A DNA stretch of 64,000 nt from Hyaloraphidium curvatum SAG 235-1 (GCA_025558095.1 JAIVFI010000013.1:372001-436000), one strand, 5' to 3'; shown: positions 1 to 64,000, counted from the stretch's first letter. Notes: generated by a model not told the origin, from the sequence alone. A program made the numbers and translations.

Positions 1-1115
1 GCGGAGGCTTGGGCAGCACCGGCACGGGCACCCTCGGGTCCGGCTGCAACGGCGGCGGCTGCAAGGGCGGCGGCTGCATGAGCGGCGGGAGCGCAGGCGG
101 CGGGGCATCGGTGCCGTAGTACGCGTGCTGCCTCGGCTCTCGCGGGTAGGGCGGGTACATGCTCTGGCCCATGTAAGGATCGTACGGGATCCCCATGCCG
201 TCGTAGGGCCCCGGCGGCATGGGGGAGGGCCCCGGCGGCGGCGGCATGCGCGGGTAGTAGGCCGCGGGGGGCGGGTACACGGGTGGCGCGGGATGCATCC
301 ACGCGGGGTCCGGGTACCCCGGGGGCTGCGCGTACAGCGGGCCGAGGGCAGGCGGGTAGCCCGAATACGGCGGCATCATCGGCGCGACGGGCGGGGCAAG
401 GTAGGGCAAGGGGAGCGGGCTTCGTGTGGTCGGTGGGTTGTTGCGCAGGGGGGGCTCTGCGGGGGGCGTCGGGGTCGAGTGGTTGGACGGGGTGGGGCGG
501 CGATCTGCCAACGACGGCGGGTCAGGACACCAAAGGCTGGGCGGTAACCCGGGCCCTACCAGCTGGAGCAGTGCTGGTGTGCGAGCCGTGGCCGGACGGC
601 GTGGCCCCGTCGGGCACGAACTCGGGGTACATCTCGTTCGGGATGGCGATGTCGGCAAACAGGGGCAGCGCCGACGGCGCCTTCAGCAACGCCGGCTCGG
701 TGGTGTCCTCCTTGGTGTAGTACGACACGAGGTGCTGGCGCCGGTTGTCCGCGGTGCAGATGGAGAGCGCCTTCTTGACCAGGCCATTCTCCTTGAGCAC
801 AAAGTCCTGCTGCGCCTGGTCGGCGCCCGCCTTGGCCGGCTTGGGCGCGCCCCTGCGCTTGGGCTCGATCTCCTTGTACAGCAGGAAGGAGCCGTGGATG
901 CGCGACGGCGACCAGCTCTTGCCGTCGGTCCAGCGCTTGATGCCCGACTCGTCCTCGTCCCACACGAAAACCGCGCCCGAGCGCACGGCCTCGCTGCGCT
1001 CCGACTCGGACAGCCGCCGCGGGATGCGCCGCAGCTTGCCGAGCCGGCACGCCTCGAAGAGCAGCAGCGCGTCGTTTGTCGACTCGATGCGGCCGAACCA
1101 CGTCTCGGTGACCAT
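1..1115 (-). CDS. Gti1/Pac2 (WOPR) family transcription factor; 3' end runs off the window
   Basis: MVTETWFGRIESTNDALLLFEACRLG...VRSGAVFVWDEDESGIKRWTDGKSWSPSR is the WOPR box. A GT-AG intron at ~505-558 (CTGAC branch) joins it to a Pro/Tyr-rich C-terminus. Confidence 0.93.
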
Positions 1116-1786
1116 CGCGGCGGCGACGCGGCGCGGACTCGGGGAGGCGGGCCGCGCTCGGTCCGCGTCGGCCGCGGCGCCGGCGTCCGCCGGTCGGGGG
1201 GCTCAGCGATGAATCAGCCGCGAGGATGTGGGGGTGCCCCGCCGCGCTGCTGCCACCGCCGTCCGCTCGCCCGGCCCGGCCCGCGGCAGAAGGCTTCCGG
1301 CGCAACGAACGCCGGGCACGAAGCGGCGCCGCCCGCCGCGGGAGGGAGTGGCCGGGTGACTGGGTAGGGCCGGCAGAACCTTCGCGACTAAAACTCAATT
1401 TTGAACAAGGCTCCGCACTTTCTTGTTCCTTGGCTTCCTTTTCCGACCCCAATGGCCGATCACGATCGCGGCAAGGGGACCGGTCACACAAGCGGACAGC
1501 TCTACTGAACGTCGTTACGGAACGATACCCTGAAAAGCTGGACGGTTGTTCTGTGCTTTCGTTGCACGAGCACCATGACGGGTTGCCCCTTTGGCTGAAG
1601 GGACCCTTTCTGAGGCATCCGAGCTCGCCACGATGCCATACCATCCACGACACCGCGGTGAAAGAGATCGCGGCGGATAGGCTTGGCGCTCGTGGTTGCG
1701 GCCACCAGTTGCAGTCACATGAATGGGTATCGGGTATTGTCTCATTGCCGACACAGAACCAACAGAAGAAAATCAAGCCCGCGGCA

Positions 1787-2401
1787 TTATCGCTCGGGAT
1801 CCACGTTGAACGACGCGAGATCCAGGTCCGTCCACTGGAGAACGGGTTCGGCTCAGCATGGCCACCGATCGGCTGCGACACTGAGGACGCACCTTCTTCT
1901 CGCTCTCGGGGTCGATGTCTGGCCGAAAGAAACGGGAAGAGGCGTTGCGAATCGCAGAAGGGGAGGTTGGAATGAAGCTGGCGCCGAGGCGTGCGGCAAT
2001 GCCCACCGTCCTCCCTCTCCTCCGCGGTCAGGGGCTGGTGTTCCCGCGGCACGTCGACGTCTGGCCGCGGCCAATGCCAAAAGTAGGTAGAAGTCGGAAG
2101 AACATAACAGTTTGGGTTTCCGTGGTCCGACCGGGCAAAGAAACGCGTCGCCGTCAGTCGGGCCCCGAACCCCGCGTCCCTCGCGCTCCGGCCCACCGTC
2201 GTCGGGCAGCTTCTCGAACGGCTCCTCCAGCATGTCGAAGTTGATGTTTTGGTGCAGGAACGAGGTGAATTGGGAGTCCTGGGAGCGCCAGCCGGGAAGA
2301 GGGAGCGAGCGGAAGGTGGGGCCGGAGGACGCGTCCGACGCGAGAGAGGCGGCGGCCGTGAGTGCTCTCCTCGCCAAGCATGCATGGGGGACTGGCACCA
2401 T
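1787..2401 (-). CDS. APC13: Anaphase-promoting complex subunit 13
   Basis: Manual splicing of 5 exons gives M|DSQFTSFLHQNINFDMLEEPFEKLPDD|DVDVPREHQPLTAEERED|DIDPESEKK|WTDLDLASFNVDPER*. The KLPxDDV and KWTDL motifs are typical of Apc13. The first coding exon is only ATG. Confidence 0.8.
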
Positions 2402-2639
2402 TGTATCGCCTGGCCCGCCGGCAGCTGCGGCCTCGGGACTGAGCACGGGAGGAAGTGGTTCTGGAGTCAACATTCACAACGATCATTGGCCGAACGACGC
2501 GTGTTGCCCGCCGCCGATTACACTAGATATCATGGTTGGAGCGCGGATTACGCCTTCATATCGCGCGCCGTCGTTGAGGAAGAGTCATTTGATGCTCCGG
2601 CAATCGAACGCCCGCCCAGGAGTGTGCTCCGTGCCGGAA

Positions 2640-3396
2640 TCACTCTCCACGCTCCACGGCGGCCATATAATCGTCCAATTCGGCGTCCAGTCGCGAGGCG
2701 GCGACGCTGGCGTCCTTGAGCATGTAAGAATCAAGATCCTTATCGAGATCTTCCTTGCTCAGCGGTCCGCCGCCGCGGCCCCTGCCTCCGCGGCCGCCTC
2801 TCCGGGCCCCGCGGCCTCTCCCGCGTACGGGATCCGCGGCGGCGCCCCTCTGCGCACCGCGGGCGCCCCCCCTGGCGGCGGCGCCGGCGGTCGTGCCCCC
2901 GCGGGCCCCGCGTGTGCCGCGCTGCGGGAACACCACGCCGCGAGCCGCCGAGCCGCGCTTTGCGACGAAGCCGCGCTGGATCTGCGCGCCGCGGGCGGGC
3001 GGCGTGCCGCGGGCGGGGGCGCCCCTGCCGCGCGCCCGCTGCGCCAACGCGCCGCGCACGATCTCCTGCCGCTGCTGCGGCGTGACGGGGGCCGCGCCCT
3101 GCCTGCGCGCCATCACCGCCGCGTGGCGGTCGGCCTGCTGCCGCGCCGCCGCGCCGTCCTGCCGCAGCTGCGCGAACCTGCGATCGCCACACAGCGGAGA
3201 CCACGGCAACAGCGAACAGGGAAGGAGGAACAACCACGTCAGTGTCTGCGTGCGCGCCGCCCTCGTCCGCCCACCTCGCGGACAGCGTCGTCGGCTGCGC
3301 GGACCCCGCAGGCGGCGCCGCCGGCGCCGGCGTGACCGTGCGCGCCGCCCCGTTGGGCGCGCCGCGCGCAGACCCGCGCGTGTTGCCGCGCACCAT
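2640..3396 (-). CDS. Chromatin target of PRMT1 (CHTOP/FoP)-like RGG protein
   Basis: RGG-rich body and C-terminal FoP duplication (SKEDLDKDLDSYM...RLDAELDDYM). Intron 3178-3274 gives TTLSAR|FAQL. Confidence 0.85.
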
Positions 3397-3535
3397 GGCG
3401 GATGCTGCGGGCGCGCGGTGACGACGGGGGTTGGGGGGAGGGGGATGATCGTTCGCGGGCCGCGCGCGCGGCGCGCGGTTCCTCCATACCCACACGGGTC
3501 CGCTGCAATTCTCACGGTCTCGGCGGCCGAGGCAG

Positions 3536-4859
3536 ATGGCAGATCCCGGCACGTCATCCAATGCAGGCCCATCTGCACCGTCCGCCGGGGCGGAGCCGCC
3601 GCAGGTCCCCGTGGCCCCGGTGCAGGACGCAGACAACCCTCCCCCAGGCCTGGCGCCGAATGACCCCGCTGGCCCGGCTTCCGACCCACGTCCACCCCCG
3701 GAGACCGCAAAAGAGCCCGCAAGTCCCGTGCAGGCCAAGCCGGCCGCGGGATCCCGGGCCCCAAAGGGCAAGCAGCCCCCGGGCAAGGGAAAGGATCCCA
3801 AAGGCAAGGCCGGGGAGCAGAGCAAGCAGGATGCAGCCCTGCAGCAGCAGGCCGCCGAGATCGAGGCATTGAAGGCATCCTGCTCGGCCAAGGACGAGGA
3901 GACAAAGGGGCTGAACGCGCGGCTGGAGGAGGAGAAGCTGGCGCGGAACCGGGCGGACCTGGAGCGGGTGGGCGACCTTTTCTGACGCCCGCCTCTCGGA
4001 GAGCCGACGTACGTTCATCCAGGGCAAGGCGATGGAGCAGATCGCGGACCTGCAGGCCATGCTGGACGGCCAGCGGGCTGCTCTGGCGGGCAAGGAAGCC
4101 GAGCTCCTCGCCCTCGTCGAGGCGCACGCCTCCGAGATCCAGGTTCGCACCCCCACGCGACCCCGGCACCAATCGAGCTCATCCTCGCCCCCGTACGTCA
4201 CAGCACCTCAAGGGCCAGAACAAGGCCGCCCTCCACACGCACGAGCGCCGTACCACCGACCTCGCCTCGCGATTCGGCGCCGTCGCCGACGCCGAGCGCA
4301 CAGAGCACCACGCCGAGCGCGCGGCGCTGCTGGCGGGCCAGTTCCGCCTGCGGGAGCGGATCGGCGAGCGCGAGGCCGAGGCCAGGGAGAGGCTGGCGGT
4401 GGCTTCGGCCGAGGCGGCGGGTTTGGTCGCGGAGGCCAGGGCGAGGCTCGAGGCGCAGGCCGTGGCGATGTCGGCGGCGATGGATGCGAGGTTACACGCT
4501 GCAAGGGAGGAGGCGGAGCGGGCCCGGGCGGCCGAGGCGGCGAGGGCCGAGGAGCTGAGGGCGGGCCAGCTGGCCGAGGCGAGGAAGCTGCACGAAAAGC
4601 AGGTCGCGGTGCTCAAGCAGTGGTTCAAGGACGTCACGACCTCGAACTCGTCGATGATCGCCACCCTCAAAGTGGGTAGCGCGATCATCCGCGCACGCTT
4701 CGCTGACCGCTGTAATTCAAGGACGAGACGGAGAGGCTGCGCGCGGCGATCGACGCGACGGCGGCCAAGTACGAGCGCAAGCTAGAGGCCCTCAGGAAGG
4801 AGCTGGATGAGGCGAGGAGGGAGCTGGATGCGGCAAAGTCGTCCGCGAGGAATCGATGA
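3536..4859 (+). CDS. Divergent, C-terminally shortened dynein regulatory complex subunit 4 (DRC4/GAS8)-like coiled-coil protein
   Basis: 4 exons (3536-3967, 4023-4142, 4204-4671, 4722-4859). LEEEKLARNRADLER|GKA, KEAELLALVEAHASEIQ and HEKQVAVLKQWFKDVTTSNSSMIATLK|D align in order with recalled GAS8 motifs. Confidence 0.7.
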
Positions 4860-4957
4860 GGTGGCGGTTGCAAAGCTGCGCCCGTTCCGGGCTCGACGAC
4901 CATTCGACGGTGTCCGTTCCGCGTCAAAGACGGTCCTCTGCACTCCACCGGGCAGCG

Positions 4958-6435
<1,478 letters not shown>

Positions 6436-6441
6436 AGCCCA

Positions 6442-7970
6442 CTACGGCTGTGGCGGCAGCCAAAACGCCCCCCTGGGACGGTCGACCTGTCGACGTGCGA
6501 AGGATTGCGCCGATCCCTGCTCTCCTTGCTGGACTTCCGCGACTGTCCGGTAACCCATGGCCCGCAGGATGTTGACGGTGACGTCCCCGATCGTGCCCGA
6601 CCCCTGGGCACTGCGCGGCCGAATGTCGTCCAGGGAGGCTCCGCTGATTGCGTACGGCCGCATGAGCCAGTCTCCGGCTGCTTCGTAGTACTGCATGTCT
6701 AGGTGGGAAACCGAAGAACCCGGGGAGTAAGTGGCTGGGGTGTAAAGCACCGCGGACCGCGCGGTGTTGGTTTCGCCGTCCGTGTACCACAGCAAGAGGC
6801 CGCGGTCCGACTGCGAGACCTGGAACAAATGCCGCGTCACGTTGTACGCCGGCGACGCCTTAAGGTCCCGGATCCACGAGGACCACTCGGTGGTTGGAGG
6901 CACTGACGCCGCGACCACCAGCCGGATCGTCCTTGCCCACGACGACATCCAGACGCCGTTGACATTGTCGGCGACCCACTTGTTGTAGAGATCTGCAACG
7001 GGGTGGAGCATTAGTCTTCGGCATGCCTGGCGCACACCGGAACGCGTCGTGCTCACATTCCTTGGCGAACCCTGTGTAGTGCCCCGTCGAGTTGCGGACG
7101 ACGTAACTCGGGGTCAGCATCGCTTCCGCAGCTCCGAGCCAGGCGAACCAGCTGGATATGAAACCCATGCCGTGGAGAAGTTCGTGTGTGATGGCTTCCT
7201 CGAGGTCTGGTCGAACCGATGTTGGCCGAGTGTCGTTGTGTCTTGGCGCGCAACCCACCGTACTCCGCGTCAGCCAAATCGCCGTCCGTCTCTCCGTCGA
7301 TCCACCAGCCAAAATCGCCGTTGAACCTGGCCATGATGTCCACCCCCTCCGGCGAGAGGCGGTCGGTGCCCAGAAACTGCTTTGCCAGGCTGGACGGGTA
7401 AAGGTACCCTGTGTCCGTTCCGAACTCATCAGCCTCGTCGGCCGCGAACTCGTAGAATGCGGTCGGAGACGCCGAACCCAGCACGCTGTTTGTTGCCGAG
7501 CAGCGCGCATCCGCTTTGGCGTTTGGCCTGCCGCAGAAGCTCTCGAAGGAGGCCGAGACGTCAACGGGCACGGCAAGGGCGAGGACCGACGAGATGCGAT
7601 CCGCGGCCCGCACAAAAGCGGCCTCGGCACGCGTGCACCGCTCCTCCGAAATCGAGTTGTCGCAGCGGAACGATATCCTGAAGTGGGGGTTGTCCGTGTT
7701 GGGAGGCTTCGCCGAAGAGAGCGGAGACTGCAGGCTAGCCATCTCCTCGGCCTGCAGGGGCAGAAGGACGGGTACGATGCCTGTCCCGCCGATTCCATGC
7801 GCTCCACGCGTCGCCAAGGGACCGTCTGGGCCTCCCGGCAAGGGTGTTGGCCCGCCGAAACGAGCCGGGCTCTTGCGCAGCGCATTCGCAGGCAGGGCGG
7901 CGGCTGCACAAATGCCGAGCACCGCAGTGCATGCCGCCCGTCGGAAGCGGAAGGCTCGGCGTCGTGCCAT
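6442..7970 (-). CDS. Secreted zincin-like metalloprotease (HExxH), uncharacterised family
   Basis: Hydrophobic N-terminal segment ([15 protein letters not shown]), [21 protein letters not shown] and WLMRP Met-turn-like motif; 2 introns. Start codon uncertain (7970 or 8039). Confidence 0.7.
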
Positions 7971-8119
7971 CGTGCGAGATTCGGGGGTTGTTTGGCCGCG
8001 GCGGCGTGGTACATATGAGTCGCTGAGTGATCGAAACATGGACTACCGATCAGGGCCTGGGGCGCCGCAGCATCAATCCCCCTCTCCACCTCGCACGCAA
8101 ATCCGCGAGTCCGGCCACG

Positions 8120-9764
8120 ATGAACGTGTTCCGCGCCGTCCAGTCGGCCGTCGCCCATGATTCGCTGATGAAGAATGTGCGCGCGACGTCGGGGCCCCGC
8201 CGTGCAACTTGCTGATGGCGCCTGTCCCCCGACTCCTCGACACGCCTGTGCTACCCCATCCCGCGATGTCGCCGTGCCTTCGACGGCGTCCCCAACTCGA
8301 CGGCTGTCTGCCGGCGCCACCCGAACCCGCGATGTCGCCCTGCCGTCGACGGCGTACTCTACCGCGATGTCGCCCTGCCGTCGACGGCGTACTCTACCGC
8401 GATGTCCGGCCCTACCTTCCGGCCCTATCTTACGGCCCTACCTCCCGACGAATTCCCGAACCCGCGGTGTCGCTGCGACTCCCGCCGGTGTGCGCATCTC
8501 GCAGGTCCTCACCGAGGAGAAGGACGTGGTCGATGCGCTTCACAACCTCGCGAAACAGCGCATCGGCGCCTCGAAGGTGCTCGCCGACTGGGGCGTGCGC
8601 GACGGAGACGACCTCGGAGTCATCCTCACGCACACTCAAACGCTCAATGATAAGGTTGGGCCTACTGCTGCTGTCGCTGTCCGTAGACTGATGCAGCTTT
8701 CTCTTTCCCCACCTGCCGCCCCTGCCTCCGCGCTCTCTCTAGTTGTCTTCGTACATTGATACATACGCAGACAAAGTTGGGCGAGCTGGGGTGCCGCTGT
8801 ATCCGTTGGCTGATGCGGGATCGCTTCACAGTACCAGGAGTACCGGGCGCACCTCAAGACCATCTACGCCCGCGAGGAGTCGATGGACAGCAACCGCCAG
8901 AAGCGCAGCGCCCTGGAGAAGAAGGTATTTAGTCGCCCTACTTATGGCTTACACTTGAGATTGATCGCGTGCCTTGGTGGCGTCCGTGGGATGGTATAGC
9001 TCCAGCAGCACGTCAAGGCCCAGAAGGCCGACGTGGCCGCCATCCAGCGCGAGATCCAGATGTTCGACCGCGACCTCGCTCAGCTCGAGGCCGACCACAT
9101 GACGTACAAGCGCAACTCGGTCGCCATGGCCAGCACCGTCCAGTGGGATTCGCTGCTTGAGCTGGCCGCAAAGATGCAGATCATCGCCACCTTCGGCAAG
9201 TACCTCACGGTGGGTTTGCAGCGCGACATTCACCAGCATACGGTTCTTGACGGTTGCTACTGTGGTTCTGCAGGAGCAAATCCCGCTCGACCGCATCCCG
9301 CCCGGGATCCAGCGCCCTCCCTTCGCCGGGGGCGCCGTCACGCAGCAGATCGTGCAAGACTGCCACGAGGCGCTCATGGCCTGGAGGCCGCCCACCTTTG
9401 GTGGCGAGACTCAGCCTGCCGAGTCCATCCCGTCGCCCACGGAGCCCGAGGCCGCGACTCCGGTGTCTCCCATTCCGGCGGAGGGCGCTGTGTCGTCCGA
9501 CACGCTCGCCCAGGTGGAGGGCGTCGTTGCCAATGCCGAAGCTACTGCCGAAGCTGGTGGGCCCGCAACGTTCCTTTGACATGCACGTTGGCTCAAGCGC
9601 CGTGTCGTTTCGCAGCTCTGGAGACCTCGAAGAGCAACGCCACTCTGGCGGTGGAGGCGATCGACAACGCGGAGACGGAGGTGAAGGAGCTCATGGACGC
9701 CGCGAACAAGAAGATCGAGGAGGCCGCCCCGACGGTGGCCGCCGACACCGTTTCGGCCGCTTAG
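8120..9764 (+). CDS. Eisosome BAR-domain protein, Pil1/Lsp1 family
   Basis: MKN|VLTEEKDVV...LADWGVRDGDDLG...YQEYRAHLKTIYAREE...LELAAKMQIIATFGKYL...PPGIQRPPF; 5 introns. Confidence 0.88.
8262..8447 (+). repeat. Intronic minisatellite: 35-bp unit CGCGATGTCGCCCTGCCGTCGACGGCGTACTCTAC (2 exact, 1 diverged, 1 partial) followed by three 13-bp GGCCCTAYCTYMC units
   Basis: Directly visible in Pil1 intron 1. The unit contains the palindrome GCCGTCGACGGC. Confidence 0.85.
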
Positions 9765-9812
9765 AGGTGCTTATGGGTCCGCAGTTGTTGTCAAGTCTAT
9801 TACAGTATACAC

Positions 9813-11469
9813 TTATTTATCGGTGTTGCTTGGAATCATCCAGTTTTTCACTTCGTCGTCCCGATTAGTGACTGATCGAGCAGGTGAGTGAAGTGGGACT
9901 CACCTCTCTCGTAAACCATGAAGGTGACTGCTTGGCCCGGGGCCACACGCTGGAGACAACGCGGGTCAAACGCAGTTCTGTGCGTGTCGAACTCTGTGCT
10001 CACCATCACACGGGGAAGCAGCCCCTTATAGAAGGCACGCCAGCCCTCGTTCTTCAGCACGTCGTTGAAGAGCCTCCAACCCCTCTGGAAGCCGTTCATC
10101 TTCTCCAGCTCCGACCCGGGCACGATTCTCGTCCTCTGAATCCGGGTTTTCAGGGTGTCGATCGGGTTGTTAGCGATGGGCCCCATTGCGCCAGAGACAC
10201 CGCCGGCGATCAGGTGCTGGTAGCTGGGCAGGGTGTCGAGGTCGGGCTGGAGCTTGAGGAGGACATCCTTAAAGTACTGGTAAACAGTGAAGTTGACGGC
10301 TTGGTTCGTGGCTGAGCAGGGTACGGGTCAACGTTGGGCTCAACAGAGACAACAGCAGACCGACCTTGCCGTGCGACGGTGAACAAGACGCCCTTGTAAA
10401 GAGCGCTGATGCCCTCCTCCTTTACAATGGTCGTCGCAGCGGTGAAGACGTTCTTGTACTTTGCCGCTTCCGTGGGATCAGTCATGGAAGCACGAGCGGC
10501 CTGCACCCGGATCTAACAACAGGATCAATGAGCCAGTGTGCAAACATGGTCCACAAGCGAAGAGACCTTCAGCACGTCCTGAAATGGGATTGGCCGTCAG
10601 CGTGGCTCCGGCACCAAAGAGGCAAGGGCTCACCATGGGAGTCACCACCAGCACACTCTCGGTCGTGCCCGCTCCCAACCCCGCCAAGAACGTGGCCCAA
10701 AAGCTGGTCTTTCCCGTAACGGGGTCCCTTCCAAGCATGTCCTTGTACAGTTCGAACGAAAAGAAGCGGATGGCCATCTTCGGCACTGTCAAGTGGCGGT
10801 TCGGCGCCTCGTTGGTGATCCCCATGTTTCCTCGAGCTCTGAGCAAATGAAAACCAACCGATGCCAGAAACAACGGCCCCAAGACCGCGGTAGAGCCCGA
10901 GGAAACCATCCTTCCTGACGATGCCCGTGGCGGTGGCAATCATTCCCGGCGGCTTCACCACTGCAGCCGGTGCGCCACCCTGCTCAAAGGCGGGAACATG
11001 GAGCACATGAGAGGTCGCGTCCAGGAAGGGCACAACCGAAATGCCGGTCCCGCACCTTGGCCGCGGTAGGCTGGACGTTGCGGCGGAGCTGCATTCGCAC
11101 TGTGGCCCAGTCAGGGAAGCCGTCAGTATCCAGGTAGTGGCCCGAAGCAGGACGAGTGCTTCACGAACGAACCTCTTTGGAGGTCATGGCAACAGCATAG
11201 AGGCGGAATGGGCGTGAGGCGTCAGAACCGGAGACAGCGGGAACTTCGCCCGCCGCGGGTCCACCCACTTGATGGTATCCAAAGGGTGCATGGCCAGCGC
11301 CTCGCAGAAGCCTGCCGCGCCGCCTGCCACGAAATGGACAGACAGCGGCGTCTGCGGAGCGAGCGGCGTCGCGGGAACAAAGTTGCGGGGAGGCTCCGTT
11401 GGCACGCGTCCCGGGCTCTGCGCTCCAGCGCCGAGGTGTCACCTTGCCGGGACCTCCCTGCTTCGACAT
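9813..11469 (-). CDS. SFC1: Mitochondrial succinate/fumarate carrier
   Basis: MSKQGGPGK|TPLSVHFVAGG..HPLDTIK..RMQL, LYRGLGAVVSGI|VPKMAIRF, NPIDTLKTRIQ, FYKGLLPRVM|RVAPGQAVTF. The frame requires a 2-nt micro-exon at 11173-11174. Confidence 0.88.
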
Positions 11470-11561
11470 CCCGTCCGCCGGCACCAAGGGTCACAGAGGG
11501 GAGAGGAGGGGGCGGACAGTGACTCCGGGCTCCGGCCTTTTCACACTTGCACGTGATCGCA

Positions 11562-14500
11562 CTAAGAACGCCCCGTCGACACACCGCTACCATGCGCCTG
11601 ATGCAGCAGCTCGTTCAACTGCCGCTGAAGAGCTATTCGCTTGTCCGACGGCTCCACCCGGTCCACAAACGCCATGGCTTCCCGAGGTTGACCTGCATCA
11701 ATCAGCTCTGTGACAAAGGGCTGTCCGCGCGATCAGCGACGGTTGAGACGAAACGCGGACACTTACTGCGAAACCAATGGGTGATTTGCTCTTGGACAAC
11801 TCCCGCAGCGCGGGAAAGTGTTTCCCTTTGATCAGGCCTCGGAGGCGCAGCCAAGCGAACCTGGCCCAGTGGTGTCAGCACGTGCCGCATGCCTTGGTGA
11901 GCCCAATCCTACCGCTTTTCCGGCACTCGGAAGTCGTTCTTGACCTTCAACGCCCTGGCTTGGTCGCCGAGGATGATGAGCTCCAGGATGGTCCCGGAGA
12001 TCGTCTTGTCCAAGAACGGTTTCTTGAGCTCCTTTTCCAAGACCACCTGCAGCTGGATAAGCCGGATTTCGTCCTCGGCAGCCTTAGGGTCGGATTGCTT
12101 TGTCAAGCGTCCAAAGGGTGGCTTGTCGAGGTAATGATCCCACCTTCGCCTCGAGCGCCGAATCCTTGTCCTCGGAGTAGAGCTTCTGGATCGTGCGCAG
12201 CTTTGCTATCTTTTCGCTCGGGTCCTGGCATTGTAACAACAGCTGTGAGAAAGACATGAGCGTGGTGCCGCCACCATACCTTGGCTAACAGGTACTCTTC
12301 CACGACAAGACGGGCGCCGTCAATCCGACGATCGTCCTGGTAGTAGAAGTCCTTGAGCAACTGCACATCCTTCTGCCGGCAGTAGACCTCGAAGAGGCGG
12401 CCGGCGGCCGGTTTGTTTCGCAGCAGGCGAAAGAACTCGGCCGTCGGGAGCTCCCGGCGGATCGCAAGGAGAGCCGAGTAAACGAGGTCCGTATCCCCAG
12501 ACTGCATGGCCTTGGAAAGGGCCAGGTCGTACTCTTTCATGGATAGAAGGGGCATGACCTGGTTGGAAGGGATCATCTCCATGTCCAGGAGCTGAAGGGC
12601 GAGTCAACGCGGCTCAGCAACGGTCCTCTGAAGCGGACGTACCTTTACGGCCAGATGGTTTCTCCCGTTTGCCCTTGCTTCCTTGGCAATGTCGGCATAA
12701 CTCAGACCAGCGTACTTTGCAGACACGTTGGAGAGCCTGTCCAGAACAACCCGCGACAAAGTGTCCTCGTTGTCCTTGGAGGTACGGATCTTGCGCAACG
12801 TGAGCGATCAATGGAACAGACGGCGTGAGCCAAGCAGTTACCTTTGCGCAAGCCCACGAGCTGACGACTCGTTCGCCCTTCAGGCCGAGGTAGTCACAGA
12901 TCTTCAACGCAAGAAAGAAAAGCCTCCGATGGACAAGCCGGTCCACCAGAAGCTCAGCAGTCAGACGGAGGTATCTTGTCGGTCGATGAGCCGCGGAACA
13001 TGACCGGACCTCGCTGGCGACTCACTCAGGATATGTGAGGGGTATCCCGACCGCGGCGTCGCGGACGGCATTCAGCACGCGCAATATCCGCGCCATGTCC
13101 ACGAATCGATCCGAGTTGTAGACTTCGAGGAAACACTTGCCGAAGGAAGCGGCCTGGCAGAGCAATGGCAGTCAGACGCCGGTTACCCGGGGCCCGTTAC
13201 TCGAGGCCCGAAGAAAGGCGCACCTTGAGAACGGCCTTTTGCCGGAGCGCGTCGACTTCGTAGCCCGCAGCCTCTATGCAGGTGTCGACGGCCTCGGTCA
13301 TGTTGGGCTTGACGAGCCTGATCTTCTCGTCCGCCCCCGGCCGGCGGTTCTCGAAATCGTGCAGCGCGTCGTAGAGCACCGCACCGGGGCTCGTGGAGCC
13401 GATCCGGAACATTGATTCCGTGGCGGCTGGCCGCGAGTGTGAACCCAATGAAGCGAGGAGGCGGGCGACGCTGCTTACATGGGACTTTTTGCAGGAATTC
13501 GCACTTGTCATCGGTGATGATTCTGCATCCGTCGACTTCGGGTGCGAGAAAGCCGTATCCCGTCATGTCCAAGCTGACGAGCCGTCAGCACAATGGGCAA
13601 GCCAAGCCAGACGAGCGCAGGCGTTGCTCACGTCACGGGACTGCCGCCAAGCGAAGCCAGCATCAACGTCCGCTCTCTTGCCCAAAACGCAGCCACGGCA
13701 TCCGTCCCGCACCTGCAAGCAAAAGCACGTTAGGCAGCAGCTTGGCGGCGATGACAAGGAAGCTCACCAGCACAGCTGATCCGGCGGCTTCGGCCTCTCG
13801 AGCGGAAACTCGCCGAGGCTGCGCTGGAAGTCTACCGACACGATCCAAAGCTTGGCGTCCGTGGCCGTGGCGAGGAACTTGCCGTTCGGGGAGATGGCGA
13901 GCTTCGAGAAAGGTCCATTGGACAGCAGCTAGCGTGCAAAAGGTGAGCTTGCCAGCGCAAACCACGGATGACGCAACAACACGCCTGATTCTGCGCCTTG
14001 CGGGCGTCGACGGTGTATATCGTCTTTTCAACGGCAGCAAAGACGGCGGGCTCCTGCCCTGGATACGGCGGGAGAACCGTCCAGGATATCGGGGCCTGCG
14101 CCGTCCCAAGGGCCGCCAGAGGCCGCGGGCGCGGCTGGTCAAAGCTCGACACGGAGATGAACCGCAGGTTCCCCGTCAGCGCCACCAGACCCGAGCCAAA
14201 GACGACGCAGTCCGAGACGGTGGTATCGCGGGCATCCTGCATCGATTTGGAGGGCGTCGGCAGGGGTCGGAGCGGCGGCAGGGGAGACGCACCTGGCCCA
14301 AGCTGAACTGGGAGACGAGCGTTCCAAACAGATCGAAGAGAAAAACGTTGCCGTCCTCCGCTACGACAACCAGCTGCTCGGCAAGGCTCCATCCGAGGGC
14401 CACGACCCGGCCGCGTTCCCACTGCGGAAGCCACGTGAGCAGCGGGTCCGTTGGGCGGCGATCGGGTGAGAACCGCACCGGCGTCGAGTGCAGCAGACCC

Positions 14501-14862
14501 CCGCTGAGCGAGTAAATCGATAGCGTGGGTCTAAGGGGCTGATTCGGCTGGAGGACCACGGCCTTCCTGTCGTTCCGGATCATTGCTACCGGGGCCGATC
14601 GGTCAGGGAGGGGGGGGAAGGGGCCCGGCCCACGCACCCAGCGGGCCGGCCAGCGGCGCGGCGGCCACGACCATCGACTCGAGCCTGACGTTCTTCCATT
14701 GGAGATCGTACACGTCTGCGCGGCTGCGGACGCGTCGGCGGAGGCGTGCTGGCGGGTGCGAGGCCCGCACCGGAAGAACGCGTCCCCGACGGGCAGCCAC
14801 TCGAGGTACGGCGGCGAGTCCGCGACGCGCGACGTGTACGCGCTGGCGCCGCTGCGATTCAT
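11562..14862 (-). CDS. VPS16: HOPS/CORVET subunit Vps16
   Basis: [58 protein letters not shown]|PFV; about 14 introns including one GC-AG. Confidence 0.95.
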
Positions 14863-14977
14863 GTCACATCGCGGTTGGGGGGGCCGGCACGTCCACTACT
14901 AATTTCACGCGCCGCGGAGCCCTTTCATTCTTCTCACCCCCTTTACCTCCCATCCCCTCCCCCCCGTCTCCGCAGCC

Positions 14978-17146
14978 ATGGCGGACCAAGCCGATGTGCG
15001 TCCGCGCGCGCGCCGCCGCGGCGCCCGCTGACCCGCCGCAGGACCTCATCGACTACGAGGAGGACGAGGAGGCCGTGCAGCCCGAGGCCGCGGCCGCGGA
15101 GAACGGCGGCGCCGCCGACGGCAAGGAGAAGACAAAGGGGTCGTACGTCGGCATCCACGCGACGGGCTTCCGCGACTTCCTGCTCAAGCCGGAGCTGCTG
15201 CGCGCCATCGTCGACTGCGGCTTCGAGCACCCGTCCGAGGGTGCGTGCCCCGCCCCCCGCCGCCGCCGCCCCCGCTGACGCCCGCGCAGTCCAGCAGGAG
15301 TGCATCCCGCAGGCTGTGCTCGGCACCGACGTGCTGTGCCAGGCAAAGTCGGGCATGGGCAAGACCGCCGTCTTCGTGCTCGCCACGCTGCAGCAGCTCG
15401 ACGCAACGTCGGGCGAGTGCACCGTGCTCGTCCTGTGCCACACCAGGGAGCTGGCGTTCCAGATCAAGAACGAGTACGCCCGCTTCAGCAAGTACATGCC
15501 CGAGGTCAAGACTGCCGTGTTCTACGGCGGCATGCCCGTAAAGTCGAACGTGGACGAGCTGGCGGAGAAGAAGCCGCAGATCATCGTCGGCACGCCCGGC
15601 CGCATCCTCGGTCTCTGCAAGAGCAAGGACCTGCCCGTCAAGAACATCAAGCACTTTGTGCTGGACGAGTGCGACAAGATGCTCGAGCAGCTTGGTGAGT
15701 CTCGCACGGACCTGGACGTGCTCTCTGGCCGGAAACGGCCTGGCCCCGGACCCGGGCCTGCGCATGAAGAGTACCTTCATAGCATAAACCCAGCTCTTCG
15801 AAAGAGAATGAGAGGAAAGCTATTCTGACGTGTTTGGGCCAGTGGTGACCGCGGGTTGGCGTGGATCTGGGCATCGGCGTGGTTGCTGACGAATCCCTCG
15901 CCAATTCAGACATGCGGCGCGACGTGCAGGAGGTGTTCCGGGCGACCCCGCACCACAAGCAGGTCATGATGTTCAGCGCCACGCTGAGCAAGGAGGTCCG
16001 GCCGGTCTGCCGCAAGTTCATGAACAACGTAAGAATCGTGGCCGAGCTCTCCCACCCTCCTGCCCTCCCCGCGGGCGGCAACTGCTCCCTGCGATCGTGG
16101 CGGCCGCCGCCGGCACCGTCGGCGGTCCGCGCGGTCGGATGAGCTTCGCAAGACCGGGTTGCCTTGAGCGATTCGATTCGGAGCGAGTTGCACCCCTTCC
16201 GCGGGCGGCCGCCTGCTCGGCCGACGGCGGGCCGGTTCCGTCGTCGAGGATGGGCGGTTTGCCGTCGGTCAGGGGGAACGGCAGGAGAGCGGAGCTTCAG
16301 GAGCCTTTGCACCACGGATCGATCTCACAACGTGTCGCACTTCCCTGCCGATCCCGCGCGGAACGGACTTCCCTTCTTCAACACCCTGGCGCGCCGCGGC
16401 CGCTCCCAGCCGATCGAGATCTTTGTCGACGACGAGACGAAGCTCACCCTGCACGGGCTTCAGCAGTACTACGTCAACCTCACGGAGGCGGAAAAGAACC
16501 GGAAGCTCAACGATTTGCTGGACTCGCTAGAGTTCAACCAGGTCGTGGTCTTCGTAAAGTCGGTTCAGCGTGCCAACGAGCTCAACAAGCTGCTCGTGGA
16601 GTGCAATTTCCCCTCCATCTGCATACACTCGAACATGCCCCAGGAAGAGCGGTTGGTTCGGGCAAAGGGTCCCGGCAAAATCGCCGGGACGCGGGGCGGA
16701 GCATATCTGACGGAAGGGCGGGTCCAGGATCGCTCGCTACAAGTCGTTCAAGGACTTCAACAAGCGAATCATGGTGGCCACCGACATCTTCGGCCGCGGC
16801 ATCGACATCGAGCGCGTTAACATCGTCATCAACTATGACATGCCAGACAGTGCCGACTCCTACCTTCACAGGGTTAGTGGCGGCGCGTTTCTTTCCGGAC
16901 GGGCGTTTGACCTGCGAGCTCCAGGTCGGTCGTGCTGGTCGCTTTGGGACGAAGGGCTTGGCGATTTCGTTTGTGGCCGGCGGGACGGACGCCGAGGTCT
17001 TGAACAAAGTGCAGGAACGGTTTGAGGTTCAGGTGAACCCCTTGGTGAGTCCGTCCTTCCCCTGGCGGTTGAGCGCGGACCTGATGCATGGACTCCAGCC
17101 CGACACGCTCGAGGTCGAGCAATACATGAACTCCAACCGGAGTTGA
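14978..17146 (+). CDS. SUB2: DECD-box RNA helicase UAP56/Sub2
   Basis: [37 protein letters not shown]|VGRAGRFG; 7 introns. Confidence 0.98.
15759..15833 (+). ncRNA. Intronic box C/D snoRNA, probable snR69-like guide for LSU rRNA (yeast Cm2948 site)
   Basis: Box C-like ATGAAGA (15764-70) and box D CTGA (15825-28) in an AT-rich island inside a GC-rich intron. The 12-nt guide TAAACCCAGCTC (15785-96) is the exact complement of the conserved LSU sequence GAGCUGGGUUUA. Confidence 0.8.
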
Positions 17147-17171
17147 TCGTGTAAAGGCGTCTGAATGATGA

Positions 17172-17218
17172 TTGTCTGTTTGAGGACCGAGAGCGCTTGT
17201 CTGTTTGAGGACCGAGTG
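17172..17218 (+). repeat. Direct duplication of TTGTCTGTTTGAGGACCGAG (25-nt period) in the SUB2 3' UTR
   Basis: Two copies, at 17172 and 17197. Confidence 0.85.
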
Positions 17219-17283
17219 CTCTGGCTGGACGTCCAATACTCCACATGGGTCAGGGTTTCTTTGCCGCACGTGGGTACACAACG

Positions 17284-17801
17284 CTAGGAGGCACCGACGC
17301 TGGAAACGCCGACGTTAGCAATGAAGCACCCGAGTATAGCCGCGCAACCCACATTCTGTGACCACCATGGACCCCAGAGACGTATCCAGCCAAGGGTGGA
17401 GCGGGGTCAGAAGCGATACAAACGCCGCGGAGGAGAAACAAACAGGTTCACGACGGGAATGTGGACCAGCTTGATAATGAATCCCACGCCGCCCATGAGG
17501 AGGAAGCCGATCCCGATAGCCTGCGAGACCTTGACGAGTTCTGTGACGAGGGCATGTCGACGTCGGCAGGGAGCCAAGCAACGCCGGTTGGTCCAGTTCT
17601 CCGGCGGCTGCGATGGGAATCGTTCACCTCTCCGGTCGGGTTTCGTGCACCGGTTCAAAAAGGCGACCGAGTCACGATAGAACTGGCGAGGGCCTGGGGC
17701 GGGGCACGGTCCAGGTGCGCCCCTCCAACCGTCGAAGCCGGGCCACCTTCCGCAAGGTCCTCCACGCTCTCCTTCATATCCGCAGGTAGCAGCTTGTCCA
17801 T
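17284..17801 (-). CDS. SSS1: Sec61 translocon gamma subunit
   Basis: DLAE|GPRQFYRDSVAFLNRCTKPDRR|ELVKVSQAIGIGFLLMGGVGFIIKLVHIPVVNL|I|VGAS*; includes a 3-nt micro-exon. Confidence 0.93.
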
Positions 17802-17912
17802 TGCGCCGCTCGGTGGACGGGGGTCCGGCGAGTGACCTTTTGACGTGGCTGCTCACAGGTGCGCGGTGCGCGGTCGTCGTGAGTGTCGCTTGTGTGTCCA
17901 ACACACCATACG

Positions 17913-19211
17913 ATGGCGGGCCTAGATAGAGTCTTGAGCAAGGTCGCAGACCTCCAGCCTCGTCCGATGATCTCCCTGAATCGATTTTCCTCGGCCACAG
18001 CTCCAGCAGTCGGTGGAGGGCGGGAACTACTATGAGGCCCACCAAATGTACAACTCCCTGGCGCAAAGGTGAGCTCATCGCGCGAGCATACTTTCCGAAA
18101 CGTGCATCATGGTGAACTCATCGCCCCAGGTACATCAAGCAAGGTCGGTTTGCCCATCTTGGCTGCCTGCGCGTCCGTATTGACGCGACTTTGCGGGACA
18201 GGGAAATACAAGGAGGTCCTAGGACTGCTGCAATCGGGGGCGTTGAACCTGTTGAAGCACCAGCAGTATGGGAGCGCAACCGATCTCTGCCGGCGGATAC
18301 TGGAGGTTTACGAGGCTGCCGGGACTGAGGTCAACGATGCGAGCATCGGTGCGAGCCCCCTACCTCACGGCTTGCGCGACCTTGATGATCGATGGTCCTC
18401 GGGCAGGACCCCTCGTGGAGCTCTTTGATTCATTCGACCTCCAATCTTCGTTCGCGATCGAGTTTGTCCGCGACGCCCTGCGTTGGTCGAGCAAGAACGG
18501 GGCTCACGCTACAGGGGATCCGTACCTCCAACATGTCTTTGGAATGCGATACTTCAAAGCCAAGGACTACTACCAGGCCGAGTCGCACTTTGCTGTCGGC
18601 ACCATCGACTCGGCAAAAGCGCTGGGGTGGATGGCATTCCAGTGGTCCGAGGAAGGTTACCCTGCCGACAAGGGCTATTTCATCGCCCGTGGCGTCATGC
18701 TGTGGGTGACTAAGCTGCCCCTGCAGGGGAGAGCTCACCTCTTTTTGTGGCCAGGTATCTCGCACGTCGGCGGATTGCGTGCGCCGAGACAGCGCTGTCG
18801 ACTTTCCTTCACGCTATCGAAGTCGACCCGGACACGAAGCTGCCGTTGGCTCCCATCTCTTTTGCGTCGAGCTCCGTCAGCGTTTATCGGAGTCCATTCA
18901 TCAACTTCTGCCAACTGCTTGTCCTTGTCGTGCAGCGGAACGCACCTGACCTCTTCCTTGACCTCCGGAATCAATACCGGAACCTAATCGACCAGGACAG
19001 GTTCCTGTCGGTGGTAAGTTGCGTTGCTTTTTCGTGTATCAGCAGGACCTGAGCGATCTCCTGGCAGCTGATGGACAGGATAGGACTCGTCTTCTTCCGG
19101 ATAGGCCAGCAGGCACCAAATGTCCTGCAAGGGCTGATGTCGTCCTTGTTTGGTGGTGCGGGCGCACCTGGGGCGGGCCAGCAATCTCCCGCGGCAGCAT
19201 TGCTGGACTGA
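17913..19211 (+). CDS. GET4: GET pathway protein Get4
   Basis: [23 protein letters not shown]|[33 protein letters not shown]. Confidence 0.93.
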
Positions 19212-19289
19212 TACGAGTCATTTTAGAATGCTTGTACATGGTGCACGGTTCGAGTAACAACAAGATCCTCTTTTCCTCAACGACATGCC

Positions 19290-21149
19290 TCAATGGAATG
19301 CCCTGGCCTGCTCGCGAGCTGAGCAAGAGCTGCACACCCCGGGGACTGGTCGGACCCACCTCAAGCATCATGTCGTTCTGGGGAGCCAGACCAACGCATG
19401 CGCGGAAGATGTTCTCCATAGCATTGCGCTGCTTGGCAAGCGCATTCACCACGGGAGCTCTGCACGGCGCTTGTCAGGACGTGCCCCAGGCTCTTGGCGC
19501 GTTCAACTCACCCCGGAGGCACCACCGGAGCCTTGAGCAGATAGCTCAGGATGGAAAGCACGGAGTGGAACGGCGCGTACTCCGTCATGTCACCCGTCTT
19601 GTATGTTATCCGGGACATGAGCTCGGTCAAGATGGCGAGGTCGATGATGAGAGGCGATGCCAAGAGCGAGTCCTCGCAAACGTTGTAGATGGAGATGGTG
19701 TTGCGGCCGCTGGAAAGCAGGTCGCTCGTGAGTCGCGGCCCGCCCTAAAACGCCGCTGCGCCGTACCCCATGAAGATCTCCGAATAGTATTCGTCGAGCG
19801 CTCTCTTGCTGTCCCCGACCGCTGGCACGTACTTGACTGCGGAAAAAGTCAGCCGCGGTACACGGCGCGAGCGCATTCGTGCCAACACGCACTGACGACG
19901 GTATGGTCCGGGTGCTCGTTCTTCTTGTAAAGGATGGCATTCGACGCCACCATGTCGTCCACCACGTTGCTCTTCGAAATCTCCTTGCTCCTAAACTGCT
20001 GCGGCGCCGAAAGGTTCATCCCATCGTTGTTGCCAAGGTGGTTGTACGACGTGATGGCCAGCGGCTTGATCCCGGCATTGACGAGGAAATCGACGAGCAC
20101 CGACTTGAGCTTCGTCTGGCCGCTCTTGAAGTCGTCGCCGCCAATAAAGACGCGGTGGCGCTCCGCGAGGTCGATGACGCCAGGGACAAAGGTGTTTTGG
20201 GGGCTTCCGTTGATGAAAGGAGCGCCCTCCAGGATTGACGCGATCGCAAAGACAGTCGAAGGCGCGATCTCCGCGTGGCCGGCCTTGAGAGACGCCAACA
20301 AAGCATCGGCTGAGTCGTTCACCCCGTCGATGATGTCCGAGAACCTTTCGGTGTTGGCCGTCCACAGGACGATGACCTTGTCGAGACCGTGCGTCTCCTT
20401 GAAAGCCCTGAAGCGCGAAAAGAGTGGGGGGGTGGGGGTGAGCAGGGGGAATCATAGTGCGGGATTGCCACGGACCTGATGTCGTTGCGGATGTGCTCCA
20501 TTTGCTCCTGCTTCGTGCCGCCGATAAGATTGTCGGCCCTCTCCTCCTGGTTGGCGGCGATGAAGTCCGGGTAGTAGATCGACGGCATGGGCTTCATGGA
20601 GGCGAGCTCGGGAGCAAGCTGCCTCTGCAGATCCCAGTCAAGGACCTCGGCACGCGCCATGGCTTCGGCGATGTTTGCGGAGCTGATGTCCCAGCCGCCA
20701 ATGACCAGGTCGTCCGGATTGACCATGGGCAGAACCGACGAGAACGGGATGTAGATCTCGTTCCCGTTGGCGTCGGTGCCGAGCTTGAGGGTCGAGGACT
20801 GCGTGATGGATCCGAAGTAGTTGGCCGACTGGATCCCGCTCTTGGTCCTCCATTGGAGCTTGGCACGATTGGCGGCGATGGCCGCCGTGACCGTGGAACC
20901 GTTGTTTCCGCCCCACCCGACCAGCAGCAGGCCGAGGCGGGGAACGCTGCGTTCCGTCCTGAACTCGTAGACGGTCTCGGTCGGCTTCACGATCAGGGAG
21001 CCACGAGCGTTCTCGACGAGCGTGCCTTGGTAGCGGTAGCGCGAGTAGATGGCATCGGGTGCATACTGCACGTCCGGCGAGACCACGGTGAACGCGGGCT
21101 CGGGGATCGCAGCGGGTTCGACCGCATCGTGAATGTCGTGAGGCGGCAT
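19290..21149 (-). CDS. INO1: Myo-inositol-1-phosphate synthase
   Basis: [41 protein letters not shown]. The exact last exon is uncertain. Confidence 0.97.
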
Positions 21150-21635
21150 GGTCGGAACGAAAGGAGATGAGTTGGCAGACCGAAATCAGGCGTTTATTTG
21201 CTGTTGGAAAGGTCATTGAGCCGGATTCGGCGGGGAAGAGCGAGGCATCGCACGTGCGCGGTTTCGGACCCTGCGAATCGATTCAAGCCACGGTGAGATT
21301 GGCGGCCCGAGAGACGGAGCGAATCTCCATTACCTTGTGCCCGTGCCGATGATGGTTGTGGGCGCTTTGAAATTGAGTGTTCGGCGCGATCCGCGCGGGG
21401 CAGCGGGGCAGAAGCGGTGGAGCCGCAGGGTCACTCAGGGCCGAGGCAACCACAAGGCAGGGTTGTTTCGAACCTGTACAGCGTGTTCGAGAACATCCGC
21501 TAGCGCATCCGTCGGTCACAGGCAGCAATCGCGACGGCCGTGTCGTCCAGAAAGGGCAGGGAAATGATGGCGGCGCGATATCCCGATCGTCGGGTGGTCG
21601 CGCTTGCAACGCGCGGATTGACAAACAAACGAACC

Positions 21636-23641
21636 ATGGTACTCCAGGCGACCTCGCTGAACAATGTGGCGGTCTACCACGTCACGGCGTCTGCGCGGAG
21701 CGCCATTCCGGACTGGCTCGCACGGCGCAATGCCAAGAGCCTGCGGTACGACCAGGACTACCGCGAGCGCATCGAGCTCATACAGGACTTCGAGTTTCCG
21801 GAGGCCTCCACGCGGGTGAAGGTCACCCGGGATGGGAAGCACATCGTGGCCACCGGGGTCTACAAGCCCCAGATGAGGGTCTTTGAGCTTTCGGAGCTGT
21901 CGATGAAGTTTGACCGGCACACGGACTGCGACACCGTCCAGTTCGAGCTCCTGTCGGACGATTGGACCAAGTCGGTGCTGCTCCAAGCCGACCGGACTCT
22001 GGAGTTCCACTCCCAGTTTGGCCTCCATTTCAAGACGAGGATCCCAAAGGTCGGGCACGGCGCCGCGGGTCCGTCGACACTCGCTGACCGTCCCGCCCAG
22101 TTTGGCAGGGACATGGCTTACCACGCTTCGTCTTGCGATCTCGTTCTGGTCGGGGCTTCCAACGATGCTTGGCGGCTCAATCTGGAAGAGGGGCGCTTCC
22201 TCAATCCGTTCGCGACGGATCTGCCAGCGATCAATGTCTGCGCGATCAACCCGACCCACCAGCTGTTTGGTTTCGGCGGATCTGGTGCCGTCCTCGAGTT
22301 TTGGGACCCGCGTTCGCGCTCGCGAGCCGCGTCCCTCCCTCTCTCGAGGCAGTCCCTGCACATCGACCCCATGGCAGACGGGGATCTCGAGATCACGGCG
22401 CTTTCGTTTGCAATGGACGGCTTGACGATGGGTGTCGGCACCTCTGCCGGGCACGTGCTCCTGTATGATCTACGAAACCCGAACCCGCGCCTAGTGAAGG
22501 ATCATCAGTACGGAACGCCAATCAAGAACATCACGTTCCATCCGTCGAGCGGCAACGTAGTCAGCGCCGACACAAAGATCATCAAGCTCTGGAACCAGGA
22601 AACGGTGCGGTGGTCCGCTCGACCGTCACGGATGCCTCTGACCGTCACCCGACGTTGCAGGGTGCCGCTTTGACCTCGATCGAACCGCCCAACGACATCA
22701 ACGACCTGTGCGTCGTCGAGGAGAGCGGTCTGATCCTGGTCGCGAACGAAGGTGTGCAGATCCAGAGCTACTATGTCCCGGCCCTAGGCCCGGCGCCGCG
22801 CTGGTGTGCTTTCCTCGACAATCTGACGGAGGAAATGGAGGAGAAGAAGGAGCAGCGTGTCTACGACGACTACAAGTTCGTGACGAGGAAGGAGCTGGCG
22901 CAACTCGGACTGGACCACCTCGTCGGAACGAACCTCCTTCGCGCCTACATGCACGGCTTCTTCGTCGACCTGCGGCTCTACGAGAAGGCGCAGTCGATCG
23001 CGAACCCGTTCGCCTTCGAAGAGTACAGGAAACGCAGGGTCCAGGATCGGCTGGAGGAGGAGCGCAAGACGCGGATCTCGTTGCAGAGGAAGCTCCCCAA
23101 GGTTAACAAGGCGCTCGCGGCCAAGCTCGCCGCTGCGGCCGAAAAGGACGAGCAAGATGCGGCCTACAAGTCCAAATCCTCACCTCTGCCTGCGGCTTCT
23201 TCGGCGGATCCCATGAATCCGCTGGGCGACAGCCGTTTCGCGGCGTTGTTCGAGGACGAAGACTTCCAAGTCGATGCCACATCGCACGAATACCGTCTCC
23301 ATCATCCGGAAGAGAAACCGGTTGCGGATGCGCCGTTGCGCTCTGGGTCGGCTTCGGAGGCGTCGGATGAGGACGAGGCTGGGACATCGTCGAGGGACCG
23401 GAGAACGCCGAGTGTCCCCACGTCTGCGGAGCGAACATTATCTGGAGACAGACGAAAGCAGGCTGATGGTGCAAATGTGCACAAGGGTGGGAAACCGAAG
23501 CGTGTGAAGTTTGTCCCGGGTCGCGAACGGCGGGAGCAGGGCAGAGACGACGAGGCGGAAGGCACAAAACGACAGAGGCGTGGCGTGAAGGAGCTGCGAC
23601 TGAGTTCAGGGCGGGGCGGAAGGGGACGAGGACGGAGATGA
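21636..23641 (+). CDS. ENP2: Nucleolar protein 10 / Enp2 (WD40 + NUC153)
   Basis: RIELIQDFEFPEAS, ATGVYKPQ, LGPAPRWCAFLDNLTEEMEE, YDDYKFVT, DSRFAALFEDEDFQVD. Confidence 0.96.
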
Positions 23642-23679
23642 GAGATTGAATTCTGAAGCAAGCACACGCATGGTATCGG

Positions 23680-24919
23680 CTAGGATGGCACGTTTGAGAA
23701 CAGATACGATATGGACTCCCCGTTGTGGGTTCTCCGGATTGCCTCGGCAATAGTCGCGGAAATGTCAATCGTTTCCAGCTTCGGACAGAGGAGCTTCTTG
23801 TCCTCGTGCGGGATTGTGTTTGTGACGACAACCTTCGACAACGGCGAGTTGTTTATGACGTCGATGGCTTTGCCCGAGAGAACACCTGCGAACCACTGGT
23901 GAGATACGAGGGGAGGATATGGCCGGATGTCCTACCGTGGGTCACACACGCGTAAACCCGGGTCGCGCCGTTGTCCTTCAGCACGGACGCTGCAAGACCC
24001 AGGGTGCCGCACGTATCTGCCATGTCGCTGGAGGCACGATGAGGGAGGTTCCGACCGAACTCCGCGCGCGCCCCACTCAACCAAAATGCAGGCCTTGCCC
24101 GCCACGTCGCCAACAAGCACCATCCTGGAGATCTCGTTCGCCTTTTTCCGCTCCTTGTGGATCATTGCAAAGTCCAGGTTCAGGCGGTCGGCGATTGACG
24201 TTACTCTGCGGCCGAGCCAACTTCAGCCGAAAAGCCAACAGGCCAGCAACTGCCCCACCGCTTGGCGCCGCCGGCATCCGGGGAGACAATCACGAGCTCG
24301 CCAGTCTTATACTCCGGGATATTCTCCTTAATGTACTTCAACGTCGAGGGCTCGGCGTAGAGGTTGTCCACGGGGATGTTGAAGAACCCCTGGATCTGGC
24401 TGGCGTGGAGGTCCATGGTGATGACGTGGTTGGCGCCGGCCACCGTCAGCATGTTGGCGACGAGCCGGGCCGTGATCGGCGCTCTGCTCTTGTCCTTTTT
24501 GTCCTGGCGCGCGTAGGGGAAACAGGGTATGACCGCCGTCACGCGCCGCGCCGAGGCCGTCTTGCAGGCATTGATCATGATGAGCAGCTCCATGAGGTTA
24601 TCGTTGATCTCTCCGCAACCCGACTGGATGATGTAGACATCCTCGTCGCGAACCGACTCGCCGATGGTGATCGAGGTCTCGGTGTTCGAGTACTTGAGCA
24701 CCGCGGCCTTGGAAAGCTCCAACCCCAGCCGCCTTCACCGCAACCATGGGCCAAAAGAAAGAACGCGTGCCGCGTCCGTGACGAACGATGCGGAGACGTC
24801 CGTTGGTCAGAGCCTCGGGACCGACTGGACAACAGAGCGACGCACTTGACGATCAGTTTCGCCAGTTCCAGATGCGAGTTCCCGGCAAAGACCCGAATAG
24901 AGTTGTCATTGCCGCTCAT
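23680..24919 (-). CDS. PRS: Ribose-phosphate pyrophosphokinase
   Basis: [41 protein letters not shown]|DMADTCGT. Confidence 0.97.
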
Positions 24920-25110
24920 TCCGGTCGCAATCGACCCGGAACGACGTGCGGCGCGAGTCCGTGGCGGGAGTGATGGGCTGTCCAATAAGGCGGCCCCAGA
25001 GAGGCGGCGGTGGCCGCGACGCGAGCGATCAATCCGCTTCAGATCCTGACGCTGCAATGCTTGCGACGGTCGAACCCGAAGAGCAATCCATACCGTTGCC
25101 GCCAACCAAA

Positions 25111-26608
25111 ATGGCTCCTCCAAGCAAGACGACTCCCGGGGAAGGCGAGGCCCCGCCGCACGCCGAGCCAGAGCCGACCGAGACCGGGACGGGCATCCCA
25201 GCCAAATACAAGGACGGGGCGGATCCCGATGCGGAGGCGAAGGACACGACGGTCAACGTATCAGCCGCTGAGGTTCCCTCGCCAACCGAGCCGGTGCGGG
25301 AGGCTGGAGGCGAATCGGTCTCGCCGGCCGAGGACCCCGCTCAGGAGGGCGTGGACGCGGTCCCCACCATGCTGGATGCCGGAAGGAAGCACTTCACCCT
25401 GCAAAACTGGGAAGGTGCCGTGCAGCTATTTGGCAAAGCGGCCGAGATCCTGTGAGCTTCCTGTGCCCCTGTCGTCGTATTCTTCTGAGCCCCGTTCTCT
25501 TAGGTCGTCCGTCTACGGGCCCTTCGCCCTCGAGTGTGCCGAAGCCATGGTTTGGTACGGCAAGGCTCTTATCCGCAATGCGGTCGCGCAAGCCGGCTTG
25601 GTGGACACAAAGAACGCCGAAAAGAAGCAGATCGGAACCGCGGACGCCGAAGGTTGGTCTCGCCGATGCCTGCTCCGCCTGTTCTGAACGGCTCCCTGCA
25701 GTCGGTCCGTCGTCGCACTTTGTTTTCGAGGACGACGCCGAAGAGGCGAGCGAGGGGGAGGAGGAGGCCGGCGAAGAAGCGGCCGACCAGGGGACCTCAG
25801 CGCAGCCTGACGGCGAGCAGGAGATTGACACGGACGAGACCGACGACGACTTCACGTTGGCATGGGAGGCACTGTCGGTCGCGGCCAAGATCTACGAAGG
25901 CCAGACATCGGAGGATTGCAAGCGCCGCCTCGCCGACGTTTACATGCTGATGGGAGACTGCTGCCTCGAAGACGGTGAGCTGGTCGTTTGCCCGCCATGT
26001 GCCGCGTTGGAGCCGTTCCTTCCCAGACAACAGCACTCAGGCGATCGAAACTTTTAAGAAGGCTCTCGATCTCAAGGTGTCCTATCTTGAACCCTCAGAT
26101 CGCGAGCTGGCCGAGGTTCACCATCTTCTGGGCCTCGCTTACGAGCATGATAACATGATTGCCGAGGCGGTCGCGCACGTCGAGAAGGCCCGCGGGGTGC
26201 TCGAGAAGCGCATCGTTGTCCTTAAGGAAGGGGGCAAGGTTGACGGTGGGGACAAGGGAAAGGGCAAGGTCGACCCCGCGCAGGCCAAGGCCGAGGAGGA
26301 AATCGTGGAGCTTGAATCTCTGATCGTGGAGATCGATGCCAAGGTTCGCTCGGCGTGCCTGTCTGCCTTTCCCTCGCTTACTGCCCATTCGACAGATGGA
26401 CGACCTGCAGAATCTCGCAGCCCAGCAAGCTGAAGGAGACGCAGAGGCCAAGAAAGAGACCATGGCCTCATTGCCGCAGCCCGGGGCGCCCGTCAATGAT
26501 CTCAGCACCCTGATTGTGAAGAAGAAGCGCCGTGCCGAGGACGTCAACCCCGGGCCGGTCGAGACAGAATCAGAGGCCAAGCGGCCCAAGACGACGGACG
26601 CAGAGTAA
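25111..26608 (+). CDS. NASP/Sim3/Hif1 SHNi-TPR histone chaperone
   Basis: YGKALIRNA, acidic insert, DDFTLAWEALSVA, LADVYMLMGD, C-terminal PVNDLSTLIVKKKRR. Confidence 0.9.
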
Positions 26609-26635
26609 AGCATTGTTTGTAACGCGGTGGGAGCG

Positions 26636-29600
26636 CTACAAATCCTTGCCCTTCAGAAACATGCTCCGGAAATCGGCGTTCGATCGTGCCGGGGCCTTGG
26701 CGCCGCCCGAGTCCGTTTGGGTCGGCTCAGGGGCACTTGGCCTTGCATCTGGCCCAGCACCGATGCCCAGCCTCCGTCCACGTCCCCTGCTGGCTCCGAG
26801 CCCCGGTCTCGCCGCGCGTGGAGTCGCGTTGCTGCCCTGATCCATGCTCATCGCACCGTCTCTCCGGTCCGCAAATGACGCCCCTCCTCTCCCCCCCCTG
26901 CCACGAGTAGATGCCGGCCCCGCTTTCCCTCGCTGCTTCGCCTTTGGATCAGAATGCTCGACGAGCAGCGGCCTTCCGCCAAGGTCCGTGTTATGCAGGT
27001 TCAGAGCCGCAGCCGCGGCTTCTTCGGTTGCAAACTCCACGAACGCAATCCCGCGAGACTGCCCGTCTTCAAACCTGAGGATCCTGACCCCGGTCACATC
27101 TCCGAAAGCAGAAAACACTGATTTGAGATCATCCTCCGTCGAACTCCGGGGGAAGTTGCGGACGAAGAGCTCCTTCAAGTCGATCCTGTGCAATGATTGT
27201 CACTTTTCGCTGGCGTTAAACGGCGGGGACAAACACTAACGTGGGGGCAGTTTGCTTCGGATTGGAGATTGCGACCTTGATCGGCTTCCCACCCTCGAGG
27301 GGTTGCCCATTTAGTGAGCAGCTTTCCTGTGCAGCAGCCTGAGCCGCATTTGAGACAAAGGGCGGCCCTGCGACGTCATGAACCAACCTGTTTTGAAAAT
27401 TCGACATACGCGAAAGCAGTCGTATCGCGCCTGACTATGCGAATAGCTCGGATCTCGCCAAACTGCCGCAGGCTTGAGGACGGTAGGCAACGCAAGGACG
27501 ACAGCAAAGGCTTACCGGCAAGAACAGAGGCCTGAGCTGACCCTCGACAACATCGACGGGCAGCTTAGAGACGTATACGGTTCGAGCCGCATCCGAGTCG
27601 ATATCCATCTCGGCTCCATGACCCGTGTCATTGCTGATGAAACGTTAAACGTTGAAGCCATAGGTCACATGACCTCGGCAGCATCACCTTGCATCTGGCT
27701 CGGCCTTGTGAGCAGGGACAGCGCCATCGCCAAGGTCATCCGGCCCTTCAGTGGCCTTCGCTTTCTTCTTGGGCGGCAGGCTACCACTCGCGGCCTTCTT
27801 CCGCTTCTTGCTGGCGTTGTCCGACTCGACCTCTTGCATCCCGCCCATTTCCGTCTCGTTGGCGGTTTCGAAGGCCGCCATAGTCTGCAGAGGACGCTGG
27901 AGCCTCCGAATACGTTTCCATCGGCGCAAATATCACCTTCTCCATCTTCGCAGCAAGCTGACGTCGTCGAACTCCTATGCGCTCCATTGCGGCATACGTG
28001 GCATGTATGTCGCCGTGCTCGCGTTCAAAGCTCAGCCATGCGTCAAAAAGGGCTTCTGGCCAATCCAAGTTTCGATTCACGGCTTGCTTGAACAAGGTGC
28101 GGCATTTCTCGTAATCTCCGTGTGATCTGCACGACGAGTAAAGCACCGCAAACGACGGCCCGAACGCGGGCGGCCGTACCTCTCCGAATCGATAAACTCC
28201 AACCAAAACTGAGCCTCGACGCCGTGTCTCTTGATCAGCGCTTCCCAGCCCTTCCGAGCCACCTGATAATCTCCAAATCGCCGCCGTTCGATCGAAATTC
28301 GCCATCTCGGCATCGTTTCCATGGGATCCCCGTTGGGATGTACTGAATGGGAGACACAATGAGTCGGCTGCGGGACAGCGTTTGTGTCGACAGCTCACAA
28401 TCGTCGAACATCTTTTGGCACTCATCGGAAGCAGCGCGGAAGCTTTGGATCGCATCGGAACCTGATGCATGCGGATGAGTACACAGCGCGCACATCACCA
28501 AGCAGGACGTCTCACCTAGATCCTTAAGGCTTCGATTCAGATACTCGAGTTTCGCAAGAAGCAACTTGAGGAGCTCGGTAGGAGAGGTCAGGATAGGTTC
28601 GTTCGAAAGAGCGGTGAGGTAGAGCGCCTCAATCTCATCGCTTGATGCCTCCTTCCGTTCCTAAAAGATGCTTTCCGGGTCAGAGGAAAGCTCAGTCCGC
28701 TGACCTCGAACACACCATGATTCTCAGGCGGTGCGCCCAGAGCTCTGCTGACCAGGGACAATTGCGTGTGCTCCTTTCCGCGACCGCAGCAGCTACGTCC
28801 ACGAGTTGCGTCTTGCTCATCTAAAGCGGTGGAGGATGGCCGCATCAGTGTCCATGCGACCGACGGCGGCATGGACACGCACGAGGTAGACGATGAATGA
28901 ACTCCAAACTGAAGGATCCAAGCAGCGGGCGGCAACGGCTCGCTCGTACAACGTTCGGATCCGAAGGACGTCCTTTGTCTTTTGCTCCTCGAATACGACG
29001 TAGTTCAATATTGCTTCGTCGCCGAACCCGGAGGCAAGCTGCATTCGACGATCGTCAGACGCACGCCGCTAACGGTCAAGTGACATACCAGCGATTGCTC
29101 CAGCTGATCCCGATCCGCCAGCTCCGCTTTCCCGCGATTGTAATGCGGCATCATTGCCACCAGGTTTGCCTCGTAGTGCTGATTATCGTTGGCGGTTTCG
29201 AAGGAAGAGTAGAACGAGAATGTGTCCTCGATGGCTTCCGATCGAAGTGTCAGAAGTACGAACCGGTGGGTTCAACATTTGACTTACTGCGGTGTGGAAC
29301 CCGAAGCCGATCACGGTACAGGGTGCGAATACGGTTCACCTGGGCCTCTCTAGGTTCTGGCGCAGTCAGCTGCGACTGGTCAGGAAGAAAGTTCACATGG
29401 GGCGCGGTGGCTTACGCGATCGAGCAACTGAACTTCGAAGTCGCGGAACGCATCCCAAACGAGGTGGCTCTGTGACGTGTGCGTCAGCGGCATCCACCTA
29501 GATCGTGGCATGGTCACCTCTTGAATGTGCCACTGGCATGCGGAGTTGGCTCTCTGGCACAGGCTGCGCACTTCTTCTTCCGCGAGAATGGGGTCCGCGT

Positions 29601-30017
29601 CTGGGTCCGAAAACTCCACCGCCAACGCGATGTGAAGAGCGTACAGCTTCGGAGCTATTAGTTCCGAGGAGTGCGAAGGCGTCAGCAACCCGGAGACAGA
29701 ATGTCCCTCGCCGTCCCACATAGGTAGTCCTGAACTGCCCGGCCGCACAAGTCGAGCACGAATCTTTTCTGATTGGCCGCCGCTCCTTCGTAGTTTTCGT
29801 CCTCAATCCATTCCTCCCAAAGCTCCTCGCTCAAAGGGAAGCTGGCGGCCATGTCCTCCCGCGCGAGACGGAGTTCCTTCGATCGCGGATGCGCGGCACG
29901 AAGGCTTCTGATTGCTGACAGCTTGGCATTGTATCCAGCCTCGCCGCCCGCGGCAGCGTCCGTTTCAGGCTGGTCGCCCGAATGCATCACGGCATCTTCG
30001 ACCCCGTCCGGATCCAT
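26636..30017 (-). CDS. PRP24: SART3/Prp24 U4/U6 recycling factor (HAT repeats + RRMs)
   Basis: FPLSEELWEEWIEDE, LYERAVA, WLSFEREHG, RRM RGIAFVEF and the C-terminal Lsm-interaction motif SNADFRSMFL. Start uncertain. Confidence 0.92.
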
Positions 30018-30211
30018 CTGTGACGCGAAACGCGTGGGCGGAGCTGCGTCGTTCGCGTCGTGTTTTTGTGATCGATCGACGCGTTCCTACACAGACCACC
30101 CTCCCCTCTCCCCTTCATCGGCGTCTGTCAGCGCGAGTGGACCCAGCGAACCCTCGTCGGGCTCGGGTTAGCAGGTTGAAGACCGACGACTCCGTTCGTC
30201 CACTCGCCACC

Positions 30212-31553
30212 ATGGTGTTCATTGGATTCATCGGAGCCGGTTCGTGTTTCCATCGGATACTTCACGTCTCCGTGGGGCCTGAGAGTGCCTTCGGACAGGA
30301 TTCATCGGGGCAGAGGTCCTCAGGCAGCTACATGAATACCACACGAAGCACGGCGGCGTGCACCTGCCCGTCATTGCCCTTCTTGAGCTCAAAGGCCTCT
30401 TTGCACACACTCCGACGCCGACACAGCCTGGAATGGATCTTGCTCGGTGGAAGGAAGACCTGGACACCAAGGCCATCGATGCTGGCCAGAGCAACCTCGA
30501 CAACTTCGTCGCGCACATGAGCAAGTACTCTCCCAGCATCATCGTGGACTGCACCGCTTCGGAAAAGATCGCGGCCATGTACCCGATCTGGCTGAGCAAG
30601 GGCATGCACGTTGTGACGCCGAACAAGAAGGCCTTTTCTGGTCCGATCGACATCTGGCACAAGATTCGGTCCCTGTCTGCGCCCCAGCCTGGCAAGCTCA
30701 ACCAGCCTCTGTGCTATCACGAATCGTCTGTTGGTGCTGGGCTTCCCATCATCAGCACCCTGAACGACCTCGTCCGCACCGGAGACCGCGTCATTAAGAT
30801 CGAGGGCATCTTCTCGGGGACCTTGAGCTTCATCTTCAACCAGTTTTCTCCGAACGGTAGCAGCGGTCAGGCGCCATCGCCAAAGTTTTCGGACATTGTC
30901 AAGGTCGCAAAGTCAAAGGGTTACACGGTGAGTTGGCGCGCGTTGAACCGGCATGTTCACCACCAACTCCGTTCAGGAACCCGACCCCAGGGATGATCTG
31001 AATGGGGTGGACGTTGCGCGGAAGGTCGTGATCCTTGGGCGGCTTGCGGGCCTGGAATTGAGCTTGGAGCAGCTGCCGGTGGAAAACATTGTGCCCGAGC
31101 AGCTGCGGACGGTGCCGACTGCCGACGATTTCTTGGCCGGTCTTCCCAAGCATGACCAACATTTCGAATCCCTCAAGGCAGCAGCCGCTGCCAGGGGCGA
31201 GGTTTTGCGCTACGTCGGGGTGGTCGATCCCAAAGGAGGAAGCGGTGTCAAGCTCATGAGGTACGTGCCTCTGTCCGTCTGCCATGGGGCCAAATTGGAC
31301 GCAACGTGCTCAGCTACCCGAGCTCGCATCCATTCGCTTCGCTGCGCGGCTCGGACAACATCATTGCCTTCTACACCGAGGTTTCGTTCCCCGAGAACCC
31401 GTTGGTTGTTATCGGCGCAGGGGCCGGGGCCGGCGTCACGGCGTTTGGCATTTTCAGGTGCGCAGTCGTCCGACGCGGGCTTCGCTGCGCCTTACATTAT
31501 CTGCCAGCGACATTCTCCGTATCGCGGATCGTGTCCACTACGCGAAGATCTAG
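30212..31553 (+). CDS. HOM6: Homoserine dehydrogenase
   Basis: MVFIGFIGAG|FIG Rossmann motif, VVTPNKK, HESSVGAGLPII, EPDPRDDLNGVDVARK, GAGAGAGVTA. Confidence 0.96.
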
Positions 31554-32725
31554 CTACTCCGACTTCGAGCCCGACTCGGCCGGTGCGGCCCTCCGCCTCG
31601 TCTTCCCGGGGCTGGTGCTGCCGGGAGCTTTGTGTACCTGTGGCCTATGTCATCCCATGTCTGCGACGGTTGCGCAACTCTGCCCACGTTTTTGACGTGC
31701 TCCGGGATCCACTCATCCTGCAGCACCTTGGGGGCGGGTGCGGAACCTTCCGTCTTCCTAACAGTCCGCGCCGCTCCCCGCTTGCCTCGTCCCTTCCCGG
31801 AGGGGAAGAACTGTTCTCGGATCAGGTAGCCGGCGCCCACGGCGATGGCGATGAGAATGACATAGAGGAATATTCTGGGAGGCAGGGAGCTCGAGATGCA
31901 GTGTGACAACCGTCCCGAGAAAACTCACGCCTGCAAATCGTAGAAGTGCATCTCCTGTTCCGTGATGTTGATGGTGCCTCGGAAGGCGTAGTTACGGTAA
32001 GATTGGTTGTTCTGGTCACAAGGTCGGTCAGGCAGAACCGCTGCCGCCGACTCGGCGCCGCCCACCGCGTCCATGTACTCTGCAATCACGACCATTCCCA
32101 GATCCTCGGGATCGATGTCCACCCGGAAGTAGTAGGGCATGGATTCCGTATTCCCCGGTTGGACGACGCGGCCATACCGGTAGGCCGACAGCTGCGGAAC
32201 AGACTCGTCGGCGACAACGACGCAGAGCGCAGATGTCTTCTTACGTTGCGCAGAACTTGGGAGAAGTTGTTGGGAGAAACGAGGACACCGGCCATGGCTA
32301 TGGCGGTGTCAGCACGAGGCCATCGAGCCAGTCGACACTGGCCTCACCCAGGATCGTGTAATTCATCTTTCCATTGTTCGTCACGTTGATCGCGAGGAGC
32401 GTCGGCTCCCCGGAAACCACATCTGCAGCAGCGCCGTTAACGCGTCCCCAGGTCGTGCGAAACGGGCTCGATGCCCACTGCTGAAGGGGTTGTTCGGGAA
32501 CTCGCTCGTGAACTCGAGGTCCGAAGCCTCCTCCGGTAAGCCGTCGGCCGCCATGCTCGCTCCAGCGGCCTCGGGTTTGTCCAGGTCTTCAACCGCGTCA
32601 TCCTCGACCGCGCGAGCCAGCCCCACTGCGCGCGGAAGTGAGAAATCCCGCCGTACCGCCCACTAGCCGTGCTCACGGCACGCGAAGAGGAGAGCTACGA
32701 GCCACAGGAGTCGGAGCGCCCTCAT
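31554..32725 (-). CDS. Translocon-associated protein alpha / Irc22-like
   Basis: Signal peptide MRALRLLWLVALLF, acidic N-terminus, VLRN|LSAYRY, a single TM segment (IFLYVILIAIAVGAGY), DEWIPEH. Confidence 0.85.
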
Positions 32726-32814
32726 TCTTACTAGGGCGGTGATGTGATGTGCTGGCGTGTCTTGGGTGCGGCCGACGCCGAACGCGCCGCCAAAAACACG
32801 AATCGCAACACAAA

Positions 32815-33168
32815 ATGGCTCTGTTCTACGACGAGGGTGCGCGGCCGGAGCGACTGTTGTTCTACTTGTGTTCCAGCTGATATCGGCATTGCTCCAGTGG
32901 AGGTCGAGGACATGGACTTCGATGCGGAGCTGTCAACCTACTTCTACCCCTGCCCTTGCGGAGACCGCTTTGCCATCACCTTGGTCGGTCTGCTATTGGA
33001 ACCTCTAGACCTGAAAGAGGATCTCATACCAAGCTCTCCATGCAGGATGAATTGGCGAATGGCGAGGAGGTCGCGCGCTGCCCCTCGTGCTCCCTCATCA
33101 TCCGCGTCATCTACGACCCCAGCGAGTTCGCAAGAGATGCTGAAACGATAGATCTCGATGCCGACTAG
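32815..33168 (+). CDS. DPH3: Diphthamide biosynthesis CSL zinc finger Dph3/Kti11
   Basis: FYDE|[23 protein letters not shown]|[18 protein letters not shown]. Confidence 0.97.
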
Positions 33169-33329
33169 GCTGGACTATCGCGGTATTCTCTTCTCCCCCC
33201 GCCTTTGCCTTGTCGCACCGAGGAGCGGCCCGCGCGCCGCACATTTTGGACTGGCGCTACAATGGCCTTGAGGGTGAGGCAAGCAACCTGTTCGACGATC
33301 AGGCAGTCTGTTAATCGCCGCAGACTACC

Positions 33330-36300
33330 TCAGGTCATCGGCGGCCCAGACAATATGGCGTCTGCTACTTGTTCCTTCCGCTCGCGTGGAATCCGCGACC
33401 GCTGCGACCAATCGAACTCCGCTGCGAGCCATTCGGGGACGGTGCTCCTCCCCAGCCAGCTCTGCAGGATCAGCCAAGAACCTTCCCAATCTTTCGAGGC
33501 TACCGTACGCCAGAGCAAAGTGCTTTCTTGGGCCATGTCGCCGGAGGCGCCGATGATGTCCAAGAGGGGGGCAATGCCACTCTCGACGAGCATCATTTCC
33601 TTCACACCGAGCGGAACGTTTTGCACCAACGCCGACGTCAATGCCACGAGGCTTCGCATTAGCCTTTGGTTGTAGGCGTGCTTGGAAGTGACTAGCAGGC
33701 GCCCGTCGCCGTTCGACTCGTCAGAGGTCCGGAACACGGATTTCCAGATGCTCAACATCCTCGGAAGGAGATCCTCGCGGGCCCTTTTGGTCATGAAGTC
33801 CTTGCCCACCTCCACCGCCGTGGCAATGGCAGACACTGCCTCCAAAGCAACGAACCGGTCCGAGTCCGACAGCCGAGACACCAGGACAGGCCATAGTCGG
33901 TGTAGGAGAGGTAAGAGCTCGCCATTGTCTTTTTGCAGAGCAACGAAGCCGGTTCTGAAGAGAACGAGAAGCCCCCGCCGCACGGCGGGCGAACCGTGTG
34001 AAGCGAAGTGGCTGCACTTCTCCAGCACGCTGGCAAGGAGTTTTGCCTTGCCTGGGCGCCCATTGGCTTGCTCGGCCCCATCATCTCCCGCTCCGGAGCA
34101 CCGTCCAGTCTCATCCAAAACCTCGTCATTCAGAGAGGCTGACGGAGCTTCTCGGTCTGCTGCGTTTGGGCCTGGCCCCCATTTCAACCAGAACGCCTTC
34201 ATGTCCATAGTCGCACCACCGGGGAATTCTCGAGGCAACCCGGGTAAGTCAGCAGAGAAGACTTCGGGGTCCCCCTTTGCCTCTGCCCGGTCCTCGTCAG
34301 GTCCTGCTGATGCCAGCGCGCCGCAGACATCTCCCAACACACCCAACAACGATGTCACGACATCCTCGTTCCTTTTCCAAACGTCCAGAGCGTCCATGAC
34401 TTCATCAAGGGTATCTTCGATGAGGGGAGCGATGGAAGGTCCCGCCAGCATAATCGCAGACTGCAGGGCCTTTGGAACGCGGGGAAGCAAGAAAAGGCGA
34501 CGGAGCCGTGAACAAAACATGTCGATCACAGAGTCCATGAGAGAGACGACTAGTTCGGCAGGTGAAGGATATCCGAGCCGCGCGGCAAGGGAACGCAGCA
34601 CGTCATCGGAGGACGAAGGGCCAGCCCTCTCTCGGACACCAAGGGAGCACAAGCAAACGAAAACGATATCGGGCAGATGCAGCTCCAGATCGCCGAGGTC
34701 CATCCGTTGGCAGCAAATCCCGATCACATCCGCAATAAGAGCAGCATCTCGTTCCCCGATGATCGCACCTTCGCTTTCGGGCGCGTTACTGCTGTCAGCG
34801 TCCCGCCGGAGCGCGCTGCGCAGAACGCGTCGAAGAGCAGCGGCTTGAAGCGGTGAACGTGCATCGTCGTTGACGTGTCGAAAGATGAAAACAAGGCCGG
34901 GCGACAAATCGTGGTGATCGAGCTGATGAACGACCATGTCCGCTACCTCGTCCTGAAACGAAGGTATACAACCGCCCACCAGCTTCATCAAGTCGCCCAG
35001 AAGAAGCAAGGCGGGTTCCAACCCGGCGCCGGACGACTCCCCGTCGAGAGCCGCTATAGAACTATTGGTCGTGATGCTGCCCTTCCCACCGTAATCCAAG
35101 GACGAGAAGAACATGCTGACGCCGGCGGTGGCCGGAATACCGCGCGTGACCCGCTTGCCCGACCGTCCGTGCAACAGCTCAGTCACCACTCCTTCGAAAT
35201 CCGAGAGCCATCGACCAGCAAATTCGATCCGGAGGGTTCGGAGCGACCAAAGCTTCGCGGCGTGGCGCAGGCATCCCTTTAGGAAAAGAATCGACTCGAA
35301 CCGTGCCTCTCCCAGCGAGTACTGCCGGACTGCGGATGGCAGTGCCTCGAAGCAGGCAAGGAACCGCTCATGGGTCGACTTCAGTATGGCCTCCCAGCTC
35401 TCGTCGCTGCTCAATTGAAGGCGCTCCAGGATTCGTCGGGCGGCGTCCCCTGCGCCGCCTTCCGATTCTCCGAGGACAAGTATAGACTCCAGCCCGACTG
35501 CAGCCAATGCGGGGCGCACCGTACGCCCATCCGACAGCGCAACGTGCGCTAGACCGAGCGCAGCCTCCTTCACGTAGGGATGAGGGTGACCGCATAGCTG
35601 GGCGAGCAGGACGGCGGCGAGCTTTTCCATACGAGCTGACGCGATTGCCAGCGACGGCATTTCAGATTTGCTGAGATCGCTTGGGCGATCAGACCCAGAC
35701 GAGATGCTGAGCAGGGTTCCGTTCGAATCCGTCCAGTTGCCCACGTGCGCTATCCAATCGTCAAGCGACCGAGGCGTGGTGTCCCCACTGTCTTGCGACC
35801 GCAACAGCAGCAAGACGGCAGATAGGCAAGTCGAAGCTATGCCAGCCGCCGCTACGATCACGGAGTGATGTTCCTTTGCATCTCGTAGGCACAATCTGGA
35901 GACCGAGCTTACGATTCCCGGAAGGAAACGTCCAAGTAGGGTCCACGAGGAGCAGACAAGTTGAACCAAAGCTTTCAGCACGCCAAGCGAGGATCGGCGT
36001 ACATCCAGCCCAAGCGCGACGTCCTCGGCGGCGGTCACGAGACCAAGAACGGCGTGCGCCAATGGCTTCCGTATCAACTCGCTGCCATTGCCGAATGGAG
36101 CGTCGGGATCACGCTTCGGGCGCTTGGCTTCAGCCGCGATAAGGCTAGCAAGGCATTGAATCGCCGCCAATCGCAGTTCATCCGGCACAACCGAGAGTGT
36201 CGGCCCCCCTGTGGCAGACAAGCGCCGGAAGCCTCCGCTGGCGACGTAGACCGCGAGGACGGTCAAAAGTTCCAATGCATTGTCCCCCGACAGTCCGGCG

Positions 36301-36647
36301 TGGTCCGATTCGGCCACTGCATCGAGCACGCGGCGCAAACACGTCAGGGCAGCCGCCGCGTTCGCGTCCGAAACATCGGGATGCCGCAGAACCTGCACGA
36401 GCGGAAAGATGACGTAGTCGGACAGCGATGCGAGCACATGGCTGCCAAAATCCTTGCAGATCTGTTCCTCGCTGGCGAGGAGGGCTTCGAAGGACGGGTC
36501 GGTGCCGCGTCCCGACGCAGCCGTCCCTCGGAGGATTCCAACGCAGTGCCGTTTGAGCTGCGGGTTGGATCAGTTAGGAAACGAAGCATTCAAGACAGGA
36601 ACACGACTGACGATGTGGAACGCTCGCCCCAGGGCGTCATCATTCAT
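33330..36647 (-). CDS. TTI1: TELO2-interacting protein 1 (TTT complex)
   Basis: AFHI|LKRHCV, LSDYVIFPL, RFLPGIVS, LLPLLHRLWP; HEAT-repeat composition; one 5' intron then an exon of about 3.2 kb. Confidence 0.85.
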
Positions 36648-36732
36648 TTGGCGTGTGTGCGTAGGATTTGCGGCGGGTTGAACTTCCTCTGCGCGCTCCA
36701 GAACCACCGGACCTCGAGGCCGACATTTTTCT

Positions 36733-36802
36733 GGGTATCGCATGTATTGCATACAATGAGGGGAAGCAGTTTGATGGGTATCGCAAGAAGCCTGATGGGT
36801 AT
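36733..36802 (-). promoter_or_regulatory. Three GCGATACCC (AUACCC) motifs in the 3' UTR of the RRM gene
   Basis: GGGTATCGC on the + strand at 36733, 36776 and 36797, just past the stop codon at 36847. Confidence 0.45.
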
Positions 36803-36846
36803 CGCTCTAGGTAAGAAGGAAAGAGAGAGTCGAGAGTGGATGTCGG

Positions 36847-38343
36847 CTACCGTGGGTTGCCAGCAAGGCCCGGTCCACCGCCACCAAAGAGGGCCTTCAA
36901 GTCTTCCTCGGATGGCCTCGAAGAATTCAGCGCGGTGCGAAGGTATGGTGAGGATACTCCAGATTGCATGGTGGATGCGGGCGCAGCCAACGACGGCGTT
37001 TGCAGCCCCTGCACTGCGGGGTGAAGGTGCATCATGTTCAGCTCTTCCGAGCTGCCGAAGGACTGGGCAGAGTGGCTCGAGATCATGTAGCTGCCCGACG
37101 AAGAATGTTGGTGGTGAGGTGCCAGGCCAGCGGGGAGGATGTTGTAGGAGAAGGAACGCGTCCTCTCGGGCGGATGTCGAGGTGGGCCTCCCAAGAGTAA
37201 GTCAAGCTGGCTATCCTCGCGCAGCTCATCCAAGGTGGCGGCGTCCAAGCGGCTGCCAGAGCGCGACATGCCTATGGTGGCCTGAGAATCCTTCTCCATC
37301 AAGTACGGGCTGCGTTCCATCGACCGCAGGGTCCCGTCCGTGTAGCCCTGGGGCTGCCCCAGAAAGCCGAGTTCGGCGGGACCGTACAGTTCGAACGAGG
37401 CCGGATGTTGCCGGGGGAGCGGCACGGCGTTCGATGCGTAGGCATCAGGGCTGTGCATCCTGTCGCTCCTCGCGTCCGGTTGCGGGCCGGGACTCGGCGC
37501 AGCAAAGCGCCGGTTGTAGTGCTGAACGTGCGTTTGGTAGGAGTAGGAGCTGCTGTTGCTTGAGTAGTCGACCGACAAGCCCCGTTTTGTGTGCAGATTC
37601 TTCTTTGCAATTTCGGCCTTGAGAGTGCAGCCTTTATCAGCATCAACCTGGCTCGGCAGTGAGTGTCTCGATCAGCAATCTCGGCGGCCACGTGAGCGGG
37701 AAGCGTGCGTTACCTTTCTCCCCGTCAAGATGTCGCGGGCCTCCAGCGCCTCCAACCGCGAGCGGAACTTTGCAAAACCGATCTGAACGGGACCAGAAGC
37801 GTCACGGATTGTCCAGAAGTAGGCGCAAACAGGCCCCACGATCTGCTTCCTGCCCGTGCCCTCGTCCTCCTGGTTCGGGATCTTGAGCGTGGCCGCTTCG
37901 AAGCCCGGGCTGAAGATAAACTGCTCCCGACTCCGTCACCACCAACGGCCAGGTGCGGCTTCACCGGGACCAACCATGTTTTGGAACTCCCTCTCGCTCA
38001 TGTCGTCTGGGAAACCAACCACGAATATCGTGGTAATCTGACAGGCAGTGCACGAGGACGGAATCGGGAGGAGTGGAACAGCCGGCGGGATCCCGAGCAA
38101 AGAGGCGGAAGAGGGAGAGATAGGGAGACCGCGGGAAGGCAGCGGGGTGGGGTCGCAATTCGGGGAGGCAGAAGTAATCAGCGGGGTTCCGGGGTGGCGA
38201 CCGGGCCGCATGCAAAGCCAAGGGCCGCCGGGCAGCGGGAAGTGCAGCGACGGCCGGCCGCAGCGCAGGCTCACCTCCTCATCCGCCTGCGACGAAGGCC
38301 GCGCGGGATACGGCGCGAGGCCCGCGGCCGGGGCGTATTGCAT
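36847..38343 (-). CDS. RBPMS/Scw1-like single-RRM RNA-binding protein
   Basis: ITTIFVVGFPDDMSEREFQNM|FIFSPGFEAATLK..KQI|IGFAKFRSRLEALEARDILTG..LKAEIAKKNLHTK followed by a low-complexity tail. Confidence 0.85.
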
Positions 38344-38540
38344 TGCGGGCGGAGCGGGCACGAGAGCGCAGGCCCGAGCCGGTCATGCCAGCGCGCGCAG
38401 CGGGTCCGCCCGGGTCATCTGCCGCGCCAGTATGCGCTTCCGTGCGGCGTCCAGCGGTGGCCGCGTCCGCGTTGTGTGCGCGACCCCGGGGCGCGCGCCC
38501 CGCCATCAGCCGTCACTGTACCGCCCGCACCCGGATCAGA

Positions 38541-40067
38541 ATGGAGGATTTCCAGTGAGCGGGGCCCGGAGGCGCGAAGCCCGCCAATCTCATGCATGCT
38601 CCGTGCAGGCGCTGCGTCGCGCGCATCTCGGACGCGGAGCTGCGCGACGCGCTGGAGGCCCGCTTCACCGACGCCGGCGACCGGACCCTCATCTGCCGCG
38701 TCGTGCGCCACTTTGCGGACAAGGAGAACAGCGATCCCGCGGGATCTTTGGCGGCCAGCAACGGGCTCAAGAGGGCGTCGCCCGCGCTGGCGGACCTCGG
38801 CCCGGCGGCGAAGAAGGCCAGAGCGGAGCGCACCGTCGACGATTCGGAGACGTGGTGCACTCTCGGCGACGTCAGCGTCCTCCTGCCCGCGAGGAAGAGG
38901 ATGAACGTCAAGTTCACCAAGGATGAGCTCGTGCTCTGCCCTACAAAGCCGGACGGCACGGCCGCAGAGATCTTTGTCCGCTTGGACGCTGTGAAGACCG
39001 TGGTCGTCACTCCTTCCCCGGACAAAGCGAGCAAAAGGGCGTCGTGGACTTTCACGGTTCTGGTCGACGGGGCGGGATCTCCGTCGAAAGACTCCAAAAG
39101 GAAGCCCTGGGAGTACGCCGGCGCCATAGCGTTCGCGGTCGAGGACGGATCGACGACGGTCTCGCGAGGGCCGCCGCAGAAGGCAGCGAGCAGCACTCCT
39201 GCGGACGCCAAGGCAGCGGTGTGCGACGCTTTTCGGCAGGCCTTAAAGCGCCCGGTGCTGGAACCCGCGGGAAGGGGCGGAGGGTCCAAGGGCCGAGTGC
39301 ACATTGAGGCTTGCCGGGGCGCCAAGCCTTGTTCCGTCTACCTGCTTTCTACCGGAATCCTTGTGGGCTATACCAAGCCAATCACCTTTGTCACTGCGGA
39401 GCAGGTGAATTCCAGTTGCTCCCGTGCGCATTGGGTTCTAATGCGATGCTAGATTTCGGACATCGCCATATGCAATGCCGTACGTTGCTAAGACCTCCGG
39501 TGGCGTCCGACTCTGACATTGTCGGCCACAGACCAGCAGGACGTTCAATGTCGAGGTCAAGGTGTTCGATCGGACAAGAGATGCGGCGGCCGCCAAGACG
39601 CTCGAACTGTCCATGATCGACCATTCGGCATACGACGGTTGGCATTTCGCCATGAACCATGTTGCTCATTCTCATTTGATCACGAATCGCCTTCAGACGT
39701 TAGCCAGTACATCGCCGATCACAAGAGGAGGGCCGCGAACATGGCCAAATCCCATGCGACGGACAGTAACCCCTCTGCAGCGACATCTGCCGGTGTGCAA
39801 ACCGCGGAGAGCGTGACGGAGGTTCCCGGGGACCAGGGAAGCGAAGACGAATCGGAGGACGAGGACTACGCGCCGGAATCGGAGAGCAGCGCGGAGGAGA
39901 CCGGCGACAGCAGCGATTCTGAAGGCACTGGCGACAGCGACTCTGAAAACGGATCCAGCGACGGCGGATCCGATGGAGACGGCGCCTCAGACGAAGACGA
40001 TGCGGAAAGCGGGGGGGGGGAGTCGGCTCCCGACTCAAGAGACGAGGAGGTGGAATTCGAGGACTAG
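38541..40067 (+). CDS. RTT106: Histone chaperone Rtt106-like (tandem PH domains + acidic tail)
   Basis: PARKRMNV, HIEACRGAK..VYLLSTGILVGYTKPI, RTFNV, ELSMID, EDEDYAPESES. Confidence 0.8.
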
Positions 40068-40184
40068 AGGAACGCCGGCATCGGATGTAGCAGTTGTTCT
40101 ATCTGCCTAACGAGCGAAGATGGCCAAAGGCTGCGCGGCAGGGAGTGAGCTGGGGACCCGTTGGGCAACCGAGCAACCCACTCT

Positions 40185-40584
40185 CTAGTCCTGGTGGAAC
40201 TCCAGCGCCTTCAGCTTGGCATCCCGCTCGCGAACAAGTGCCTTCTGCTCCTCGGTCGCCGGCCTGGCGAGGATGGCCGGTGCATTGCGTCAGTTGCGGG
40301 CGAAAGTGGGTGTCTCGGCCGCGGGGACGGCGCGGCCGCAGAACATCCCGACGCGGCACGGGCACTCACGTGGCGTTGAAGACAATCGAGGCGACATATG
40401 CGAAGGGAACGAGGAGCCATGCGCGGCGGTAGGCCCACTTGGTGTAGAGGGCGTCGTAAACCTCGCCGAGCGTGGTCTCCATGGACAGAGGTTTCTCCAG
40501 CGCCGGCAGCTTAGCGACTTCCGGCCGGTAGAAGCGCCTGCCCATCATCATCCGCGCGGCCGAGGTCATAGGCAGGCGCGGCAT
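40185..40584 (-). CDS. Small hypothetical single-TM protein, probably mitochondrial
   Basis: Arg-rich presequence-like N-terminus and TM-like AWLLVPFAYVASIVF; one GT-AG intron gives NAT|NAPAILAR...EFHQD*. Confidence 0.6.
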
Positions 40585-40655
40585 CCTGATTTGCGTCGCG
40601 GGTGGGTGAGTGGCGTGAGCACCTTTTCATACCGTCCGTATGCGCGCGCGCGCCA

Positions 40656-41882
40656 ATGGACATCGTCCCGCTGCCCGTTCCCTGGCTCCGGCAGCAGTCT
40701 TCGCCTGCGTCTATTTCATTCCTGCCACGATGGATCGGCGCTTGGGTCGATTGGCTGTTCAAGCCGCTTGCGACGTACCTGCATCCTCCGGCCAAGGCTG
40801 TCGGGACGCTGGAGGACGATGGAGTCTGGGTCGACAGCCTTGAGGACATTCAGTTCCTTTGGAACCATGGCTTCTTCGGCAAAGGCACGCTTTCGAGAAG
40901 CGAGCCGTCCTGGCGGTTCTCGGCCATGAAGCAGAAGAAAGGTGCGCCGTCGAGCGGGAGCTGGGCCAAGTCTCTGACGTTTCTTTTAGGATCGTCGCGA
41001 TCGCGGAAGAAGGGGGCTAAACTTCGCCTTGGAGCTGCAGCACATTTGGCCACCGGAGCAATTGGATCCCATGGACAGCCCAGTGCCACGGAGACGGGGA
41101 GCCCCGATCAGGAGGCGCTGCAAATCGATTCCTGCGAGGCCGTGTTCCTGTCTTTCTTCCTGGGGAGTCTAGTCGTGGTATATGATCAGGTCAGCGGGAC
41201 TCCTCTGGGGTCCGGGAGCACGGCCCTGACTTGCCCGCCTTTGTGAAGCTTGGAACGTTGATGAACCCCACTGATCTCTGGAACCGGTTCCGCAAGCAAC
41301 ATGGCGCGCTCGACGATGCCGGGAACGCTTTCGTTGTTAGATACGCCGCGTATCACTACTTCAGATCCGCTGGATGGGTGGTGCGGCCCGGAATCAAGTT
41401 CGGGACGGATTTTGGTGCGACGTCGCCGAACTCTCGGAACCTCGCTTCCAATGCTGACCGGCGGGTCGAGTCCTGTACAGGAAGGGACCGACGCAGACGC
41501 ACTCAGAGTGAGCGCCGCGGCTAGAGTCTTGCTGCGGCGCAATCTGACGGCATCGCACAAGGTTCGGTTTCGTCGTTGTGCCTGTCGATCGGAGCGGCAA
41601 ATCGCTTCGAGCGAGCGATTCGGACAGCATTCATCCCTGCGACTGGCTATCCCTCGTCTCAACTTTGCGCGTCGGGTCGGGTGTCAAGAAGGTGAGCCCA
41701 TTGAGTCTACATGCTACGTCCACGCGGTCTAACCATGCATTCTCCAGCGCGTCGGGTATTGCTTCGTGACCGTACCAGAGGGGCTGCACATGTCGGCCCT
41801 CGGTTCCCCGCGATGCATCGCGCAGTACGCGGTGCAGGAGGTCGTCCTGAACCGCTGGATTCCCGAGCGGACCCGAGACTGA
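40656..41882 (+). CDS. SEN2: tRNA-splicing endonuclease subunit Sen2
   Basis: WNHGFFGKGTLSRSEP, EALQIDSCEAVFL, YHYFRSAGWVVRPGIKFGTDF|VLYRKGP..H, RWIPERTRD*. Confidence 0.93.
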
Positions 41883-41894
41883 GCTCAGAGCTTC

Positions 41895-42758
41895 TCAATC
41901 CTCCATGCCGCCAACGACCTCCGCAATCTGCCCTATGAGCGCATCCGCGCACTCGCTCAAGTCAAATTCAAACGCCCCCGGCGTTTCCGTGACGCGCAGA
42001 TCGCTAGGCGCGTTCCGTTTGATGAGCTGCGCCACCGTCAAAGCGTTCGTCGGCGAAAGCTTGCTCAACCGCGCAGCCAAGGCGTCCAAGTCAATTTGCC
42101 CGTTGGGCATTATAAGGGCAGGTCCCCGCGGCTTGGCCTTTTTGAGGCCCTCGCCTGCCCCGCCCTGCTTCGCGGATTTGCGTCGGATCTCATCCTGCTC
42201 CAGCAGGCGCACGAAGCCGGGGGAGGGATTCTTTATCGTCTGCGGTACGAGGCTCGCAAGGAGAGCAGTGGAAGCGGTGCAGCAAGCCTCACCAGAACCT
42301 GCTTCGTCGTGTAGCTGGGGTTCATGAACTCAAGAATGTACTCGAACTCGAATGGAGGCACGGTCTTGTCCTTGAACACGACGGTTACCGGGATCCCGAA
42401 TTCTCCCCATCCCTCGTCGTTGATCATGAAGCCTCGGCGCACGGGATTCTTGAAGCTCGGGTGCAGTTTCCACTGTCGGCGCGTCCAAGCTCAGCCGGCG
42501 CGAGGTACGGCGAGTCCAGCACCGACCTCCACGTAATCGATCCACGGAAGGTCCGAGCTGCCCTGTTCGTCCGTCATTTTGATCTGCCACGTCCGCCACG
42601 AGTACATGAAGCCATTGAACTCCTGTGGTGCCCGCCCCTGTATGACTTTGTTCGAGCTCGAAATCAAAACCACCCTTGTCGCCGGGGCATAGCAACAAAT
42701 CAGACGGTGCTGCGAGTAGGCAAGGCGAGGACTGGAACCTCTTGACGGTGTTGCTCAT
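41895..42758 (-). CDS. TAF14: YEATS + ET domain protein, Taf14-like
   Basis: MSNTVKR, WKLHPSFKNP, EGWGEF, C-terminal IDLDALAARL..FEFDL. Confidence 0.88.
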
Positions 42759-43010
42759 TGCGCGACGGTTCGACGCGAGGACGAAGGCCGGGCCTCGTGT
42801 CCCTTGATCACCCGTCACATCCCAGCGAAAAATCGCAGCACCGCATCTCCTATTCGGCTACTCCGCATACGGAGGACGGACTAGAGAATGCTGACGAGAC
42901 CGCGTCAGCAACGACATGGAGGACCCGATCCGTCAGGCGTCAGGCGTCTCATCGTCGAATGCCGTCCACTACATCGTGAGGCCTAGTCTGGCGCACCAGA
43001 CGGCCAAAGT

Positions 43011-43632
43011 TTAGTGGAACTCGGCATTGGCATGGATGTGGCCTGGGATGGAAGTGAGTCGCGGGCACTCGGGGCAGAGCATTCTTCACGCACCTCCGAA
43101 GTGGGCCTGATGTTCCGGTAGCCCCATCGGCCCGGTTAGAGCAGTCCAAAAAGGAAGCACCAAGCGCCAAGACGCACCTTGATCACATAGCCGATGGGGA
43201 TGATGAGGAGCACGTAGTGCAGAAGAGGCGTCGCGCTCTCGTTTCCCCGGGCCATGTACTTGTTGTGGTACCACTGGAAGAAACCCCTCGGCGGTGGTGC
43301 CGGCGGCGCAGGGCCCTTGACCACCTCGCGGTAGAACGACTTCATCTGGTCGAAGAGGTACGGGTGCGACGTGGGGTAGTCGCTGCATGTGCGCGAATCC
43401 CAGGGAGCGAAGCACATCCCGGCCGCCATCGAGTCCCAATAGACGCCAAGGACAGCCACAAGACGGGATGGACGCCAGTCAAGGCTGGGCAGTCGCTGAG
43501 GCAGCATGGCACGTACGACTCGAACTTGCCCATCTGCTTCACCGACCCGATGTTGGGCGGGAAGATGGACGCATTCCGCGTGCCCTTCAGCAGGGTCACA
43601 GGTGCCTTCGTCGTCAATCGGGCGACGAGCAT
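43011..43632 (-). CDS. ATP17: Mitochondrial ATP synthase subunit f
   Basis: IFPPNI, FYREVVKGPAP, YHNKY..NESATPLLH..IGY; 3 introns. Confidence 0.82.
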
Positions 43633-43763
43633 CGTGGGATGGGCCCAAAGAGACTCCCGCCGTTCGGTGGCGTGCGTCGTTCGCCAAGGGCTTTCCCCCC
43701 CAGTACTGTGCGTTTGGACGCGGGCCACCCGCTGTTCCGGTCAACTGAGCGCGGGTCGCGATA

Positions 43764-46700
43764 ATGCTCAGCACGCAGAAGAAAGATGAGGACTCGGGTT
43801 CGTCTCGTCGGGCGGTTTGCCGCGCGGAGTCCGCAAACACTCAAGGGACCGGCCTACCCTCTCCGACCGCAGGGGACGCGGGCATGTTTTACCACCTGGA
43901 CAAGAGCACTGTGTTGCAGGAGGCCCGCGCATTCAACGAGACCCCTATCAATCCGAGGAAATGCCGCCTCATCTTGACGAAAATCGCGTACCTGTTGTAC
44001 CAATCGGAGACCTTCGCGACGAACGAGGCCACGGAGACGTTCTTCTCCATTACGAAGCTTTTCCAGTCGCCGGATGTTGGTTTCGTTGCCGAAGCTCCGG
44101 AACTGAGCCGCGGTGACACACGGGCGTCTGCAGGTGCCGCTTCGCCAGATGGTCTACCTCGTAATCAAGGAGCTCGCGACGATCGCGGAGGATGTCATTA
44201 TGGTCACGTCGTCGCTGACCAAGGACATGAACGCCAAGTCGGACGTTATCTACCGCGCCAACGCCATCCGTGCCCTGTGCAAGATTACGGATGTGGGCGA
44301 ACCGCCGTTCGAGCCGGTCGACGCGGGTTAACGGACCTCCCACGGCAGAGCTCGATGCTGCAGGGTATTGAACGGTTCTTGAAGCAGGCCATTGTCGACA
44401 AGAACCCCAGCGTCGCGAGCGGGGCGCTTGTGTCGTCCCTCCACCTCTTCCACAGCAACAAGGAGGTCGTCAAGCGCTGGGTGAACGAAGTCCAGGAAGC
44501 CGTGAACAGCAAAGGAGTCACCACGCAGTACCACGCCCTGGGGCTCATGTACCAAATCAAGCAGCATGACCGCATGGCCGTCATCAAGATGGTCCAGAAC
44601 TACGCCAAGGGTTCGATCCGGTCGCCATACGCGTACTGCATGATGATTCGCTACGCTTGCAAGATTATGGAGGATGAAGATTCGTACGAGGGGTTGGTGG
44701 CTCCGGGAAATGTGGCGGACGTGCTGTCTGACCATCGCGTGGGTTGGCCAGCAATCGGTCGATGTACGACCAGCTCGAGAGCCTCCTGCGCCACAAGAGC
44801 GACATGGTCGTGTACGAAGCGGCTCGGGCGATATGCAACCTGAAGGATGTCAGCAGCAAGGAGCTTTACCCGGCTGTCTCGGGTGCGGCCAGCGTCGCGG
44901 GGGAACTTTTGCAGGTCTAAATCAACGTTTCCACAGCTCTTCAGCTCATGCTTGTCAATCCCAAACCAACGCTGCGCTTCGCAGCCATTCGGACGCTCAA
45001 CAAGCTGGCCATGAACAGCCCCCAGGCTGTGCTGCCGTGCAATTTGGACATGGAGAACCTCATTACCGATCAGAACCGCAGTATCGCGACTTTCGCAATT
45101 ACAACGTTGCTCAAGGTAAGCGGCTGCGGATGAGGGAGGTTTGCCGTGGTCTGAACCTCTCGGCTCCAGACCGGTACCGAAGCCAGCGTCGATCGATTGA
45201 TGAAGCAGATCAGGTTGGTGTGGCGGCCTCAGGCGCTTTCCCTGCTTTGACACGTTGTCAGTGGCTTCATGTCCGAGATTTCGGACGAATTCAAGATCAT
45301 CGTCATTGATGCCGTCCGCGCTCTCTGCCTCAAGTTCCCCGCGAAGCAAGCCCTGATGCTTAACTTCCTGTCGGGCGTCCTTCGCGACGAAGGGGGCTAC
45401 GAGTACAAGAGGGCGATTGTGGAGGCTATCTTCGACATCATCCATCACATTCCCGAGTCGAAGGAGTACGGTGAGTTTGCTCGCAGGTCGACTCCGAGCC
45501 GCTGAACAACAGCTCTTTGGACAGCCTTTTCCCACCTCTGCGAGTTCATCGAGGACTGCGAGTTCACCAAGCTCGCTGTTCGCATTCTGCATCTCTTGGG
45601 GTCCGAAGGACCGCACACCAGCACACCGTCAAAGTACATTCGCTACATTTACAACCGGGTCATCCTGGAGAATTCCACGGTACGCGCAGCTGCAGTGAGC
45701 GCCCTAGCTCGGTTTGCCGTGCACTTGCCGGAGCTCCGGGAACGCATCAGCGTGCTGCTTACTCGGTAGGCTTGCAGTTGGCTGGAGTCGCGATCTGCTT
45801 TCGATGTGTTCTCAATTCAGGTGCCTCGATGATAACGACGACGAAGTGCGCGACAGGGCGGCGCTTTACTTGAGAATCCTCGAGAACGAGGATAGTGCGA
45901 AACCTTACGTGGACAGCGGTGCGATCAGCAATGCCTTGGTAAACCGCCAGCCCTAACCGTGCACTTTTCGTCACTGTAGATCTCACATATGCCTGGCCAG
46001 CCCTCGAGCACAAACTGAGCGCGTACCTGGAGAATGAATCAGCCCACGATGCTACGTTTGATATTGCAAGTGTTCCCATCGTGTCCCGCGCTCAGGAAGA
46101 AGCCGAGCGGATGCGTGAGTTTCTTTGCCCCTGCTATTTTTCTGGCCGTGGTTGACTTGGTTCTGTAGGCACCAAGGCTGCGTTGCAGGCGGAAGCCCAG
46201 GTGACCCTCAAGTCGCCGGCTTCGACAGCAACAGGCAAAGCTGCGGCCACCGCTCGACCCGATGCAGAAAGCGGCGGAGTCAACGAGGTGTCTAGGATCC
46301 CGGAGCTTGCCGAGTTCGGGCCTGTTTTCAAGACCTCGCGTCCCGCGGCCCTTACCGAAACCGAGACCGAGTACGTCGTGACGTGCACAAAGCACATATT
46401 CGCCGAGCACATTGTCTTCCAGGTGAGGGCGCCGTGCGTCTATCGATTTTGGCTGGCTTATTGACCTTCGCGTTCAGTTCACCTGCCGCAACACTCTCAA
46501 TGACTCCCAGCTGGAGAACGTCAACGTCGTCATGCGCATTGAATCCACTGAGGACGAGGACGCGCTGGCGATGCAGCAGGTCGTGTCCATTCCGGCCGAA
46601 AAGCTGGTGTACGACGTTCCTGCATCGGTTTTCGTTGGCTTCCGCCGCCGGCCCCCGAACAGTTCGCCTACAGGTATGCAAAGCGTTCTTGTGCAGTTGC

Positions 46701-47298
46701 TATGGCTGATCTATTGTGCCCGGTCTAGCGAGCTTCTCCTGCACGATGAAGTTCATTGTCAAGGATTGCGATCCTGCTACTGGCGAGGCTGATGAGGACG
46801 GTTATGACGACGAGTACCAGGTTCGTGGATGCTGATCAAGTTACTCAGCAGATGGCTGACCACGTTCCAGCTTGAGGGTGTGGAGCTTTTGCCGGCAGAC
46901 TACATGACAGGAACCTACGTTGCCAACTTCTCGAACGCCTGGGAGGATTTGGGGGAGGAGGCAGAAGTGGTGGAGACTTACTCTCTCACAGCAGTTGCTG
47001 GGATCAAGGGTAAGTCCTTGTTGCTAATTGGGCTGCAATACTTTTGATTGACCCATTCCCCTCAGCTGCTGTGACAAACGTCATTTCTCTCTTGGGCATG
47101 CAGATCTGCGAGGATTCCGCATCTGTCAAGGACAGGGCAACAACCCACACCTTGCTTCTGTCGGGGACTTTTGTTGGTGGTGTTCCGGTCTTGGTACGGT
47201 GTAGAATGGCAGCAGACGGCTCGGGTGTCACCATGGAGGTCGGGGTTCGGTCGACGAGCTTGCAAGTCTCTGAACTTGTGGCAAATGCAGTGGCATAG
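43764..47298 (+). CDS. SEC21: Coatomer gamma subunit
   Basis: [68 protein letters not shown]. Confidence 0.98.
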
Positions 47299-47344
47299 CA
47301 GGCTTGTACCTATATAGTATACCCATCAATTCCCTTTTCCTTGG

Positions 47345-48942
47345 CTGAGTAAAAAGCAGGGAGCTCCTCTTGTCGCTGTTTTTCATCCTGTTCGTCAACG
47401 ACATTGCTGTGCATGGAGGCCAATGGTGCAAAAGGGATGGATCTGGGCATGGTGTTTGAGGAGGAGGAGGATCAGGAGAGGATGGTCAGCTTGCTGGCTT
47501 TGTTCTTTGCAGATGACACCACTTTGATCTCGAAGACGGTGAAGGATGCTAAGCTGCAGCTGGATCTTTTGTCTGCATATGCCAGTGCCAATGGGCTGGA
47601 GATCAACATCAGCAAAACAAAATGGATGGCCAGGAGGATGCCTCACGTGTGAAGCTCCTGTACAGGGGCCAGGAGCTGAAGAGGGTCGACAGCTTTAAGC
47701 TGTATGCTCAGTAAAGACCAACGATTCCAGCTCGAGCAGGCCATCATTGGGCAAATCCTCAATTTTGACTGCTATCCGGAAGTAAGCCTGTATCTACGAG
47801 ATCGCCACCCTCAAGCCTCTGGGGTACCAGCTCACGTCAACTGGGCGGAGCAAGGACCATGTGCATGGCAGGGAGGCCAAGATGAACGCTGCTTATTGGC
47901 TCCGCGACATCAGGGAACAGCCTGGGATGAGTCCTGACCTCCAGCTCAAGCCCTACAACACGAAGGTCAAGGCAGTGGGCCAATATGGGAACCCGTTCAT
48001 GTGGAAATGCCGAAGGAGGAGTACCTTGCCGGGGAAAGCACCAGGGACAACGTGACATGCATGGGCCTTCGTGCTGTCACTCATCAGCCCAAATCTACCT
48101 CCCTGGCTTGTCTGTGTGCGATCACTGGCCAGTACCCTCTTGCAGTTCATGAAAATGAGTCGGCTCTCAAGTTCCTCATGCCCATCAAAACAGCTGACCC
48201 TGCATTGTACCTGCTCTACAAGGAGCTCAAGATCGAAGCACTGAAGGGGTGCTGGAACTGGGCTGCCTTCCTAAGGGAACTACTGTTTGTGTACTGTGGT
48301 GGAGAGGAGGGGAGGGAGATGTGGGAGAAGGACACTTTTTCATGGGCCAAGGAGACTGTGGAGAATCTTGTGAAGGGCAAGTTCAAGGAGATCAATGCCC
48401 AGAAGCTCAAGGACAACGACAAGCGGCACTTCTTGGAGGAGGATGTGTGACATGACCTTTGGTCACATTGCACCTTCGCTGATCCGGGTGGAGAAGCATC
48501 GGAGGGATGTCCAGAAGCTGCTCTGCTGGTCTACCCACGACGAGACAGGCAGGAACCAAGGACTTGAGGTGCAGCAGAGGATGTGCAAACATGACCCTGA
48601 GCACATTGGAGACGAACAATATTTTCTGTTCCACTGTTCAGCAAATGCAGAGCGGCGCCAGAAGCTGCCGCCCAGACTGGAAGCAAGCACTGGGCCGCGA
48701 GTGGAACATGGAGACTTGGCTCTGGGCTCTCAGCATCAAGGAGTTCGAGCCCACGATCAAAGTGAGGCGGCAAAAGGAGAAGGCCCTCAACTCCATTGCC
48801 AGCTTCATCTCAGAGTCCATGAAGGACAGAAAATGGGGAAAATGAAAAAGATGCACGACAACAACCTCGAATTGGCAGCAAACTGATGGTGTAACAGCAT
48901 CCAAGCCAGGGGCAGGTCCGGGTCACCAATACTATTCTATTC
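47345..48942 (+). mobile_element. Degenerate, 5'-truncated non-LTR retrotransposon (LINE), copy A
   Basis: RT fragments (LFFILFVND, FADD, NGLEINISKTK), C-terminal Zn-knuckle-like CKHDPEHIGDEQYFLFHC and a 3' tail ACTATTCTATTC; many frameshifts. Confidence 0.88.
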
Positions 48943-49024
48943 ACTTGCCTCTAACTCCAGGTCCCCAACTCCACATCCCACTGGATCCAGAGTCCTCCAA
49001 ACCATCCATCATGCATCCATCCAG

Positions 49025-49840
49025 GTGCCGACAACACTGCAGATGCTCACGGACCGGAGCTGGCACAAGGACATTGAGAGCTGCACCCCGGCCGACTTCT
49101 GGACGTGGATCCAGCAGAGATATCAACAACTCAATCCGAATGAATGCCGCATGGCAAAGTCCAAGATTCAGCCCTGGGAGTGGAACCCGGAAGTCGATTC
49201 CGAAAAGAACGCGAAGGACTTCCTCGAGAAGGTCCAAATGGTGGAAATCGTCGGATCCCCCGTTTCAGACAAGGGACAGCTCGACATCCTTCTTGACGCG
49301 CAGATGCGTGTCCCTGTCAAGTACAGCTGCAGACCTTCTCCACGAGGATGTAGGTACCAGGTGCGTTCGACGCGAATGGAACAAAAAGAACGCCGCGGGC
49401 GAATGCACAGCAAAGGCCCTCTTCGACGAGATACACCAAGCAGACGAATGAATGAAGCTCGAGAAACGCGAAGACTCGTCTGATCAGCAGCGCGAAGGAC
49501 AGCTTCAGATTCGTTGCTCAAGGCGGACCGGAACGCGGGCACAGAGGCTTCCGCGGCGCGTTCTGTGGCGCAACAGCATGCCAACAAGCAAGGCAAACGC
49601 CGCGTGTCACCCTACTTCAACGGCAATTGCTACAACTGCGGGAAGCCGGGCTATCGCGCGGTGGACTGCTGGAGTGCCCCCGCCGGGAATAGGGGCCGTG
49701 GCCGTGGCGCCAGCCGTGGCACCCGCTTCTGCCTCACCGACTCAACCGGGAGGCAGTTCATGGCCGAGATGGTCGGTGGCACAGAGGATGGAGACGAAAA
49801 GAGGCAGACCGATGGTGGGTTTGGCCATGACCAGGCGTGA
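49025..49840 (+). mobile_element. Decayed LTR-retrotransposon gag relic
   Basis: Frameshifted frames with a CCHC knuckle CYNCGKPGYRAVDC (49628-49669; His replaced by Tyr) next to an RGRG tract. Confidence 0.6.
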
Positions 49841-50594
49841 GAATGGAGAGGCATGTGGTGCAAGCTCCAAAAGCAAATGAAGTGATGGCGCCGTGGGTGC
49901 GCGTGATTGCAGTCGCACGGGATTACCGGCGAAGAGATGAGAAACCACACAGGAGAACTGCTGGAGTTGAGAAGTCGCACGGGAGCACCGGCTATAGAGG
50001 CAAAGACCATGCGTGGGAGAACCATGATGGCCTGCACGGGAGAACCGGCGGAAAGGCATGGATGGGAGTACCACCATGGCCTATTGGGTGCCTCAGCAGA
50101 TTCCATGCCATGGCAGCAATGTGGCTTGCTGAGACGTGATTCATGGAATCGAACTAACGTGATATCCTCACAGAGATGAAGATGTGATTCCTGTTGGGAG
50201 ATGTGCATGCCTTAGATGCCTAGGCTACTGGATGCCACTGACGTGCGCTACTCTTTGGCCCAGTGGTCTGTAGAGATATGCGTTCTGAGGCAGCGGAGGG
50301 GCCTTGATGGCCGGCGTGCGTTTGGAGGAAACTCCGCTAGGGTGAGTCATCGGCCGTGCCCGCTCCATCTCTATTGATCCCAGGAGATCCTAACACACAT
50401 ATCCCAACATGGTCTAGTGTACTTCTACAATTCCCACAGAGCCTTTCTTGCAGGCAACCTTGGCAGACAATGATGATAGTGTCCCCCAGGTGAGAAGTTG
50501 GGATCCAATCAACCCTCCAGATCAGTGTGTGCAGATCACAGATGCCATGGAAAAGTTGCAATTAGCAGGAATAGCCAAGCCTGAACAGCACCAC

Positions 50595-51144
50595 GAATAG
50601 AATAGAATAGTATTGGTGACCCGGACCTGCCCCTGGCTTGGATGCTGTTACACCATCAGTTTGCTGCTAATTTGAAGTTTGTCGTTGTGCATCTTTTTCA
50701 TTTTCCCCATCTTCTGTCCTTCATGGACTTTGAATGAAGCTGGCAATTGGAGTTGAGGGCCTTCTCCTTTTGCCGCCTCACTTTGATCGTGGGCTCGAAC
50801 TCCTTGATGCTGAGAGCCCAGAGCCAAGTCTCCATGTTCCACTCGCGGCCCAGTGCTTCCAGTCTGGTCTGCAGCTTATGGCGCCGCTCTGCATTTGCTG
50901 AACAGTGGAACAGGAAATGTTGTTCATCTCCAATGTGCTCAGGGTCATGTTTGCACATCCTCTGCTGCACCTCAAGTCCTTGGTGCCTGCCTGTCGCCAC
51001 CTCCAGGTCGTGGGTAGAGCAGAGCAGCTTCTGGACGTCCCTCCGGTGCTTCTCCACCCGGATCAGCGACGGTGCAATGTGACCAAAGGTCATGTCACAC
51101 ATCCTCCAGAAGTGCAGCTTGTCGTTATCCTTGAGCTTCTGGGC
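50595..51144 (-). mobile_element. 3' fragment of the same LINE, copy B
   Basis: Reverse complement of ~48395-48942, including the (CTATT)n tail. Confidence 0.9.
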
Positions 51145-51295
51145 AAGATATTGGTGGAAAACAACTCGCAAGCTCGTTGTGCACCTGGCCTTTTGACTAT
51201 TCGATAGATGACCTTGGTCACAACGTTGCGAAATCAAGTTGGCATGCAGGCCACAGGGTTGTGTTGGAGCATAGGAAAAAAAGGAAATGGGTATG

Positions 51296-51350
51296 GTATT
51301 GGTGACCCGGACCTGCCCCTGGCTTGGCCGCTATTACACCACCATTGGTT
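51296..51350 (-). mobile_element. Short 3'-terminal fragment of the same LINE family, copy C
   Basis: GTATTGGTGACCCGGACCTGCCCCTGGCTTGG is identical to the 3' end of copy B. Confidence 0.8.
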
Positions 51351-53823
51351 TGTTTAGCTGTGTCGACGACCTATCTGCCTCCTCCTTCCCTTGAATCCAC
51401 AGTATGCTCCAGTCCCGGTGTTGTTTGCTGGCAGGAAAACCTTCCCACGAAGGTGAAAAACCTTCCAGAAAGAATGAGCAGTTTGGTTTCAGTTTGGGTT
51501 TTGGGACCTTCCCATCCAGCGGGCACAATGTCAGGCATGCAGCTTCATCTAGGTCCTGAAAAGTTCAGTGTTGGTTCTGGTCAAAAGATGCTGGATTCGC
51601 CGTGTAGGCGACCAAAGAGCCGTAGGGCTCCTGCCTCCATTCCCCGTGTGTCTTGGAGTCGCCGTATAGGCAAGCAAAGAGCCGTACTTTGTTCCCCTGG
51701 TCGCAGGCGCCCAGAGACAGGTGCGGATGAGGCAGGTGGTGTTCCTGGTGTTTGTTGTGTTGTTCCCCTCTCCCTAGAGCCGCCCTCCTATGTTGTTGTC
51801 TAGCCAAGATCCACCCATCCATCCAAGTCCAACATCCAACTCCAGGACCAACTCCAGGCGAGCAAAGAAGCTGTAGGGCTCCTGCCTCCATCCCTGTGTT
51901 GGCCGCTTACGTGTCCAGAGACCGGAATCCACGGATATGTCGTTGTTTGCGCCGCGGCCCCTCCTTGAAGAGGTGCACCGGCGGGCAGTCAGCAGCATTT
52001 AGAGCCAATGCGCCACGCAGCTGCCTGCTCCATTCGCGCCCTTTCGCACCAGAAAGCGCACGCGGTTGGTCGCTTGTTGTTTGGCGGGGCGCGTCCACGC
52101 GAGCGACGCGTCCCATGTTTGACGTGCGCGGCCGCCAAGTGTCGTGTTTCAGCGCCCAGAGCCAGAGAGCCACGCGGTCCTACGGCACGTTTTTCAAGCG
52201 CCACACGTGAGGCACACGCTGTCGTAGGCCCGCGGTCGCGTCTTCAGCACGCGACGCATTGTTTGCCCACTAACAGACGCGGCGCCCCCCGGAGAAGAGC
52301 CTAGCCGCCCTGCAGGGCCAGCGCAAGCCTCTTGAGGCCAATGGGCTCCTCAAGCGCTTTTGCGGCGTCGCCTGCCACGCTTGGGGCACCGGTTTTGCAG
52401 CCGGTCCCGTTTGTGCGTCCCCGGGTGCCCAACCCGCACACCGTGCCGGCGCCGCGCTAGAGGGCAGGAGCCCTAAAGCACGACGACCCCGGACACTGCT
52501 GCTCCGCTGCTCGCGGCCCAAAGAGCGCGCGTGAGCAGCGGGGCGGGCAGGGGTGTTTGGAATTTGACGTGTTGTTTGTGTGCTGGCTCGATTGATGATT
52601 GCTTATGGTGCATGCCTTGAGGACGAAAAATGTATTAGATATTGTACGTCAGAAATATGTCCAGCTCATGTCCAGCTCATTTCCATGGAGTGACAATCAA
52701 AGAACAAATGAATCATGAGCAAATATACTTGCCCACCAGCAATGCAAGCATGCAGACGAGCAACAACAGGACTACTGGTGCATACAAAACAGGGTGGTTG
52801 CCAACAAGCTCACCCTTGCTTACACACTCTAGGTGTGCTAGCTAAGCCTGATAGAAAATAAACCTTCTCATGGAAAGTTCCAGCTGTGGTGCCTCACAGT
52901 GATGGCGCATACAGATGGGGCTAGAGCAGCACAATCACTCCCAGAACCCTAGCCTAAAGCATGCCGGCACACCGCAGCAATCATGGATGCATTGAGACAG
53001 AGAGCCACACACCTGCTGCAAGAATCCTAGTTGTTTGGTTGGAGGTCTGCAATGCAAGACTCGGAGGCTAGGGCAACAACTGAACCACCAGCTGTAGGTC
53101 ACATCCCAGGGAAGATGCTCCTCTGTCATGTCCTCACCAATGTCCTTGCCACACTGGTGGTTTCATTGATATGCATCTAAGTGGCAGCCTCAAACCCCAC
53201 CTATAGACACAGGGGGCAACCACAAGTGAGGATCCTCGCATGTCACAGGATCAGGGAGAGCAGACCACCAGGTTCACCCCTTGGAACTACGCCATGTTGG
53301 CCTGTGAATGGCAAGTGCCACCACCTTACCTAGACTTGGTGCCCGCCAGTGCCGACCTCCAAGAGCATCTCCATGAAGTTACGGACCACGATGATTCCGA
53401 AGTCAATCTGTTGATTGTCGTGGACTCGATGACAAAAAGATCGACAAAGCTTCAAGGGGTAGGCCGGGGGCAAGCGGGTTCATGGTGACACGCTCGCTTT
53501 ACTGTTCGCGGAATCCTTCCGTTTCGGGAAAGCAAGGCACATATCCTCGCGTACAGCACGCAGGGCAAGCGACCGTGTGCGGCAGAAGGCCGAGTGAATG
53601 GGCGGAAGCGGAGATTCGCGAAGGCAGGAGCGGAGTTTGGCGGAGCGACTTCGTCGAATTGTGCCAGGGTTCCTATGTCGCCATCTTGAGCTGGCCATCC
53701 GCGTGGTGGGAGCGCTCTTTCTAATGGGCAAATGAGCGATGGAAGCGGGTGGCGGCAGGAGACGTCGGCGGGGAGCAAAGGTGTGGCTCGGCGCGTGCGC
53801 GGTGCCGCCCGCCGCGGAAGAGG

Positions 53824-54041
53824 TGTTGGAATGGGTCGTTGCTACGATTCTGTATCAATAGGGAGTCTATTGGCGTGTGGGGATACTTGGGTACGACCGG
53901 AGGGGTCATCTAGGGACTTGTCATCACAAGGAAATGGACAACGGGTCAACGTGTCCCTCTCCCCATCCCGTCCATCTGAGTTCAGACCCGGTCCAGACCA
54001 CTGGGGCTACGTCTTCCCCACGCCCCATAGCCACTCCAACA
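53824..54041 (+). repeat. 5' LTR
   Basis: TGTTGGAA...CTCCAACA; reads identical to 58801-59018. Confidence 0.96.
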
Positions 54042-57000
54042 GGTCTATGAGCCCAAAGGGTGTCTGGAACTCTTTTGCGCGGCTGTGAAGTTGCGTGTGG
54101 TGCAACCAGCCGAGGGGACCGCATCACGCTGAGTCTGGTCTCCAGGACCGCCTGGGTGGACTCAGTGGGCGCTAGAAAGAGCGCATAAAGCACTAGAGGT
54201 GCTGTGGTGGCCAAGATGGAGATTTTGGTCGGAGGGACTCATGTGGCACTGGTCGGGGGGAGCAAGCTGGAGGAGACCGGATCACAAACCAATTACCAGG
54301 ATTGGTTAATTGATATCAAAGCCAAGCTCCAGAGGGAGAGTGACTGGCAAATTGTGACCGGAAAGGTGGCAAAGCCTGTGGCGGGCCAGGGCGGAAAGAC
54401 GGAAGATGATTTGTCAGTCTGGAACGCGAAGGACCAGAAAGCTCAAGGGATCCTGGTCGGATCTCTCTCTATTGGTCTCAAAAGGATCTGCAGCAGGATG
54501 GACACTGCTAAGGACATCTGGGACTACCTGGAAAAACGATTCGTGACGGAAAATGTGGCGCAGCAAGGGCAACGCCGAGGTCCAGTGCTACAGCTTCGAC
54601 TACGTCAAATCAGACCGGGTGGCCCAGAACTTTACTCGCTTCATGCAGAAAAAGATGGAGGTAGAAGCACTGGGAAAGCTGAAGGGAGATGACGATGATA
54701 TGAGTATCTGGAGGAAAGTTTTGAAGGACCTGCCTGAGTTTGATCAAGTGCGGGGCCAAGATCGACGGAACTTGGCTGGGAGCACAGACCAAAAATGAGT
54801 GGAAGACCGAAGGTGGAGTGAAGAAACATCCTACCTTGAACGTGGCATTCCTTCAGAAGAGGATGGAGATGGAGGAGGAAACCATGATCAAAAGGGCCGA
54901 GCAGAATGGCGAGACCTACACACCTGGCGGCAACAACATCACCACGAATCCCAACTCCAGCACCTTGATGTACGCTCTAAACCGCGGTAGGGGTCGCGGA
55001 GCATCGCGGGGCGGCCGTGGAGGCGACCGGGGAAGTTCCAGAGGTCGCGGGGGAGGGTGCGGAAACCGCGGTGGCCGGCGGTCCACGGCTGAGGGCGAAA
55101 GCGGCTTGAGAATCAAGTGCCTGTGCTGCGGCAAGTTCGAACACGCTCACCCTTGGCGATCCCCCCGATCTGGAGGATCAATTCGGCGCATTCTTGTTCA
55201 TGATGGAGGGCGGCATCGAGGGGAATGGAGCGAAGCCGACGGGGGATGATGGATTCGAAAAGCTCTCCGAACACGTCGTGCACGCGGCAAAGACGGGTCA
55301 CGGGATGCGCGGCAGGTTGCTGGGGGATAGCGGCGCGTCCGTGCACGCGACGGGGGTCAGGGAGCTGCTCTACGGCATCAAGCCGTGCGATGCGGTTGAT
55401 GTTCGGATGGGAACAAAAAGGGATTGCGCGTGCCATCGAAGTCGGAAAGCTCAAGATCAAGTTCACCAATTCTGGCGACCCCGTTACTTTGGAGAACGTG
55501 CTTTTCATCAAAGATCTTCCTGCGACGCTCATCTTGCTTGGGAGACTCGGCCAGATGGGCTACTACACGCTTCTGGGTCCGGAAGGAGCTACCATCATCA
55601 AGGGCGGTGCCGTGCAAGGCACTTGCCGCATTGATCGTCACGTTTATTATCTCAACGCGGATATCCTCAACGAGCACAACGAGCAGATCATGCTGAGCGC
55701 TCAGGAAGGGGATTTAAGCGCGGAGATTGCGCATGGGTGCTGCGGGCACTACCCGATCGCGGCACTCAAGAAGGTTCAACAGGCTGGAATTGTGGCTGGA
55801 TTGGAGGAATATGCACTTACTGGGAACGCTAACAACTTTTGTAAGGAGTGCGTGATGGGGAAGATGCATCAGTTGCCCTATCCGGAGTCGGAGCGGAAAG
55901 TCTCGCGGCCGTTTGAGCTGACTCACTGGGACCTGATACAATCGGACGTTGCAACGGTGCATGGAGAACGCTGGGCGTTGCATGCAGTGGACGAGTACAC
56001 TTCTGCGGAGTTTGCGTTCCTGTTGAAGCAGAAATCGGAGGCGGAGGACTGGATGATGTCCTTTGCAGAGTGGGTGAAGAACCAGTTCCGGGTGAAGATC
56101 AGATGCATGCGGGTTGATCCTGGCGGAGAGTTCTCATCAAAACGGCTGGAGGCCTACTGCAAGAACGAAGGAATCAAGCTGGAATCGTCGGTAGCGAATC
56201 GGCCTGCGCAGAACGGAGTCATTGAGCGGCGGAACCGGACGGCTGAGGAAGGGACCCGGACCATCCTGATCGACTCGAAATCGCCGAAGACGCTTTGGGG
56301 ATACGCATTGAAGCATCATATCAATACGCGCAATCGTTTGCCGAACACCAAGACGTGGCTGAAAGGGTCTACGCCGTTTCAATTGCTGACTGGGAGACGT
56401 CCCAACATCAGCCACATCCGGCGCTTCGGAGAGACGTGTTACGCGATCGTCGACAAGGAGAAGCGTGGCAAATGGGACGCAAAAGCGGTACGATGCCGCT
56501 ACCTGGGAATGAGCTCGCCATCGAAGGCGTTTACGGTCCAGAACCTGGAGACCGGCCGGATCTTTGACTCACGCGATGTTGTTTTCGAGGAACGCTGGTC
56601 GACGGGGATGCTCAAGAGCTACATGCGGGTTCTGGAAAACGGAGTTTCGATCAAAAAACTGCCGGACGCGGACCCTAGCGCTGTCTTGAACCGTTGACTT
56701 GAGGTGGAGGAGTCGGTGGCCGGAGGAATTCGAGGCGTTGCCGGAGACGCCACGGCGGGTCCGTTTCGCGGATCCACTCGACAACGGCAACCTGGGAGCA
56801 GTGGAAGTGGCGATCCAGGGGGAGGAAAGGCAGTTGGTGGATCGCAACTTTCTGGTGATCGTGCGGCTAGGGAAGCCACAGACCAACGTGGGAAGCCTGG
56901 AGGAGCATCTTCATCAAGCAGCGGAGCTCAGGGAGGCGCTGGGGCGGCTGGAACGGGCTCTAAGATACCTTTACCTACAAGGTCATCCAGCAGAGCTCCA

Positions 57001-58800
57001 AGACCTCCTGGGGAGTGGTGGAAAGCCTCCAACACGAGCAACGAGAAGGAGATCAACGTGATCACGCTGGAATCGATCAATTTCCTGATGGAGGAGGTCC
57101 AGGACCACCTGGACTGGCAGGGACACCTACCAACTTGTTTGGACATGGCACACATGGATGGAATCTTTGCTGCAAGCACTGGAGCACGTGTACCACGGAA
57201 CTATGCAGAGGCAATGCGTTCAGAGGATCGTGAGATGTGGGCCAAGGCAATGGAACGTGAGATTGGCAACTTCAAGAGCAGAGATGCGTACAACATCATG
57301 GGATTGCCTGAGGGCAAGGAAAAATTCGCGGTTGGAAGCCAATTTGTATTTGACCTCAAACCTGGAGCTGATGGCAGCATTGTGGGGGAGGAAAACTACA
57401 AGGCTCGATGGGTGGCAAGGGGTGATTGGCAGGATCCATCTTCTTTTGGTCAATCCTTTGCACCTGTACCTTCTGCTGCTGCTGTACGGCTTTTCTTTTG
57501 GATATCTGCTCAGAACAACATGATTGTACATCAGGCTGATGCAAATGCTGCATTTCTACAGGCTAAGCTCCAGGAGAACGAGGAAGTTTACTTGTATCCA
57601 GCTCAAGGGATGGATTTGCCTGAGTTTACTGATGGAAGACCTACGGTTATTCGACCTGGAGTTGCGGTTTATGGACTTGTGCAAGCTGCGCGCGCTTATA
57701 CGTTGCTCAAAAGAGTATTGCATTTACTTTCTGCGGCAAGATGATTGGTTTCTGTTGATGATTATTCATGTGGACGACTTTGGGTGTAGTTCCACGGACG
57801 AAAAACGGACGATTGCATTCCTTGAGGAGCTGGGTCAAGATACGTCACATGGGTCGCATGAAGAAGTTCTTGGCTCTGGAAGTCAAACAGGACGAGAATG
57901 CTGGTACAATCACGATCAAGCAGTCCAACTACATCAAGAAAGCCTTGGAGGACTTCGGAATGGACACTTGCAACGCAGTTTCTGTGCCTATGGACGTTGG
58001 GGTGAAGCTCAGGAAACGGAACACGGAGTTGTCTGCTGCTAAGGAGCAGGAAATCGAACGTTTTCCGTTCAGATCAATGGTGGGAAGCTGGATGTATGCC
58101 ATGAACTTCACCAGGCCGGACATTGCCTTACCTATTATCACGGAGAGCCGTCATGGGATGGCACCTACTCGTGAAGCAGTGGAGCAAGTCAAGAAGACAA
58201 CCAGATACTTGAAGGGAACAGCTGACTTTGGCTTGGTTTACAAGAGGGATCCGAATCTGGACATGACCAAAGCATTGCATGGATATGCAGACGCCAGTTT
58301 TGCTGGGGATCTTGACACTGGGAAGTCAACAACTGGGGTTGTAGTGATGATGGGGAACGGTCTTATCATCTACAAGTCGCAACTGCAACCAGTGGTGGCT
58401 CTTTCAACAACAGAGGCCGAGTACATGGCTCTGTCTTATGTTGGACGACAAGTTGCGTGGCTAAGGAGCTTATTGGAGGAATTGGGCTTTCCTCAGCAAG
58501 GGCCTACAGTCATAAAGGAGGACAATGAAGGAGCTATCAAGCTGGCACAGAATCCTGTCTTCCATGAACGTACCAAGCACATTGGAATGCAGTACCATTT
58601 TGTGAGGGAGAAGATCGAGAGTGGAGAGATCCAGCTGGAGTACATCAACACTGAGGACCAGCTCGCGGATCTACTCACCAAACAGCTACCAAGGGAGAAG
58701 TCAAGTTTCAACGTTTCAGGGCACTTTTGGGAATTGTAGAGATTCGTGACTAACTTTGGGGATTTCTGGACACTCTGGGTAATCTTGCAACGAGGGGGAG

Positions 58801-59018
58801 TGTTGGAATGGGTCGTTGCTACGATTCTGTATCAATAGGGAGTCTATTGGCGTGTGGGGATACTTGGGTACGACCGGAGGGGTCATCTAGGGACTTGTCA
58901 TCACAAGGAAATGGACAACGGGTCAACGTGTCCCTCTCCCCATCCCGTCCATCTGAGTTCAGACCCGGTCCAGACCACTGGGGCTACGTCTTCCCCACGC
59001 CCCATAGCCACTCCAACA
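58801..59018 (+). repeat. 3' LTR
   Basis: Preceded by the PPT and followed by the TSD AGAGG. Confidence 0.96.
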
Positions 59019-59148
59019 AGAGGACCCGAAGACTGGCATCCCGACGTTCAGAGCGCCGCGGCCACAGCGCGGAAACACTGTTCTCATTTGCATGCAGCTG
59101 CCCGCGCGATAGATGGACCTTCCTGGGGCGTACGGCGGACAGCGAGGT

Positions 59149-60497
59149 CCTCCCTGAACTTGCCTTTCACAAGATTCTCCACAGTCCCCTTGGCCCATGA
59201 AAAAGTGTATGTCCTTCTCCCACATCTCCCTCCCCTCCTCTCCACCATAGTACACAAGTAGTTCCCTCAGGAAGGCAGCCCAGTTCCAGCACCCCTTCAG
59301 TGCTTCGATCTTGAGCTCCTTGTAGAGCAGGTACAATGCAGGGTCAGCTGTTTTGATGGGCATGAGGAACTTGAGAGCCGACTCATTTTCATGAACTGCA
59401 AGAGGGTACTGGCCAGTGATCGCATACAGACAAGCCAGAGAGGTAGATTTGGGCTGATGAGTGACAGCACGTAAGGGCCATGCATGTCACGTTGTCCCTG
59501 GTGCTTTCCCCGGCAAGGTACTCCTCCTTCGGCATTTCCACATGAACGGGTTCCCATATTGGCCCACTGCCTTGACCTTCGTGTTGTAGAGCCTGAGCTG
59601 GAGGTCAGGACTCATCCCAGGCTGTTCCCTGATGTCGCGGAGCCAATAAGCAGCGTTCATCTTGGCCTCCCTGCCATGCACATGGTCCTTGCTCCGTCCA
59701 GTTGACGTGAGCTGGTACCCCAGAGGCTTGAGGGTGGCGATCTCGCAGATACAGGCTTACTTCCGGATAGCAGTCAAAATTGAGGATTTGCCCAATGATG
59801 GCCTGCTGGAATCGTTGGTCTTTACTGAGCATACAGCTTAAAGCTGTCGACCCTCTTCAGCTCCTGGCCCCTGTACAGGAGCTTCACACGTGAGGCATCC
59901 TCCTGGCCATCCATTCTGTTTTGCTGATGTTGATCTCCAGCCCATTGGCACTGGCATATGCAGACAAAAGATCCAGCTGCAGCTTGGCATCCTTCACCGT
60001 CTTCGAGATCAAAGTGGTGTCATCTGCAAAGAACAAAGCCAGCAAGCTGACCATCCTCTCCTGATCCTCCTCCTACTCAAACACCATGCCCAGACCCATC
60101 CCTTTTGCACCATTGGCCTCCATGAAAGCAGCGATGTCGTTGACAAACAAGATGAAGAACAGCGATGAGAGGGGGTCCCCCTGCTTCACTCCAGTTAGGA
60201 ACTTGATGAAGTCCGACTTGGTCCCATCCTCATCCCGGAGCCTTCCCCACACCCGCCCAAACGCCATCTCAAACATATCAACAACCTGTTTGGGCACACC
60301 CATCTCCTCCAGCTTCCTCCACAACCTCGGGCACTCCACCATGTCAAAAGCCTTGGTGAAATTTACAAACACCATGATCAGCTTCTCCTTGCGTGCCTTG
60401 GCCAAGGAGAAGAGCGCCTCAGCGAGGAATACTGCATGAAGGGTCGACCTCCGTGCCGGAATCCAAACTGAGAGCCTTCCAGCAGCTTGTTGGCTCA
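59149..60497 (-). mobile_element. Degenerate LINE copy D, inverted relative to copy A
   Basis: QFGFR, VNFTKAFDMV, GVKQGDPLSSLFF and FADD motifs; near-identical to the reverse complement of ~47350-48390. Confidence 0.9.
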
Positions 60498-61009
60498 AAA
60501 CGATGGTGTAATAACAGCGGCCAAGGTCACAAATACTATTCTTATCTATTCTGGGAGCCGAAGCAGAGGCTGACAAGTGAGTGTCATGCACCGGTAGCCG
60601 GCTGGCCACCAATAGTGTTCAGCATCCCAGCCCCGGCCCAAGGGCGCAGCAAGCAAAGCCCCTGCACGTGCCCAAGTCAAGCAGGGATGGACCATGGGCA
60701 AAAAGTGGGAAAGTTGGGTGCAGCACAAACCAGAAGGCCTCGACTCAGACCTCCTCAAAGTCGTTTCAGAAGCTGCTCCTCAAGGGAGGTTCGCGTTGCT
60801 GTTGCTGACTGGAGGCAATGCCCTGAAGATTCTAAGGTTGGTTCCTGCAACACTCCCATCTTTTGTTATCAGACGAAGTGCATACGTGATCAGCTTCAAT
60901 CCATTTCGATCGCACTTGGAGCCAAGCGGTTTGGGGTGTGCTTTCCATGCGCCTTGCTGCATTGAAGGCTGTGCATGCCGAAAGCGCGCCCGGCACAACA
61001 CAACACTCG

Positions 61010-63150
61010 ATGCCACCGCATTCCTCGCCGAGTGGGAACCAGAAGGGCGCCGGCGATGCCTTCGGAGATTTGCTGGGAGATGCATTCGGGTCGGCGACGG
61101 GCCGGAAGAACACGCTCAATGCGTTGAAGCAACCTTCCGAAGTTTCCGAATCCTGGTCCGCCGGCACCGTGCCGGAGGTCTCGTCACATCTCTGGGATTT
61201 CGACGCGCTGGATGCGGTGGCAGCGAAGCGCAGCAGAACGCCGAATGGCCTACAAGGCCATGACCAGGGCTCTGTTGCGCCCAAAGTCTCCCGCGACTCC
61301 CGGGACGCCCGCGGGCCCACTAGGGACCTGTCTCGTGGCGGAAGCCCGTTTCCCGACGCTCTGATTGACCTCGGCCTGGGGCAGATGATTTCGGGTTCCG
61401 TTTCTTCCACAGAGGGTCGGCGGACAGCGTCCGGGAAGGTGGAGCAACCCCGGTCCGGCGCCGTGAAATCGCCGGAACCATGGGACGTTGACTTCCTTGG
61501 CGGCAACGCGGAAGGGTCCACCGGGTCTACGACAAGAGCTGCGGCGAAATCGTCGGGCCGTGATGTTCCTGTGCCCGGAATCAGGGGAGAAGGCAATGAC
61601 GGACAGCCGGGTGGACTTGGTGCAGGACAGAATCCCCGGAACGTCGTGCAAAAGGCCACTCTTGGCGGTGATATTTTGAACGAAGAACCGTTGCCTCTGG
61701 GGACAGGCGCGTTTGCGGTGTCGCCAAACTCCGCGCGGCGGATGTCTCCTGGAGGGGCCACCGACTTTTCCCGTGATTCGTCTCGTCGTGGTAGCCCAAT
61801 CCCCGGAAGACAGGCCAACGACTCTGCCGCCGTTCGGGGCGTCAAGCTGGCGGGGGCTATTCTGGGCATGGGGCAGCAGCTTCTGAGCAAGGCCGCGGCC
61901 ACGATGGTGAGCACAGCAGCACGGGCCAGCTCTTTTGGATCCCAAAGCGGTACGGACAGGTCACAACCTGTTTCCTGGCCGTCGACTACTGGAGCTACCG
62001 AGCGTTTTGTCGATTCGTCGGACGACGACAACGATGATACGGTGCCTGCGATGCGCACACCGCCGGCACCTGAACGGAGGGTGTTTGTGGACCGGGAGCT
62101 CTTACGTGCTGCCGAAGAACTTCGATCGCGGGGCAACGAGCTTTTTCGAGCGGGGCGCTTTGCCGAGTCGGAAGTTTTGTATTCGGACGCCATAGGATTG
62201 CTTCCGAAGGGCGCGTCGGAACTCCTCAATCTCCACAACAACCGAGCCGTTGCTCGATACAAGATGGGAGAGTATCTGCTGTGTACAGAGGACTGCACGC
62301 AGGCGCAGATTTTGGAGCCTGGGGAGTCCAAGAGCCTTCTGCGACGAGCCATGGCATGGGAAGGACTGGAGAAGTGGTCCCGAGCCATTGCTGATTACAA
62401 TCAGCTCTTGTCGTCGCAACCTGGTCTTTCTGGGGCAGTGCAAGGTCTTTCCCGATGCCGGAAGGCGGAGTATCTGGCATCAGGACCGTCCAATGATTCA
62501 CAGGAGCCTCGGACACCAGTCGCACAGCACAGAGAACGGGCTCCTTCCCGCTCCCGAACACCGACGGAGATCGCTAGTGCGGATCCTTTTGCCGGTTTTG
62601 AACCCCATTTCCAATCCCGTTCCGGTGCTTCGACCCCGGGTCGGCCGCAGGCTTTGGACGACTTGGCAGCGATGGTTTCGCCGGCGGTCGAAAGGTTGAA
62701 ACTGGAGGAAGCGTCTGCTGCGTTGCGCGAGGCCGAGCAGAGTACTTTGAAGGACGCCGTTGATAGCAAGGTGAGGAACCTCTCCGCCGCGGGTTTTCAA
62801 AGCACACGCAATGACGCATGTTTCTCACCAGATTGCCGCGTGGCTCGGAAAGCGTGAGAACAACATCCGCGCACTTCTCTCTTCGCTCGATCAGGTTCTG
62901 TGGCCGGAACTGGGAGTCCAAAACAGCGCATTGTCTGATTTAATGACTCCGGCGCAAGTGAAGAAGCACTACATGCGGGTCATAACGAGGACACACCCGG
63001 ACAAGGTGAGCAGCTCTTCCACACCGGGCGGAGCTGTCATATAACCCTTCCGTGCACCAGATCCACCCGGACGAGTCCACGGAGCGCAAGATGATTGCCT
63101 CTGCGGTGTTCGCGGCGCTCAATGGAGCCTATGCAAGTTTTGACCAGTAG
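61010..63150 (+). CDS. SWA2: Auxilin-like clathrin-uncoating co-chaperone (TPR + J domain)
   Basis: DAF/DPF motifs, TPRs (ELRSRGNELF..), WLGKRENNIRALLSSL, HPDK. Start codon uncertain. Confidence 0.9.
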
Positions 63151-63165
63151 ACTTGGCTGGCATCC

Positions 63166-63624
63166 TCATGCCTTTCCGCCCCATGGAGTGATGAACGCCG
63201 TCGGAGGCGTGCGAGTGATGACCCGCTGGTACTTGGTTTCCCGCTTTCCCGACATGGCGCGAAGGTCGAAGAACGCCTTCCGGATGTCCGCAAAGTCCAG
63301 TCCTTTCAGCTGGCGCTGGCGCGTCAGCCCGCCGATGTACTCGGCGACCAGCATTGGCGCCGAGTTCGGAGTCGCCTGCACGCAGAACTCGATGCTGGGA
63401 TTCGCGCGAGCAACGTTTGGTAGCTCCCGCTTCACAAAGTCCACGACGTGCCGCGCCGCCAGTCCCGTGCCCTTCCGCGGGTGCGTGTACAGGATGGTCA
63501 TCTTGGTGCAGGGCACCACGAAACCTCCAACGCCATTCTGCTCCTGCGCGATGATCCTCTTTGCCCGTGGAATGATGCCAAGCTTCTTCGCCAGGTTAAC
63601 GGCAGCTCGCGGTCCCAGGCTCAT
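63166..63624 (-). CDS. MRPL51: Mitochondrial ribosomal protein mL43
   Basis: QNGVGGFVVPCTKMTILY..ARANPSIEF..LVAEY (L51/S25/CI-B8 fold); no intron. Confidence 0.88.
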   Translation of the reverse strand: MSLGPRAAVNLAKKLGIIPRAKRIIAQEQNGVGGFVVPCTKMTILYTHPRKGTGLAARHVVDFVKRELPNVARANPSIEFCVQATPNSAPMLVAEYIGGLTRQRQLKGLDFADIRKAFFDLRAMSGKRETKYQRVITRTPPTAFITPWGGKA

Positions 63625-64000
63625 CGCGAAGTGTCCTCGGGCCGGGAAAGTGAGGGCCTCTTTGCGCGCGAGGCGCGGAGTTTTCTCTGCGTGCAAAAGG
63701 GTCGATTGGACCAGGATCGAAAGGGACGTCGCTCTTGGACGACGCGGCGTCGATCTGCGTCGATCACGAATCTGCACCAGACCCTCGAACTTCGCCGGGT
63801 CAAACCGGCGCAGCGTCGCAGCAAGTGCCGCCGCACGTGCCGGTGGGCGCGGCGGACGCGCTCGGCCGGGGACCTTGTGTGGGAGCGGCACCCCGGGTCT
63901 CGAGGGGCCCCGCGGTGTTCCTCGTGGAATGCCCCTCGCCGAGCTCGGCAGGCTCGGCGGCAGCGTTGGCTACGACGTTGTTTACGGGGATGCCGGGCCC

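Follow-up and report, generated by a model that had tools for sequence, protein, structure and literature searches.

Introns of Hyaloraphidium curvatum, a freshwater fungus of the Monoblepharidomycetes, seem by default to place their branch site about 39 nt past the donor and to end at the next usable AG, a layout that reads from the sequence as a strong tendency and not as a fixed rule. An extreme case is intron 1 of a Pil1-like gene, whose exon 2 matches Pfam Pil1 only weakly, on the + strand of the 64,000-nt stretch of DNA analyzed (hereafter the window, whose coordinates are used throughout). Exon 1 (8120-8176) reads as 19 codons from an ATG at 8120, where the gene finder also places the start, and an RNA contig puts its end at 8176. 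The intron that follows (8177-8504, 328 nt, GT..AG, RNA joint 8176/8505) contains no internal AG at all. Its only consensus (YTRAY) motif is GCTGAT at 8211-8216, which scores 5.9 with our branch-site matrix vs a best score of 1.1 within the last 40 nt of the intron; we infer that this donor-proximal motif supplies the branch point, with A 8215, intron position 39, as the branch A. The tail that runs from there to the acceptor (8216-8502, ~289 nt) is pyrimidine-rich and holds 0 AG and 15 GA. A sequence-only reading of the window had described an AG-free intron with GCTGAT, ~35 nt from the donor, as its sole motif; its coordinates check, and the RNA junction is exact. Within the tail lie a 35-nt tandem repeat (8327-8406, 2.3 copies, 100% identical) and a 13-nt tandem repeat (8405-8447, 3.3 copies), and the tail sequence is single-copy in the genome. 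Because the repeats are internal and the tail is unique, recent local duplication has enlarged it; since the copies share their sequence by duplication, part of the AG-freeness is inherited and not independently maintained. Intron 2 of the same gene (8655-8742, +, 88 nt, RNA joint) has ACTGAT with its branch A at position 37; an AG 4-5 nt past the putative branch A is not used, and the 45 nt that come next are free of AG. A 33-nt micro-exon (8743-8775, +) sits between this intron and the next RNA joint, 8776-8831.

The genome analyzed comprises 31.9 Mb in 55 contigs (~60% G+C), and the sequence examined here covers 264 kb plus ~45 kb of it, together with 18.6 kb of a relative. Within the window, a 1035-residue exon (33330-36437, -) is 100% identical to the H. 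curvatum protein DFJ74DRAFT_64881 at NCBI. An open frame at 55225-56697 (+) encodes a retroviral-type integrase core along with SH3-like and GAG-pre-integrase domains; it represents a fragment of a copia/Ty1-like retrotransposon and lies in a lower-G+C stretch. The RNA evidence consists of assembled spliced-transcript contigs from one public run, placed on window positions 7000-12999 (6 kb). Exons were searched one by one against profiles and structures. Many protein-kinase domains are uninterrupted across the H. curvatum contigs; about a dozen kinase genes have in common a 130-230-nt gap at profile position ~150, which is either a long intron that recurs among them or an insert in the activation loop. 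Branch sites were scored with a matrix trained on short predicted introns without positional input. Introns were predicted with our own two-strand Viterbi gene finder, blind to branch site and AG, and a filtered subset of its output was used. This gene finder is noisy, recovering 6-10 of the 13 RNA-verified introns, and of its long AG-rich "introns" two or more have been proven to merge real introns across micro-exons. A version with a length prior was dropped after it collapsed into chains of false short introns. Two sets are referred to below: 25 verified introns with an assignable branch site, and a pool of nine introns with long tails (Pil1 introns 1 and 2, two from SFC1, two from APC13, and one each from CHTOP, PRS and ATP17).

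In short predicted introns the A of gCTGAY lies 39 nt past the donor (median; IQR 36-41) and 17 nt before the acceptor (median; IQR 14-22). The same spacing emerges with no gene models: across 307 kb of genome, the distance from GTRNGY to GCTGAY peaks sharply at 37-41 nt, and the excess of such pairs is ~50 at 30-49 nt vs ~8 at 50-119 nt. RNA joints define 13 introns of 46 to 328 nt in the Pil1 gene and the neighboring gene on the - strand, with branch-like sites 34-48 nt from the donor and 12-289 nt from the acceptor. Among the 25 verified introns, 21 have a branch-like A at 30-50 nt from the donor. The other four have heads (donor to branch site) of 58, 59, 195 and 323 nt, so that the fixed donor-to-branch distance proposed by the sequence-only reading does not hold as such. 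Within the genome, tail length follows intron length with a slope of 0.82-0.99.

In 115 of 133 filtered predicted introns with a donor-proximal site, the acceptor coincides with the first AG that lies 10 nt or more past the branch A; the 18 that depart from this include 11 with in-frame alternatives and two proven merges across micro-exons. Splicing skips AGs lying 4-8 nt past the branch A and uses one at +10. Elsewhere in the genome, nine chaperonin (CCT) genes contributed ~23 introns from exon-by-exon HMM matches, and all seven apparent violations of the first-AG rule among them resolved to the first usable AG on a hand check against conserved junction residues. Choosing CCT acceptors by expected HMM length was abandoned as too imprecise, having been wrong in seven cases. 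A frame test that combined a donor, YTRAY and the first AG was consistent for 72 of 76 candidates with tails of 10-30 nt; for tails of at least 45 nt with strong donors it was consistent in 4 of 6, a sample too small to settle the long class. The base preceding the acceptor AG in the predicted set is C in ~70%, A in ~18% and T in ~4%. AAG acceptors occur in RNA-verified introns (for example, 9851-9903) and GAG acceptors are also seen, so this base matters little. Slu7, Prp18 and SF1 are present in the genome and are uninformative on the splicing rule.

Tails of at least 30 nt occur in roughly 5-8% of introns. Directly before the acceptor, Pil1 intron 1 has an AG-free stretch of 289 nt, and eight other introns have one of 45-96 nt. 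Once the branch site is fixed and the first AG is taken as acceptor, a tail is AG-free by construction. At intronic AG rates a single 45-95-nt tail would lack AG with a chance of 5-35%, and outside Pil1 intron 1 the AG-freeness of each single tail is only weakly significant. Pooled, the nine tails contain 0 AG vs 29 GA in 775 nt, where base composition predicts ~19 AG; the heads of the same introns contain 16 AG and 19 GA in 282 nt. By these pooled counts the pattern is stronger than chance would give. In the noisy predicted set, only 27-50% of introns of 75-150 nt have AG-free tails, gene-finder errors explaining part of this.

Pyrimidines account for 66% of the nine tails vs 51% of their heads, and many of the examples are first introns, as would fit an origin of the AG-free tails in CT-rich regulatory or compositional sequence of 5'-proximal introns in well-expressed genes, unlinked to splicing. 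We regard this origin as highly improbable, because composition leaves ~19 AG to be expected where none is seen and GA occurs 29 times, and because the AG-free zone starts at the branch motif while AGs are common immediately upstream of it. Nor is folding a general property of the tails: in ten tails, folding beyond that of dinucleotide shuffles was not found (z from -1.2 to +1.25), with the exception of Pil1 (z = -2.4, attributed to its internal repeats), and secondary structure as a general feature was rejected since the z values fall within the shuffled range.

Branch-site scores bear on a second account, in which branching in the long introns uses weak non-consensus sites close to the 3' end, the donor-proximal gCTGAY being a relic of a short intron whose AG was lost and the AG-freeness a product of chance, pyrimidine richness and duplication. 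The tails do contain many weak CGAC or CCAAC-like sites, single tails have the 5-35% chance of lacking AG given above, and the Pil1 tail is partly duplicated. Donor-proximal sites nevertheless score at least 3.5 in seven of the nine long-tail introns (shuffled controls, ~10%) and at least 5 in six of the nine (shuffled controls, 2.7%), and in none of the nine do the final 40 nt contain a branch site of at least 3.5 (best score at most 3.4). By comparison, 75% of short introns have a site of at least 3.5 in the donor-proximal window, which in them lies ~40 nt or less from the acceptor. Together with 775 nt of tail holding no AG, these scores make 3'-end branching an unlikely explanation.

The remaining stretches singled out by the sequence-only reading vary in how they are supported. 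All eight are confirmed as - strand GT..AG stretches in which one or two CTGAC/CTCAC/TTGAC motifs lie at 33-51 nt (farther in an RRM-gene intron) and no AG comes after the motif. The PRS intron (24733-24845, -, 113 nt) has TCTGAC with branch A at 39 and a 74-nt AG-free tail; it is verified by homology, exactly 18 residues coming from the upstream exon while the downstream exon begins at Pribosyltran_N position 19. ATP17 intron 1 (43383-43516, -, 134 nt; TTGAC, branch A at 38; 96-nt AG-free tail) matches the NCBI protein model, and the gene also has a 13-nt micro-exon (AHFG/G; 43094-43106, -) conserved in the relative. An APC13 intron (2061-2196, -, 136 nt) has CTGAC with branch A at 43 and a 93-nt AG-free tail, and is frame-consistent, its homology check being a reading of the exon junction only. 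The two APC13 introns (APC13a and APC13b), CHTOP and RRM are predicted introns, frame-consistent and coding on both sides in a 45-nt window; in a 60-nt window APC13a and CHTOP fail the coding-flank frame test. For SFC1 11175-11268, the RNA contig supports the donor alone. An RNA-verified intron at 11352-11442 (-, 91 nt) has a branch-like GCCAAC at 44, 47 nt from the acceptor. The RNA contig also carries a 9-letter piece, TCAGCACGT, between 10514 and 10633 (10515-10632, -), counted here among the micro-exons.

A protein search with an ATP17 exon led to a relative, represented by Logan SRR26194948 contig 2751 (43.5 kb), of which positions 1-18650 (53% G+C) were analyzed. The contig is collinear with the window at 33-47 kb (TTI1, ATP17 and coatomer gamma), most aligned stretches being 66-84% identical in nucleotides. 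Intron lengths there run systematically higher (~70-140 nt vs ~55 nt in H. curvatum), and the usual donor-to-branch distance is ~10 nt longer (~50 vs ~39 nt). ATP17 intron 1 is 134 nt in H. curvatum and 127 nt in the relative. Each copy has a branch-like site near the donor and an AG-free tail after it, and the relative's copy is AG-free throughout. In either species, introns 2 and 3 of this gene place a consensus branch site 39-53 nt past the donor, and they differ in length mostly beyond it: intron 2 measures 71 nt vs 138 nt in the relative (tail 29 vs 93), and intron 3 measures 51 nt vs 173 nt (tail 12 vs 120). Three ATP17 ortholog tails are AG-free at different lengths in a diverged relative, a further point against branching at the 3' end. 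In coatomer gamma, conservation of exon flanks backs first-AG acceptors (for example, 44293-44348 and 45919-45979) where our predictor had taken later AGs. By a hand count of ~15 ortholog pairs, the tail carries ~70% of the summed length difference, and of the five differences of at least 50 nt, four lie mainly in the tail. Length added downstream of the branch site, as the sequence-only reading proposed, is the majority pattern in these small samples, from the slopes of 0.82-0.99 within the genome and the ~70% between species; small differences are split between head and tail.

The RRM-gene intron (38038-38274, -, 237 nt, known from sequence and its ortholog) fits the early description in one part only. 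It is AG-free for ~230 nt (from position 6, the only internal AG being at position 4), as had been claimed, but its head is long, the sole motif and best branch site being a CTGAT with A at 97. In the relative, the ortholog (138 nt) has its branch A at 112 and contains internal AGs. Both species thus have a long head here, as they do in the intron at 46634-46728. An AG-free span of 230 nt around a best site at 97 is what might be expected if several branch sites along the tail were used and the donor-proximal consensus served mainly for early intron definition, since any AG past the earliest branch would compete and AG would be excluded across the whole zone. In S. pombe and C. neoformans, early and normal branching are known to occur side by side in long introns (Burke et al., doi 10.1101/224170). 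Sites within the tails score low, however, and nothing positive points to secondary sites, so we consider the use of several sites rather improbable, though less so than an origin unlinked to splicing.

Some long introns are extended in the head. The layout had been said to recur in most longer-than-usual introns, which overstates its reach: in the window, verified introns with long heads are found at 15695-15909, 16029-16409, 16652-16727, 10786-10858 and 46634-46728, and verified introns of at least 73 nt are roughly half tail-extended and half head-extended. The UAP56/Sub2 gene (14994 to ~17141) supplies two long introns on the + strand, each placed by homology to DDX39B. The first (15695-15909, 215 nt), whose flanks align to residues 41-174 and 176-213 of chain 1t6n_A, has 11 internal AGs and, as its best branch site, a GCTGAC at 195, 20 nt from the acceptor. 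At 15760-15830 (+) it contains a candidate snR69-like C/D box snoRNA, which has C and D boxes and shares 18 identical nt with the conserved snR69 guide element; its match to Rfam RF00475 scores 28.5 bits (E = 0.004), short of the gathering score of 50. A TCTGA in this intron was rejected as a branch site, being the D box of the snoRNA candidate. The second (16029-16409, 381 nt), flanked by residues 169-206 upstream and from 208 downstream on chain 1xtk_A, has AGs up to position 275 and then ~103 AG-free nt, and its best AG-compatible branch site lies 58 nt from the acceptor. In both introns the 5' part is rich in AGs. This intron is G+C-rich and might carry an undetected H/ACA snoRNA or other element; an Rfam search of it gave nothing convincing.

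The last intron of SSS1 (Sec61-gamma) shows the first AG past a donor-proximal motif apparently passed over. The sequence-only reading had placed the acceptor at 17356, which is probably wrong, as the downstream sequence is non-coding and gives an unlikely 35-residue extension. The SecE profile ends ~4 residues past the donor, and splicing to 17300 gives the C-terminus ...HIPVVNLVGAS*, of which LVGAS* is what we take to be the expected Sec61-gamma ending. The productive acceptor is thus probably 17300, which makes the intron, per homology, 144 nt (17300-17443, -) with GCTAAC as its branch site, the A lying 15 nt from the acceptor. That this acceptor-proximal GCTAAC seems to beat the donor-proximal TCTGAC is a point in favor of branching near the 3' end. 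Since TCTGAC near the donor followed by the first AG seems unproductive here, such a choice is not always the productive one. The NCBI model of SSS1 (DFJ74DRAFT_596758; 17437-17694, -) is partial, reads into the last intron and ends in ...VVNLFV.

The best explanation of these results, which we hold with moderate confidence, is definition of the intron over a short interval followed by choice of the first AG, with tails purged of AG. The intron would be recognized across a short, nearly constant span by a strong gCUGAY ~39 nt past the 5' splice site. After branching, as we also infer from the sequence, the 3' splice site would be the first AG at least ~10 nt past the branch A, with no evident maximum distance, AGs nearer the branch A presumably being skipped sterically. 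Because the acceptor would be defined relative to the branch point, the segment between them could lengthen as long as no AG arose in it. Insertions and tandem duplications would then build up in the tail while purifying selection removed any AG, producing an AG-exclusion zone; Pil1 intron 1 would be an extreme product, its 289-nt tail deriving partly from a recent 35-nt duplication. The layout would be a strong default and not an obligate ruler, since some introns, such as the one bearing the snoRNA candidate, appear to branch near the acceptor. Observed are the splice junctions, the motif positions, the AG counts and the conservation in the relative; that the donor-proximal A is the one used, and how the distant AG is reached, is our reading of them. 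More tentatively, and with less confidence than in the explanation just given, we suggest that Hyaloraphidium, and perhaps the Monoblepharidomycetes, use a species-specific interval from 5' splice site to branch site and then a first-AG search essentially without upper distance limit (at least 290 nt), leaving the tail as the one part free to grow and AG exclusion as the main constraint on intron evolution.

How the AG is found in the second step (by scanning, diffusion or protein guidance), and what limits the distance from branch site to acceptor, are still argued. A culturable fungus whose ordinary housekeeping introns combine a strong branch consensus ~39 nt from the donor with acceptors 10 to ~290 nt away would offer a natural test bed, and closely related species have tails of different length in the same intron. 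Annotation is affected as well: gene finders that expect a branch site near the acceptor or a preference for CAG will misplace acceptors in H. curvatum. Our predictor misplaced them repeatedly; the NCBI SSS1 model is partial at exactly such an intron. A literature search on nuclear intron architecture in Hyaloraphidium returned nothing, and the intron paper on B. emersonii did not analyze branch position.

Long distances between branch site and acceptor are known in other fungi. In S. cerevisiae, introns of this kind need secondary structure (Gahura et al. 2011, PMC3239191); the H. curvatum tails are alike in their length and unlike in showing no excess folding except in Pil1. Long introns of S. 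pombe and C. neoformans undergo early (distal) branching near the donor, suggesting that size is measured before the first step (bioRxiv 10.1101/224170). These too are fungi with short introns that branch near the donor in long ones, but the events are non-canonical and possibly unproductive, in species where 15-30 nt typically separate branch site and 3' splice site, whereas the spliced product of the 328-nt H. curvatum intron is the assembled transcript itself. In humans, AG dinucleotide exclusion zones accompany the distant branch points of some introns (Gooding et al. 2006, PMC1431707), and a passage in PMC7969005 includes sites adjoining the donor among human distant branch points. A mutually exclusive exon pair with a donor-near branch point shares the constrained downstream content with the introns described here; there the arrangement bars the joining of two exons, while here it is found in constitutive housekeeping introns. 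The human AG-exclusion introns resemble those of H. curvatum in their far-upstream branch point, the lack of any AG between it and the acceptor, a pyrimidine-rich spacer and use of the first AG. They differ in being rare and tied to regulated exons, whereas in H. curvatum, a short-intron fungus, roughly 5-8% of introns have tails of at least 30 nt, with a strong consensus motif and a position set from the donor. We therefore rate the H. curvatum case as a variant of the distant branch points with AG-exclusion zones known from humans.
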